Positions 1 through 32,537 of a DNA stretch of 32,537 nt are shown in pieces. This DNA is from an uncultured Muribaculaceae bacterium. GTDB taxonomy: Bacteria > Bacillota_I > Bacilli_A > RF39 > UBA660. The notes below the pieces were generated by a model. It did no database searches. It saw only the letters and a program-made list of their open reading frames with translations, and was not told the DNA's origin. The translations under genes were made by a program, and so were the position numbers. Within the stretch, counting starts at the first letter, position 1, and each line of letters opens with the position of its first letter. The stretch is from contig CAZIDO010000003.1 in NCBI GenBank assembly GCA_964538005.1, positions 1 through 32,537 on the forward strand, written 5' to 3'.

Positions 1-51
1 AACAAAAAGCGATATATTCTTTTTGAATATACCACTTTGTCAACAATCTGA

Positions 52-80
52 AACTACTTTTTCTTATAAGTAGTTCTTTT
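52..80 (+). terminator. Possible intrinsic terminator of a gene ending upstream of the window
   Basis: 8-bp stem aactactt (52-59) / aagtagtt (68-75) with an 8-nt loop, then c-tttt. AT-rich, so weak. Confidence 0.3.
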
Positions 81-354
81 AATATATTTTACTTCAGAAA
101 TAAGACTATCAAAAAGGGCATTGATCTTATTTATATCCATTTCTCTCACCGCCTTTATCCTAACATAAAACAAAATCTAAAACATTATATTCGACAATAG
201 TAGCTAAAATTAGAACTTTTAACCTTTTTCAATCAAATAAATCAACATATATCATTTTTAATATACGAAGATTACGGTTTTGTTATATTTCTTTATTTTT
301 GTAATTTTTATAGAAAAAAAAACATATTTATAGTATAATAAAATTGGTGTTAAT

Positions 355-930
355 ATGAAATATCCAACAGGGGCTAAAAAAGCATATAAAAATTATAATA
401 CATACGCAAATAGGGGTATGACTTTAGAAAACGACATTAATGATAGTAATGTATACTATTTAAACAATGATATTGCTGTTATCTATAAAAAACCGACACC
501 TATTACCGTAGCTAAAGTAGATTATCCATCTAGTGTTGAAGCTATTATTAAAGAGGGGTATTTTAAAACTCCATCAACTACTGATTATAATGGAATCTAT
601 AAAGGCAAATATATTGACTTTGAAGCCAAAGAAACTAAAAGTAAAGTTTCGTTTCCCCTAAGTAATATTCATAGTCATCAAATAAAACACCTTAAACATA
701 TTTATAATCACGGCGGTATTGGGTTTATTATCGTTAGATTTACTTGCTTGAATGAAACATATCTCTTAACAGTGGAAAAGCTATTAGACTTTTTAGATAA
801 TGTTAAGCGTAAATCTATCCCATTAGAATACTTTAAAACTAATGGATATATAATTAAAGATAAGTATAACCCCCGTATCGACTACATTGAAATTATTGAC
901 AAGCTATATTTTGAAGGAGGTAAATTATGA
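355..930 (+). CDS. recU: Holliday junction resolvase RecU
   Basis: 191 aa. N-terminus ...YANRGMTLENDIN... and core ...TDYNGIYKGKYIDFEAKET... are typical of RecU. The TGA stop overlaps the ATG of the downstream PBP1 gene (ATGA), the classic recU-ponA operon. Confidence 0.9.
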   Translation: MKYPTGAKKAYKNYNTYANRGMTLENDINDSNVYYLNNDIAVIYKKPTPITVAKVDYPSSVEAIIKEGYFKTPSTTDYNGIYKGKYIDFEAKETKSKVSFPLSNIHSHQIKHLKHIYNHGGIGFIIVRFTCLNETYLLTVEKLLDFLDNVKRKSIPLEYFKTNGYIIKDKYNPRIDYIEIIDKLYFEGGKL

Positions 931-3872
931 AAGAAAGACTTCAAGATATTATAAAATATATCAAGAGAAATCCTTATAATTTGGCAATTATTATTGTTAG
1001 TATTCTAATTTTAATTATTGGATCATTTATTATTAACTTTTTCATTGTTCTTTTAATTGTTATTGGTTTAAATTTAATTTGGATTATTCCTTATATTAAA
1101 TATTGGAATTCAAAATCAAGGACAAGAGATATTCAAAAATTACATATAGAAAGTAGTGATGATATGGCTAAACGTACCAAAAAAACTGGAACAGGAAAAA
1201 AGAAAAAAGGCAAAATCTCTTTATTAGTTCTTTTAATCGGATTTATTGTCTTCGTAGTTTTAGGAATACTATTCTTCCTATATATTGTATTTACTACACC
1301 TAAATTCGATCCTGAAAAGTTATATACTAAAGAGGCTAGTACTTTCTATGATAGTGAAGGTAAACAGTTCGCTCAAGTAGGTTCTGAACTACGTCAAAAA
1401 ATTAAATATGACGATATGTCCGAACAATTAGTAAATGCTATTGTGGCAACTGAAGACTCAAGATTTTTTCAACATAATGGTTTTGATTTACCACGTTTCC
1501 TTAAGGCCTCTGTTGGTCAAGCTTTAGGACAGAATGCTGGTGGAGCTTCAACTTTAACAATGCAAGTTTCAAAAAACCAATTTACTTCAACTACTTCTTC
1601 AGGATTAGCTGGTATTAAACGTAAATTTGCTGATATATATGTTTCAATTTTTCAAATAGAAAGTAACTATACTAAAGAAGAAATTATGGAATTCTATGTT
1701 AACTCTTATTACTTAGGTAGTGGAGCTTATGGAGTTGAAAAAGCTGCTAAAACATATTTCAATAAAACTGCTAAAGATTTAAATCTTTCTGAAGCAGCAA
1801 TGATTGCTGGAATGTTCCAATCTCCAGTTACTTATGATCCAAATATCAACCCCGATAAAACTGAAGAACGTCGTCAAATTGTTTTAAAATTAATGAAACG
1901 TCATGGCTATATTACTGATGAAGAATATAACATGGCAAAAAAAATGACAGTCAATAAAATTGTTATTAAAGGAAATTCTGCTAAAACTGATTATGCGGCT
2001 TATCAAGGATTTATCGATACTGTAGCTGTTGAAGTCAAACAAAAAACTGGTTATGACCCATATTCATATTCAATGAAAATTTATACAACTATGGACCGTA
2101 AAAAACAAGATGAAGTCAACGAGATTATGAAGGGTAAAGACTTTAAATGGGAGAATGACCGCGTCGATGCCGGCGTTGCTGTTCTAGACACTAAAACTGG
2201 TGCTGTAGCAGCTATTGGTGCTGGCCGTAATTCAACTGGCGCTAAGGCATTCAATAATGCAACAATGATTAAACGTCAAATAGGTTCAACGGCTAAACCA
2301 TTATATGATTATGGCCCAGCTATTGAATATTTAAATTGGAATACTTATCACCCAATAATTGATGCTAAATACACTTATAGCGATGGAAAAGAAATTAACA
2401 ACTGGGATGGACAATACAAAGGTATTATGACAATTCGTCAAGCCTTAGTTGACTCTCGTAATATACCAGCCTTAAAAACTTTCCAAAGTGTTAAAAATGC
2501 TGATGTTAAAACATTTGTTACTAATTTAGGTTTATCACCAGAAGTTGGTTCTAATGGTAAACTTCACGAAGCTCATGCAATTGGTGGTTACAATGGTGAA
2601 TCTCCACTTAGTGTAGCAGCTGCTTATGCGGCTTTCGGTAATGGCGGAACATATAATGAACCACATAGTTTTACAAAAATAGAATTTGATAATAATAAAA
2701 AAACTTACGAAATAGATAGTAAAAAAACTAAAGTAATGAGCAAAGATACTGCTTACATGGTTACTGATATGTTAGTAGATACTGGTAAATCAGCTTTAGG
2801 TAATTATAGTAATGTTAATGGTGCCCAGTTCGGAGCTAAAACAGGTACTTCAAACTTTGATGAAGCTACTATTAAAGCTAAAGGCTTACCAGATAATGCT
2901 GTTAATGATTTATGGGTAGCTGGTTATAATCCTGATTACTCGATTGCTGTTTGGTACGGTTATGACAAAACTTCTTCTAGTAACTATAATAGATTTGGTT
3001 CAAGTCAAAACTCAAAATTATTCCAAGCAGTTGCACAAAATTTCTTCAAAGTTGATAGTAAATTTACTAAACCAGATAGTGTTGTTGAACAAACTGTAGA
3101 AAAATATTGTGCTTCACCATTACTTCCAAGTGCTAATACACCTAATGATATGAAAACAGTAGAATTATTTAAAGAAAATTCTAAGCCAACTGAAGTTTCT
3201 AATCGTTATAATACTTTATCTAATGTTTCAAACGTTAGTGCTAAAGTAAATGGTCGTAAAGCAATTATTACATGGAAAGCTATTGGAACTCCAGATGGTA
3301 TTAATAGAAGTTACTGGTCACCAATTGTCAATAAAGCATTTACAATTTCAAGTGATCAAACTACTTATTTAAATTATATTATGGGTATTAACAATTCTAA
3401 ATTAGGAAATGTTGTCTATAATGTATATCTTAAAGAAGATGGAAGTCTTAAAAAAGTAGCAACAGTTAATGACGCTACTGCAACTATTAATTTACCAAAT
3501 ACTTCTTCACCTACTTATATAGTTAAAGCTGGTTATTCAAACTTTGGCGGTGCCGAAAGTAGTGGAGTTGAAATTAAAGTAGATTATAAAGGATCTTCTA
3601 CTTCAGATATGAAAGTTACTATTCTAGGTGGATCTTCAATTAATTGGGATTCTACTAGAGGCGCTTATACTGATGTTAATCCAGCAGTTAAAGTTACTTT
3701 AGATGGTGATGATATTACTAAAGACTGTACTATTAAAGCTAGTTATGCAACTGTTGATGGTACACCTGTTACAAGTATTGGCTCAACACCTGGAACTTAT
3801 ATTATTACATATAAAGTTACTTATGATGGTATTACTAATACAGATGCAACTAGAACAGTTACAGTAAGTTAA
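927..3872 (+). CDS. ponA: Bifunctional class A penicillin-binding protein (PBP1A/1B type) with a C-terminal Ig/FN3-like extension
   Basis: N-terminal TM anchor. GT51 motifs EDSRFFQHNGFD and GGASTLTMQ. Transpeptidase motifs STAKP (SxxK), SRN and KTGT. RBS GAAGGAGG upstream of the ATG. Confidence 0.95.
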   Translation: MKERLQDIIKYIKRNPYNLAIIIVSILILIIGSFIINFFIVLLIVIGLNLIWIIPYIKYWNSKSRTRDIQKLHIESSDDMAKRTKKTGTGKKKKGKISLLVLLIGFIVFVVLGILFFLYIVFTTPKFDPEKLYTKEASTFYDSEGKQFAQVGSELRQKIKYDDMSEQLVNAIVATEDSRFFQHNGFDLPRFLKASVGQALGQNAGGASTLTMQVSKNQFTSTTSSGLAGIKRKFADIYVSIFQIESNYTKEEIMEFYVNSYYLGSGAYGVEKAAKTYFNKTAKDLNLSEAAMIAGMFQSPVTYDPNINPDKTEERRQIVLKLMKRHGYITDEEYNMAKKMTVNKIVIKGNSAKTDYAAYQGFIDTVAVEVKQKTGYDPYSYSMKIYTTMDRKKQDEVNEIMKGKDFKWENDRVDAGVAVLDTKTGAVAAIGAGRNSTGAKAFNNATMIKRQIGSTAKPLYDYGPAIEYLNWNTYHPIIDAKYTYSDGKEINNWDGQYKGIMTIRQALVDSRNIPALKTFQSVKNADVKTFVTNLGLSPEVGSNGKLHEAHAIGGYNGESPLSVAAAYAAFGNGGTYNEPHSFTKIEFDNNKKTYEIDSKKTKVMSKDTAYMVTDMLVDTGKSALGNYSNVNGAQFGAKTGTSNFDEATIKAKGLPDNAVNDLWVAGYNPDYSIAVWYGYDKTSSSNYNRFGSSQNSKLFQAVAQNFFKVDSKFTKPDSVVEQTVEKYCASPLLPSANTPNDMKTVELFKENSKPTEVSNRYNTLSNVSNVSAKVNGRKAIITWKAIGTPDGINRSYWSPIVNKAFTISSDQTTYLNYIMGINNSKLGNVVYNVYLKEDGSLKKVATVNDATATINLPNTSSPTYIVKAGYSNFGGAESSGVEIKVDYKGSSTSDMKVTILGGSSINWDSTRGAYTDVNPAVKVTLDGDDITKDCTIKASYATVDGTPVTSIGSTPGTYIITYKVTYDGITNTDATRTVTVS

Positions 3873-3896
3873 AGACGATTAATTCGTCTTTTTTTA
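3873..3896 (+). terminator. Rho-independent terminator of recU-ponA
   Basis: agacga (3873-3878) / tcgtct (3884-3889) stem, 5-nt loop, then a T-run, immediately after the TAA. Confidence 0.8.
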
Positions 3897-3930
3897 TGTT
3901 GATTTAACAAATTATTGCATAAAAAAATTA

Positions 3931-4431
3931 CTATTGTAAGTAATTTACCTTTTGTAGTAATTTTTTAGTTCCACTTTCTCCAACCATTTCATTAAGTAAT
4001 GACATATCAGGTTCTTCTGCATATAATTGTTGTTTTACCTTAGTCGAAGAAATATCCTGATATAAAGGGTCAACATCAATAAAAGTTACTTTTCCTTTTA
4101 AATTTAGCACTCTATAATAAAACCCTAGTTTATAACAGTATAAATAATCTTTATAATTACGATATCCTCTTACAATAGATTGGGCATCATATAACAATTG
4201 TTGAATTTCCTTATATCCTTCATATATATCAATATCTGTCTCTTCACCAAAAATATCTTTTGCAAACTCTAATCTCTCTGGCAAACTAAAAAATTCAGTA
4301 GTTTTTAATTCATTTTTACAAATACATACTTTTACTGGCTGCTCAAAATAATTTTGTGCTTTTTCTAATGTGTTTTTGTGAGATAAGTGAGCAGGGTTAA
4401 AACTGCCAACATAAATAATTTCTTTATTCAT
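3931..4431 (-). CDS. CoaD-like (phosphopantetheine adenylyltransferase family) nucleotidyltransferase with a divergent active-site motif
   Basis: 166 aa. IYVGSFNPAHLSHKNTLEKA aligns by eye with CoaD PGSFDPxTxGHLDIIxRA. SIVRGYRNYKDYLY matches AILRGLRxxxDFEYE, and DISSTKVKQ matches the ISSS motif. Its start overlaps the nth stop by 8 nt. Confidence 0.55.
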   Translation of the reverse strand: MNKEIIYVGSFNPAHLSHKNTLEKAQNYFEQPVKVCICKNELKTTEFFSLPERLEFAKDIFGEETDIDIYEGYKEIQQLLYDAQSIVRGYRNYKDYLYCYKLGFYYRVLNLKGKVTFIDVDPLYQDISSTKVKQQLYAEEPDMSLLNEMVGESGTKKLLQKVNYLQ

Positions 4432-5056
4432 AATTTTTATACACCTTACAAATACTCTTTAATCTACAATTTTCACATTGTGGATTTCTAGCCATACAAT
4501 GATATCTACCAAATAAAACTAATTGATGATGTCTTTTGCATAAATCTTCTTTTTTAAATTTTTTATTTAATTTAACTTCTATTTGATATGGATTATCCCC
4601 TTCTTTAGCTAAACCTAATCTAATACTTACTCTTGATACATGCGTATCAACAGCAATACAAGGAACATTAAATATATTGCTTAAAACTACATTAGTTGTT
4701 TTTCTACCAACACCTGGTAATGATTCTAAATATTCACGATTATTAGGAACTTTACCATCAAAGTCTTCAGTTAATCTTTTAGCAATTTCAATTAAATTAC
4801 TAGCTTTTTTATTAAAAGTTCCGATTGGTTTAATTATTTTAATAACTTCATTAATATCTGCTTTACTTAATGATTCTAAATTGGGATATTTACTAAATAA
4901 GATTTCGGTAACCATATTAACCCTTTTATCGGTGGTTTGGGCGCTTAACATCGTGGCAAGGACTAATTCATAGTCTTTAGTGTAATTAAGCTCACAACGG
5001 GGATTAGGGTATAATTCATCAAGGTAATTTTCAATCATTTTCATTGAGCCAGTCAT
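4424..5056 (-). CDS. nth: Endonuclease III
   Basis: HhH-GPD motif LPGVGRKTTNVVL and C-terminal 4Fe-4S cluster CMARNPQCENCRLKSIC. Start chosen at the ATG at 5056, preceded by AAGAGG at 9 nt. The track ORF extends to 5098 inside dnaD. Confidence 0.9.
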   Translation of the reverse strand: MTGSMKMIENYLDELYPNPRCELNYTKDYELVLATMLSAQTTDKRVNMVTEILFSKYPNLESLSKADINEVIKIIKPIGTFNKKASNLIEIAKRLTEDFDGKVPNNREYLESLPGVGRKTTNVVLSNIFNVPCIAVDTHVSRVSIRLGLAKEGDNPYQIEVKLNKKFKKEDLCKRHHQLVLFGRYHCMARNPQCENCRLKSICKVYKNYE

Positions 5057-5660
5057 ACTCGAATACCTCTTTTTTACTTGTCTTTTTAGTTTTACCACGT
5101 TCTTTTTCTAAATCAATATTAGTTTTAATTCCTTTTTTTTGCCATTCATATAGTATTTTATCAATATATCTTAAATTAGTAACTCCATTATATATTGCTT
5201 CCTTAAGGGCTAAAACAATTGTTTCTTCAGTAAAGTCGGCTTCTAACCAAGCTCCAATTATTTCATATTCCATCGGACTTAAAGTTCGTCCGAATTCACT
5301 CTCAAATAAATCAAAAATATTAGTTTCTTTTTTCACTTCTCTTTCTTCCATTAAAAAGAATGCTAATTTATTATATAATTCGTCTACGCATACATATTCT
5401 TCACAAACATTATTATTAGTTACACTTTCTAATTTTAAAACATCTTTTTTAGACAAACTGCTAATAATAGTTAATACATCTATCGGTTTTATTTTTAAAT
5501 CTTTAGCAATTCTTTCAGGATCAAACTCAGAATCGTTTAAAAGGTATATTAAAACAACTAACTCTTTTTCAGTTATTTTTAAATCTTTATAATGGGTTAA
5601 TAGTAATTTAGGAATCACTATATTGCCGTTCTTTAAAATGTCTATCATTTTTCCTGTCAT
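5031..5660 (-). CDS. dnaD: Replication initiation / membrane attachment protein DnaD
   Basis: C-terminal DnaB_2/DnaD repeat ...SPMEYEIIGAWLEADFTEETIVLALKEAIYNGVTNLRYIDKILYEWQKKGI. dnaD-nth adjacency as in Bacillus. Confidence 0.85.
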   Translation of the reverse strand: MTGKMIDILKNGNIVIPKLLLTHYKDLKITEKELVVLIYLLNDSEFDPERIAKDLKIKPIDVLTIISSLSKKDVLKLESVTNNNVCEEYVCVDELYNKLAFFLMEEREVKKETNIFDLFESEFGRTLSPMEYEIIGAWLEADFTEETIVLALKEAIYNGVTNLRYIDKILYEWQKKGIKTNIDLEKERGKTKKTSKKEVFEYDWLNEND

Positions 5661-5691
5661 AAAACCACCTAAGTTATATTATAGCTTAATT

Positions 5692-6279
5692 TTAGTAATT
5701 TGTCGACGGTACAATGACAATATTATATGACTCTTCATTTAATTTTAAAATTGTGAAACTATCAGTACTAACAATATGATTATCAATCCATGATTCTTGA
5801 ACTTCTTTTAAATATTTCATTGGAATTTTATCATCATAGAATATAGCTTCTATTTTATCATCAACGATAAATTCTTGGTCCAAATTGGTCAAATAAACAA
5901 AGTCACAAGCTTTTATTTCACTGTTTTCGGTAATACATAAAGTATAATCGTCTATTTTAAATTGATATATATTATCTTTATAGATAACTTCTATTTTATT
6001 GGTTTTTACTTTTTGTTTATCTAAATAAACGGTTTGAGGATTACTGTCAAATATTTTTAAAACTTCATTTAACTTTTTATCATTTCCTTCTTTTAAAACA
6101 AATAAATTACTACTGTCTTCATCATTTATTAAAATAGAATTACTAGTATCTAATCTTAAGAAAACTATAGTAATTTCTTTATCTTTAATTTTTAAATCTA
6201 TTTTTTCAGCTTTATATGCTTTTGTATTAATAGCGGTTAATGTTAAGATGAATATAAAAATAATTATCATTTTTTTCAT
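5692..6279 (-). CDS. Secreted/exported hypothetical protein
   Basis: N-terminal signal peptide MKKMIIIFIFILTLTAINTKA. No recognisable domain. Confidence 0.55.
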   Translation of the reverse strand: MKKMIIIFIFILTLTAINTKAYKAEKIDLKIKDKEITIVFLRLDTSNSILINDEDSSNLFVLKEGNDKKLNEVLKIFDSNPQTVYLDKQKVKTNKIEVIYKDNIYQFKIDDYTLCITENSEIKACDFVYLTNLDQEFIVDDKIEAIFYDDKIPMKYLKEVQESWIDNHIVSTDSFTILKLNEESYNIVIVPSTNY

Positions 6280-6307
6280 AAAAAAACACCCTATTAAAAG
6301 GTATGTT

Positions 6308-7399
6308 TTATTTATAAGTCTTAGTAATATAATTAGTTAAATTTTCTTTGATATTTTCTAATTCACCACTAACTAATTTATACTCCAAGTCATTGATAAT
6401 TAATTTTAAAAAGCTACCTGGTTCTTTTTCTAAAATTCCACAAATTTCTACAGGTGTTAACACGATATCTAACTTATTATGAATAGGGATACTTGCGTAT
6501 ACTTCATTTAGTTCTTTTTTACTTACTTCATTTAATTCACTTGCTAAAGTACAAATATATAAACCATATTTATATAGGACGTCTTTATCTAGTAAACTTT
6601 GATTTTTTAATTCTAGTATTTGCACGATAGCTTCTCTTTCACTAGCACTGAAAGGATATTTATCTAACACATCTAGCTGTGCCCATGTAACTATCATAGA
6701 AGGCGTTACTTTTATTTTCCTTAAGTTAGGAATATCTAAATGTTCAGCTAATCGAAGTTCACATAATAAATTAATACCATATTCTTTGTTAGTACTGGCA
6801 AAAATAATATTCAATTCTTCTCGTTTACGATCTTTAGAAAGTTTTTTAAGTAAATAGCCATATTTTTTAATATAGGCTTTTAAAACCGGTTCCAATTCAA
6901 AATCAAGGACAGTTGCAAATCTAACTGCTCTTAATATTCTTAAAGCGTCTTCCTTTAATCTTAATTTTGGATTACCAATCATTCTAATAATACGGTTATC
7001 TAAATCACTTTTAGCATTTAATAGATCAATTTCTTTGCCTTCTTTATCAATACATAAAGTATTTATTGTAAAATCTCGACGTTTTAAGTCTTCCTCTAAA
7101 CTATCTATATATTCAATATTAGTTGGTTTTCGATGATCAATATATTTCCCTTCTTTGCGAAAAGTTGTAATTTCAAATCTTATTTTTTCGAATGATATTA
7201 TTACTGAACCATATTCAGAATTAGTCATTATTACTTCTGGAAAAATATTCATTATTTCCATCGGGGTAGCATCTGTACATATATCGACATCAACTGAACT
7301 TCTTTTTAAATATAAATCACGGGGATAACCACCGATAATATACACTTTATAGCCAAAGTTTGAAATCATCTCTAGTACTTTTATGGCTGAATTATACAT
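6308..7399 (-). CDS. cca: tRNA nucleotidyltransferase (CCA-adding enzyme family)
   Basis: Class II nucleotidyltransferase head motif GGYPRDLYLKRSSVDVDICT plus RRDFTIN and the tRNA-binding RAVRFA motif. Confidence 0.85.
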   Translation of the reverse strand: MYNSAIKVLEMISNFGYKVYIIGGYPRDLYLKRSSVDVDICTDATPMEIMNIFPEVIMTNSEYGSVIISFEKIRFEITTFRKEGKYIDHRKPTNIEYIDSLEEDLKRRDFTINTLCIDKEGKEIDLLNAKSDLDNRIIRMIGNPKLRLKEDALRILRAVRFATVLDFELEPVLKAYIKKYGYLLKKLSKDRKREELNIIFASTNKEYGINLLCELRLAEHLDIPNLRKIKVTPSMIVTWAQLDVLDKYPFSASEREAIVQILELKNQSLLDKDVLYKYGLYICTLASELNEVSKKELNEVYASIPIHNKLDIVLTPVEICGILEKEPGSFLKLIINDLEYKLVSGELENIKENLTNYITKTYK

Positions 7400-7421
7400 T
7401 TTACCATCTCCAATTGTCCAA

Positions 7422-7446
7422 GAAAAAAAGGCTAAAATAAGCCCTT
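7422..7446 (-). terminator. Intrinsic terminator after hup
   Basis: Minus strand AAGGGCT-TATTTT-AGCCTT hairpin (one bulge) followed by TTTTTTT. Overlaps the hup stop. Confidence 0.55.
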
Positions 7447-7717
7447 AGTTCAAAGCGTCTTTTAATTTAGCGCCAGCTTTAATTGATACTGCAGTTCTGG
7501 CAGGGATTGTAACAGGAGCTCCTGTTCTTGGGTTACGACCTTGTCTAGCAGCTTTCTTTTGAGCAGCAAAAGTACAGAAACCAGTTAAAGTAACTTTACC
7601 TTCCTCTTTTAATCCTTCTACTATTCCGTTCATAACAGCATCTAATGCTCTAGTAGCATCTGCTTTTGTAAATCCTGTTTCTTCTGCAATGTAGTTAACT
7701 AAGCTTTGTTTAGTCAT
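7445..7717 (-). CDS. hup: DNA-binding protein HU
   Basis: 90 aa. ...GFGTF-type core (TGFCTFAAQKKAARQGRNPRTGAPVTIPA) is canonical HU/IHF. RBS AGGGAGG. Confidence 0.95.
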   Translation of the reverse strand: MTKQSLVNYIAEETGFTKADATRALDAVMNGIVEGLKEEGKVTLTGFCTFAAQKKAARQGRNPRTGAPVTIPARTAVSIKAGAKLKDALN

Positions 7718-7902
7718 GTTTTATACCTCCCTTAAATTTGTTAAGCTATCTTTGCTTACAATAAAAGAATACCATTTTTACAAGGAAAAAGCAATATATT
7801 TTACCTTTTTTTTACCCTTTTACTTGTTTTTTCATCAATTTGTCACTATATTATAACCTTTATTGGTGTTTTTTTATCTGAAATTGAAAACTAAAGCCTA
7901 TT

Positions 7903-8397
7903 TCATGGCTTAGCAATTGTATATTGCCCATGATTACTTAAGGTTTCTACTACTTGTTCTCTAGTAACATCCCAGCTTGCTTTCTGATATAAAGCTTGGA
8001 TTTTAGCAGCTTCCATCTCAATCAGTTCTGCCTCAGAGTAAATACCTAAAATTGTTGTTTCAAATGGTCCAATATTCTCTTTTTCTTCAGCTTTAACATG
8101 TTTTAAAGTTCTCCAGGTTAAAGTTTCTGGAATAACTGCTTCAATTGTCAAATTTCCTATATCCCTTTTTCTAGGAAGTTCATCTTGTTCATGCATTAAT
8201 TGAAAATATCGTTCGGTTGGCATTCCATTCTTCTCATATTCAAAATGAATAATTTTACCAACATTATTAATTTGATCAGCCATACGCATCTCCTCCCTAG
8301 TAACCTTTTTATCGGTCAGATCAAGAGAAGATCTGGTTACACATACATTGTAAATCTTTACTTTTTCTTTGTCAACAAAAAACATTATGTTTTTCAT
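7903..8397 (-). CDS. Hypothetical protein, co-oriented and tightly spaced after spoIVA
   Basis: 164-aa ORF starting 7 nt after the spoIVA stop. No motif recognised. Confidence 0.5.
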   Translation of the reverse strand: MKNIMFFVDKEKVKIYNVCVTRSSLDLTDKKVTREEMRMADQINNVGKIIHFEYEKNGMPTERYFQLMHEQDELPRKRDIGNLTIEAVIPETLTWRTLKHVKAEEKENIGPFETTILGIYSEAELIEMEAAKIQALYQKASWDVTREQVVETLSNHGQYTIAKP

Positions 8398-8403
8398 AAT
8401 GTT

Positions 8404-9879
8404 TTAAATAACAATTGCAAATAGATTTCCAGAACCTTTGTTAACTAATTTAGATAATGTTTGTTGTAATTTGTATCTAACACCTTCTGGCATTAATGAT
8501 AATTTAGCTTGAATTCCTTCTTGAACAATAACATCTAAGCTACGACCAAATATTTCACTTTTCCAAATGTTTGAAGAATCTGTTTCTTTATCTTTCATTA
8601 AGTAATTAATAAGTTCTTTGCTTTGAATTTCTGACCCAATGATTGGCTCAAAAGTACTTTCAACATCTACTCTAATCATATGAATAGATGGTGCGACTGC
8701 TTTTAACTTAATTCCATATCTACTACCTTGTTTAATTACTTCTGGTGTATCTAAGGCCATATCAGCTAAAGTTGGGCTGGCAACCCCATATCCCGTACTT
8801 TTTACCATTTTCAAAGCGCCTTTAATTTGATCATATTCTAGTTTGGCTTCATTGTAATCTTGGAATAATGTTAATAGTTGTGATCTATTTTCAATATCTA
8901 CCCCAATTATTTCTTTTAATACTCTATTATAAAGTTCATTTGGTGCTTTTAAAGTTACATTAACTTCACCTGTTGATGTATCAACTTCTGATAAATAAGC
9001 TTTACTTATATTTTCACAAGTTTCTAAACGACTTGTTATACTATCGATATCTCTTAATTTATCTATTTCATAAATACTTTCTCTAATCGCATCCATGTAT
9101 GATTTTTTCAACCAATTGTTTGGCGATAAACACGCTACCCAATCAGGCATTTCGACATTTATTCTAACAACTGGGAATTCGTATAATGCTTCTCTTAAAA
9201 TACCATAAGCATCTCTTTCACTCATGTTGTCAATATTCATTGGTACTACTGGAACATTATAATTATCTCTTAAATCTTCTGCTAAGCCTTCTGTTTCAGG
9301 TAACATTGGATGAGTTGAATTTAAAATAACAATAAATGGTTTACCTATTTCGGTTAACTCACCTACTATTCTTTCTTCAGCTTCTAAATAATCACTTCTT
9401 GAAAATTCTCCAATTGAACCATCTGAAGTTATTAGTACTCCAATACTTGAATGGTCTTTAATTACTTTTTCAGTACCAATTTCAGCGGCTTCAACGAATG
9501 GTATTTCTTCTTCATACCAAGGTGTTCTAACCATTCTTGGCCCATTCTCATCTTCATATCCTCTAGCGCCATTGATAATGTATCCTACACAATCAACTAA
9601 TCTAACATCAGCACTAAAGTCATCTATTTTGATTTTAGCTGCGTTACTTGGAACAAATTTTGGTTCAGTTGTCATGATTGTTTTACCTTGTGCTGACTGA
9701 GGTATTTCATCTAAGGTTCTTTTTCTTTCATATTCGTCTTCTATATTAGGAACAACTAGGTTTTCAATAAAGCGTTTTATGAATGTTGATTTACCCGTTC
9801 TAACCGCACCTACTACTCCTAAATATATGTCCCCACCTGTTCTTTCTGTTATACTTTTTATGATATCAATTTTTTCCAT
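8404..9879 (-). CDS. spoIVA: Stage IV sporulation protein A (spore coat basement-layer ATPase)
   Basis: N-terminus MEKIDIIKSITERTGGDIYLGVVGAVRTGKSTFIKRF is near-identical in pattern to Bacillus SpoIVA (Walker A GAVRTGKST). 491 aa. Confidence 0.95.
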   Translation of the reverse strand: MEKIDIIKSITERTGGDIYLGVVGAVRTGKSTFIKRFIENLVVPNIEDEYERKRTLDEIPQSAQGKTIMTTEPKFVPSNAAKIKIDDFSADVRLVDCVGYIINGARGYEDENGPRMVRTPWYEEEIPFVEAAEIGTEKVIKDHSSIGVLITSDGSIGEFSRSDYLEAEERIVGELTEIGKPFIVILNSTHPMLPETEGLAEDLRDNYNVPVVPMNIDNMSERDAYGILREALYEFPVVRINVEMPDWVACLSPNNWLKKSYMDAIRESIYEIDKLRDIDSITSRLETCENISKAYLSEVDTSTGEVNVTLKAPNELYNRVLKEIIGVDIENRSQLLTLFQDYNEAKLEYDQIKGALKMVKSTGYGVASPTLADMALDTPEVIKQGSRYGIKLKAVAPSIHMIRVDVESTFEPIIGSEIQSKELINYLMKDKETDSSNIWKSEIFGRSLDVIVQEGIQAKLSLMPEGVRYKLQQTLSKLVNKGSGNLFAIVI

Positions 9880-9907
9880 TTAATCCCTACTTTCCATAAT
9901 TTACTTA

Positions 9908-9936
9908 AATATATGTAATCTAAAAAGCTTATATGA
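9908..9936 (-). promoter_or_regulatory. Candidate sigma-E-type promoter of spoIVA
   Basis: Minus strand TCATATA - 14 nt - CATATATT resembles the sigma-E consensus (xxATAxx-14-CATACAxT). About 28 nt upstream of the ATG. Confidence 0.3.
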
Positions 9937-9952
9937 AAAAAATCATTAAAAA

Positions 9953-10846
9953 TTAATGATTTTCTAAATATTGTTTAACTTTAACTGGGTTATTAGTAAT
10001 AACTCCGTCAGCGCCTTTATCAGCAAAATTTGTAATTCGTTCTCTACTTTCTAAATGTGGTGGCGACCATGTCCAAGCATATAATTTAGCGTTACAAAAT
10101 TGCTTACGATATAATGCATAATCATTGCCTACTGACGTATTTTCCCACATTTCTGAAGATATAGAAGCAAAGTCCATAGCGTCATTTTCTTCTATGGTAA
10201 AGAATCCATTTGCATCTTTAAATTTTTTAGTATTCATTCGACTTAGTACTAAACCCAGTTGTGTACTAGAATCTAAATGTCCTGAATTACGTAAATTAAT
10301 TAAACTTCTTACTAGTAATTCATCAAAACTTTGAGCCATAATTGCTGTAGGTGAATTATTAAGTGAAGTAATTAAACTTTCTAACGCGGCTGGATTACAT
10401 TCGTTGTTGGCCAAAGTACTTTTAATATCAACTATTAAGTTTTTTCGAAATGCAAACATACTGATAATATCATCTAAAGTTAATAGTCCTTTGCTTTGTA
10501 GTTCATTTAAAGTTTGATGTTTAATTAATCTGCCCCCACAAAACATTCCATGTGAGCATATCCATTGGTTATCTTTAGTTGTTCTAAAATCAAGTTCAAC
10601 GGTATCAATATCCTTAACTAAATTATAATCAAATAAAGCATTTTGATAACTTTTCCATAATTGTGTAGTGTTTCCAACCGACCTAGCAGTATTAAAACGG
10701 TCTTCAGCTAATTTTAGTCTATCTAATGAACTGCTTAACAATCCTAAGTTTTCAGTTAGTGACTTACCAGAATATCCATGTATTAAGCCACGATGAGAAA
10801 TTAAGTTAAAATCAAATGGTGAATCATTTTTTTGTAAAGATAACAT
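9953..10846 (-). CDS. Glycerophosphodiester phosphodiesterase family protein
   Basis: ISHRGL, ELDFRTTKDNQWICSHG and C-terminal GADGVITNNP match GDPD motifs. Start set at the ATG at 10846, preceded by AAGGGAG. The track ORF starts at 10876. Confidence 0.7.
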   Translation of the reverse strand: MLSLQKNDSPFDFNLISHRGLIHGYSGKSLTENLGLLSSSLDRLKLAEDRFNTARSVGNTTQLWKSYQNALFDYNLVKDIDTVELDFRTTKDNQWICSHGMFCGGRLIKHQTLNELQSKGLLTLDDIISMFAFRKNLIVDIKSTLANNECNPAALESLITSLNNSPTAIMAQSFDELLVRSLINLRNSGHLDSSTQLGLVLSRMNTKKFKDANGFFTIEENDAMDFASISSEMWENTSVGNDYALYRKQFCNAKLYAWTWSPPHLESRERITNFADKGADGVITNNPVKVKQYLENH

Positions 10847-10929
10847 AGTACCACTCCCTTTGAAAATATTATACACACATATAATTATATGTCAAACCAT
10901 CATTTTTATCTTTTTCCACAATAAAAGAA

Positions 10930-10945
10930 TCATTAAATTTAATGA
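10930..10945 (-). terminator. Weak AT-rich hairpin after the RDD/DUF4097 gene
   Basis: Palindrome tcattaaatttaatga followed on the minus strand by TTCTTTTATT. Confidence 0.25.
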
Positions 10946-10956
10946 CCCTTTTATAT

Positions 10957-12246
10957 TTATTTTACTTTTATATTGCCAGTACCTGTTTTTATGGTTAATT
11001 TGCTTTTAGCGAATCTATTATTATTTTCAATTTTACTATTACCATCTTTGGTATACGCATCTATATAGATATTATTTATTTTTCCAACATTTATGTTTCC
11101 GTCTTCGCTTTTTATCACTGAATTACCAATTCCATTTATTTCTTTTATATTAATATCTCCCATATCAGTTGATATAATTAATTGGTAATTTACTTTATCA
11201 ATATCGATATTTCCATAACTCGTTTGAATATAAAGGGCCTTTAGTAATCTATCTGGTAAATAAATATCAATACCATCATAATAAGTAGGTAAAATGTTGT
11301 CAGTGCTTTTAGTAACTATTAAAGTATTATTGCGAATATAACTAGCGCTAAATTCTGTTTTTTTACCATATACAATCACTTTTATTTTGTCATTGTCAGA
11401 CTCTTTTATATTTATAAAGCTATCATCAACAGTAACTTTTAAAGCACTTATATTATTTGAATTAAACTCTCGCTCATTTAAAATTGTTTTAGGTAAAGTA
11501 TTTGGGTCCTTGGTTACTAATGTGAATATTATCAATATAATTGTAATAATTACAGCTACCCATATTAAGAGCTTTTTTTTATTTTTAGGTGCAATAATAA
11601 AATGATGAATCAAATATGTGCTTATTAATATTAACATAATTATAAATATTAGCATCCATAAATTGTTGTCTAAACTATCAACTGCAATTACTAAATAAGT
11701 GAATGCAACTAAATATAATATTAAACTTATTATAACCGTTTGAAGATTTTTATTTTTTGTTGGTGTTTTTATTATGTCTTTTGTTTCAATAATTGGCTTT
11801 TCCTTTTGATTTAATCCTTGTTTTTCATTTGAATTGTCAACTTTAATTTGACTTTCAAGTGGAATTACCGTATCAACAACTTTTGTTTTAAAAATGAAAT
11901 CTTCTATTTTTTTGTTGCAAATTATTAATAAAGCGGTACTTATAGGCCACAAAAATATTAAAACATTTCTAAATACTATAATTGTTTTTTTAGGCATTTC
12001 ATTATTATCAGTTAGGATTTGTATCCTTAATATTTTTTTACCAATACTTGCATTTTTAAATATTAAATCTTTTGTTAGAAGTAAGATATAACCTATTAGA
12101 ATATAACTACTTAAAATAAGTAATTCACTTTTTTGTTCAGTAAAAATCAAAAATATTAAAAATATTAATGTACTTAAAAATGAACTTACAAACATTATAA
12201 TGAAAAAATCTATTAAAAATGCAACTATACGCCTTAATATATTCAT
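10957..12246 (-). CDS. Membrane protein: N-terminal RDD domain, central TM bundle, C-terminal DUF4097-like beta-helix (putative adhesin/LiaG-YvlB type)
   Basis: MNILRRIVAFLIDFFI... is RDD-like. Several TM helices. The C-terminus has periodic GNIDI / GDINI / GNINV / GNIKV turns. RBS GAGGT. Confidence 0.65.
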   Translation of the reverse strand: MNILRRIVAFLIDFFIIMFVSSFLSTLIFLIFLIFTEQKSELLILSSYILIGYILLLTKDLIFKNASIGKKILRIQILTDNNEMPKKTIIVFRNVLIFLWPISTALLIICNKKIEDFIFKTKVVDTVIPLESQIKVDNSNEKQGLNQKEKPIIETKDIIKTPTKNKNLQTVIISLILYLVAFTYLVIAVDSLDNNLWMLIFIIMLILISTYLIHHFIIAPKNKKKLLIWVAVIITIILIIFTLVTKDPNTLPKTILNEREFNSNNISALKVTVDDSFINIKESDNDKIKVIVYGKKTEFSASYIRNNTLIVTKSTDNILPTYYDGIDIYLPDRLLKALYIQTSYGNIDIDKVNYQLIISTDMGDINIKEINGIGNSVIKSEDGNINVGKINNIYIDAYTKDGNSKIENNNRFAKSKLTIKTGTGNIKVK

Positions 12247-12259
12247 AATTTTACCTCGC

Positions 12260-12960
12260 TTAATTTTTATTAATAAGTCTTACTATATAACTAGAAATAT
12301 TAGCTGGTAAGACAAAATATGAACATTGAATGATAGAATCTGTATTTTGATGCGGATATACTATAACTTTTCCAGATAAACTTATATTTATTCTCCCGAC
12401 AGTTTTATATATCGGATAATTGTCAAAATAAATATTTACTATAATTTCCTCATTTCTGAATTCTTCTCTTATCTGTTGTTCACAATCAGTGCTATCTCTT
12501 AACAAACTTTTAAATTGATTTGTTATTTGTTTATCTGTTATTTTTATATTTTTATTTTATTTATTTTCTAAAACTATTGTTGTGTTTTTTCCATATATAT
12601 TTGGTAATTGGATACCCTTTTTCATTAGAAAATGTTTATCAGATAATGAATTATAATTAATTTGTATAAAGTTTACTGCTGAATCGTTTTCATAAATTGC
12701 TATTTTAGTATTTGTTCTTTGATATGAAACAGTTTCTAAATCAATGGGGGAACTATCTGCATAAGCTTTATCTGTTTTTATAATTTTTCCCACAGGATGC
12801 CAATACAATGCTTCTTCATATACTTCTCCATTATAGTACGCATATTTATAGTTATCTTTTATAAACGAAAACGCTATTATCCAAAAAAATAAATATATCC
12901 CTATCGTTATAATAAGAGTTCCAGTCCCAGCAATTATTATAGTTTTTTTATTTTTTTCAT
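12260..12960 (-). pseudogene. Decayed small membrane-anchored protein gene (one A-run frameshift plus one in-frame TAA)
   Basis: The ATG at 12960 reads MKKIKKL then stops. The -1 frame is open from there (…KKTIIIAGTGTLIITIGIYLFFWIIAFSF…, a TM anchor) into track ORF 12557-12808. That ORF and 12260-12505 share a frame and are split by a single TAA (12557-12559). Neither downstream piece has an ATG or SD of its own. Confidence 0.45.
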
Positions 12961-13010
12961 TCTATCATCCAATAATTAATGTTTAAAATATCTACTATTT
13001 AATAATCATG

Positions 13011-13613
13011 TTATGGTATAAAATAATTTGTTCTTATTCCATACTTTTCAAATAAAAATTTTCTATTTTCATTTGTCAGACCTTTTAAAACATTTGGCAT
13101 CTGTTCCACTATCTTTTCATATAAGTTATTTTTACTCACTGAAAGGTCAAGTGGTTTTTTTGAATCTGTCAGCCAATTACTTATCAATTTATATTTTTTA
13201 GTTTTAGTTATAATTCCTATTTGATGTATGAAATCACCAGTACCATTTCTAACCATCAATTTTGCCTTTTTATAAATTAACAATATATCATCATTTTTAA
13301 TAAATTCTAAATTATAGATATTTACAATATAATTATCAGTTAAAATATTGAAACCGTTTTTATAAAGAACATTGTCTAATTCGTCATTAATCAATTTCTT
13401 GTTATTTAATTTTAAAAATCTATAACTTGGTAATATCCACTTTAATAGTTCACTAATAATTACTATTGACATAATAAAAATAACAACTTGTAATGCTAAG
13501 GAAAATAAAGATAACTTGAGTTGGAAAACAAGTATCAAAAATAAAAATGCTAAAAATATTTGAGAAAATTTTATTAAACTAAATTTTACATACACTTTAT
13601 TTATATTTTTCAT
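13011..13613 (-). CDS. Two-TM membrane protein; candidate immunity protein for the Rhs C-terminal toxin
   Basis: 200 aa, ATG with AGGAGA RBS, 41 nt downstream of the Rhs stop. TM hairpin approx aa 16-58, then a ~140-aa soluble domain. The immunity role is inferred from position only. Confidence 0.6.
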   Translation of the reverse strand: MKNINKVYVKFSLIKFSQIFLAFLFLILVFQLKLSLFSLALQVVIFIMSIVIISELLKWILPSYRFLKLNNKKLINDELDNVLYKNGFNILTDNYIVNIYNLEFIKNDDILLIYKKAKLMVRNGTGDFIHQIGIITKTKKYKLISNWLTDSKKPLDLSVSKNNLYEKIVEQMPNVLKGLTNENRKFLFEKYGIRTNYFIP

Positions 13614-13654
13614 ATAACGATTCTCCTGTTCAATATTAATTTATTATAAAGGCT

Positions 13655-16600
13655 TTACCGAGGAACATTATATCCAAATTTCACATGCCCACCGGCAAAG
13701 TAGTGAAAGTCATAATCAATTCCAATAAATATTTCTTCATTTGACGCCTCGATTGAAAAAATGTTTTTAATAGAAAAAGCTATACTATTACTATGTTTTG
13801 ACTCAGGACAATTAAATTGTTCTATTTCATTAATACTAATATGTTGGTCGTTAGTAGTGAAAGGATATGGATGATCATAATTATGAGTTAGTACAAATGG
13901 ACCAATGGTTACTGATAGGCAATTTTCAACTATTTGCTTTGTACCATTCACGGTTTCAACAGTGCTTATATCGTTGTATGCACTAAAAGGTATTTTGGGG
14001 TTGGATATACCAGTACCATATCCATAACTAGCAACATAATTATTTTTGTTAATAATGCTTCCGACTTTGGTAGCAGTTTTTTTCCCAATATTAACAACAC
14101 TTTTTACTGCGTTAACTACTTTCTTTACAACTTTTGCAACCTTTTTCACAACTTTTTTAGTTGTCTTTTTTATCCAATTCCATATGGCTCCACGTCCACT
14201 TGAATCTACCTTGTTTATTGGATCATTATCTACATATGCATATAAATTATTTCCTGTTAATGAATTATTTTGTATCATTACATTATCAGCATTAATAAAT
14301 CTTCCCCATTTTGGATTATAATATCTACTATTTAAATAGTATAATTTTGTTTCTTTATCATAGTAATAACTTCTATATCTAAATGGATTTATATGCGCTA
14401 CATGTTTTTCATCAATTATATCATTATTGTCTTTATTTTTTATTGATATAATGTTTCCCCAACTATCATATTGGTATTTGGCAACCAAATTATAATTGCT
14501 ATCTAGTAGTCCTATTATATCATCTTGGTTGTTTTTTAAATAATAATATAGCTTTTCATTATATTTAAATCCAATTAAATCATCTATATCATTATGTATA
14601 TAGTATATCACAGCACTACCAATATTTTCAAATATTATTTTATTCCCTTCTAAAAGGTATACAGTTTTTAAACCATTAACAACTTTACTTGTTCTAATAC
14701 CATTATTATCATATTTATAATTTATTATATAATTTGAATCTGAATATGAATTTAATTTCCTACCATTTATCCAAGATAGTGAAGCATCTCCAATTGTTAG
14801 AGGGTTACCTATTTCATCATAAGTTATTTCTTGATTATTAAATTTAGTTAATTGGTCTTTCCATTTTAAATTGTTATATTCATATATATCCTGATCAATT
14901 AAATTATCAGTACCTAGCTCAAATATTTTTTTGAAAAGTATATTACCTAAATTGTCATAAGTATATTTAACTGTCTGATTAGTTAAATAATTATCTTCAC
15001 TAATAAGTTCATTGTATTCATCATAATAATACTTATTTTCTAAAATACCATTATGATATATATGGGTTATGTTATTTAGTTTATCAAATCTATATGAAAA
15101 TTCAGCATCATTCATGGTAAACTTTTTAACTAAAGTAGATGTTCTTCTACCATTTGTAACATACTCATAATTAGTTTTAATTTTATTATCAATATTACTT
15201 GACTCTATTCTGCCTAGGTTGTCATAAGCATAATTAACTTCATTTGAATCAAAAATCATTTTAGTAAGAGCATCATCTTCATCATATATTTTTTTTACTT
15301 CTTTTGAAAAGATAGGTCCATCATATTCAATGTCTGTTATATTACTATTTATATCATATTTATATTTAATTCCAAACTCATTACTTCTATATTCAATTAA
15401 TCTTTTTCCAAGATCATATTTATAATTATAAACATCATCGTTTGATATTACTTTTAATAAATCCCCATTATTTCCATATTTAAAATTATAAGTGTTATCC
15501 ATTTTATTAATAGTTTTTACTCTATCAAATTCGTCATATTCAAAATTAATTGTTTGATTATTCCCATATATGGTTGTTAATAAATTACCATTACCTCCCT
15601 CATAGTTATTAGTAATAAGTGATATATCATCACCAATTTTAATTGATTTCGTATTTAAAAATTCATCATATATAAAATTATAATCTCTTGTTTCTTGGGT
15701 AATTTTACTTAATAGATTATTATCATTATAATTATATTCTACTTCTCTATTTCCATTTTTAATTGATATAGGTCTTCTTTTGCTATCATACTCATAATTA
15801 GTTGTTTGATTTTTAGCATTAGTAACTGATTTAGTTATTCCTGTAATTAAATCTATATCATAAGTGGTTTCATTGAGATTACTATCTGTAACACTTTTAA
15901 TAAATTTTCCATCTTCGGTATATTTCGTATACGTTTCAATGAATTCTTTCTCATTGTTGGTTTCAAAGAAAAATTCAAAACTAGAGTCTTCATCAACAAA
16001 GAACTCACCAATTAAATTTTTATCTTCTACTTTTACATATTTATTATCTTTTTTTACGGCTAATGAATAACTACCATTCTTATTTTTAATTAAAGTAAAT
16101 AATGAATTATCGCCATTAAATACGGTTAATAGTAATTCATCATTATAAATAGTAAAGTATTTATCAGGAACAAGTGAGTGACTTATTTTATAATACTCAT
16201 CTATTTTTTCTAGCTTCCATAAATCATGATGACTGCATTCTTCTTTTAATTTTATAGAGTTCATAATATTCCTTAAATATAAATTGGTTCCCTTTGCTCT
16301 TATTTTATATAATCCTTCAGTTATTTCGCCATTAATACCTTTTTTGTTTACTCTAGTTACGACTGGATTATTATTTATATCATATTTTATTTCACTACAA
16401 ATACCCATTTCTGAGATACTATTAATTAATCTGTCAGGAACATTATTGTCATATTCATACATTAATTTTTTACCTTTTGGATTAGTTGAATTTATTAGCT
16501 GATTATTTTTGTTGTATTCAAAAGAACTAACTTCCTTATTAGTACCAACTACAGTTTTTAAATTACCTTTAGTATCATAATCGTAGCCACTTGAACTTAC

Positions 16601-19600
16601 ACTTTTAAACAAAGATAAATTAGTTATATATAATTCATTTGCATCACCTTCCTGATTGAGATAAATCTTGAATTTATTATAACCCGCTTCTGTGGTATAT
16701 GATGCTGAAAAATATTGCCATTCTTCCTCACTTGGATTTAAATAAGTTATTGGTACACCGTGTTGGGTATGCCAATCATCTGGATCATTGTAAAAGATTT
16801 GAAGCCATACTGCACTACCATTAATTGCTCCTAAACCATCTGCTGAAATCCCCTTATTTTTATACCAGAATGATATTTGATATTCATCATCTTTTTCTCC
16901 ACCAATATTAAATTCTTTTGACATATATGTATCATATTCTGGATCCATTTTTATTTTTAAAGCTTTGTTACCATCTTCTAAAGTAACTACTTCGTGACGT
17001 GTTGAATCATTATCAGAACTACCATATTCCCAGTCACCTAAACCATTTTTAAAATCAGAATTTTCTAAATAATTAAAATGATTGACAACTTCTCCCTGTT
17101 CTAACTGAATATCATCCATATATGATGTTCCACTACTTGTAAAATATATTTTTAATGATAAATCACTAACTGAATCAAGAGGATAGTAAATTGTAACGTC
17201 AGTTCTATTAAACCCATCATTAATTGGTACCCACTTACCTTTTTCTTCAACTATTTTATTATCAGCATCTAAATATGAAAGACCAATTCTTACACTATTA
17301 TTGTTTTTAATAAATGCACTAAAAGTATAGTAATTGCCTTTTTTAACACTTACATTTTGGATAACTTCTTTTTCAGCTTCAGTACGAACCATTTTTAAAC
17401 TTTTTAGTCCGCTATTAGCGCATTCCTCTGATATACTCAATTCCACACCGTCGGTAGGTTGAAAATAAATATTATCTGTTTCAAAACTAATGTTTTTCAG
17501 TAAATTATTAACATATTTAACTGGTATTTTATTTGATATTAATTTATTTTTGTATTCATCGTATTCACCATATCTATGGACTGTTCCATAAGCATTAGAA
17601 ATATTATTTTTATCTTTTAAATTACTAGTGCACACAGGATTACCTTCTTCATTGAAACTAATTACTGTAGCTCTATTTTTGTTATCAATAATTGTTGTGG
17701 ATTTATTGCCATATTCAATTGTAAAATAAGCTCCATTTTGATTATTTATTCCATATTCTGTTACTTTCTTTATTTTATATGGTTTTTGTTCATAATATTC
17801 GTAATTCATACTGGTGCCATCAATATCAGTTATTTTATTTATTAAATTACTTTCATTGTAAGTAAAATAAGTATATCCCTCTAAATTTAAAATACTATTA
17901 ATTTTGCCATTAGTATAATTTAAAGTTACTGTTTTATCTGGACTGATAATTGAAATTTTATCTGTTTCATATGTTATATTTATTTTTTGATTATTAGCGT
18001 CAATTATTTCCCCAATCAAGTTATTAGAATTATAATTAATTGTAATAAAATTACCTTTTATATCTTTTATTTCAGATAAATAACCTATATTATTTCTTTT
18101 GCTAAATTTCATATTATTGCCATATTTATCTTTTAAAATATAGTAATCTGAATTTACTTCAATCTCCATATTTAAATTGTCTTCATCTTGGTAAATACCA
18201 TTTTCTTCGTAAAAATAATGTAATGTTCCATCTTCATCGAAATATTGAAGATAATTGGTAGTACCTATAGTTTCAGGCTTTATAGTTTGCCATAAATTAA
18301 ATTTATAACCAATTCCTATTCCATTATCATTATTTAAAACCACATCATTGGTATTATAATATAAGCTTAAATTAGCTGGCATTTTACCACCTATAGTTGA
18401 ACCTAGTCCAAATGCAGCAATAAGATTTCCATTATATGTATTTTCATAAACCGTACCATTATTAAATGATTGTGATTGATAGTTCATATAACTTTCTAAT
18501 CCATTTTGGTTACGATAAACTATTTGTAATCTTGGGTGAGGACTGTCACCAGTAATTGTATTATTTTTAGAATAAAATGCTGGAAGCATGTTTTGATCAT
18601 ATACTTCTTTATGAGATTTTATCATTATGCCATTATTAGGAGTTCCTGTATACCATTTTTTAACTAATGATGTTATATTCCCTCTAGAGTATGAAGGGAT
18701 AATATGGGTTGTAATAACATTACCTTCCCAAGTATATTCCTCATAACTTCTGGAACACCAAAATGCCGCCTCAATTCTCGCATCATATTTGTCATTCATA
18801 TTAGACCAATTGGCTCCGGTTTCTGTAAAATCAGTAGTTAATCGATGTACATCAACCAACTTTATACTATCTGTTCGTGGCATCAATGTATAATCAACTA
18901 AATTAATGTTAGCTTCATAGATTTGACTACCTGTTCCTATGGTCGGAAGTTCAAACTTTAAAAGGGTTCTATTTATAACATCATTGCCATTTACTTTCTC
19001 TACTCCGGCCTTTAAAATATCTTGACTATTTCTATCAACATTTGTGTCCCATGGATAAATATAAGTATCATACACATTGTTTTTAGTATCAGTTGAAATA
19101 GTTGGATCGATAATTACAGGATATAAAGTATTACTATCTTTTAACCATTCTGCATCTAAAACCAGATCAAGTTTATAGTAATCTTTCATCTTTGTTAATT
19201 TATAATTAATGTTATTATTTGTTTTATTATTAGCATCAATCATATAAGGCCCATCTAAAGTAAATAAAATTTGATTGTTTTTTAAAACAACTATGTTTTT
19301 ATTTCCAAGTTCTAAATCTAAATCAGTTTTTAATACAAAACTTAATTCGCCTATATTACCCCTATCTTTTAAAATGAAACTTTCTTTTATTTTAGTAGAA
19401 AGTATTTTATATTCTAAATCGATATTTTCAAAAACATTTTCATATTTAATTTTTGAAACAAATTTTGAAGATGTTTCTGTTAAATTTATAGGCACCCTAT
19501 TTCCATCAACTAATTCAATGCTTAAATAGTGGTTATCAATCTCAAATTTCATTAAAGTTCCTGCACTATTTTCTTTAAAATAAGTTTTGTATGAATTATT

Positions 19601-19774
19601 CTTATTAATGTAATAATTATTTTGTTTAATTAATGTATTATCAATTTCCTCATATTTTCCATCTTTTATAAAATGAATATCGTCGGAATACATTTTAGCT
19701 ATAATAGTACCATTTTCTTGGAGAAAATGTTTTTCTTTTTTACCCCTTTTATCTAACAGTTCTATTTCTTTCAT
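13655..19774 (-). CDS. Rhs/YD-repeat polymorphic toxin, 2039 aa
   Basis: Many YD repeats (YEYDSKRRP, YAYDNLGRI, YTYDNLGNI, YKYDNNGIR, YQYDSWGNI ...). Rhs-associated core NPFRYRSYYYDKETKLYYLNSRYYNPKWGRFINAD...NLYAYVDNDPINKVDSSGR at aa 1796-1861. DNRLRE-like N-terminal module (…VINRTLLKFELP…). 178-aa variable C-terminus. Confidence 0.95.
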   Translation of the reverse strand: MKEIELLDKRGKKEKHFLQENGTIIAKMYSDDIHFIKDGKYEEIDNTLIKQNNYYINKNNSYKTYFKENSAGTLMKFEIDNHYLSIELVDGNRVPINLTETSSKFVSKIKYENVFENIDLEYKILSTKIKESFILKDRGNIGELSFVLKTDLDLELGNKNIVVLKNNQILFTLDGPYMIDANNKTNNNINYKLTKMKDYYKLDLVLDAEWLKDSNTLYPVIIDPTISTDTKNNVYDTYIYPWDTNVDRNSQDILKAGVEKVNGNDVINRTLLKFELPTIGTGSQIYEANINLVDYTLMPRTDSIKLVDVHRLTTDFTETGANWSNMNDKYDARIEAAFWCSRSYEEYTWEGNVITTHIIPSYSRGNITSLVKKWYTGTPNNGIMIKSHKEVYDQNMLPAFYSKNNTITGDSPHPRLQIVYRNQNGLESYMNYQSQSFNNGTVYENTYNGNLIAAFGLGSTIGGKMPANLSLYYNTNDVVLNNDNGIGIGYKFNLWQTIKPETIGTTNYLQYFDEDGTLHYFYEENGIYQDEDNLNMEIEVNSDYYILKDKYGNNMKFSKRNNIGYLSEIKDIKGNFITINYNSNNLIGEIIDANNQKINITYETDKISIISPDKTVTLNYTNGKINSILNLEGYTYFTYNESNLINKITDIDGTSMNYEYYEQKPYKIKKVTEYGINNQNGAYFTIEYGNKSTTIIDNKNRATVISFNEEGNPVCTSNLKDKNNISNAYGTVHRYGEYDEYKNKLISNKIPVKYVNNLLKNISFETDNIYFQPTDGVELSISEECANSGLKSLKMVRTEAEKEVIQNVSVKKGNYYTFSAFIKNNNSVRIGLSYLDADNKIVEEKGKWVPINDGFNRTDVTIYYPLDSVSDLSLKIYFTSSGTSYMDDIQLEQGEVVNHFNYLENSDFKNGLGDWEYGSSDNDSTRHEVVTLEDGNKALKIKMDPEYDTYMSKEFNIGGEKDDEYQISFWYKNKGISADGLGAINGSAVWLQIFYNDPDDWHTQHGVPITYLNPSEEEWQYFSASYTTEAGYNKFKIYLNQEGDANELYITNLSLFKSVSSSGYDYDTKGNLKTVVGTNKEVSSFEYNKNNQLINSTNPKGKKLMYEYDNNVPDRLINSISEMGICSEIKYDINNNPVVTRVNKKGINGEITEGLYKIRAKGTNLYLRNIMNSIKLKEECSHHDLWKLEKIDEYYKISHSLVPDKYFTIYNDELLLTVFNGDNSLFTLIKNKNGSYSLAVKKDNKYVKVEDKNLIGEFFVDEDSSFEFFFETNNEKEFIETYTKYTEDGKFIKSVTDSNLNETTYDIDLITGITKSVTNAKNQTTNYEYDSKRRPISIKNGNREVEYNYNDNNLLSKITQETRDYNFIYDEFLNTKSIKIGDDISLITNNYEGGNGNLLTTIYGNNQTINFEYDEFDRVKTINKMDNTYNFKYGNNGDLLKVISNDDVYNYKYDLGKRLIEYRSNEFGIKYKYDINSNITDIEYDGPIFSKEVKKIYDEDDALTKMIFDSNEVNYAYDNLGRIESSNIDNKIKTNYEYVTNGRRTSTLVKKFTMNDAEFSYRFDKLNNITHIYHNGILENKYYYDEYNELISEDNYLTNQTVKYTYDNLGNILFKKIFELGTDNLIDQDIYEYNNLKWKDQLTKFNNQEITYDEIGNPLTIGDASLSWINGRKLNSYSDSNYIINYKYDNNGIRTSKVVNGLKTVYLLEGNKIIFENIGSAVIYYIHNDIDDLIGFKYNEKLYYYLKNNQDDIIGLLDSNYNLVAKYQYDSWGNIISIKNKDNNDIIDEKHVAHINPFRYRSYYYDKETKLYYLNSRYYNPKWGRFINADNVMIQNNSLTGNNLYAYVDNDPINKVDSSGRGAIWNWIKKTTKKVVKKVAKVVKKVVNAVKSVVNIGKKTATKVGSIINKNNYVASYGYGTGISNPKIPFSAYNDISTVETVNGTKQIVENCLSVTIGPFVLTHNYDHPYPFTTNDQHISINEIEQFNCPESKHSNSIAFSIKNIFSIEASNEEIFIGIDYDFHYFAGGHVKFGYNVPR

Positions 19775-21166
19775 TTATAACACTCTTTTCCACATATAAA
19801 CAACTAAATATGGCGGCATATTACCAGCGGCCCCAGTTCCTGTAGTTCCGGAAGTGCTAGCATTAGTAGTTATACTATGGCTATGGTCACCACTGTTTTC
19901 AGTGTAACTCATTTGACTATAATCACCATTGGCTGATCCTGGTGCGGTAATGCATCTCCAATTTACTTGAACTCCAGAACCATAAGTAGATGTTCTCCTT
20001 GATGTAATATGACTATGATCCCCACTATTTTGGGCAGTACCACTTAATGCTGGAATAGTGTGCGCATGCGTTTGTAATTCAGCACTTCCACCAGTTGTAC
20101 CATTTGCATATGTCCCTCCAGCACCTAATAAAAATCTGTCTTTAATTTGTTCCCAGGTTCCACCAAATAAAACTGTTGGATTTGTATTATCAACTGACAT
20201 ATAAATACTGCCTATTGGATATATCGTTCCTAGTTTTTCATTTATTAAGTTTTGGACATCGGCAACTGTCATCGTTCCACCGGCATCACCTTTTTCACCT
20301 TTTGGTAATACCAAATTTAATACTTGACTCGGACTATCACCGGTAATCGTTGCACTCGCTTCATCACCATGAGAAACAGTTCCAATAATTAAATTGTTGG
20401 CTGGCCCAATATCACCTTTTATTCCCTGGTCACCTTTAGCGCCTTTTAGTGGATTAAATACTGTAAGTCTTGATCCCTTAGCAAACTGTATTTGGCTATC
20501 ATCTAGTGATAAACTTATTGAATTAATATTATCAAAAGTTTGGGCAAATACACCACCACCAAACCATATTGACTGTCCTCCACCAACCGTTCGATAAAAT
20601 TTTAAAGTATAATTCACTTTTTTCTCTCCGTTAGGGTTTTCAGATATATATAATCGTCCTTCGGCAATTACTGGAAATTCATTGTTTGGTCCATTAGTCT
20701 GCAAAAATTCACTTATATCATCACCGCTTTGAACATAATTGAATCTTGAAGTTAAAGTACCGTTTCCATATATATTTCCACTGGCATTTATGTAACTATG
20801 ATGGTATCCAGTTGTTTGGTCGTTTATTTTTATTTTTATATCTGTAGCTATAGTTGAATTTGTATATCCTATAGCAATAAATTCATATACTCCTCCTTCA
20901 TTTAAAGCATCTAAATTGTTTATTTTTATTATTGGTAAATTATTTTCTAAAATAACTTCACCTGCTACATTTGTTTGAATTTTAGATGTAATACTATTTA
21001 CAATCAAATTACCTTCACTATCTAAACTAAATTTATTATTATTTGAAGTAATACAATCAACACTTGCATTGTTAACCTCTAAATTAAGTTTATCTTCAGT
21101 TTTAGTAAACGCATCTTTAAAATAAATATCATCTAAAGTAAATTCATTATTATTTTCTATATTCAT
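19775..21166 (-). CDS. Phage tail-fibre-like protein with collagen Gly-X-Y tracts, HxH motifs and a tail-collar-type C-terminus
   Basis: GAKGDQGIKGDIGP and GEKGDAGG. C-terminal YPIGSIYMS...LFGGTWEQIKDRFLLGAG...THAHT...SGDHSH (x2)...NMPPYLVVYMWKR. The stop TAA (19775-19777) directly abuts the Rhs ATG. ATG at 21166 preferred; a GTG at 21175 is the track start. Confidence 0.85.
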   Translation of the reverse strand: MNIENNNEFTLDDIYFKDAFTKTEDKLNLEVNNASVDCITSNNNKFSLDSEGNLIVNSITSKIQTNVAGEVILENNLPIIKINNLDALNEGGVYEFIAIGYTNSTIATDIKIKINDQTTGYHHSYINASGNIYGNGTLTSRFNYVQSGDDISEFLQTNGPNNEFPVIAEGRLYISENPNGEKKVNYTLKFYRTVGGGQSIWFGGGVFAQTFDNINSISLSLDDSQIQFAKGSRLTVFNPLKGAKGDQGIKGDIGPANNLIIGTVSHGDEASATITGDSPSQVLNLVLPKGEKGDAGGTMTVADVQNLINEKLGTIYPIGSIYMSVDNTNPTVLFGGTWEQIKDRFLLGAGGTYANGTTGGSAELQTHAHTIPALSGTAQNSGDHSHITSRRTSTYGSGVQVNWRCITAPGSANGDYSQMSYTENSGDHSHSITTNASTSGTTGTGAAGNMPPYLVVYMWKRVL

Positions 21167-21203
21167 TGTTTTCACAACCTTTCTTTTAAATTATTAATCC
21201 TTC

Positions 21204-21250
21204 AAAAAAGAAGAATATAACGAAAGAGATTTTTCCCTTTCACTATATTC
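21204..21250 (-). terminator. Strong intrinsic terminator between the HTH gene and the fibre-Rhs genes
   Basis: Minus strand GAATATAGTGAAAGGGA-AAAA-TCTCTTTCGTTATATTC: 17-bp stem including 3 G.U pairs, followed by TTCTTTTTT. Confidence 0.65.
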
Positions 21251-21254
21251 CTCA

Positions 21255-21737
21255 CTAAAACACGTTTTTTGTAGTTTCAATTTTATGTGTTAATAATTTT
21301 TTTAATTTCTTCAAACCAATATCTATACTAAATTTTACAGCTCTAGGTGTACAACCATCAATTTTGGCAATTTCTTTTAAAGTCATATTTTCAAAATAAT
21401 ACATTTTTATTCTTTCCTTTTGGATAATGGGTAAAAGATCTATTGCTTTTTCCAATTCTTCTTTTACTATTTTTTTTACCACTTCTTCTTCCAAATTGGA
21501 ACGATTTTCTTTATTATCAACATTATTATTGATGTGTTCGATATGGCGCTCATATTTATTCATTGCTGACTTATCTTCTAATTCAAAGACATTAAAAACA
21601 TTATATATTTCTTTTTTTACCTCAACAGTACATTTAATTCCTCTACCATCAATAAACTCTACAAAATATTTATTTTCATGATAATTAATGGTATAGGGAT
21701 TATCTCTATGTTTCCTTCTTTTCGGGGTGATATTCAT
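21255..21737 (-). CDS. Sigma-70 region-4-type HTH DNA-binding protein (no region 2)
   Basis: C-terminus LPIIQKERIKMYYFENMTLKEIAKIDGCTPRAVKFSIDIGLKKLKKLL is a region-4 HTH. The N-terminal ...YFVEFIDGRGIKCTVEVKKEIYNVF...ERHIEH pattern recalls sigma-like proteins of Firmicutes mobile elements. RBS AGGAGGG. Confidence 0.7.
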   Translation of the reverse strand: MNITPKRRKHRDNPYTINYHENKYFVEFIDGRGIKCTVEVKKEIYNVFNVFELEDKSAMNKYERHIEHINNNVDNKENRSNLEEEVVKKIVKEELEKAIDLLPIIQKERIKMYYFENMTLKEIAKIDGCTPRAVKFSIDIGLKKLKKLLTHKIETTKNVF

Positions 21738-21744
21738 TTTATCC

Positions 21745-21768
21745 CTCCTACTATCTGATATGTAGGAG
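21745..21768 (-). promoter_or_regulatory. Hairpin sequestering the Shine-Dalgarno of the HTH gene
   Basis: Minus strand CTCCTAC-(10 nt)-GTAGGAG; the 3' arm is part of the SD GTAGGAGGG located 5 nt before the ATG. Confidence 0.35.
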
Positions 21769-21877
21769 AAAATTATTTGCTTGTTTTGTCGTACTAGTAT
21801 TGGTTTTATAATCTATTTAAAATTTTTGATTTCTAGATTTTCCCACAATAAAAGTCAAAAAAACTATCAAACGATAG

Positions 21878-22120
21878 TTAAATTAATTTATCAATATCTT
21901 GTGGTATTTTATCATTGACAACAGCTTCAATGATTTTATCTTCTTTATCCTTAGGAACTGACTTCCCGGTCATTTTTCCTAACTCTTGAATAACCTCTCT
22001 TAAAGTAGTTTCATTTTTTAAATCACCTTGTTGAAGTTTACCTGCTAAATCAAGAATCGTATCTTTTCCCACATTTGTTTTCTTTTGGACTCTATCAAAA
22101 AAATTATCTGAAAATCTCAC
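21878..22120 (-). CDS. SpoVIF-like small sporulation protein
   Basis: 80 aa. ...DNFFDRVQKKTNVGKDTILDLAGKLQQGDLKNETTLREVIQELGKMTGKSVPKDKEDKIIEAV matches my recollection of the stage VI sporulation protein F family. GTG start with AGGAGG RBS. Confidence 0.5.
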   Translation of the reverse strand: MRFSDNFFDRVQKKTNVGKDTILDLAGKLQQGDLKNETTLREVIQELGKMTGKSVPKDKEDKIIEAVVNDKIPQDIDKLI

Positions 22121-22250
22121 TTTCCCTACCTCCTACATTAGTATATGTTTATATGAAAAATGGGTTATTACATATTTATAATTTACTTTTATTTATAGAT
22201 ACTTTATAATAGTTAATAATAGAAGAAAATTATGGAAAGAAGGTTTTCAA

Positions 22251-22673
22251 ATGATACAATTAATCAAGGAAGAAAATGAATTTTTTATTGATTGGATTAA
22301 AAAGATATGGAAGCATCATAATACCGTTGATTTATTATACCAATGCGATTTAAATACCAAAATTGTATTTGAAGAAAATGAATTTTATTTTAAAATTATG
22401 AGGGATCAGACAATGGTAGGTTTTGTTGGTCTTAAACTTAATGAAGATATAATACTAAAGTCTCAAACCCTATATATTAATCGACTTTATATTGATGATG
22501 AATACCGTAACCAAGGAATAGGAACGGAGGTTATTAATTTATTAATTACAATGGCAAAATCAATGAATCGTGATTTAGAACTCGATGTATATGGAAATAA
22601 CGAAGCTATTCATTTATATGAAAAAATGGGTTTTAAAATTAATTATAGAAATATGATTTTAAAGACTAAATAA
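22251..22673 (+). CDS. GNAT family N-acetyltransferase
   Basis: Acetyl-CoA motif YRNQGIGTEVINLL and C-terminal AIHLYEKMGFK. Confidence 0.85.
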   Translation: MIQLIKEENEFFIDWIKKIWKHHNTVDLLYQCDLNTKIVFEENEFYFKIMRDQTMVGFVGLKLNEDIILKSQTLYINRLYIDDEYRNQGIGTEVINLLITMAKSMNRDLELDVYGNNEAIHLYEKMGFKINYRNMILKTK

Positions 22674-22687
22674 TAGGGTGATTTTTA

Positions 22688-22716
22688 TTGACCTTCATCT
22701 GTAATTCAGTTATAAT
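22688..22716 (+). promoter_or_regulatory. Sigma-A-type promoter
   Basis: TTGACC (22688-22693), 17-nt spacer, TATAAT (22711-22716). 21 nt upstream of the ATG of the 43-codon ORF. Confidence 0.5.
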
Positions 22717-22737
22717 AATTTTTCAAGAGGTGAAACT

Positions 22738-22869
22738 ATGAAAACATATAGTCTGAATGAATTAATTCAAAAAATTATGGAAAAATTAGAAAGTGAAAAA
22801 CCATTTATAACTATTTCATCTAACAAAATTTCCGTTTTTAAAAAGACTATTTTACAATATGGATGGTAA
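22738..22869 (+). CDS. Small ORF (43 aa), possibly the 5' part of a gene interrupted by TAA
   Basis: ATG with AGAGGTG RBS and the promoter above. Track ORF 22882-23070 (TTG start, no SD) is in the same frame beyond a single TAA. Confidence 0.35.
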   Translation: MKTYSLNELIQKIMEKLESEKPFITISSNKISVFKKTILQYGW

Positions 22870-23068
22870 TATAATGAAACCTTGCCTGGCTATTATACAT
22901 CTGATAGTGATGAATACGTTTTTAATGGTACAATGTATTTGCCAAAAAAAGAATCAATTAAAACACCCGAATTAATAAAATCAATTACACCAAACCACTT
23001 CATTCACTTTTACTATCCATTTCATAAAAAGATTTTCACTTATTTAGAACGAATATTTAATTACAGCT

Positions 23069-23097
23069 AAAAAAGACTTTTCTATAAGTCTTTTTCT
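23069..23097. terminator. Bidirectional intrinsic terminator between the small + strand ORF and der
   Basis: aaaagactt (23071-23079) / aagtctttt (23086-23094) stem with T-runs on both strands. Includes the der stop codon. Confidence 0.7.
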
Positions 23098-24404
23098 TCA
23101 CCTTTATTTTTAAATTGTAAAACTATTGGTGTTCCTTCAAAATCAAATGACTCTCTTATTTTATTTTCTAAATAACGTTCATATGAAAAATGAATAAGTC
23201 CTTTACTATTAACTTGAATATTAAAAGTTGGCGGACAATTAGAAACTTGAACGGAAAAATAAATTTTCAATCTTTTACTTTTGTAAGTAGGTGGTAAATT
23301 AAGTGAATATGCATCCGTAATAACATTATTAAGTAAACTTGTTTTAATTTCACGGTGAGCATTTTCATTTACCTTTATTATTTGTGGCATTAACGTATGA
23401 ATTCTTTTTTTAGTTAATGCAGATAAAAATACGATTGGAGCGTACGGCATAAATTGAAAGTTAGCTCTAATTAATTTAGTAAACTCCTTCATCTGCTTGT
23501 CCTTATCTTCAATTAAATCCCATTTATTAACCGCTAAAATAACTGATTTACCAGCTTCAATTGCATATCCTGCAATATGTTTATCATGTTCGATAATACC
23601 TTCTTCAGCATTGATTACAATCACACATACATCCGATCTATCAATCGCTTTTAAAGAACGAAGTAAACTATATTTTTCTACAGTCTCATATATTTTCCCT
23701 CTTTTACGCATTCCAGCAGTATCAATAACGACAAAATCTTCATTATGATAAGTAAATGGTGTATCAATCGCGTCTCTAGTAGTTCCTGCTGCTTCACTAA
23801 CAATAACTCTTTCTTCATTAAGTATTGCATTAACTAAACTACTTTTACCAACATTTGGCCGACCAATAATAGAAAATTTAATAACCTTTTCATCGTATTC
23901 CTCTGGTATTTCTTTAAAATCTTTTGTAATTTTGTCTAATAAATCATAAATACCAAAGTTTTGTTCACCACTTATTTCTTGATATTCTTCAAATCCTAGT
24001 TCATAGAAATCATATTGATGTTCTTTAAAAAGTTTTGAATCAGCTTTATTAATAGCTACTATTACATTTTTACCACTACGCAGTAATATATCCCTAACAA
24101 CACGGTCGTTAGAAGTTAATCCTTCTTTACCATCAACGACAAAAACAACAACATCAGCTTCATCAATTGCTAGTTCAGCTTGACCCTTAATTTCATCATT
24201 AAATTTATTTTCTGTTATATCAATACCACCAGTATCAATCAAATGAAAACTGTAATCCATATAATTAACAGTTCCATAGATACGGTCTCTAGTTACCCCT
24301 GGAGTATCTTCAATAATTGCTACTTTACTACCAACCATACGGTTAAAGATTGTACTTTTACCGACGTTTGGTCGACCAACTAAGGCCACTACGGGTTTGC
24401 GCAT
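23082..24404 (-). CDS. der: Ribosome-associated GTPase Der (EngA)
   Basis: Two tandem G domains (GRPNVGKST ... DTGG; GRPNVGKSS ... DTAG, NKWD) plus a KH-like C-terminus. 440 aa. Confidence 0.95.
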
Positions 24405-24408
24405 ATCA

Positions 24409-24885
24409 TCACCTCAAAACTTTCGCATTTCTTATTATTTTTTCAGCTTGTTTTCCATAAACAATTTGTGCTGTTTCTAGTAACAAAGCCATTTCTATAT
24501 TAGAAAGGTCTTTTTTTACTCTTAAATATATTTTGTCATCTAACTTATAGACAATTACTTTTTTTAATAAATAATCATTTATTAGAGAAACTTCATATAA
24601 AAAAGAACCTTCGACTACTTTTGTGTTCAATTCTATTTGATTACTAAAGTAATCTAAGTATTCTAATTCTTCTTTTTTCACTTCAATAATTACGCCATAA
24701 TTTATATCAACATATAAGGTCATATCATAGTAGCCGTCAAACTCTAAATCATATTTATTTTTCAACTTGTTTAAAAGTTGTTTTAAATACTTTTCTACAC
24801 TGATTTTATCTGTAAAATCTAGGCTCTCTATATACAGTCTATTAAGATATAAAATAATCATGTCATCAATCATTATCAGCTTCAT
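24409..24885 (-). CDS. Hypothetical protein, possibly a MecA-like adaptor C-terminal domain
   Basis: 158 aa with AGGTGA RBS. The tail [40 protein letters not shown] resembles the MecA C-terminus (YxxxxxYYLxV...LLEYA...). By-eye similarity only. Confidence 0.4.
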
Positions 24886-24933
24886 TTTATCACCTAAAAT
24901 AGTGTATGAAATGGCCTATAATGTGCGACTATG

Positions 24934-25515
24934 TTATGAAGTAATTTCGATTTTTTTAAGGATTTCTTCCTTACCAACTTTAGTAACATTGGAAAACATT
25001 ACAAAGTCATCTCCGACAACTAAGTCCAAATCATCTAAAATAGTATTTCTTTGCTTTTGTTGCATAGTAATTCCTATTTTATCAGTTTTGGTTGCAACAA
25101 TTGTTACAGGCTTTTTATAATATTTCAAATAATTATACATCATAATATCATCATTAGATGGACGATGTCTAAAGTCAATTAGTAAAAACACTTGTTTTAA
25201 ATTATCACGATTAACAATATAATCTTCAATCATTAAACCAAATTTCTTACGTTTGGCTTTACTAGTTTGTGCATAACCATAACCAGGAGCATCAACCAAA
25301 TAAAACTCATCACTAACGTTATAAAAGTTAATGGTCTGGGTTTTACCAGGTCTACCTGAGGTTCTTGCATAATTTTTACGATTAATTAATGTATTAATAA
25401 AACTACTTTTACCAACATTTGATCTACCGATTAATAAATATTCTGGTTTATCATCGGTTGGGTATTGGCTTCGACGTACAGCCGAAATAGTTAAATCTAC
25501 AGATTTAATTTTCAT
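24934..25515 (-). CDS. engB: Ribosome biogenesis GTPase EngB/YsxC
   Basis: MKIKSVDLTISAVRRSQYP...GRSNVGKSSFINTLINRKNYARTSGRPGKTQTINFY is near-canonical YsxC. ATG at 25515 preferred (AGGTGA 6 nt upstream); the track start is 25524. Confidence 0.9.
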   Translation of the reverse strand: MKIKSVDLTISAVRRSQYPTDDKPEYLLIGRSNVGKSSFINTLINRKNYARTSGRPGKTQTINFYNVSDEFYLVDAPGYGYAQTSKAKRKKFGLMIEDYIVNRDNLKQVFLLIDFRHRPSNDDIMMYNYLKYYKKPVTIVATKTDKIGITMQQKQRNTILDDLDLVVGDDFVMFSNVTKVGKEEILKKIEITS

Positions 25516-25559
25516 TTTCATCACCTAACTATGTCTTTGATTATAACAAATATGTAGCT

Positions 25560-26489
25560 TTATGTCAAAATTGATTTACTCAAACATTTTTGATGTTTTT
25601 CTGAGGCATGTGAAGCAGCTTTAGTTATTCCTAATGTGCGCGCACTGCTAAGTGCGAAAAAAGGAGTATTTCTCAAGTTTGTTGTATAGAAATAATTTCG
25701 TACTGTTTTGCTTGCTACCGCTAAACTTGCATCGTTCAAATGCATATCATTAAACATTGTAGCTGGCATGAGAGCATTTCTAAGTCCTGTTGGTAAGGTG
25801 CTAGTTCTATCTATTGGATGAGGATTTATAATAGTTTCACCTTCTCTGGTAAACATTTCACTTTGACCATATATTTTTTCAAAATCAACATATGCCCCAC
25901 CTACAATGTCTTGTGGTTTAGATTTTTTTTCAAAAGGTCCAATCATTCTGAAATCACCAAAATAAGATATGCTAGCAATTGCTTGATATAATTCAATTGG
26001 TGTAAAAGTATCTTGTCTTTTTAATAAAAAAATTGCTGTTAAAATATCCTGACGATTTTTTTCTATTCTTTTCACTATTTCCGGAGTGGCCTCGTCTAAA
26101 ATTACTGGTTTAGTTAAACGACCCGCCATCCCGAAATAGCGCCATGTATCTAAATCTTTTTTTAAAGCATCCTGTTCAATTATCATCATTTTTATTTGGT
26201 CTTGATTATACGAAAACTTTAAACAACCAATTTTGTCATAATATGATTTATTTCTTGTTCTCTTAAAGATTGGTTTCCCATTTTTATCTAAACTATAGTG
26301 TTCTGGATTTTTCTTTAAATTCGCTTCCAACCATTCATTAAAATTGTCAACGGTAATTATAACATCTTTTTCTGGTTTGTCATTGTCAGTATATCCTAAT
26401 TGTTGATACATACCCGAACCGTATCCAATTATATCTAAAATAGGAGGCAATTGATCTTTCAAGCTCCTAAGTATTTGGATATTTTCCAT
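25560..26489 (-). CDS. Tam41/Mmp37-family protein (mitochondrial-type phosphatidate cytidylyltransferase fold), paralogue A
   Basis: IIGYGSGMYQQ, YFGMAGRLTKPVIL and IASISYFGDFRMIG correspond to the Tam41 motifs YGSGVFxQ, AGRLQKPV and GLSYxGDxRM. Confidence 0.7.
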   Translation of the reverse strand: MENIQILRSLKDQLPPILDIIGYGSGMYQQLGYTDNDKPEKDVIITVDNFNEWLEANLKKNPEHYSLDKNGKPIFKRTRNKSYYDKIGCLKFSYNQDQIKMMIIEQDALKKDLDTWRYFGMAGRLTKPVILDEATPEIVKRIEKNRQDILTAIFLLKRQDTFTPIELYQAIASISYFGDFRMIGPFEKKSKPQDIVGGAYVDFEKIYGQSEMFTREGETIINPHPIDRTSTLPTGLRNALMPATMFNDMHLNDASLAVASKTVRNYFYTTNLRNTPFFALSSARTLGITKAASHASEKHQKCLSKSILT

Positions 26490-26508
26490 ATTTCCCCCCC
26501 TGTACTAC

Positions 26509-27378
26509 TTATTTCTTCTTCTTACGTTTTAATTTTTCATATACATATTTAATTGATTTTATTGGTCCAGTTGTAAAAAGTCCTTTAATCGTTTGCGATG
26601 TACTTTGGCTTTTATTTTTAGTGGTTAAAAATTCACTTATTAAATTGGGTATATTAGCATCTTTTTGTTGTAAAAATTCATTTAAATCGTCTGGTAAGGT
26701 TTCAATATTTATATTATTATCTAATATAAAATTATTTCCTTCAGCTTTCAATTTAGCCCCATATAGTTCTTCGTAACTTTCCAAACTGCCTTCAACAATA
26801 TTTTTAACTTTATCCGGATTTTCAGCAATACCCATACGTGTATCACCAATATAAGAAAGGCCCGCTAAAGTCATATAAAATTCTAATTTATCAATTTTGT
26901 TTTCACCGATTAATAATTGAGTTGTACTTAAAGCAGCATAACGATTATATTCAATAGCCTGTTCAACCTCTTCAGTTGCTTGAGCAATTAAAATTGGTTT
27001 TTGCATTCTTCCAGCCATATAGAAAGTTTCCCAACTTTTTAAATCATTCAAGAAATCTGCAAGTTCAATAGTACCTATTTTATATTTTGAACCGTTAAAA
27101 GGAAGATATGTCATATAACAGATTTTTCCACCGGCTTTTAACCAATTTACTTTAGCATACTTAAAGAATAATCTGCTAGAAAAAGAATAATCTTTTTTAT
27201 TCATTTTAATATTTTGTTTATGCCAATTCTTTAAATCATTGACAATAACGATTAAATCAATCTGTAGTTTACGATTCTCTTGACCACGCTGTGGTTTTAT
27301 CCCTGAGCCATAACCCACGATTCCAACTGTCTTTGGTCTAGACTTAATGAACTCTAATATATTTTCTTTTGGTGTCAT
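26509..27378 (-). CDS. Tam41/Mmp37-family protein, paralogue B
   Basis: IVGYGSGIKPQ, WETFYMAGRMQKPILI and LAGLSYIGDTRMGIAENPDKVKNIVEG. Closer to the eukaryotic Tam41 pattern than paralogue A. Confidence 0.75.
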   Translation of the reverse strand: MTPKENILEFIKSRPKTVGIVGYGSGIKPQRGQENRKLQIDLIVIVNDLKNWHKQNIKMNKKDYSFSSRLFFKYAKVNWLKAGGKICYMTYLPFNGSKYKIGTIELADFLNDLKSWETFYMAGRMQKPILIAQATEEVEQAIEYNRYAALSTTQLLIGENKIDKLEFYMTLAGLSYIGDTRMGIAENPDKVKNIVEGSLESYEELYGAKLKAEGNNFILDNNINIETLPDDLNEFLQQKDANIPNLISEFLTTKNKSQSTSQTIKGLFTTGPIKSIKYVYEKLKRKKKK

Positions 27379-27387
27379 AGGCCCTCC

Positions 27388-28167
27388 TCAAATTAACTCT
27401 TTGCGATTATATCTACTAAATAGTAAGCCCGCAAAGGCAAAAATTATAACAAATAAGATAAAGAAATAACCATCTAATGTACTATCTTTAATTATTGTTT
27501 CAGCATTTACATATCCAAATGGACTAAAGAATTTTAAGAAGTCCACTTTCTCAGCCATACGAGCAACCATACTTAAAACATAAGTTCCCATGGTTATTCC
27601 AAAGGTAATTCCCATAGCTTTCCTAGTTTTATTAAAGAAACTTGCGACAAATGTTGAGATAAAGAAAACAGCTATTTCAATTACTAATGGTGCGAGATTA
27701 AATAAAATCCATTGGGCTGTATTCATATCATCACTTAAATAAAAACCAATACCAGTTACGGTCATAATCAATAAGTTAAATAAAATTATATAAATAATAC
27801 CAACTGATAATTTAGAGATTAATATTCTATTACGAGTTATTGGTTTTGAATATAAAAATTCAATTGTTTTATCGCTTTCTTCTTTTAAAATTACTGATGC
27901 CCCTAAACTAGCAGCAAATAAAGCGCCTATTAAAGAAACAATGGTAAATCCTTCACTAGAATACCAACCAAACACGGTTGAAATACTTACTAAATCAAAG
28001 TTGAAACTTTTCAACATTTCTGCAGGTAAAGCTTTCATAAATTTATCAATTTCCATATTTTGAGTAATTGATGGATAAATAGAAAATACTAACACCAACA
28101 ATGCAGATATTGATAATCCCCATACTAGAAAGCTTTTAAAGTTTATTTTTAATTCTCTTTTAAACAT
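27388..28167 (-). CDS. ABC-2 type exporter permease
   Basis: 259 aa with six predicted TM helices. Follows the ATPase gene by 9 nt. Confidence 0.8.
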   Translation of the reverse strand: MFKRELKINFKSFLVWGLSISALLVLVFSIYPSITQNMEIDKFMKALPAEMLKSFNFDLVSISTVFGWYSSEGFTIVSLIGALFAASLGASVILKEESDKTIEFLYSKPITRNRILISKLSVGIIYIILFNLLIMTVTGIGFYLSDDMNTAQWILFNLAPLVIEIAVFFISTFVASFFNKTRKAMGITFGITMGTYVLSMVARMAEKVDFLKFFSPFGYVNAETIIKDSTLDGYFFILFVIIFAFAGLLFSRYNRKELI

Positions 28168-28176
28168 ACTTATCTC

Positions 28177-29043
28177 CTATCTATAATAATTCATGAAGAT
28201 ATCTTCAATACTTGGTTCTTCAATCGTTAAATGTTCAATTTCTACCTCAGATAATGTTTTTATTAAATTGTTAATATTTCCTTTATAAATAAACTTAATA
28301 GCGTTATTGCTTTCTTCCTTAATAACAATATCTTTCATTGGTAGTTTCAATTTTTTAAATTCACTACCACCAATTGTAATAATACTGAAATTGTTTTCAG
28401 CAATATTATTAATATCTAATTCTTTTATTAAATTTCCTTCTTTAATAATTCCAATGCGGTCACATACTTTTTTCACTTCACTGAGCACATGGGTTGAAAA
28501 TAGTATAGTTGTTCCCCTTTTTTTCTCCTCTTCAAGCAAGTTAAAGAACTGCTCAGTTATTAAAGGATCCAAACCACTAGTTGGTTCATCCAAAATTAAT
28601 ATCTTTGGACTATGCATCATCGCTAAAACAATGCCAACTTTTTTTAAATTACCGTATGATAATTCTTCTATTTTTTTATCTGTTGGAACTTGGAGTTTTT
28701 TATTTAAATAATTTATTTTTTCAGTTAAATTTTCTTTATAGAAACTAGCAGAATACTTTATCATATCTTTAACTTTTAAATCATCATATAAATGCACTTC
28801 GCTAGGTAAATAACCTATTTTCTTTTTATATTCTTCATGATTTCTTTTCAATTCTTCATTATCGATATAAATATTCCCTGATGTCTTATTAATAAGTTGC
28901 ATAATACATTTAATAAATGTACTTTTACCAGCTCCATTAGGACCTAGCAATCCATATATTTCACCTTCATTAATTTCTAAATTAACATCTTCGATTCCAC
29001 GAACTTTTCCATAATATTTTTTTAAACTTTCTGTTTTAATCAT
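28177..29043 (-). CDS. ABC transporter ATP-binding protein
   Basis: Walker A GPNGAGKST, signature LSYGNLKKV, Walker B ILILDEPTSGLD, H-loop STHVL. ATG at 29043 with AGGTGG RBS (the track begins at a GTG at 29052). Confidence 0.9.
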   Translation of the reverse strand: MIKTESLKKYYGKVRGIEDVNLEINEGEIYGLLGPNGAGKSTFIKCIMQLINKTSGNIYIDNEELKRNHEEYKKKIGYLPSEVHLYDDLKVKDMIKYSASFYKENLTEKINYLNKKLQVPTDKKIEELSYGNLKKVGIVLAMMHSPKILILDEPTSGLDPLITEQFFNLLEEEKKRGTTILFSTHVLSEVKKVCDRIGIIKEGNLIKELDINNIAENNFSIITIGGSEFKKLKLPMKDIVIKEESNNAIKFIYKGNINNLIKTLSEVEIEHLTIEEPSIEDIFMNYYR

Positions 29044-29102
29044 AAAAACCACCTATCTAAATTATAGCACAATCTCATATTATATTATAGTAGTTTTATG
29101 TG

Positions 29103-29130
29103 AAAAAAGAAGAATAGCATTCTATTCTTC
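29103..29130 (-). terminator. Intrinsic terminator of the holin gene
   Basis: Minus strand GAAGAATAG-AATG-CTATTCTTC (9-bp stem; the TAG stop lies inside the 5' arm), followed by TTTTTT. Confidence 0.75.
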
Positions 29131-29511
29131 CGTATCTTTTTTATTTAAATTATTGAGTACTGTTTTTATTTGTTCAGGAATTGGTAAGCCTAGTTCTACC
29201 GCGTTTTCTATTATTGATATGCCTTCATTAACAATGTAAAAAACAATTGCTAAATAACGGAGATCTGTAGCTCCAAAGACATTATCTAAGCTTACAGCGA
29301 TCCCAACGACGAAAAATACTAATATTTTCTTAAATATACCCCGAAATCCTACTTCACTAGATACTTCGTGGTTTGCTATTGCTTTCATTATTCCGGTCAA
29401 ATAATCCATTATTGTAAATGTTATTAACGTCATTAATAACATATCAAATCCGCCAAGGAAATGACCTAGTACACCACCAATTACTGATATTATCACTTTA
29501 ATTGTTGTCAA
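29122..29511 (-). CDS. Holin, toxin secretion/phage lysis family (Phage_holin_4 / TcdE-like)
   Basis: 129 aa, 3 TM. MDYLTGIMKAI...SSEVGFRGIFKKILVF...IVNEGISIIENAVELGLPIP is the family signature. TTG start with GAAGGAAG RBS. Confidence 0.8.
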   Translation of the reverse strand: MTTIKVIISVIGGVLGHFLGGFDMLLMTLITFTIMDYLTGIMKAIANHEVSSEVGFRGIFKKILVFFVVGIAVSLDNVFGATDLRYLAIVFYIVNEGISIIENAVELGLPIPEQIKTVLNNLNKKDTEE

Positions 29512-29655
29512 AATACTTCCTTCTTTCTATTTTACCACCCACTATAATTTATGCGTGATTTGAAATAACCAAAAGTATGACGACCTATTTATCTGGAATA
29601 TTTATGAAATTTAATGGATATAATTAAGTGTTTACATGATTTTTCAGAAAAATTG

Positions 29656-29684
29656 TTGATTTTTTGAAAATTCCATGTTATAAT
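29656..29684 (+). promoter_or_regulatory. Sigma-A promoter of tRNA-Ala
   Basis: TTGATT (29656-29661), 17-nt spacer ending in TGT (extended -10), TATAAT (29679-29684). The tRNA starts 20 nt downstream. Confidence 0.6.
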
Positions 29685-29703
29685 TTATTAGCAATCCAAA
29701 TTT

Positions 29704-29780
29704 GGGGAATTAGCTCAGTTGGCTAGAGTACCTGCTTTGCACGCAGGGGGTCAAGGGTTCGAATCCCTTATTCTCCACCA
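29704..29780 (+). tRNA. tRNA-Ala (anticodon UGC), CCA encoded
   Basis: Cloverleaf readable by eye. Acceptor GGGGAAT/ATTCTCC with the G3:U70 Ala identity pair, anticodon loop CTTTGCA, T-arm GGGTTCGAATCCC, 3' ACCA. Confidence 0.95.
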
Positions 29781-29792
29781 AATTTGTTAATT

Positions 29793-29813
29793 AAGCCTTG
29801 TTTTACAAGGCTT
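29793..29813 (+). terminator. Hairpin after tRNA-Ala (terminator and/or att-proximal structure)
   Basis: aagccttg / caaggctt 8-bp stem with a 5-nt loop, followed by taattat (poor T-run). Confidence 0.4.
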
Positions 29814-29881
29814 TAATTATACTAGCACTCAGTTAGTCCTTAAGAATCCCTTGCGTGATTATAAGGCAATTTCATTATTTT

Positions 29882-30961
29882 TTATGCTAAAGCATCGAGG
29901 ACAGCAATAGCTTTATCCTCGTCGCCTGGTAGCATATGTGAATATGTATTGAGTATTAGCTCAATATCAGAGTGTCCTATGCGTTTCGCAATAACAGTTA
30001 TAGGAACACCCTTTGATAATAATAAAGATACATGGCTATGTCTAAAGTCGTGTATTTTTATTTTATTAACACCAGCTAGATTACAGTAGTAATCTTTTTT
30101 TCTTGCCACGGTTGTCGTTGCTAATGGATTTAGACAACCAAATATATACCAACTGTCATCAAATTCTACAAACTTATGGCACTTTCCTTTATATTCGCAT
30201 AGTCTTGATAGTAAATGTCTATCAAGTTTAACTTTCCGATATGACATTTCCGTTTTAGGACTATTAATCATATTTTTTCCATCAACCTTCCTTCTTGTTA
30301 GGGTTTTATTTATAAGTAAATAGTTATCATGTAAATCATTCCAAGTAAGAGCCAAGCACTCGCCCTGCCTTATACCAATTAAATATAAAACTTCAAAAAA
30401 TAGTTTATACATATCATTATCAATTACACTAATAAATTTCTTAAATTCTTCATAAGACCAAATATTATATTCCTTTGGTATTTCATCACGTTTAGAAAAA
30501 TTACCAACTTGACTAGCAACATTAACCTTAAGCCCGTAAAATTTAACTGCATAATTTAGCATTGTTCTTACTGCTCCATGAATTGCACTTTTATATTTAT
30601 AGCAATAGCCTTTATCATCTAGTTGTTTTTGCCATCTTACATATAATGAAGCTGTAATTTTTTTTAGCTCATAATCTTTAAAATACGGTAATGCATGTAT
30701 TTCAATACAGTTTTTAACACTTCTAAATGAATTATATTTTAACTTCGTTTCCATATGTTCCTTATAAATTTCCCACAGTTTTCCAAATGTAATATCACAA
30801 TACCCATCTTTGGTAGCTATTACAAAATCTCTTTCTGCCTCAATAGCATCTCTTTTTGTCCTAAAGTCACCATTTTGGTATTGTTTTCTATTGCCAAAAC
30901 TATCAGTAGCATATACACGATAGTACCAATGTTTGGATTTCTTATCTTGATATGCTGGCAT
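29882..30961 (-). CDS. int: Tyrosine site-specific recombinase (phage-type integrase)
   Basis: N-terminal SAM-like arm-binding region. Catalytic region with GIRQGECLALTW (Arg), HDFRHSHVSLLL (His-x-x-Arg) and GHSDIELILNTYSH (His...Tyr). Lies next to the 3' end of a tRNA gene. Confidence 0.9.
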   Translation of the reverse strand: MPAYQDKKSKHWYYRVYATDSFGNRKQYQNGDFRTKRDAIEAERDFVIATKDGYCDITFGKLWEIYKEHMETKLKYNSFRSVKNCIEIHALPYFKDYELKKITASLYVRWQKQLDDKGYCYKYKSAIHGAVRTMLNYAVKFYGLKVNVASQVGNFSKRDEIPKEYNIWSYEEFKKFISVIDNDMYKLFFEVLYLIGIRQGECLALTWNDLHDNYLLINKTLTRRKVDGKNMINSPKTEMSYRKVKLDRHLLSRLCEYKGKCHKFVEFDDSWYIFGCLNPLATTTVARKKDYYCNLAGVNKIKIHDFRHSHVSLLLSKGVPITVIAKRIGHSDIELILNTYSHMLPGDEDKAIAVLDALA

Positions 30962-31234
30962 AATCTATGATGTTTTTGGCATTTTCTAGTTCTTGCTCTT
31001 TTAATGCCATATCCTTAATATAATTTACGTCTAAATCCAGTAATTCAATAACTCGTTTAGTTGGTACTACACGTTTTTACAATAAGGAATTTCTTTATTT
31101 TCCTTCTTTATAATTTTAATTACTGTTTCTCTAATAGCTGTAGCTTCCGTTCTACCACAGCCTGCAATAGCCATTATGTCATCAACAGTTGACCATGCTT
31201 TTGAAATAACTTTAAATATTTCCCTATAGGACAT
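30942..31234 (-). pseudogene. Small excisionase/DUF3173-like helper gene, frameshifted in an A5 run
   Basis: ATG at 31234 (RBS AAGGAGGG) gives MSYREIFKVISKAWSTVDDIMAIAGCGRTEATAIRETVIKIIKKENKEIPYCKNV, then stops at 31067. One extra A in the run at 31074-31078 would continue as ...KRVVPTKRVIELLDLDVNYIKDMALKEQ..., ending at 30942 and overlapping the int start. Confidence 0.45.
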
Positions 31235-31325
31235 TTTTCCCTCCTTTCATGTTACATTTTATCATGTTCTTTGACATTTTAATATCCTCCTTTCTAAAAT
31301 GTTCAAAATTCCCTAATTTGGGAAT

Positions 31326-31367
31326 AAAAAAATAGCCATCACTTTTTATCTAAAATGATAAGCTATT
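31326..31367 (-). terminator. Possible terminator after the XRE gene
   Basis: Minus strand AATAGCTTATCA-(14 nt)-TGATGGCTATT imperfect stem followed by TTTTTTT. Confidence 0.35.
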
Positions 31368-31436
31368 ATACACACTTTAACCCTGAAAAGTTAAATCGTC
31401 AATCCAATTTATAGTCTTCCTATAATCTTTTTTATA

Positions 31437-31649
31437 TTATTTCTTTTCGATAGTTACTTTATAACCATATTTTTTAGCAATTTTCATTAATGTCTCAAAA
31501 GTATATCGCCTAATACCTCGTTCCTAACCTTGAATAGTCATACCGCTAACACCAATTTCCTTACCGAAATCCTCTTGTTTTTTCTCAGACCACTCTCTTA
31601 ATATCTTCATTACTTCTTTTTCTTCATATTCATTAGCCACTATTTTCAT
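31437..31649 (-). pseudogene. XRE/Cro-CI family HTH regulator interrupted by an amber codon
   Basis: MKIVANEYEEKEVMKILREWSEKKQEDFGKEIGVSGMTIQG*ERGIRRYTFETLMKIAKKYGYKVTIEKK. The TAG at 31524-31526 sits where the HTH_3 motif has its invariant Trp (TISxWExG). RBS AGAGGTG. Confidence 0.6.
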
Positions 31650-31699
31650 ATTTTAACACCTCTAGTAAAGCATACAATACGAATGGCATAGTTTCGCCT

Positions 31700-31724
31700 C
31701 ATTCCATACAAAATGTATGGAATG
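31700..31724. promoter_or_regulatory. Perfect 11-bp inverted repeat; candidate operator
   Basis: cattccataca-aaa-tgtatggaatg, 4 nt upstream of the -35 of the rightward promoter, in the divergent XRE / ORF119 intergenic region. Confidence 0.5.
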
Positions 31725-31728
31725 CACT

Positions 31729-31757
31729 TTGACATAAAGAAATAATGACTATATAAT
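31729..31757 (+). promoter_or_regulatory. Consensus sigma-A promoter for the rightward gene
   Basis: TTGACA (31729-31734), exactly 17 nt, TATAAT (31752-31757). Confidence 0.65.
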
Positions 31758-31800
31758 CATAATTAATAGCATACTCTCCGTATGCAGACGAGGTGGCAAT

Positions 31801-32160
31801 ATGTACGTGAATAAAATATGTCCTGAAAATGATAAAGACATTGAAGGTGTCAGAGAGAAAAGGTTATATGTTTTCTTTGAACATGAGAAAACATATAAAC
31901 AAAAAAGGCTATCCGAAGATATATCCCATTTCATTATGTTATGGTTTAAATATTATCGTGGCGATAATACAGATTATTATAGTTTAGCTAACAGCAGCTT
32001 AGGTGAATTAAAATATACTAATAAGGAATGGAATAGCATTATTAAAAATTCAAAAATAGTATTACAAAATAAATATAATATTAATATAGTATCTTGTAGT
32101 CCAATGGTTTTAAGTTCAGATATCCCATTTAATAATATCAAAGAAAAATACTATTATTAA
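31801..32160 (+). CDS. Hypothetical protein of the integrative element
   Basis: 119-aa ORF. ATG preceded by GAGGTGG and the consensus promoter. No motif recognised. Confidence 0.5.
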   Translation: MYVNKICPENDKDIEGVREKRLYVFFEHEKTYKQKRLSEDISHFIMLWFKYYRGDNTDYYSLANSSLGELKYTNKEWNSIIKNSKIVLQNKYNINIVSCSPMVLSSDIPFNNIKEKYYY

Positions 32161-32167
32161 AGACAAA

Positions 32168-32509
32168 CTATACCTTTTCTAATAAATCATCAAAATCTTT
32201 AATAAATTCTTCAATTGTTCCATAAAGTCCAGAACGTCCCATGTCCACTAGCATTTCTACCAACTCCGTTTTTCCATATTCTTCAACATCTTTACTTGAA
32301 TTTTCCATTTTAAATGCACTTGGAACTTTAAATCCTTCTTTCATTTTTAAAACACGACTACTATCTATACAAATCATATGATTACAATCAATAAATAATA
32401 TTTCAAATAAGTTTCCGTATATCTTAGTACCAATTACTCTCTTACCATTATTAAAAGAAAATTCAAAAAAAAGTCGCTCAAATTGAGAGACTGCTGAAAA
32501 AGTATACAA
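32168..32509 (-). CDS. Hypothetical protein (start uncertain)
   Basis: 113-aa ORF beginning at a TTG right after an in-frame TAA. No SD checked. Convergent with ORF119. Confidence 0.35.
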   Translation of the reverse strand: MYTFSAVSQFERLFFEFSFNNGKRVIGTKIYGNLFEILFIDCNHMICIDSSRVLKMKEGFKVPSAFKMENSSKDVEEYGKTELVEMLVDMGRSGLYGTIEEFIKDFDDLLEKV

Positions 32510-32537
32510 AGATTATTGTAAAGTATATCAGTAGTCT

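Follow-up and report, generated by a model that had tools for sequence, protein, structure and literature searches.

The window considered here (the whole stretch of DNA analysed, 32,537 nucleotides) carries on its minus strand a cassette with a regulator gene, a terminator, a gene for a fibre-like protein, a giant Rhs gene, a gene for a protein with two transmembrane (TM) helices and, at the far end, a decayed immunity gene. The initial annotation had confined the cassette to 13011-21768; when the open reading frames (ORFs) were re-read, its five genes were all found at the positions given, with the Rhs ATG on the base immediately after the fibre TAA and the two-TM gene starting 41 nt past the Rhs stop, but the cassette also reaches down to about 12260. 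The host is a spore-forming member of the Bacillota, with matches to SpoIVA and SpoVIF in the window.

The regulator (21255..21737, minus strand) is a protein of 160 aa that matches the Pfam families Sigma70_r4_2 (PF08281, 1.7e-8) and Sigma70_r4 (PF04545, 4e-6), with further matches to phrog_11138 and, in the PDB, to region 4 of FliA (5.5e-5), whilst TIGR02937 covers its C-terminal half only. A full sigma-70 factor requires both region 2 and region 4; by sequence, region 4 and the preceding linker are recognised and region 2 has no match, so that this identity was rejected and the earlier description as ‘region-4-only’ holds. A hairpin that pairs the GGAGG Shine-Dalgarno of the regulator gene, also proposed earlier, is present at about 21742..21771 (minus strand; 10 bp, -12 kcal/mol), scoring only modestly above shuffled sequences in RNA folding (z = -2.0), a signal that is weak taken alone. 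Just past the regulator gene sits a terminator- or attenuator-like hairpin followed by a T-run (21210..21253, minus strand), the sole such site within 12.5 kb; its stem, put initially at 17 bp, comprises 20 pairs including G-U.

The fibre-like protein (463 aa; 19775..21166, minus strand) matches the Gp10_C family (PF21939, 3.6e-18) and PHROG tail families. It combines a conserved motif at the N-terminus, a beta-rich domain in the middle, short runs of GXY and, at the C-terminus, the Gp10_C HxH domain. Its start is likelier to be the ATG at 21166 than the GTG at 21175, as the same ribosome-binding site (RBS) and an MN... start are common to relatives. Of the ‘collagen/HxH’ character first ascribed to it, the HxH motifs are there, and the ‘collagen’ amounts to only about 5+2 GXY triplets. 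The family profile matches T4 gp10 (2fkk) and 7z47_I, and over the C-terminal domain 40-43% identity is shared with proteins annotated as (putative) antireceptors in the Lactobacillus delbrueckii phages LL-Ku, phiLdb and Ld3; the structure model of the monomer is poor (pLDDT 60). The N-terminal motif, which we term ‘fibMotif’, spans ~55 aa (fibre residues 6-62; 20981..21151, minus strand), with invariant alignment columns in the pattern DDIYFKDAFTK...NKFSLD..GNLxVNSI. It occurs in 45 of the 46 Rhs-linked fibres and is missing from those fibre-search matches that have Gp10_C only, the one of these that was checked (P0079, at locus L063) sitting in the tail module of a true prophage (siphophage). 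We put it forward as a candidate adaptor to the Rhs protein. Relatives may in addition carry a 165-aa fibre N-domain, which is missing from the window’s fibre.

At 2039 aa, the product of the Rhs gene (13655..19774, minus strand) has no signal peptide and matches RHS_repeat (PF05593, 5.7e-18) together with the NCBIfam models TIGR03696, NF033679, NF048003, NTTRR-F1 and TIGR01643; TEN_YD-shell (PF25023) matches the allele of a sister strain (L005). Repeats, core, variable C-terminal domain and immunity gene are all in place, and on these sequence features the protein is a Rhs/YD-repeat polymorphic toxin. Its N-terminal 450 aa are predicted by AF2 to be all-beta (pLDDT 86.6) and contain a family-defining domain (aa 1-240; 19055..19774, minus strand) followed by a DNRLRE/CBM96 carbohydrate-binding module (aa 243-418; 18521..19048, minus strand; NF033679, 1.7e-19), which matches the CBM96 structures 7vbo and 8wab in Foldseek with target-normalised TM scores of about 0.66-0.70. 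Searches with the N-terminal domain retrieve 4293 representative clusters, and ~100 of the best matches share the exact ~2050-aa architecture.

Residues 5-325 align with the distal-tail protein gp18 of Bacillus phage PBC1, a phage with the relatives Carmen17, Wes44 and Anath (PMC9128512), at 25% identity over 336 columns (E 5e-18); the gp18 gene directly follows that for the tape measure, in the distal-tail (Dit) position. In gp18, too, the homologous beta domain plus CBM96 begins at the extreme N-terminus; unlike the Rhs protein, gp18 is a virion protein of 1063 aa that lacks Pfam RHS repeats, is accompanied by no toxin or immunity gene and comes from a phage whose tail module is complete. 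Foldseek also matched the Rhs N-terminus to a gut Siphoviridae protein in BFVD (A0A8S5MN12; E 1.4e-26, TMq 0.71), and no Dit structure was among the top 50 PDB matches listed. Taken by homology, the beta domain and CBM96 appear to have been inherited from a siphophage distal-tail protein.

The Rhs-associated core (aa 1769-1860; 14195..14470, minus strand) matches positions 1-75 of the 76 in TIGR03696 (3.9e-18) and ends ...YVDNDPINKVDSSG, the expected site of autoproteolysis. The 179-aa variable toxin domain that follows (13658..14194, minus strand) comprises a Lys-rich amphipathic helix and then a beta-rich domain; it has no Pfam or PDB match, and has homologues at seven related loci (L004, L017, L030, L034, L040, L045 and L048). 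Across the family, 36 C-terminal domains sort into 23 clusters by sequence, and nearly all of the toxin domains listed begin with a hydrophobic or Lys-rich helix. The window and its sister strain L005 are 97.7% identical up to Rhs residue ~1876 (window position 14148), ~15 residues past the cleavage motif and within the first residues of the C-terminal domain, beyond which L005 encodes a different C-terminal domain and immunity gene, and then an orphan toxin domain of the window’s type accompanied by an identical copy of the window’s 200-aa two-TM gene (13011..13613, minus strand). At L017, a homologous toxin domain is likewise followed by a homologous 196-aa gene. The two-TM gene thus travels with the matching toxin domain, and its displacement along with that domain to an orphan position in L005 marks it as the cognate immunity gene. 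The decayed orphan immunity gene further down (12260..12808, minus strand) survives as two TTG-start ORF fragments (12557-12808 and 12260-12505), which on comparison of translations are homologous to the sister strain’s 237-aa immunity gene. On these sequences, strains have exchanged toxin modules recently.

The pairing of fibre and Rhs is not a matter of chance. Among 46 species-level representative genomes retrieved via the Rhs N-terminal domain, 45 have a fibre gene with both fibMotif and Gp10_C directly upstream of the Rhs gene, usually with a gap of 0-30 nt, and they keep this order at only 37-56% Rhs N-terminal identity to the window; approached from the fibre side, an Rhs gene follows in every look-up of a motif-bearing fibre homologue outside the window. 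The adjacency that the initial annotation had singled out is therefore conserved across genomes, and its view that the arrangement matches no described system agrees with our search of the literature, in which no published description of it was found. The carriers, dozens in number, are uncultured low-GC Bacilli of kinds common in the gut of mouse, rabbit, ruminant and human. At L041 two further Gp10_C genes lie upstream, ICE genes adjoin some of the related loci, and an upstream gene at L004 has its match in a PHROG family of annotated transcriptional activators.

The regulatory region is also shared. By HMM, about half of the related loci have a sigma-r4 gene ahead of the fibre gene, and a gene of this type usually precedes the fibre gene in the look-ups of motif-bearing fibres outside the window. 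The hairpin-terminator is conserved in sequence, with compensatory changes between species, and an equivalent hairpin follows the sigma gene at L001, L004, L015, L023, L029-L033, L035, L036, L044, L051 and L056. Between the sigma gene and the fibre gene, and always there, the pemK RNA motif (RF02913) passes its gathering threshold in L001 and 9 of 10 further loci, with scores of 38-51 bits where 34.8 is required; the window itself gave no match to this covariance model. We suggest that in relatives the hairpin terminator and pemK leader probably control the operon, which would give an orphan RNA motif a defined genetic context.

How might such a protein leave the cell? Lysis cassettes are a recognised route of release, and a holin, a phrog_4105 membrane protein and a GH25, M23 or Amidase_2 hydrolase form part of the cassette at L001-L004, L009-L014 and L061; lysis genes lie within the fetched flanks of at least 18 of the 28 species loci with enough flank, whilst in about a third of related loci none was found within ~4.5 kb downstream, a stretch often filled by orphan arrays. 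In the window there is no peptidoglycan hydrolase, and a lone Phage_holin_4_1 gene (PF05105; 29122-29511) lies 7.4 kb upstream of the cassette. The cassette had been called self-contained and free of secretion machinery, which is true of the window’s reduced copy and untrue of the system as a whole, since the cassettes of most relatives hold a phage-type holin and hydrolase.

Other routes fared less well. The initial annotation saw none of the T6SS, Sec-dependent and Tc routes encoded here, and the cassette proteins indeed have no recognisable PAAR, LXG, Sec-signal or Tc partner. A T6SS Rhs effector was rejected, with PAAR and VgrG unmatched and a spore-forming Bacillota host, as was a Tc toxin (ABC), there being no TcA, SpvB or beta-propeller domain in the Rhs protein or its neighbours. 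The predicted all-beta N-terminus is not of the helical LXG/WXG type expected of a T7SSb LXG/Rhs substrate, and the window contains no WXG or EssC genes. A tailocin or eCIS was likewise rejected: tube, sheath, tape measure and baseplate are absent from the window and, in loci with Pfam gene tables, from the surrounding 10 kb, within which no capsid, tape-measure or tail-tube genes were called; the called genes flanking those loci include no EssC, EsxA, sheath or tube gene either. The features of a WapA-type wall-associated Rhs protein are also missing, there being neither a Sec signal peptide nor LysM or other wall-binding repeats. No export signal is visible on the Rhs N-termini of the window and of the relatives read (the window ORF starts MKEIELLDKRGKKEKH), which are hydrophilic, as is the N-terminus of the window’s fibre, and Pfam and NCBIfam give no match to a LysM, SLH, LPXTG or wall-binding domain on Rhs or fibre. 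Both ORFs are already maximal, which rules out a corrected start that would reveal a secretion signal on either large protein, and the earlier statement that neither has a signal peptide is borne out.

Synthesising the gene content, homologies, conserved gene order, toxin/immunity polymorphism and deletions seen across these loci, we favour, at slightly better than even odds (about 0.55), a conserved, phage-derived and fibre-associated Rhs toxin system that in relatives is released by lysis. Its core is two co-transcribed genes, for a trimeric-fibre-type protein, which carries the conserved motif of ~55 aa at its N-terminus and ends in the kind of Gp10_C tip annotated as antireceptor in Lactobacillus phages, and for a ~2050-aa Rhs cage without export signal, whose short, highly variable C-terminal toxin would be neutralised by the product of the downstream gene. 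Full-length relatives comprise sigma-r4 regulator, hairpin terminator, pemK-motif leader, fibre, Rhs, and holin with peptidoglycan hydrolase. We propose that a subpopulation of producers expresses the operon and lyses, such that a soluble fibre-Rhs complex is freed; that the fibre tip and carbohydrate-binding modules then bind the envelope of competing Gram-positive cells; and that the autocleaved C-terminal domain exits the cage, helped by the hydrophobic or Lys-rich helix at its front to act on or cross the target membrane. We infer fibre-Rhs binding, lysis-dependent release, an antibacterial target and membrane action. In a bolder form, which we consider possible at somewhat less than even odds, these loci would represent an undescribed class of tail-less phage-derived weapon of Gram-positive gut bacteria, in which the Rhs cage is mounted on the fibre via adaptor motif and tail-derived N-domain, driven by the sigma-like regulator and the pemK leader, released by its own holin and lysin, and acting remotely on competitors; if true, this would be a fourth mode of Rhs delivery besides T6SS, Sec/WapA and Tc.

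Several known systems share parts of this design. WapA-type proteins (Bacillus subtilis WapA, S. suis WapA1; PMC12704120) likewise combine a Gram-positive Rhs cage and polymorphic C-terminal toxin with a downstream immunity gene, orphan toxin/immunity modules and DNRLRE (CBM96) before the Rhs repeats, and how very large Rhs toxins exit Gram-positive cells and reach their targets is still unclear, WapA included (PMC12704120); the window system differs in having no Sec signal peptide, LysM or other wall anchor, and fibre-linked Rhs proteins in being paired with a phage-fibre gene and, usually, holin/lysin and a sigma-like regulator. YenTc of Yersinia entomophaga is released through type 10 secretion by holin and endolysin, and is expressed in a subpopulation of cells only (PMC10847046). 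It resembles the present system in its Rhs/YD cocoon with autocleaved toxin, absence of a signal peptide, partner for target binding and holin/endolysin genes for putative release (in relatives of the window cassette). In the present system, however, which resides in a Gram-positive host, a fibre takes the partner’s place; a TcA pentamer, a TcB/TcC split and a spanin are all missing, and the immunity genes and orphan arrays suggest that the targets are bacteria, not animals. In C. difficile (TcdR/TcdE/TcdL) and C. perfringens (UviA/UviB-BCN5), toxin or bacteriocin loci come with a sigma factor and a holin of their own, and PF05105, used by several relatives, is presumably the TcdE family. These clostridial loci share the dedicated sigma-family regulator, large toxin without signal peptide and holin-family gene, but none of the matches obtained makes the regulator here, recognisable only in region 4, a group-5 sigma factor, the toxin is Rhs polymorphic, and relatives have a real peptidoglycan hydrolase. 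Tailocins (R-/F-type pyocins, diffocins, monocins) are domesticated phage parts that have regulators of their own and a specificity-setting, receptor-binding fibre and are freed by a phage lysis cassette, features with counterparts here (for release a putative one, in relatives); the fibre-Rhs system differs in having no tube, sheath, baseplate or tape-measure gene, and would kill by an enzymatic or membrane-active Rhs toxin, not by tail puncture. The conserved gene set would offer giant Gram-positive Rhs toxins a testable route, with release by lysis and targeting by a phage fibre, and would add another case of phage tail-tip parts recycled as bacterial weapons, whose swappable fibres and toxin domains might find use in engineered narrow-spectrum antibacterials.

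Could the locus instead be prophage wreckage, with fibre and lysis genes left over from the 3' end of a decaying phage late operon and Rhs an unrelated cargo (‘moron’) lodged between them, so that the fibre has no delivery role? The order of fibre, cargo, holin and lysin is typical of Firmicute phages, PBC1 and L063 are real phage modules with similar pieces, and the activator-like gene at L004 and the neighbouring ICE genes would fit; we nevertheless judge this very improbable, in that the order of genes holds in 45 of 46 species despite the divergence noted above, no capsid, tape-measure or tail-tube gene was called in the surrounding 10 kb of loci with Pfam gene tables (L041 having its two extra Gp10_C genes), fibMotif belongs to Rhs-linked fibres and not to the Gp10_C-only proteins checked, and the 6-kb ORFs remain intact, and since the Rhs N-terminus is itself tail-derived, the gene is not foreign cargo. 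Contact-dependent action at the producer’s surface, with the fibre as adhesin and a WapA-type toxin leaving by an unrecognised export route, would follow the known Gram-positive Rhs paradigm, and DNRLRE stands N-terminal to the Rhs repeats in Streptococcus suis WapA as well (PMC12704120). That both large proteins are devoid of Sec and wall-anchoring signals, that most relatives have linked holin/lysin genes, and that the window has no recognised sortase, SecF-like gene or further gene dedicated to export make it improbable. We give similarly little credence to export by a system encoded elsewhere, be it T7SSb or a phage-tail-like particle bearing the Rhs N-domain at its tip: the genome is seen over 32.5 kb only, a T7SS-linked Rhs toxin exists in Listeria (PMC10327511), and the N-domain is homologous to the protein at the Dit position of PBC1, but its all-beta model, the want of T7SS and tail genes among those called in the flanks of loci with Pfam gene tables, and the PDB matches listed, with no Dit structure in the top 50, all argue the other way.

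A separate question is whether the window’s copy still works. Its leader has been deleted, the fibre N-domain and lysis module are gone, and two of the four other conspecific contigs (L006, L008) carry a TAT-to-TAA nonsense change at Rhs codon 674, in view of which this copy may be decaying. With the decayed gene at 12260-12808 in addition, one could see the cassette as a non-functional relic, devoid of its promoter/leader and kept only as an immunity island, which we find rather doubtful: in both the window and L005 the fibre ORF and the Rhs ORF of 6.1 kb are unbroken, RBS and start codon are kept, and strains have exchanged toxin modules recently. If still active, the window copy would have to be expressed by read-through of the terminator, and would be released by other means, for example through autolysis, lysis by a prophage or the lone holin gene at 29122-29511. 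Nor need loss of the fibre N-domain go with loss of the leader, as many species with N-domain-less fibres still retain it.

The fibre-like gene of the minus-strand cassette (19775-21166; 463 aa) and the Rhs gene beginning on the base after its TAA stop codon (13655-19774; 2039 aa) recur as neighbours across many species. The initial annotation had described a five-gene cassette on this strand, in which Rhs directly follows the fibre stop codon and a gene for a two-TM protein starts 41 nt further downstream; all of this is borne out, with each gene in its place, and we have examined the adjacency from both sides of the pair. On the fibre side, eight homologs (41%-100% identical) were examined on their contigs: seven carry an N-terminal motif, DDIYFKDAFTK...NKFSLD..GNLxVNSI, and for all seven the gene that follows directly is Rhs (about 2050-2130 aa where complete on the contig), the gene before the fibre being nearly always one that matches Sigma70_r4 or one of ~160 aa in that place; the eighth, which has the Gp10_C tip domain and no motif, belongs to a genuine siphophage tail module. 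On the Rhs side, we used an alignment of the N-terminal 250 residues to search a single genome for each GTDB species. Of the 46 loci recovered, nearly all belong to MAGs of uncultured gut 'Bacilli bacterium' (mouse, rabbit, sheep, reindeer, human), and HMMs built from the first loci place a gene with both motif and Gp10_C immediately upstream of Rhs in 45 of the 46, the gap usually being 0-30 nt. A sigma-region-4 regulator lies upstream in about half of these species-level loci, and in nearly all of those found from the fibre side. The refuting condition set in the initial annotation, that the adjacency occur in this genome alone, thus does not hold; fibre and Rhs are a real unit and no chance juxtaposition. 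In some loci an ORF of 118-129 aa stands between the two (L061:11224-11613, L062:11185-11541), with gaps of similar size in L016, L018, L019, L024, L025 and L027; it has no family match and is absent from the window, and may encode a further adaptor or chaperone.

For the fibre itself, 'tail-fibre-like' was the apt half of the earlier description and 'collagen' the weaker one, as the latter comes down to a few GXY triplets. Its C-terminus matches Gp10_C (PF21939, 3.6e-18) and PHROG tail families, the fibre-family profile finds T4 gp10 (2fkk) and the phage structural protein 7z47_I, and the tip shares 40-43% identity with proteins annotated as (putative) antireceptors in Lactobacillus delbrueckii phages, LL-Ku among them; a fold search with a poor model of the fibre (pLDDT 60) returned no PDB match with E below 0.04. 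Among relatives the motif and the tip are constant, with a 165-aa N-domain and a middle domain as optional parts.

The Rhs protein consists of a DNRLRE/CBM96 module, two further jelly-roll-type modules, RHS repeats and the Rhs-associated core. From the very N-terminus, residues 5-325 align with gp18 of the Bacillus siphophage PBC1 (25% identity, E 5e-18), a homology that we regard as real; gp18 is a virion protein whose gene comes directly after that for the tape measure, and has CBM96 and no Pfam RHS repeats. Phages of the PBC1 group have no recognisable Dit, and a gp18-type protein in its place (PMC9128512). An AlphaFold model of residues 1-450 (pLDDT 86.6) shows an all-beta domain followed by CBM96. 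We considered a Dit-like ring for the Rhs N-domain, and found no support for it: a Foldseek search against the PDB matched the CBM96 half alone, to alginate- and chondroitin-binding modules (7vbo and 8wab), with no Dit structure among the top 50 matches listed and no solved relative found for the fold of residues 1-230. The BFVD search, by contrast with that of the PDB, gave a match over the entire 1-450 model, to a gut Siphoviridae protein of 1379 aa (E 1.4e-26, TMq 0.71). Given the gp18 and BFVD matches, and the phage likeness of the fibre, we therefore conclude that the fibre and the front end of Rhs both derive from phage tail-tip parts. The N-domain is widespread (4293 representative clusters at E ≤ 1e-3), and about 100 of its best matches are proteins of ~2050 aa with the domain at residue 1.

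At the other end of the protein, comparison with the contig of a conspecific strain (L005) is informative. The two are 97.7% identical from the integrase region to window position 14148, where identity ends at Rhs residue ~1876, about 15 residues beyond the core motif; past this breakpoint L005 has another C-terminal domain, a 237-aa gene and two small genes, and then an orphan Rhs fragment, which shares 99% identity with the final ~480 Rhs codons of the window, followed by the same 200-aa gene. We read this as classical orphan-module displacement, a module of this kind having moved into the main gene, and it is the displacement that identifies the 200-aa, two-TM gene (minus strand) as the predicted immunity partner of the window's toxin domain. 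In the related locus L017, a homologous toxin domain is likewise followed by a homologous gene, of 196 aa. Two TTG-start ORFs on the minus strand of the window (12557-12808 and 12260-12505) are halves of a decayed homolog of the 237-aa immunity gene of L005.

Toxin domains are diverse, with 36 C-terminal domains of relatives (155-245 aa) falling into 23 sequence clusters; that of the window has no Pfam, NCBIfam or PDB relative, and a word-indexed homolog search with it gave one weak match. Across the window and about 35 related loci, nearly all of the toxin domains listed open, directly after the Rhs cleavage motif, with a hydrophobic Gly/Ala-rich or a Lys-rich amphipathic helix, often followed by a Ser/Lys-rich linker; the window domain (13658-14194) opens with AIWNWIKKTTKKVVKKVAKVVKKVV, of the Lys-rich amphipathic kind. 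This helix has the look of a pre-toxin element common to the family, with a possible role in membrane insertion or translocation, and the two-TM immunity protein suggests the membrane as the site of action of the window's toxin. A TAT-to-TAA nonsense change at Rhs codon 674 (equivalent to window ~17753-17755) is present on two of the four other conspecific contigs (L006:11393-13414 and L008:3361-5382), and a null toxin allele therefore segregates in the population. The Rhs ORFs of the related loci L002 and L003 are similarly broken relative to that of L001.

Upstream of the fibre, the 160-aa regulator (21255-21737, minus strand) was said to possess region 4 of sigma-70 factors alone, and this holds: PF08281 (1.7e-8) and PF04545 (4e-6) match, the TIGR02937 match in the NCBIfam profile search is confined to the C-terminal half, and the closest solved relative in a PDB search is FliA region 4. 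Hairpins had been proposed on either side of this gene. The 10-bp pairing that could sequester its Shine-Dalgarno sequence is present, with a stability modestly above that of shuffles (z = -2.0), and the terminator-type hairpin directly 3' of its stop codon (21253-21210, minus strand) has its T-run and a stem of 20 pairs, G-U pairs included. Homologues of this hairpin lie between the sigma-like and fibre genes of relatives, following the sigma gene in some 20 loci (e.g. L001:9651-9690), with the conserved sequence AGTGAGGAATATAGTGAgAGGG ... CTCTTTCAxTATATTCCTC and compensatory changes, GGAAACAG.TGAA being used by L029, L011 and L060; a GGAATA-like box recurs ~15 nt downstream. Because such conservation exceeds the need of a plain terminator, we suggest for the hairpin a possible role as attenuator or as binding site for a protein.

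In relatives, the hairpin is followed by a conserved box (GTTCTTTGAcAATT...) and then by a conserved, apparently structured leader of about 200-250 nt (L001:9690-9960, and in the same place in L004, L015, L023, L029, L030, L036, L044, L051 and L056), several hairpins of which show compensatory changes. Part of this leader is the Rfam pemK RNA motif (RF02913; scores of 38-51 bits, the gathering score being 34.8), with matches above the gathering score in L001 and nine of the 10 other loci tested; Weinberg 2017 does not mention pemK in its main text. Since the motif's conserved 5' end (TATAATGATACTTC) includes a -10-like TATAAT, what is conserved may in part be DNA sequence. In the window and its conspecifics, hairpin, RBS and start codon are retained, and the box, the leader and the fibre N-domain are deleted; no pemK-type leader lies between 21166 and 21210, the whole element having been lost. 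A sigma-70-type promoter between terminator and fibre start was considered for the window and rejected, as ~35 nt leave too little room and the relatives' conserved box is deleted there. Some relatives have a second conserved gene (~165-180 aa; absent from the window) upstream of the sigma-like one (L001:8413-8949, L004:8416-8913, also L023 and L049); the L004 copy has a match to PHROG 248 ('transcriptional activator', 2.8e-7), so that two phage-type regulators may be present in some cassettes.

As to how the toxin might leave the cell, the initial annotation had seen no secretion machinery. This is accurate for the window, which has no hydrolase, but not for the family, as most relatives carry phage lysis genes. 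After the immunity gene(s) in L001-L004, L009-L014 and L061 come a ~100-aa single-TM protein (phrog_4105), a holin (PF09682 in L004, PHROG holin families in other loci of this type) and a GH25 or M23 hydrolase, and in other species a PF05105 holin is paired with an enzyme of the M23 or Amidase_2 type, before or after the core genes. In all, lysis genes occur in at least 18 of the 28 species-level loci having ~4 kb or more of downstream sequence, and in several of those where none was found this space is filled by orphan Rhs arrays. The window's only lysis-type gene is a PF05105 holin (Phage_holin_4_1, 1.2e-39; 29122-29511), 7.4 kb from the cassette, which adjoins an ABC transporter and shares only 24-29% identity with the holins in relatives' cassettes; it is a conceivable but unsupported candidate for the missing release gene.

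Synthesising these findings, we propose a model in which a fibre trimer would dock on the Rhs N-domain via the conserved motif, the operon being switched on in part of the population, such that the complex would be set free as holin and hydrolase lyse the expressing cells. Carbohydrate-binding modules and the fibre tip would then bind wall polymers of related Gram-positive cells, whereupon the autocleaved toxin would leave its cage, with the leading helix promoting membrane insertion or translocation. To this picture, of a fibre-docked, lysis-released Rhs toxin aimed at related Gram-positives, we assign a probability of roughly 0.55; we hold with high confidence the narrower view of the locus as a module of polymorphic Rhs toxin and immunity gene, partnered by a conserved fibre. 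Judged from its sequence, it displays every feature by which an Rhs polymorphic toxin is recognised.

Other modes of delivery fit less well. The cassette does not show the defining features of WapA-type, T6SS, T7SS or Tc-type delivery, nor those of tailocins; both large ORFs are already maximal and their first residues hydrophilic, so that no signal peptide could be revealed by a corrected start, in line with the initial annotation, which saw none on either protein. The closest functional resemblance is to lysis-released Tc toxins (PMC10847046) and to tailocins, and the cassette also recalls clostridial sigma-plus-holin toxin loci; no description of the fibre, Rhs and lysis-gene arrangement was found in the literature, in keeping with the earlier view that a fibre coupled to an Rhs cage matches no described system. 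A role at the spore surface (exosporium, BclA-like), prompted by the neighbouring SpoVIF, SpoIVA and CotZ genes, was rejected on the ground that each lineage has flanking genes of its own. The function of the window's own copy is less certain, given its deletions and the nonsense allele; its intact ORFs and the recent exchange of toxin modules between strains count against decay. We consider the conserved arrangement to be of high interest, and the reduced copy in the window of moderate interest.

The cassette is flanked by chromosomal genes that are ordinary for a low-GC spore-former (SpoVIF, Der, SpoIVA, RecU, PBP1). The lone holin lies next to a tRNA gene (29704-29777), on its chromosomal side, and a tyrosine integrase (29882-30961), from where an integrated element appears to run rightward past the end of the window. 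Upstream of the cassette in L044 (864-5234), three phrog_4105-type genes stand amid orphan Rhs C-terminal fragments and a holin; here a lysis-module gene seems to have been duplicated together with orphan toxin modules. Genes for a VirB4/TraG-like ATPase and a CHAP peptidase, which are typical of conjugative elements, lie a few kb from the cassette in L001 (1-3415), L009 (1-3428) and L013 (1-3429), and in this lineage the cassette may be carried on, or beside, an ICE.

Follow-up and report, generated by a model that had tools for sequence, protein, structure and literature searches.

An exchangeable Rhs C-terminal module with a cationic amphipathic helix, a predicted all-beta toxin domain of an undescribed family, and a candidate membrane-anchored immunity protein

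How the tips of Rhs/WapA toxins from Gram-positive bacteria reach or cross the target membrane was described as "enigmatic" in a study of Streptococcus suis WapA (PMC12704120). Gram-positive Rhs/WapA toxins, including Bacillus subtilis WapA and S. suis WapA-CT1 (PMC12704120), combine a YD shell, a DNRLRE domain, a TIGR03696 plug, and a D-x-S-G-x junction with a pre-toxin region before the variable toxin, a downstream immunity gene, and orphan CT/immunity cassettes. In the ABP systems of Bacillota and Actinomycetota, proteolysis of the AbpT toxins exposes a cationic amphipathic helix directly N-terminal to the polymorphic toxin, and this helix is proposed to interact with the membrane of Gram-positive targets in the manner of an antimicrobial peptide (PMC13460014). 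Among Firmicute antibacterial toxins, the membrane-depolarizing T7SS toxins TspA, with TsaI (PMC7456083), and EsxX, with ExiAB and ExiCD (PMC12744356), are neutralized by polytopic membrane immunity proteins; in the case of EsxX, two unrelated immunity families act in different compartments (PMC12744356).

The window, i.e., the whole stretch of 32,537 nucleotides analyzed here, carries a locus that shares the WapA-type features listed above. The parts of the locus considered first are the following:

19775..21175, minus strand: tail-fiber-like partner gene with collagen-like runs and a Gp10_C/collar-type C-terminus (PF21939, E 3.6e-18; PHROG tail and tail-fiber families)
13655..19774, minus strand: Rhs/YD-repeat polymorphic toxin gene, 2039 aa (PF05593, DNRLRE domain, Rhs_assc_core, RHS_core)
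14192..14470, minus strand: C-terminal plug (Rhs-associated core, predicted aspartyl autoprotease), residues 1769-1861 (TIGR03696 and RFINAD alignment)
14192..14206, minus strand: core/tip junction D1857-S-S-G-R1861, predicted cut R1861/G1862 (sequence and junctions across the clade)
14051..14191, minus strand: pre-toxin cationic amphipathic helix, residues 1862-1908, GAIWNWIKKTTKKVVKKVAKVVKKVVNAVKSVVNIGKKTATKVGSII (charge, hydrophobic moment, AF2)
13658..14050, minus strand: predicted all-beta toxin domain of an undescribed family, residues 1909-2039, 131 residues (HMMER, alignment A2, AF2)
13011..13613, minus strand: candidate cognate immunity gene, 200 aa, two-TM hairpin and basic soluble domain (RBS, homologs, hydrophobicity)

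The features described in the initial annotation were confirmed at the coordinates given there, and the ORF list and the translation place them in a 2039-aa Rhs ORF (13655-19774, minus strand). The shell contains YD/RHS repeats, as seen in matches to RHS_repeat (PF05593, E 5.7e-18, Pfam), TIGR01643, and, in part, NF041261; based on NCBIfam, the protein also contains a DNRLRE domain, Rhs_assc_core, and RHS_core, and TIGR03696, the Rhs-associated core, matches residues 1769-1860 (E 3.9e-18) and directly precedes the variable tip. By charge count, the shell and its inserts are strongly acidic (net -54). The GC content of ~27%, together with gene order, points to a spore-forming representative of Bacilli or Erysipelotrichales as the probable producer, and the exact matches to the locus all come from ENA or Logan metagenome contigs. 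No hydrophobic signal or signal peptide was found at the Rhs N-terminus upon inspection of the translated sequence. Unlike WapA, the window Rhs has neither a Sec signal peptide nor LysM, SrtB, or a SecF-like partner; instead, the stop codon of the tail-fiber-like gene abuts the Rhs start codon, and the Rhs gene of L002, a locus in a near-identical strain, is preceded by the same tail-fiber-like gene. Further differences from WapA are that a Lys/Val amphipathic helix takes the place of PT-TG in the pre-toxin region and that the toxin domain lies outside the described families and is not a nuclease.

The boundary between core and tip was initially considered noncanonical. The core C-terminus reads ...NLYAYVDNDPINKVD1857-S-S-G-R1861 (14192-14206) rather than DPxGL; compared with the canonical PxxxxDPxGL, the sequence P1852-INKV-D1857-S-S-G-R1861 keeps P-x4-D and G and replaces Pro by Ser and Leu by Arg. 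However, D-x-x-G-x is the usual form in this Firmicute Rhs clade, with variants such as DPSGR, DSQGH, DTNGN, DVSGR, and others; every junction seen retains D and G, with variation at Pro and at the final residue, and the boundary is therefore ordinary for its clade. The catalytic Asp residues of both DPxG-type motifs are present, i.e., D1830 (14285-14287) in RFINAD, which aligns to the first motif RFxxxD(PxGL), and D1857; we take the role of these plug residues from PMC8636562 and PMC12704120. In Rhs1 of P. laumondii, the D1338N substitution abolishes cleavage and the cut falls four residues past the Asp (PMC8636562), and WapA-CT1 of S. suis is experimentally cleaved between TDPSGH and IWKTL... 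(PMC12704120), to which the predicted start of the window fragment, GAIWNW, bears a likeness. Because both Asp residues are kept and there are precedents for a cut four residues past the Asp and for a final residue other than Leu, the junction is compatible with cleavage, and we infer that the tip would be released by autocleavage after R1861.

The tip (residues 1862-2039, 13658-14191, 19.8 kDa) has exactly the sequence quoted initially. Its first 47 residues (1862-1908) include 14 Lys and have a net charge of +13 and a pI of 11.1. The maximal 18-residue hydrophobic moment of this segment is 0.77, with its peak at 100 degrees per residue; 0 of 5,000 shuffles of these residues equaled it. Scored alike, melittin, magainin, and cecropin A reach 0.55, 0.51, and 0.66, respectively. 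In a single-sequence AlphaFold2 model of the whole tip (overall pLDDT 44), the only confident part is a helix across tip residues 2-49 (pLDDT 72-80). These data support the strongly cationic Lys/Val amphipathic helix proposed in the initial annotation. A tandem DNA repeat was considered as the origin of the heptad-like KKVVKKV pattern, and none was found. By contrast, the helix does not hold up as a signature of the toxin family. In L002, the same helix start (GAIWNWVKKTAKKVV...) precedes an unrelated helical tip, and DNA homology to the window stops inside the helix; in L007, the same beta domain follows a canonical DPSGL and a nearly uncharged linker. Thus, to judge from these comparisons, the Lys/Val helix is a modular pre-toxin element. 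Across the family, linkers vary in length (36-75 aa) and charge (0 to +23), and the helices of some members are weaker or absent. Because the linkers of L007, P0010, and P0005 have a charge of 0 to +2, a strong helix is dispensable for the beta domain. P0021 has a hydrophobic, TM-like segment at this position. A word-indexed homolog search with the core end and helix as the query gave no match, probably due to low complexity, and the DNA pattern of the helix start had no match in metagenomes.

The remainder of the tip was described initially as a His-rich, beta-looking domain. Consistently, an alignment-based AF2 model (pLDDT 80.7, pTM 0.72) is all-beta with nine strands, and four of the six His residues of the domain lie at columns with His in at least 25 of the 28 family sequences in alignment A2, which is too diverse for pattern scanning. 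Conserved in this alignment are D1935, H1968, H1978, C1989, H2024, G2028, H2030, and G2034, six of which are near-invariant polar residues (D, H, H, C, H, H). The strands alternate strictly every two residues between an I/V/L/F face and a Gly/Ser/Asp/His/Lys face, and conserved D, H, H, C, H, H, D, and K residues form a network on the Gly/Ser-rich face. The domain is acidic (net -6; family mean -7.3). An exhaustive HMMER search among 1.84 billion representatives gave 37 matches, of which ~30 are true and nearly all are metagenomic; P0008, P0016, and P0025 were discarded as repetitive or unrelated proteins. A word-indexed search with the tip gave a single weak match (P0001), a genome scan with the tip alone gave no relatives, and a scan of JGI metagenomes gave one locus, a duplicate of L009, which represents the same contig region as L014. 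No match was found in viral contigs, and the idea of a phage-borne family was therefore dropped despite a holin/endolysin cassette adjoining an orphan copy in L001.

The initial annotation placed the tip outside the described toxin families, and the profile and fold searches for a known toxin fold leave it there. Neither the tip nor any of the 28 family members matched a Pfam, NCBIfam, or PHROG profile above threshold; a PDB sequence profile search with the family reached a best E of 0.34, and Foldseek with the model found nothing significant in PDB (best E 0.03, TM 0.31) or BFVD (best E 0.006, TM 0.28). The motifs of cupins, M23/LAS peptidases, sortases, L,D-transpeptidases, and HNH/beta-beta-alpha-Me nucleases do not fit, and these folds are absent from the Foldseek results; a single NCBIfam match of one family member to phospholipase A (OMPLA; E 0.057) was treated as noise. 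Being all-beta and acidic, with GxGxG in a beta strand, the domain also differs from helical pore formers of the colicin, Tse5, or glycine-zipper type. We conclude that, on sequence grounds, the beta domain founds a new, rare Rhs C-terminal toxin/immunity family, the function of which is predicted.

The gene directly downstream of rhs, 13011-13613, was suspected initially to encode a membrane-embedded protein. Its 200-aa product has a two-helix hydrophobic block at about residues 11-61 with K/R-rich flanks on both sides, followed by a soluble domain (residues 71-200, net +7) that is predicted to be cytoplasmic. An RBS (AGGAGA, 13622-13627) lies 8 nt ahead of the ATG, and no terminator was found between the Rhs stop codon and the start of the gene. 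Homologs of the gene immediately follow this toxin domain in L001 (30% identity, E 4e-12), L006, L007, and L011, and the conserved part of the protein is the soluble, probably cytoplasmic domain. The protein has no Pfam or PDB match, and a word-indexed search with it returned only itself. In L014 and L008, RDD-type membrane proteins overlap the toxin stop codon (the RDD match in L008 is below the Pfam cut-off). Altogether, seven of eight loci, the window included, have membrane-protein immunity candidates, which belong to two unrelated families (two TM helices plus cytoplasmic domain, and RDD); in the eighth locus, the downstream ORF is convergent and unclassified. Toxin domain and immunity soluble domain have opposite charges (-6 versus +7). 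Based on its position, homologs, and predicted topology, 13011-13613 behaves as a candidate cognate immunity gene of the beta-domain toxin. The two immunity families parallel those of EsxX, and the T7SS toxins likewise are Firmicute antibacterial toxins neutralized by membrane proteins; however, those toxins are LXG/T7SS substrates with helical glycine-zipper toxin domains that have no homology to the window domain.

Comparison with L002 provides evidence that the tip is exchanged. L002 has the same flanking genes and downstream DNA that is 100% identical to the window, but its main Rhs bears a different tip; the main Rhs gene is followed by a 504-aa orphan Rhs fragment that contains the exact window tip together with an identical 200-aa gene. 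Thus, tip polymorphism with a linked immunity gene and orphan cassettes is evident between L002 and the window, and cassette arrays also occur in L007 and L014. At the sequence level, these data show that the window tip and its candidate immunity gene are a true cassette swapped by recombination and that the L002 copy is, by its position behind the main Rhs, a silent orphan cassette. Because L002 carries the same tip and immunity gene as a silent orphan, the tip swap in the window appears to be recent. Together, the window and L002 capture a tip exchange, with the cassette in expressed versus orphan position and flanks that are 100% identical.

From this evidence, we propose, giving it an even chance of being correct, that 13658-14389 constitutes an exchangeable module at the C-terminus of a Gram-positive Rhs toxin that acts at the target membrane, with 13011-13613 encoding its immunity protein and the helix serving as a membrane-targeting module. 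Its pairing with a membrane-anchored antidote gene argues that the module is most likely a swappable weapon against rival Gram-positive membranes. According to this model, the YD shell would enclose the 19.8-kDa tip, as in other Rhs proteins, and the aspartyl-protease plug, the catalytic residues of which (D1830, D1857) are present, would cut after D-S-S-G-R1861. The 47-residue, +13 helix of the freed tip may then bind the anionic Gram-positive envelope or membrane, targeting or inserting the tip in analogy to antimicrobial peptides and ABP toxins, and the 131-residue acidic beta domain would damage the cytoplasmic membrane at or in the bilayer. Its likeliest action would be insertion of the aliphatic face into the bilayer, causing an ion leak or depolarization, and the next likeliest a His/Cys/Asp- or metal-dependent reaction on a membrane-bound substrate. 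The membrane-anchored immunity protein would neutralize the toxin by its basic cytoplasmic domain and/or its TM hairpin. The initial annotation had proposed a membrane-directed effector of a new family; the new family stands, and membrane action is the best circumstantial reading, but a catalytic or metal site would explain the six near-invariant D, H, H, C, H, and H residues no less well than a pure pore former would, and such a set is seen more typically in enzymes or metal sites. The beta domain has no homology to any membrane toxin. Tse5 of Pseudomonas aeruginosa has a hydrophobic, helical tip of the glycine-zipper type and a membrane protein, Tsi5, for immunity. Tse5 is an Rhs-encapsulated pore-forming toxin that loses function in the Tse5-D1141A variant (PMC9637101, PMC10684867), and the window resembles it in having an Rhs cage that is predicted to deliver a membrane-active tip after aspartyl autoproteolysis; however, Tse5 is delivered by a T6SS into Gram-negative cells, has no sequence or fold similarity to the window tip, and lacks the acidic beta domain with conserved His and Cys that forms the latter.

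We regard it as unlikely that the beta domain is instead a soluble Cys/His/Asp hydrolase or transferase, or a metalloenzyme, with a cytoplasmic target, in which case the helix would merely carry the domain across the membrane and the immunity protein would be tethered to intercept its entry. The six near-invariant polar residues are what is typically found at an active or metal site, and a cytoplasmic target would also fit because the conserved part of the immunity protein is soluble, probably cytoplasmic, and complementary in charge to the toxin. Moreover, ABP toxins deliver cytoplasmic nucleases by a cationic helix (PMC13460014), and the window shares with them a cationic amphipathic helix that proteolysis would expose N-terminal to the toxin domain. 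ABP toxins, however, are Sec-secreted, the serine protease AbpP, a separate protein, releases their helix, which forms part of a BetaH domain, and soluble immunity proteins counter their toxin domains, which are highly cationic nucleases acting in the cytoplasm, whereas the window has the helix after the Rhs autoprotease site, an acidic toxin domain, and a membrane-bound immunity candidate; the window Rhs also lacks an N-terminal hydrophobic signal, and no protease domain was found in the neighboring genes. Because the beta domain is acidic while ABP toxins are cationic, the ABP import model is not simply transferable, and the inside-negative membrane potential would oppose import. In addition, both unrelated immunity families are integral membrane proteins, the RDD type being almost without a soluble part, and the beta domain resembles no enzyme fold.

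Similarly improbable is that the Lys/Val helix is a "PreT"-type packaging segment that lines the acidic cage interior or keeps the tip unfolded, drifts freely in length and charge, and has no role at the target membrane. The helix could serve packaging because the Rhs shell is so strongly acidic, with a net charge of -54 against +13 for the helix; the wide variation in linker length and charge would agree with this function, and in S. suis WapA the region between cleavage site and toxin has been assigned to contacts with the cage interior (PMC12704120). However, a charged spacer does not need the near-perfect amphipathic phasing that peaks at exactly 100 degrees, the TM-like segment of P0021 sits at the same place, and both toxin domains seen behind the helix have membrane-anchored immunity candidates, that of L002 being the only one besides the beta domain.

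Returning to action at the membrane, we speculate, with still less confidence than for these alternatives, that the cationic helix docks on the anionic membrane and that a small OmpX-like beta-barrel then either collapses the membrane potential by inserting unaided or, while embedded in the membrane, acts on lipids as a His/Cys enzyme, the two-TM and RDD immunity families countering it from different sides of the membrane. The beta domain shares with small eight-stranded barrels (OmpX, the OmpA TM domain, Ail, AlkL) a meander all-beta topology, long hairpins, and an aliphatic versus a Gly/polar face; such barrels are among the top, though nonsignificant, Foldseek matches, which are mostly meander beta-barrels (TbpB, OmpX, OmpA, Ail, AlkL) and further include streptavidin, lipocalin, and LolA, and several family members terminate in ...G-F-x-[IV]-x-W. 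The alternation of faces is compatible with an eight-stranded outer membrane barrel; however, the TM scores are at most 0.33 (threshold, >0.5) with E values of at least 0.03, sequence similarity is lacking, and producer and likely targets are monoderm Firmicutes, so that the resemblance of the model to a barrel is only a lead. If correct, it would be a two-part membrane weapon undescribed so far for single-membrane bacteria. That the domain is a binding or structural element, e.g., a receptor- or lipid-binding half-barrel, next to an unrelated gene is very improbable, since, although TbpB, streptavidin, lipocalin, and LolA are binding barrels and in P0019 a lipoprotein with Ig-like regions includes part of the domain, the domain sits past the autoproteolytic junction at the usual Rhs toxin site, is present in orphan Rhs-CT cassettes, is swapped for other tips between near-identical strains, and in seven of eight loci precedes a small membrane-protein gene of either family, often with stop/start overlap.

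The locus offers a compact test case for tip delivery in Gram-positive Rhs/WapA toxins: after the predicted cleavage, the tip would begin with a 47-residue cationic amphipathic helix, the start of this helix stands ahead of two unrelated toxin domains in near-identical strains, and membrane immunity candidates of two unrelated families occur in seven of eight loci. It also adds two candidate immunity families and a predicted all-beta toxin domain without a match in Pfam, NCBIfam, PHROG, PDB, or BFVD. Further downstream, the window contains two genes related to such candidates:

12260..12808, minus strand: decayed orphan immunity gene, one 177-aa ORF in L002, here split by a single G-to-T nonsense change
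10957..12246, minus strand: RDD + DUF4097 membrane protein (Pfam RDD, E 6.3e-10)

Apart from the nonsense change, the decayed gene is identical to L002 (DNA alignment A6), and the 237-aa N-anchored gene behind the alternative tip of L002 is 39% identical to it (E 2e-43). The RDD part of 10957..12246 is 44% identical (E 4e-20) to the 125-aa RDD protein of L014, whose gene overlaps the toxin stop codon, and a link of this gene to the beta-domain toxin family is therefore possible. The RDD-type immunity candidates thus suggest a possible role for the RDD family, which is widespread but functionally obscure.

The 2039-aa product of the minus-strand ORF 13655-19774, as read from the ORF list and its translation, carries RHS repeats (PF05593, E 5.7e-18), a DNRLRE domain, and the Rhs-associated core TIGR03696 at residues 1769-1860; no signal peptide was found on it. 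Rhs polymorphic toxins that come with orphan cassettes are a well-known type of system; new are the toxin domain family, two candidate immunity families beside it, and a strongly cationic amphipathic helix directly past the Rhs autoprotease site. The core ends in NLYAYVDNDPINKVD1857-S-S-G-R1861, and the translation of the tip that follows (residues 1862-2039, 13658-14191) matches exactly the sequence quoted in the initial annotation, which had also regarded the core boundary as non-canonical. In Rhs1 of P. laumondii, the second DPLGL motif supplies the catalytic Asp, cleavage is blocked by D1338N, and the toxin begins four residues past this Asp (PMC8636562); in Gram-positive S. suis, WapA-CT1 is cut between TDPSGH and IWKTLTNAY, based on Edman sequencing (PMC12704120). 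The Rhs protein of the window retains both Asp residues (D1830, within RFINAD, and D1857) and the P-x4-D spacing at the junction. Moreover, the junctions of related Rhs proteins vary likewise (DPSGR, DPTGQ, DSQGH, DLSGY, DTNGN, DENGT, DHFGY, DNSGN, DVSGR, DSSGK, DPSGL, and DPFGL), with only D and G fixed, and the boundary is a variant typical of its clade rather than an anomaly. Because both Asp residues and the spacing are kept and only D and G are fixed among relatives, autocleavage between R1861 and G1862 is the outcome to expect.

The beta domain (residues 1909-2039) defines a rare, previously undescribed family. A word-indexed homologue search with the tip returned one weak relative, P0001, which has the same architecture (YAYVDNNPINNTDDDGN, a K-rich 55-residue helix, and a domain ending in IFIGID..H..GGHIRLGF). 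Using a profile built from these two sequences, an exhaustive search of 1.84 billion representatives (E < 1e-3) gave 37 matches, ~30 of which are genuine and form the C-terminus of a Firmicute-type Rhs protein or of an orphan fragment; the matches P0008, P0016, and P0025 were spurious. Clusters in the family hold 1-9 sequences each and come mostly from ENA metagenome assemblies, a few also from NCBI or Logan. In an alignment of 28 family sequences (A2), G2028 is invariant, D1935, H1968, C1989, H2024, H2030, and G2034 are kept in at least 90% of the sequences, and H1978 is present in 25; the first strand reads GxGxGxG and the C-terminal end FIGID..H..GGHxKxGF. None of the 28 members matched Pfam or NCBIfam, the window tip had no PHROG match, and the family profile found nothing among PDB sequences. 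AlphaFold2 with A2 confidently predicts an all-beta fold of nine strands and one short helix (pLDDT 80.7, pTM 0.72), for which Foldseek found no significant match in PDB (best E 0.03, TM 0.31) or BFVD (best E 0.006, TM 0.28); the weak, non-significant matches were mostly meander barrels (TbpB, OmpX, OmpA, Ail, AlkL, PsbO, and streptavidin). Together, these null searches support the initial proposal that the tip belongs to a new family. Based on the A2 column statistics, two-residue alternation is strict in nearly every strand, with I/V/L/F on one face and Gly/Ser plus conserved D, H, K, and N on the other; from this alternation, we infer that a three-residue turn in the last hairpin would pair D2022 with H2030 and D2020 with K2032. 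The domain is acidic (net -6 in the window, mean -7.3 in the family). The sequence closest to the window domain sits on a non-Rhs carrier, P0019 (302 aa, on a 1088-bp ENA contig), in which a lipoprotein-type signal and a long N-terminal region precede the domain, present there as its C-terminal two-thirds. In L001, an orphan copy of the toxin/immunity pair (1835-3424) borders on its downstream side a phage lysis cassette that comprises a PHROG 4105 protein, a Phage_holin_6_1 holin, and a GH25-LysM endolysin; no family members were found in 2.9 million viral contigs.

The strongly cationic Lys/Val amphipathic helix noted initially is borne out by charge, hydrophobic moment, shuffling, and structure prediction. 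Residues 1862-1908 include 14 Lys (pI 11.1, net charge +13) and have a moment of 0.77 (18-residue window) with a sharp peak at 100 degrees per residue, a value reached by none of 5000 same-composition shuffles and compared with 0.66 for cecropin A, 0.55 for melittin, and 0.51 for magainin on the same scale; AlphaFold2 without an alignment gives a helix with pLDDT 72-80. A DNA tandem repeat was looked for under the helix, and none was found. Across the family, the region from the junction to the first strand spans 36-75 residues with a charge of 0 to +23 and a moment of 0.45-0.77, and usually opens with an aromatic pair (e.g., GAIWNW, GWLNDLW, GFFKNVF, or APKWLK). It is strongly cationic in the window, P0001, L008, L010, P0012, P0014, and P0017 and not in L007, P0010, and P0005. 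In L002, a near-identical sister strain, the helix also stands before a second toxin domain unrelated to the first, and the immunity candidate of this alternative tip has an N-terminal membrane anchor and a domain facing outward; in a single case, an orphan tip in L007 that is a cell-wall hydrolase (PF07486), no cationic helix precedes the tip. Because the helix precedes the unrelated L002 domain and the family linkers vary, it is a modular pre-toxin element outside the toxin fold. Given the acidic Rhs shell (net charge -54), a packaging role as a PreT (pre-toxin) segment touching the cage interior is plausible; for S. suis WapA, the stretch from the cleavage site to the toxin has been assigned such contacts with the cage interior (PMC12704120). 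That the helix serves packaging only, as the same acidity might suggest, is unlikely in view of its near-perfect helical phasing and of P0021 (313 aa), in which a TM-like hydrophobic segment replaces it; both lead us to favor a role in membrane targeting or insertion. The same role has been proposed for the cationic amphipathic helix uncovered by proteolysis in the ABP toxins (PMC13460014).

The candidate immunity gene of the window, a 200-aa ORF directly downstream of the tip (13011-13613, minus strand), is preceded at a distance of 8 nt by a good ribosome-binding site, and no terminator separates it from the Rhs gene. In L001 (30% identity, E 4e-12), L006, and L007, the same toxin domain is immediately followed by a homologue of its product, and in L011 by a more distant one (E 1e-4). 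The four aligned proteins of this family (A5) have a hydrophobic block of ~50 residues, sufficient for two TM helices, with K/R-rich flanks on either side, and past it a soluble domain that is conserved and basic (net charge +7 for the window protein); the predicted topology is N-in/C-in by the positive-inside rule. The downstream membrane protein of the initial annotation thus stands. Its family has no match in Pfam or PDB. In L014 (same contig region as L009), a gene for a small RDD-family membrane protein overlaps the toxin stop codon (PF06271, E 8e-9), as does a small RDD-like gene in L008 (PF06271, E 8e-4, below the Pfam cut-off); in L010, the nearest ORF is convergent and encodes 119 aa with no family match. 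Altogether, the domain is paired with an integral membrane protein, from either of two unrelated families, in seven of eight loci, the window included. Among colicins and CDI, T6SS, and T7SS toxins, membrane-embedded immunity goes with toxins acting in or at the membrane. Examples are TspA/TsaI (PMC7456083) and EsxX, which is countered by one immunity family in the cytoplasm and another in the membrane (PMC12744356). The window also encodes an RDD + DUF4097 membrane protein (10957-12246, minus strand) that is present in all strains seen and whose RDD part shares 44% identity (E 4e-20) with the product of the 125-aa RDD gene at the toxin stop codon in L014; it may represent a second type of immunity, or the resemblance may be coincidental.

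We give an even chance to the reading that the tip is a membrane-acting toxin. The Rhs cage would free the tip through autocleavage between R1861 and G1862, the Lys/Val helix would dock it onto the anionic Gram-positive membrane, the beta domain would act at or in the membrane, and the 2-TM protein would neutralize it. The likeliest action would be insertion with ion leak and the next likeliest a His/Cys/Asp or metal-dependent reaction on a membrane-bound substrate. It is unlikely that the beta domain is a cytoplasmic enzyme imported by the helix, and very improbable that the C-terminal domain is a non-toxic binding domain.

The window contains spoIVA, der, hbs, recU/ponA, and dnaD/nth at a GC content of ~27% and reads as chromosomal DNA of a low-GC spore former; exact matches to it are ENA and Logan metagenome-derived contigs only. 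Three further features concern the Rhs locus:

12260-12808, possible start near 12960, minus strand: putative decayed orphan immunity gene; two small ORFs that are one 177-aa gene in L002
19775-21175, minus strand: tail-fibre-like gene; collagen-like G-x-y runs, Gp10_C/collar C-terminus, PHROG tail families
21255-21737, minus strand: small regulator, 160 aa; sigma-70 region 4 only, resembling phage late regulators

No gap separates the stop codon of the tail-fibre-like gene from the Rhs start codon, and the sigma-70 region 4 protein is encoded upstream of both genes. Farther away (25560-27378 and 27388-29052, both minus strand, and 29122-30961), two tandem Tam41/Mmp37-like (phosphatidate cytidylyltransferase-type) genes adjoin an ABC-2 transporter pair and are followed by a Phage_holin_4_1 gene, tRNA-Ala (29704-29780), and a tyrosine integrase; this region may mark the boundary of an integrated element.

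The 200-aa protein occurs with identical sequence on metagenome contigs. In L002, the flanking genes are those of the window (the tail-fibre-like gene, Rhs, the RDD gene, GDPD, spoIVA, hbs, and others), and the downstream DNA is 100% identical but for one base. The main Rhs of L002 (2048 aa) ends in DSSGH-GAIWNWVKKTAKKVVKAVKKVVNTVKKVV, followed by a domain that is unrelated to the window tip and reads as largely helical; then come three small genes, a 504-aa orphan Rhs fragment with a tip identical to that of the window, and the identical 200-aa gene. In a DNA alignment, the main and orphan Rhs are identical throughout the core; they can still be aligned over about the first third of the helix and diverge past KKVV. 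These identical flanks and cores, with divergence inside the helix, show that the window and L002 are two states of a single locus, the studied tip apparently holding the expressed position in one strain and being an orphan in the other, and that the toxin/immunity module can be exchanged as a cassette. The ORFs at 12260-12808 are split by a single G-to-T nonsense change relative to the 177-aa gene, which is a paralogue of the gene for the 237-aa membrane-anchored immunity candidate of the alternative L002 tip (39% identity, E 2e-43); this paralogy and the nonsense change point to a decaying orphan immunity gene, a trace of earlier tip swaps. In both strains, an A-run (ATGAAAAAAATAAAAAAACTATAA) cuts off a possible signal-anchor start of this gene. 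In L002 (670-6816 and 6860-8343), the alternative tip of the main Rhs has no significant Pfam match and stands behind the same helix start; with the uncharacterized 237-aa N-anchored, 55-aa, and 173-aa proteins that follow, it appears to form a second toxin/immunity set of no described kind. Arrays of orphan Rhs-CT/immunity cassettes are also present in L007 (9139-10664), L014 (538-5308), and L011 (22-6906), whose labels (Roseburia, Muribaculaceae, and Tenericutes MAGs) look at odds with their sequence relatives and may reflect mis-binning; in the L011 array, one tip reads as a glycine-zipper-like hydrophobic segment.

Follow-up and report, generated by a model that had tools for sequence, protein, structure and literature searches.

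A mosaic of phage fibre modules travels with an Rhs polymorphic toxin in uncultured gut Bacilli and may act as its targeting subunit

Introduction

Rhs toxins are known to reach their targets by means of T6SS adaptors (PAAR, VgrG), through Sec, as in the case of WapA, or as Tc toxins, which combine an Rhs-type cage with a separate receptor-binding protein and, in Yersinia, are released by a holin and an endolysin. Beyond WapA and T7SS-type cases, little is understood of how Rhs proteins exit Gram-positive cells and locate their targets. A further point of comparison is provided by the clostridial PaLoc, in which the sigma factor TcdR and the holin TcdE are encoded together with the toxin (PMC3369941, PMC4597214). 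In the B. cereus siphophage PBC1, the tail protein gp18 is encoded directly after the tape measure, at the position where Dit normally lies, and a role in adsorption has been proposed for it (PMC9128512).

Here, we analyse a gene for a phage tail-fibre-like protein that adjoins an Rhs gene in the window, a 32,537-nt stretch of DNA (contig CAZIDO010000003.1). A literature search, with many subscription papers outside its coverage, returned no published description of such a fibre-Rhs cassette and no Rhs toxin for which a phage-fibre partner is conserved alongside phage-type regulator and lysis genes. Our findings suggest that the pairing represents an apparently undescribed toxin system, in which a phage receptor-binding head would serve to locate the victims.

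Results

Architecture of the fibre protein

Read from a GTG codon, the fibre ORF covers positions 19775-21175 of the minus strand; its likely start is the ATG at 21166, which is preceded by an AAAGG Shine-Dalgarno sequence and agrees with the start of its homologues (Table 1). An earlier, sequence-only reading of this DNA had listed a series of motifs, all of which are present in the 463-aa ORF, namely GAKGDQGIKGDIGP (aa 242-255, nt 20402-20443), GEKGDAGG (aa 290-297, nt 20276-20299), THAHT (aa 366-370, nt 20057-20071), two copies of SGDHSH (aa 381-386 and 425-430, nt 20009-20026 and 19877-19894) and, near the C-terminus, NMPPYLVVYMWKR (aa 449-461, nt 19784-19822). The two collagen-like tracts are very short, with ~4 and ~2 Gly-X-Y triplets (~6 in total). 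In a 24-member family alignment, the first histidine of the first HxH motif is invariant, both histidines of the second are at least 90% conserved, and the N, PPY, W and R residues of the terminal motif are invariant. Neither the fibre protein nor Rhs has an N-terminal hydrophobic segment or signal peptide.

Table 1. Positions of the fibre gene, its modules and the neighbouring features in the window
Feature	Position	Strand	Remark
Fibre-like protein	19775..21166	-	463 aa plus stop; gene under study
Neck, aa 1-66 (DDIYFKDAFTKTEDKLNLEVNN...NNKFSLDSEGNL)	20969..21166	-	Family signature, best-conserved segment
Middle beta-sandwich domain, aa 67-240	20447..20968	-	Closest relatives only
Short collagen-like tracts around phage minor-tail module, aa 241-305	20252..20446	-	PHROG tail families, aa 240-305
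gp10-type head with HxH motifs and variable insert	19778..20251	-	Proposed receptor-binding part
Rhs polymorphic toxin, 2039 aa	13655..19774	-	Without signal peptide
Candidate immunity protein, 200 aa	13011..13613	-	Directly 3' of Rhs; hydrophobic N-terminal stretches resembling membrane helices
Small sigma-70-like regulator, 160 aa	21255..21737	-	First gene of the cassette; recognisable part is region 4 only
Terminator-like hairpin, 20 bp stem followed by T-run	21210..21253	-	Between regulator and fibre gene; terminator scan

The C-terminus had been described as tail-collar-like; it is indeed of phage type, but its identity is that of a gp10-type head. Pfam Gp10_C (PF21939) matches aa 314-462 of 463 with 67.3 bits (cut-off 27; E 3.6e-18) and is the only family found when Pfam was scanned at E 0.01. 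Used alone as a phmmer query against the PDB, the protein gave nothing meaningful, whereas the family profile recovered T4 gp10 (2fkk, E 6.6e-7), to which Foldseek also assigned a probability of 0.99, based on an AlphaFold2 (AF2) model that is moderately confident in this domain and poor in its variable part. This model, built with a 95-sequence alignment, reached a moderate pLDDT of 66, compared with only 34 for single-sequence AF2. The likeness to T4 gp10 and the gp11/gp12 heads lies in the C-terminal ~150 aa and comprises profile, fold and the terminal PPY...W.R strand. However, T4 gp10 is a baseplate wedge protein with a 602-aa chain from a myovirus, whereas the head studied here caps a short protein that stands alone, with baseplate genes missing from its surroundings. 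The HxH columns are conserved across the family; they recall the metal-binding HxH motifs of T4 gp12. Trimerisation and metal binding are putative properties of the head.

Heads of this type also occur on phage proteins. The last ~150 aa are 35-43% identical to the 'antireceptors' of the L. delbrueckii phages LL-Ku, Ld3, Ld17 and c5, and 54-63% identical to the heads of other fibre proteins, represented by gut Bacillota prophage fibres; one of them, P0079 (54%), is encoded in a siphophage tail module with Dit, Tal and fibre-repeat genes. These proteins have the head in common with the fibre protein but carry other shafts and N-termini and lack the neck, and none of the best 80 viral contigs carrying the head contains Rhs. 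Judged by these matches, the module appears to be a true phage receptor-binding head that also occurs on real prophage fibres.

The remainder of the protein is likewise composite. The middle domain was modelled by AF2 (with alignment) at a pLDDT of mostly 63-93, falling to 53-56 over aa 131-160. Foldseek searches against BFVD gave target-normalised TM-scores of 0.5-0.69 with phage fibre domains and numerous ~180-aa phage proteins, and in the PDB the domain had weak matches to CBM-like folds; it is missing from the 385-aa and 200-aa forms of the family. The module at aa 241-305 is 48-53% identical to minor tail proteins of Gordonia phages and recurs across many phage-sized contigs. A homologue search with aa 60-305 returned only this short phage collagen/minor-tail module, with no enrichment of the middle domain. 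PHROG tail-protein families match the fibre protein down to E 6e-18. Together with Gp10_C and the phage sequence and Foldseek matches, they bear out its phage tail-fibre-like character, and the Pfam and PHROG scores and the conservation in the family argue against a chance origin of its motifs and domain matches. The fibre protein is a mosaic of phage fibre modules.

The neck has a different distribution. It is found in all of the 80 genome loci but in only one of the best 80 viral contigs carrying the head (L145), where the gene lies at the contig edge and adjoins RecT. There was no match to the neck in isolated phages at E<=10 and none among the PHROG families, and a homologue search with the neck alone returned 198 clusters at 50% identity, with 723 aa as the longest match. 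We regard the neck as a specific trait of the Rhs-linked family and propose it as the part that docks on Rhs.

The fibre-Rhs cassette

A scan of species-representative genomes confirmed 549 relatives of the fibre protein. In 75 of the 80 best loci, a homologous full-length Rhs gene, matching that of the window in its N-terminal, middle and C-terminal parts, lies directly downstream, which confirms the tie between the two genes and is the opposite of a family confined to prophage tail modules, the outcome that the sequence-only reading had named as refuting. The exceptions are a locus with housekeeping genes 3' of the fibre gene (L016), a contig that stops just past it (L019), a 105-aa remnant (L063), a locus with Rhs and lysin upstream (L083) and one in which Rhs is absent within 8 kb (L092). 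All hosts of the best 80 loci are uncultured gut Bacilli, Erysipelotrichaceae or 'Tenericutes' MAGs.

The fibre gene is thus no orphan, as had been assumed, but a member of a conserved regulator-fibre-Rhs-immunity-holin-lysin cassette. In close relatives, this cassette comprises a sigma-like regulator, a terminator, a pemK-RNA leader, the fibre and Rhs genes, a variable immunity gene and genes for a 100-aa TM protein, a holin and a GH25 lysin; the order of the genes is the same in L001, L005, L006, L008 and L010, and an 83-aa cassette gene matches holin PHROGs. The cassette is located on conjugative-element-like backbones. A Pfam scan of 77 downstream ORFs (180-450 aa, >500 nt 3' of Rhs) from 46 wider loci found nine M23 peptidases, two GH25 proteins and six ORFs with LysM, where GH25 and Amidase_2 seeds alone had undercounted; of the wider loci examined, no more than about a quarter to a third have recognisable lysis genes. 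Genes for tube, sheath, tape measure, Dit, Tal and baseplate are absent from the window and the annotated close-relative loci, the wider loci (L013-L092) having been searched with cassette-derived queries only. The window annotation also agrees with the earlier statement that phage structural genes (capsid, tape measure, baseplate, portal, terminase) are absent near the fibre gene. The only holin of the window is a stand-alone one of the phage/toxin-secretion type (29122-29511), located with an integrase (29882-30961) 8-10 kb from the fibre gene.

Family members range from 200 to 700 aa. Many carry an extra 166-aa N-terminal domain, whereas forms without it are paired with intact Rhs in ~35 of the 80 loci, as well as in clusters such as P0379, P0384 and P0395, and minimal members consist of neck and head only. 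Among the 120 best homologues, Gly-X-Y runs of at least four triplets occur in almost none of the ~385-aa proteins, and one or two such runs are found in 9 of the 11 full-length closest relatives.

The fibre TAA (19775-19777) is directly followed by the Rhs ATG (19774-19772), with 0 nt between the codons and no overlap, as had been noted. The translational coupling and matched stoichiometry deduced from this junction are not supported, however: the junction is kept within the species of the window, whereas the gap across the family is mostly ~1-40 nt, with occasional short overlaps or distances of up to ~120 nt, and in 17 loci an ORF of ~110-135 aa lies between the two genes.

The regulator matches Pfam Sigma70_r4_2 (E 1.7e-8) and the generic superfamily model TIGR02937 (sigma70-ECF) of NCBIfam (45.8 bits, cut-off 42.9), and it is 41-49% identical to the equally placed sigma-like gene in L001, L005 and L006. 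Assignment to TcdR/UviA or phage late regulators was dropped, as tblastn gave no match in phage and plasmid collections. The hairpin that separates it from the fibre gene has a predicted RNA folding energy of -22.1 kcal/mol (z -5.1), and its palindrome is also kept in L001 and L005.

In Rhs, a DUF7948 domain (aa 104-225) and a CBM96/DNRLRE domain (243-418) are followed by further CBM-like domains, the Rhs shell and core (1769-1860) and, at the C-terminus, a variable toxin of ~180 aa. Over its first 240 aa, Rhs matches phrog_37549, a 'virion structural protein' family of phages (E 5.6e-6), and aa 5-235 are 24.7% identical to PBC1 gp18, with a DUF7948+CBM96 layout and a CBM96 domain in both proteins. 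An NCBIfam 'phage head spike fiber' match (35 bits) falls just under the cut-off of 36, and the weak match of the core region to YenC2 is the sole PDB link to Tc toxins. A homologue search with the N-terminal 450 aa recovered only fragments of <800 aa, and neither this search nor that with the neck revealed a fibre-Rhs fusion ('Rosetta stone') protein. The candidate immunity protein is 29% identical to an equally placed 199-aa gene product of L006, whose Rhs has the same C-terminal type. In the sister strain L094, the C-terminal toxin and immunity gene of the window are displaced as an orphan module (99% identity); Rhs thus behaves as a polymorphic toxin, since the two move together. With its YD/Rhs repeats, core, variable toxin and downstream immunity gene, the locus has the make-up of an Rhs polymorphic toxin system and presumably functions as such. 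Two small ORFs (12557-12808 and 12260-12505) lie 3' of the immunity gene; they were rejected as holins, as both lack transmembrane segments and neither resembles the holin or 100-aa genes of relatives. A frameshifted small ORF is also present downstream in the window.

Co-variation of neck, head and Rhs

In Mantel tests on 53 loci, the neck co-varied with the Rhs N-terminus (rho 0.52, p 5e-4), whereas the values were 0.18 for head and neck, 0.17 for head and Rhs N-terminus and 0.00 for head and Rhs C-part. This pattern appears to reflect the modular exchange of heads on a neck and Rhs that are inherited as one unit, although the neck-Rhs correlation could also result from plain linkage plus head recombination.

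Condition of the copy in the window

The copy in the window is a trimmed version of the cassette. Measured against its 11 closest full-length relatives, it is missing ~262 bp with the promoter/pemK leader as well as 498 bp, lost in frame, that encode the 166-aa N-terminal domain; no holin or lysin gene follows Rhs. Expression and release, if any, would therefore need other routes. The locus is ~99% identical at the DNA level across four sister assemblies, with identical fibre proteins, and six contigs carry the fibre gene. The fibre, Rhs (2039 aa) and immunity ORFs are intact in the window, as are fibre and Rhs in L094; in two of the four sister assemblies (L095 and L097), Rhs codon 674 has changed from TAT to TAA, so that selection on the locus may be relaxed in this species.

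Discussion

With moderate confidence, we assign to the fibre protein the role of targeting subunit in an antibacterial Rhs toxin cassette of phage origin, in which the neck would dock on Rhs and the swappable head would target a lysis-released Rhs bacteriocin. In this scheme, the small sigma-like protein may turn on the operon, whereupon the fibre protein, presumably as a trimer like gp10-type heads, and Rhs would build up in the cytoplasm, a step borne out in part, since neither has a signal peptide. The neck could then bind the phage tail-tip-protein-like DUF7948+CBM96 module of Rhs, as suggested by the neck-Rhs co-variation and the strict synteny, and the complex may exit the producer through lysis by a holin and a peptidoglycan hydrolase, as suggested by the lysis genes in the cassettes of close relatives, which are absent from the window. 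Outside the cell, the exchangeable head, homologous to phage receptor-binding heads, and the lectin-like modules of Rhs would bind cell-wall receptors of related bacteria, so that, following standard Rhs logic, the cage could deliver its polymorphic C-terminal toxin while the downstream immunity protein guards kin. The polymorphism of toxin and immunity gene is in line with this last step, and the immunity genes make it probable that the system is antibacterial. The previously suggested role of a receptor-binding adaptor agrees with our results: it fits a head that is common to phage receptor-binding proteins and diverges apart from Rhs, and a neck that co-varies with the Rhs N-terminus. Counterpoints are the strong terminator between regulator and fibre gene and the lack of leader, N-terminal domain and lysis genes in the window, together with the nonsense codon in two sister assemblies, the limited share of wider loci with recognisable lysis genes and the moderate confidence of the AF2 model; moreover, Rhs need not depend on a separate targeting subunit, because it has carbohydrate-binding modules of its own.

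The cassette resembles several described systems without coinciding with any of them. It shares with Rhs/WapA-type systems the YD repeats, Rhs core, variable C-terminal toxin, downstream immunity gene and displaced orphan toxin-immunity modules. Unlike a Tc toxin complex, it has no gene for a TcA-type pentameric translocator (~2500 aa), either in the window or in related loci; its partner protein is a 200-700 aa protein with a gp10-type head, and the system is Gram-positive. As in the TcdR/TcdE and UviA/UviB-BCN5 loci, a small sigma-like regulator is combined with a large toxin that lacks a signal peptide and with phage-type holin/lysin genes, the holin being part of the cassette in relatives and 8 kb away in the window. 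However, the regulator is recognisable in region 4 only, which makes it at most a putative member of the TcdR family, and the toxin is an Rhs protein with a fibre partner. PBC1 gp18, in turn, is a 1063-aa tail protein with no detectable Rhs shell or toxin and is encoded within a full tail module. If the fibre-Rhs pairing functions as proposed, it would constitute a route of its own for the delivery of polymorphic toxins, present in hundreds of uncultured gut Bacilli, a new form of bacterial re-use of phage host-recognition modules and a natural modular scaffold for retargeting protein toxins via head swaps. It also places the orphan pemK RNA motif in a concrete, testable genetic context.

An alternative is that both proteins are accessories of a phage-tail-like particle (a tailocin, GTA-like particle or prophage) with its tube and baseplate encoded at another site in the genome. 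In such a particle, the N-terminal module of Rhs would occupy a Dit-like tail-tip position with the fibre hanging from it. The matches of this module to phrog_37549 and PBC1 gp18, which follows the tape measure in place of Dit, agree with this geometry, as does the near-cut-off 'phage head spike fiber' match, and the extra 166-aa N-terminal domain of many family members could serve for attachment. We nevertheless consider this explanation unlikely, given that annotated close-relative loci contain fibre, regulator and lysis genes but no tube, sheath, tape measure, Dit, Tal or baseplate, unlike R- or F-type tailocins, that Rhs is absent from the best 80 head-carrying viral contigs, and that the cassette is equipped with a regulator and lysis genes of its own and occurs on conjugative-element-like backbones. 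Likewise, the lack of a tail morphogenesis module in the window and the annotated close-relative loci and the single neck among 80 viral contigs argue against the fibre of a phage virion. It is tempting to speculate that the two proteins instead form a free, tail-less 'baseplate-only' toxin particle, in which the DUF7948+CBM96 module oligomerises and grips trimeric fibres by their necks; although we give this idea rather little credence, each particle set free by lysis would then bear several Rhs cages, with swappable heads to aim them, and represent a new class of Gram-positive bacteriocins regulated by a sigma-like factor and a pemK-type leader RNA. A role unrelated to targeting, with the fibre protein needed by Rhs as an assembly or stabilising factor or release adaptor, reminiscent of the chaperones and adaptors of T6SS Rhs effectors, or travelling with the cassette as an independent adhesin or decoy, could account for the conserved gene pair, the highly conserved neck and its co-variation with Rhs, whose CBM96 and other lectin-like modules might already mediate binding. 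It appears improbable, however, because the most variable, recombining part of the protein is a bona fide phage receptor-binding head, as expected for target recognition but not for a chaperone, and because minimal members retain just neck and head. The suggestion that a BclA-like collagen filament displays Rhs on the spore surface can be set aside as scarcely credible: the host is a spore former, since SpoIVA and SpoVIF flank the cassette, and two short Gly-X-Y tracts are present, but their ~6 triplets, missing altogether from most family members, contrast with the dozens found in BclA-like exosporium glycoproteins, the C-terminus is gp10-like rather than C1q/TNF-like, by-eye inspection of the sequence revealed no exosporium-targeting N-terminus, and holin-lysin genes for release are present in relatives.

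Regardless of the function of the family, the copy in the window may itself be an inactive relic that is poorly transcribed, unreleasable and decaying. This prospect, which we regard as doubtful, though deserving some weight, is in keeping with the missing leader and N-terminal domain, the strong terminator ahead of the fibre gene, the missing holin and lysin genes after Rhs, the nonsense codon in two sister assemblies and the frameshifted ORF downstream. By contrast, the intact fibre, Rhs and immunity ORFs, the identical fibre proteins in near-identical sister loci and the ongoing exchange of C-terminal toxin and immunity gene within the species speak for a functional locus. Fibre forms without the N-terminal domain are, moreover, common beside intact Rhs, and a stand-alone toxin-secretion-type holin is encoded 8 kb away.

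Results

Linkage of the fibre gene to Rhs genes

The fibre ORF would extend to 21175 on the minus strand if started at a GTG; an ATG at 21166, equivalent to the start codon of homologues and preceded by a ribosome-binding site (AAAGG), yields a product of 463 aa. All motifs that the sequence-only reading had attributed to this protein were recovered, within 3 nt of where it had placed them, and the fibre stop codon (TAA, 19775-19777) indeed abuts the ATG of the gene for the 2039-aa Rhs protein. The absence of phage structural genes near the fibre gene was likewise borne out, as none were found in the window, where SpoIVA, HU, SpoVIF, Der and other core genes of a spore-forming, low-GC bacterium flank the cassette.

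The fibre gene is, however, not the orphan it was taken for, since it belongs to an Rhs-linked family with a set gene order among its closest homologues. All contigs of the closest full-length homologues that were looked up (57-76% identical, 613-704 aa) carry a sigma-like gene, the fibre gene, an Rhs gene (~2060-2110 aa), a variable small gene (e.g. ankyrin, 157 aa or 199 aa) and genes for a 100-aa transmembrane protein, a holin and a GH25 endolysin, in this order. Some of these cassettes reside on a conjugative-element-like backbone, others in chromosomal contexts. Genes homologous to these relatives' 100-aa, holin and GH25 genes were not found in the window.

Comparison of the family alignment with one genome per species in GTDB confirmed at least 549 fibre relatives. 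The best 80 of these loci all stem from uncultured gut Bacilli, Erysipelotrichaceae, 'Tenericutes' or CAG-type MAGs, and in 75 of them the fibre gene is followed directly by a gene for an Rhs-like protein, called by matches to three parts of the window's Rhs (N-terminal, middle and core) with inspection of the exceptions. The homologues are thus not confined to prophage tail modules, the distribution previously named as speaking for a prophage remnant. The best 80 viral-contig matches in IMG/VR share only the C-terminal head with the fibre protein, the N-terminal neck (aa 1-66) being present in one, and none of the 80 has an Rhs gene. Searched alone, the neck had no match, even at E<=10, among 50,697 records of isolated phages, and it retrieved 198 proteins from 1.84 billion cluster representatives, in which it lies at around residue 1, 150-230 or 270-335. 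The longest of these matches measures 723 aa, so that none of the 198 proteins is a neck-Rhs fusion.

Features of the window and of related loci
Feature	Position	Strand	Remarks
Window
Sigma-70 region-4 protein	21255-21737	-	160 aa; beside fibre gene
Strong terminator-like hairpin	21253-21210	-	-22.1 kcal/mol, z -5.1
Fibre gene	19775-21166	-	463 aa
Rhs gene, ATG	19774-19772	-	2039 aa; next after fibre gene
Phage-like Rhs N-terminus	19055-19774	-	Rhs aa 1-240, plus aa 243-418; compare phage PBC1 (L178) 8977-12168
Rhs codon 674	~17753-17755		TAT; TAA in L095 and L097
Rhs toxin tip	13658-14167		Rhs aa 1870-2039
Toxin/immunity module	12945-15108		displaced in L094 (19229-21392)
200-aa protein	13011-13613	-	hydrophobic N-terminal stretches; after Rhs gene
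Degenerate small ORFs	beyond 200-aa gene	-	
Small, apparently frameshifted ORF	12557-12960	-	ATG at 12960
Holin, toxin-secretion/phage-lysis type	29122-29511	-	PF05105, TIGR01593; stand-alone; 8-10 kb from cassette
tRNA gene	29704-29777	+	next to holin
Tyrosine integrase	29882-30961	-	8-10 kb from cassette
Related loci
pemK RNA motif	L001 9842-9921; L005 9949-10004; L006 8587-8641; L008 9841-9920; L020 9847-9913; L048 9784-9862; L089 9880-9935
165-178-aa gene	L001 8413-8949; L005 8416-8913
ORF between fibre and Rhs (examples)	L014 11125-11532; L036 11238-11603; L038 11235-11600

Modular composition of the fibre protein

By its homologies, the fibre protein is assembled, mosaic-like, from modules of phage fibres. 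Its head (aa 314-462) matches Pfam Gp10_C (E 3.6e-18) as well as PHROG tail families, and the family profile identifies the C-terminal domain of T4 gp10 (2fkk, E 6.6e-7) in the PDB, with an alignment that includes the terminal PPY...W.R strand. The same structure is the best PDB match (probability 0.99) of an AF2 model of the protein (95 homologues, pLDDT 66). The ~150-aa head is 35-43% identical to the C-termini of L. delbrueckii phage 'antireceptor' proteins and 54-63% identical to heads of proteins with widely differing N-terminal parts, one of which (cluster P0079) is encoded in a Sipho_tail/fibre-repeat/endolysin prophage module. Residues 241-305 comprise short Gly-X-Y tracts separated by ~45 aa, a module often seen in minor tail proteins of phages, and residues 67-240 are predicted with fair confidence to form a beta-sandwich that is similar to many BFVD entries of ~180 aa, both phage proteins and fibre domains (TM-scores, normalised to the target, as high as 0.69). 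For the neck (DDIYFKDAFTKTEDKLNLEVNN...NNKFSLDSEGNL), no family was found in Pfam or PHROG. The suggestion that the protein is a BclA-like collagen filament is contradicted by its repeat length, its domain content and the distribution of the family.

The neck and head are common to all forms of the family. Most often, they follow a 166-aa N-terminal domain (~385 aa in total); the closest relatives of the window's protein additionally contain the middle domain and collagen module (~615-700 aa), ~35 of the best 80 loci encode a neck and head only (~185-220 aa), and the window's protein and a few other clusters start with the neck, followed by a long body. A DNA alignment with the related locus L001 shows that the window has retained the regulator with its terminator, as well as ~45 bp surrounding the start codon of the fibre gene, and lacks ~262 bp of spacer and, in frame, the 498 bp (166 codons) for the N-terminal domain.

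Spacing of the fibre and Rhs genes

Across the family, the gap between the two genes is mostly ~1-40 nt, with occasional short overlaps or distances of up to ~120 nt, and 17 of the best 80 loci contain a conserved intervening ORF, mostly of 105-135 aa (65-158 aa overall). The proposed translational coupling is thus plausible for the window's species, in which the TAA-ATG junction is kept, but it is not a family trait. The intervening ORF, which is absent from the window and has no convincing family match, looks coiled-coil-like at first and then shows the motif GIE.KLYYEIV..G.NVTKA.DKV....STIWKNYYPKVK, HTH-like by eye.

Discussion

Our results identify the window's cassette as a reduced member of a fibre-Rhs cassette family. 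Its components are all of known kinds, namely a gp10-type head, an Rhs polymorphic toxin and a holin-lysin pair, whereas their conserved combination appears to be undescribed: NCBIfam holds no model for the fibre protein, its sole NCBI copy is annotated as 'hypothetical', and a full-text literature search returned no description of the cassette.

The pairwise divergence of 53 loci offers a clue to the relationship between the two proteins. Divergence of the neck correlates with that of the N-terminal 700 aa of Rhs (Spearman rho 0.52, Mantel p 5e-4), whereas the head covaries far less with the neck (0.18, p 0.013) or the Rhs N-terminus (0.17, p 0.032) and not with the Rhs core part (0.00, p 0.50). 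This is the pattern known from phage fibres, in which the attachment end is conserved and the receptor-binding end can be exchanged. Phage-like traits are also found in the N-terminus of Rhs, where residues 3-234 match phrog_37549 ('virion structural protein') and DUF7948 is followed by CBM96, a layout also seen in the Bacillus phage PBC1, whose gp18 (24.7% identical across aa 5-235) is annotated as 'YD repeat protein / virion structural protein'. The gp18 gene directly follows the tape measure gene, at the usual position of Dit, in phages without a findable Dit, and its product is proposed to function in adsorption (PMC9128512).

The co-varying neck, the swappable head and the phage-like Rhs N-terminus lead us to propose that the attachment partner of the conserved fibre end is the Rhs protein, with the neck docking on its DUF7948-CBM96 module. 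In this model, which extends the observed synteny, modularity and homologies to docking, release and killing, the head and the lectin-like Rhs domains would bind to related bacteria at their cell wall. The homology to a protein at the Dit position could also suggest that both proteins belong to a hidden tail-like particle, but the annotated cassettes of close relatives contain no tail gene. A role of the fibre protein as a chaperone or adaptor would agree with the conserved neck but not with a receptor-binding head that recombines. Returning to neck-mediated docking, lysis would be the simplest release route, because both proteins lack a signal peptide and the cassettes of relatives end in lysis genes. 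A Pfam scan of 77 ORFs downstream of Rhs in 46 wider loci (those with >=3 kb of sequence after Rhs) revealed nine M23 peptidases, two GH25 and six LysM proteins, counts that are lower bounds because only ~3.5 kb were available per locus; these ORFs also include orphan tips of Rhs toxins, among them Ntox44 and Tox-WTIP. Since the window's cassette is devoid of its own holin, the stand-alone holin could provide an alternative route. The holin/tRNA/integrase arrangement recurs in the sister assemblies L094 and L095.

The four sister assemblies of the same species (~99% DNA identity) encode an identical 463-aa fibre protein with the same TAA-ATG junction. In L094, the Rhs protein carries another C-terminal toxin, and the window's tip and 200-aa immunity gene are displaced downstream as an orphan module (99% identity), a classic Rhs tip replacement within one species. 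In the independent assemblies L095 and L097, a TAT-to-TAA change interrupts the Rhs gene and leaves the fibre protein unchanged, which suggests that selection on the toxin has been relaxed to some extent. Together, the tip exchange and the nonsense codon mark out a typical, actively recombining Rhs locus that has been trimmed in the window's species and broken in some strains. Given its losses and the nonsense alleles of its sisters, the window's copy may be a relic; however, its ORFs are intact, the assemblies share one fibre protein sequence, and toxin-tip exchange continues in the species. The toxin tip itself has no Pfam or PHROG match; it begins with a stretch that is rich in Lys and looks amphipathic, ahead of a beta-rich region. 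The hydrophobic N-terminal stretches of the cognate 200-aa protein hint at a membrane-acting toxin. The small ORF at 12557-12960 has an N-terminal hydrophobic segment and an apparent frameshift in A-runs just past its ATG, after which it continues in the frame of a listed 83-aa ORF; decay of an orphan immunity gene or an error in sequencing may explain this.

In relatives, the spacer ahead of the fibre gene is more conserved than the proteins. This spacer carries the Rfam pemK RNA motif (RF02913), a short way ahead of the fibre gene, in seven of the eight related loci examined (35-60 bits; gathering score 34.8). In the 3' hairpin of the motif lie the Shine-Dalgarno sequence and the AUG with which a small upstream ORF (MELISNQS.DY...) begins. 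The window contains no such motif, the whole element having been lost. The fibre-Rhs cassettes thus give the orphan pemK motif a defined operon context. Many canonical cassettes have an additional conserved gene upstream of the sigma-like gene, encoding a 165-178-aa protein without a family match whose C-terminus looks HTH-like; in the window, its place is occupied by SpoVIF.
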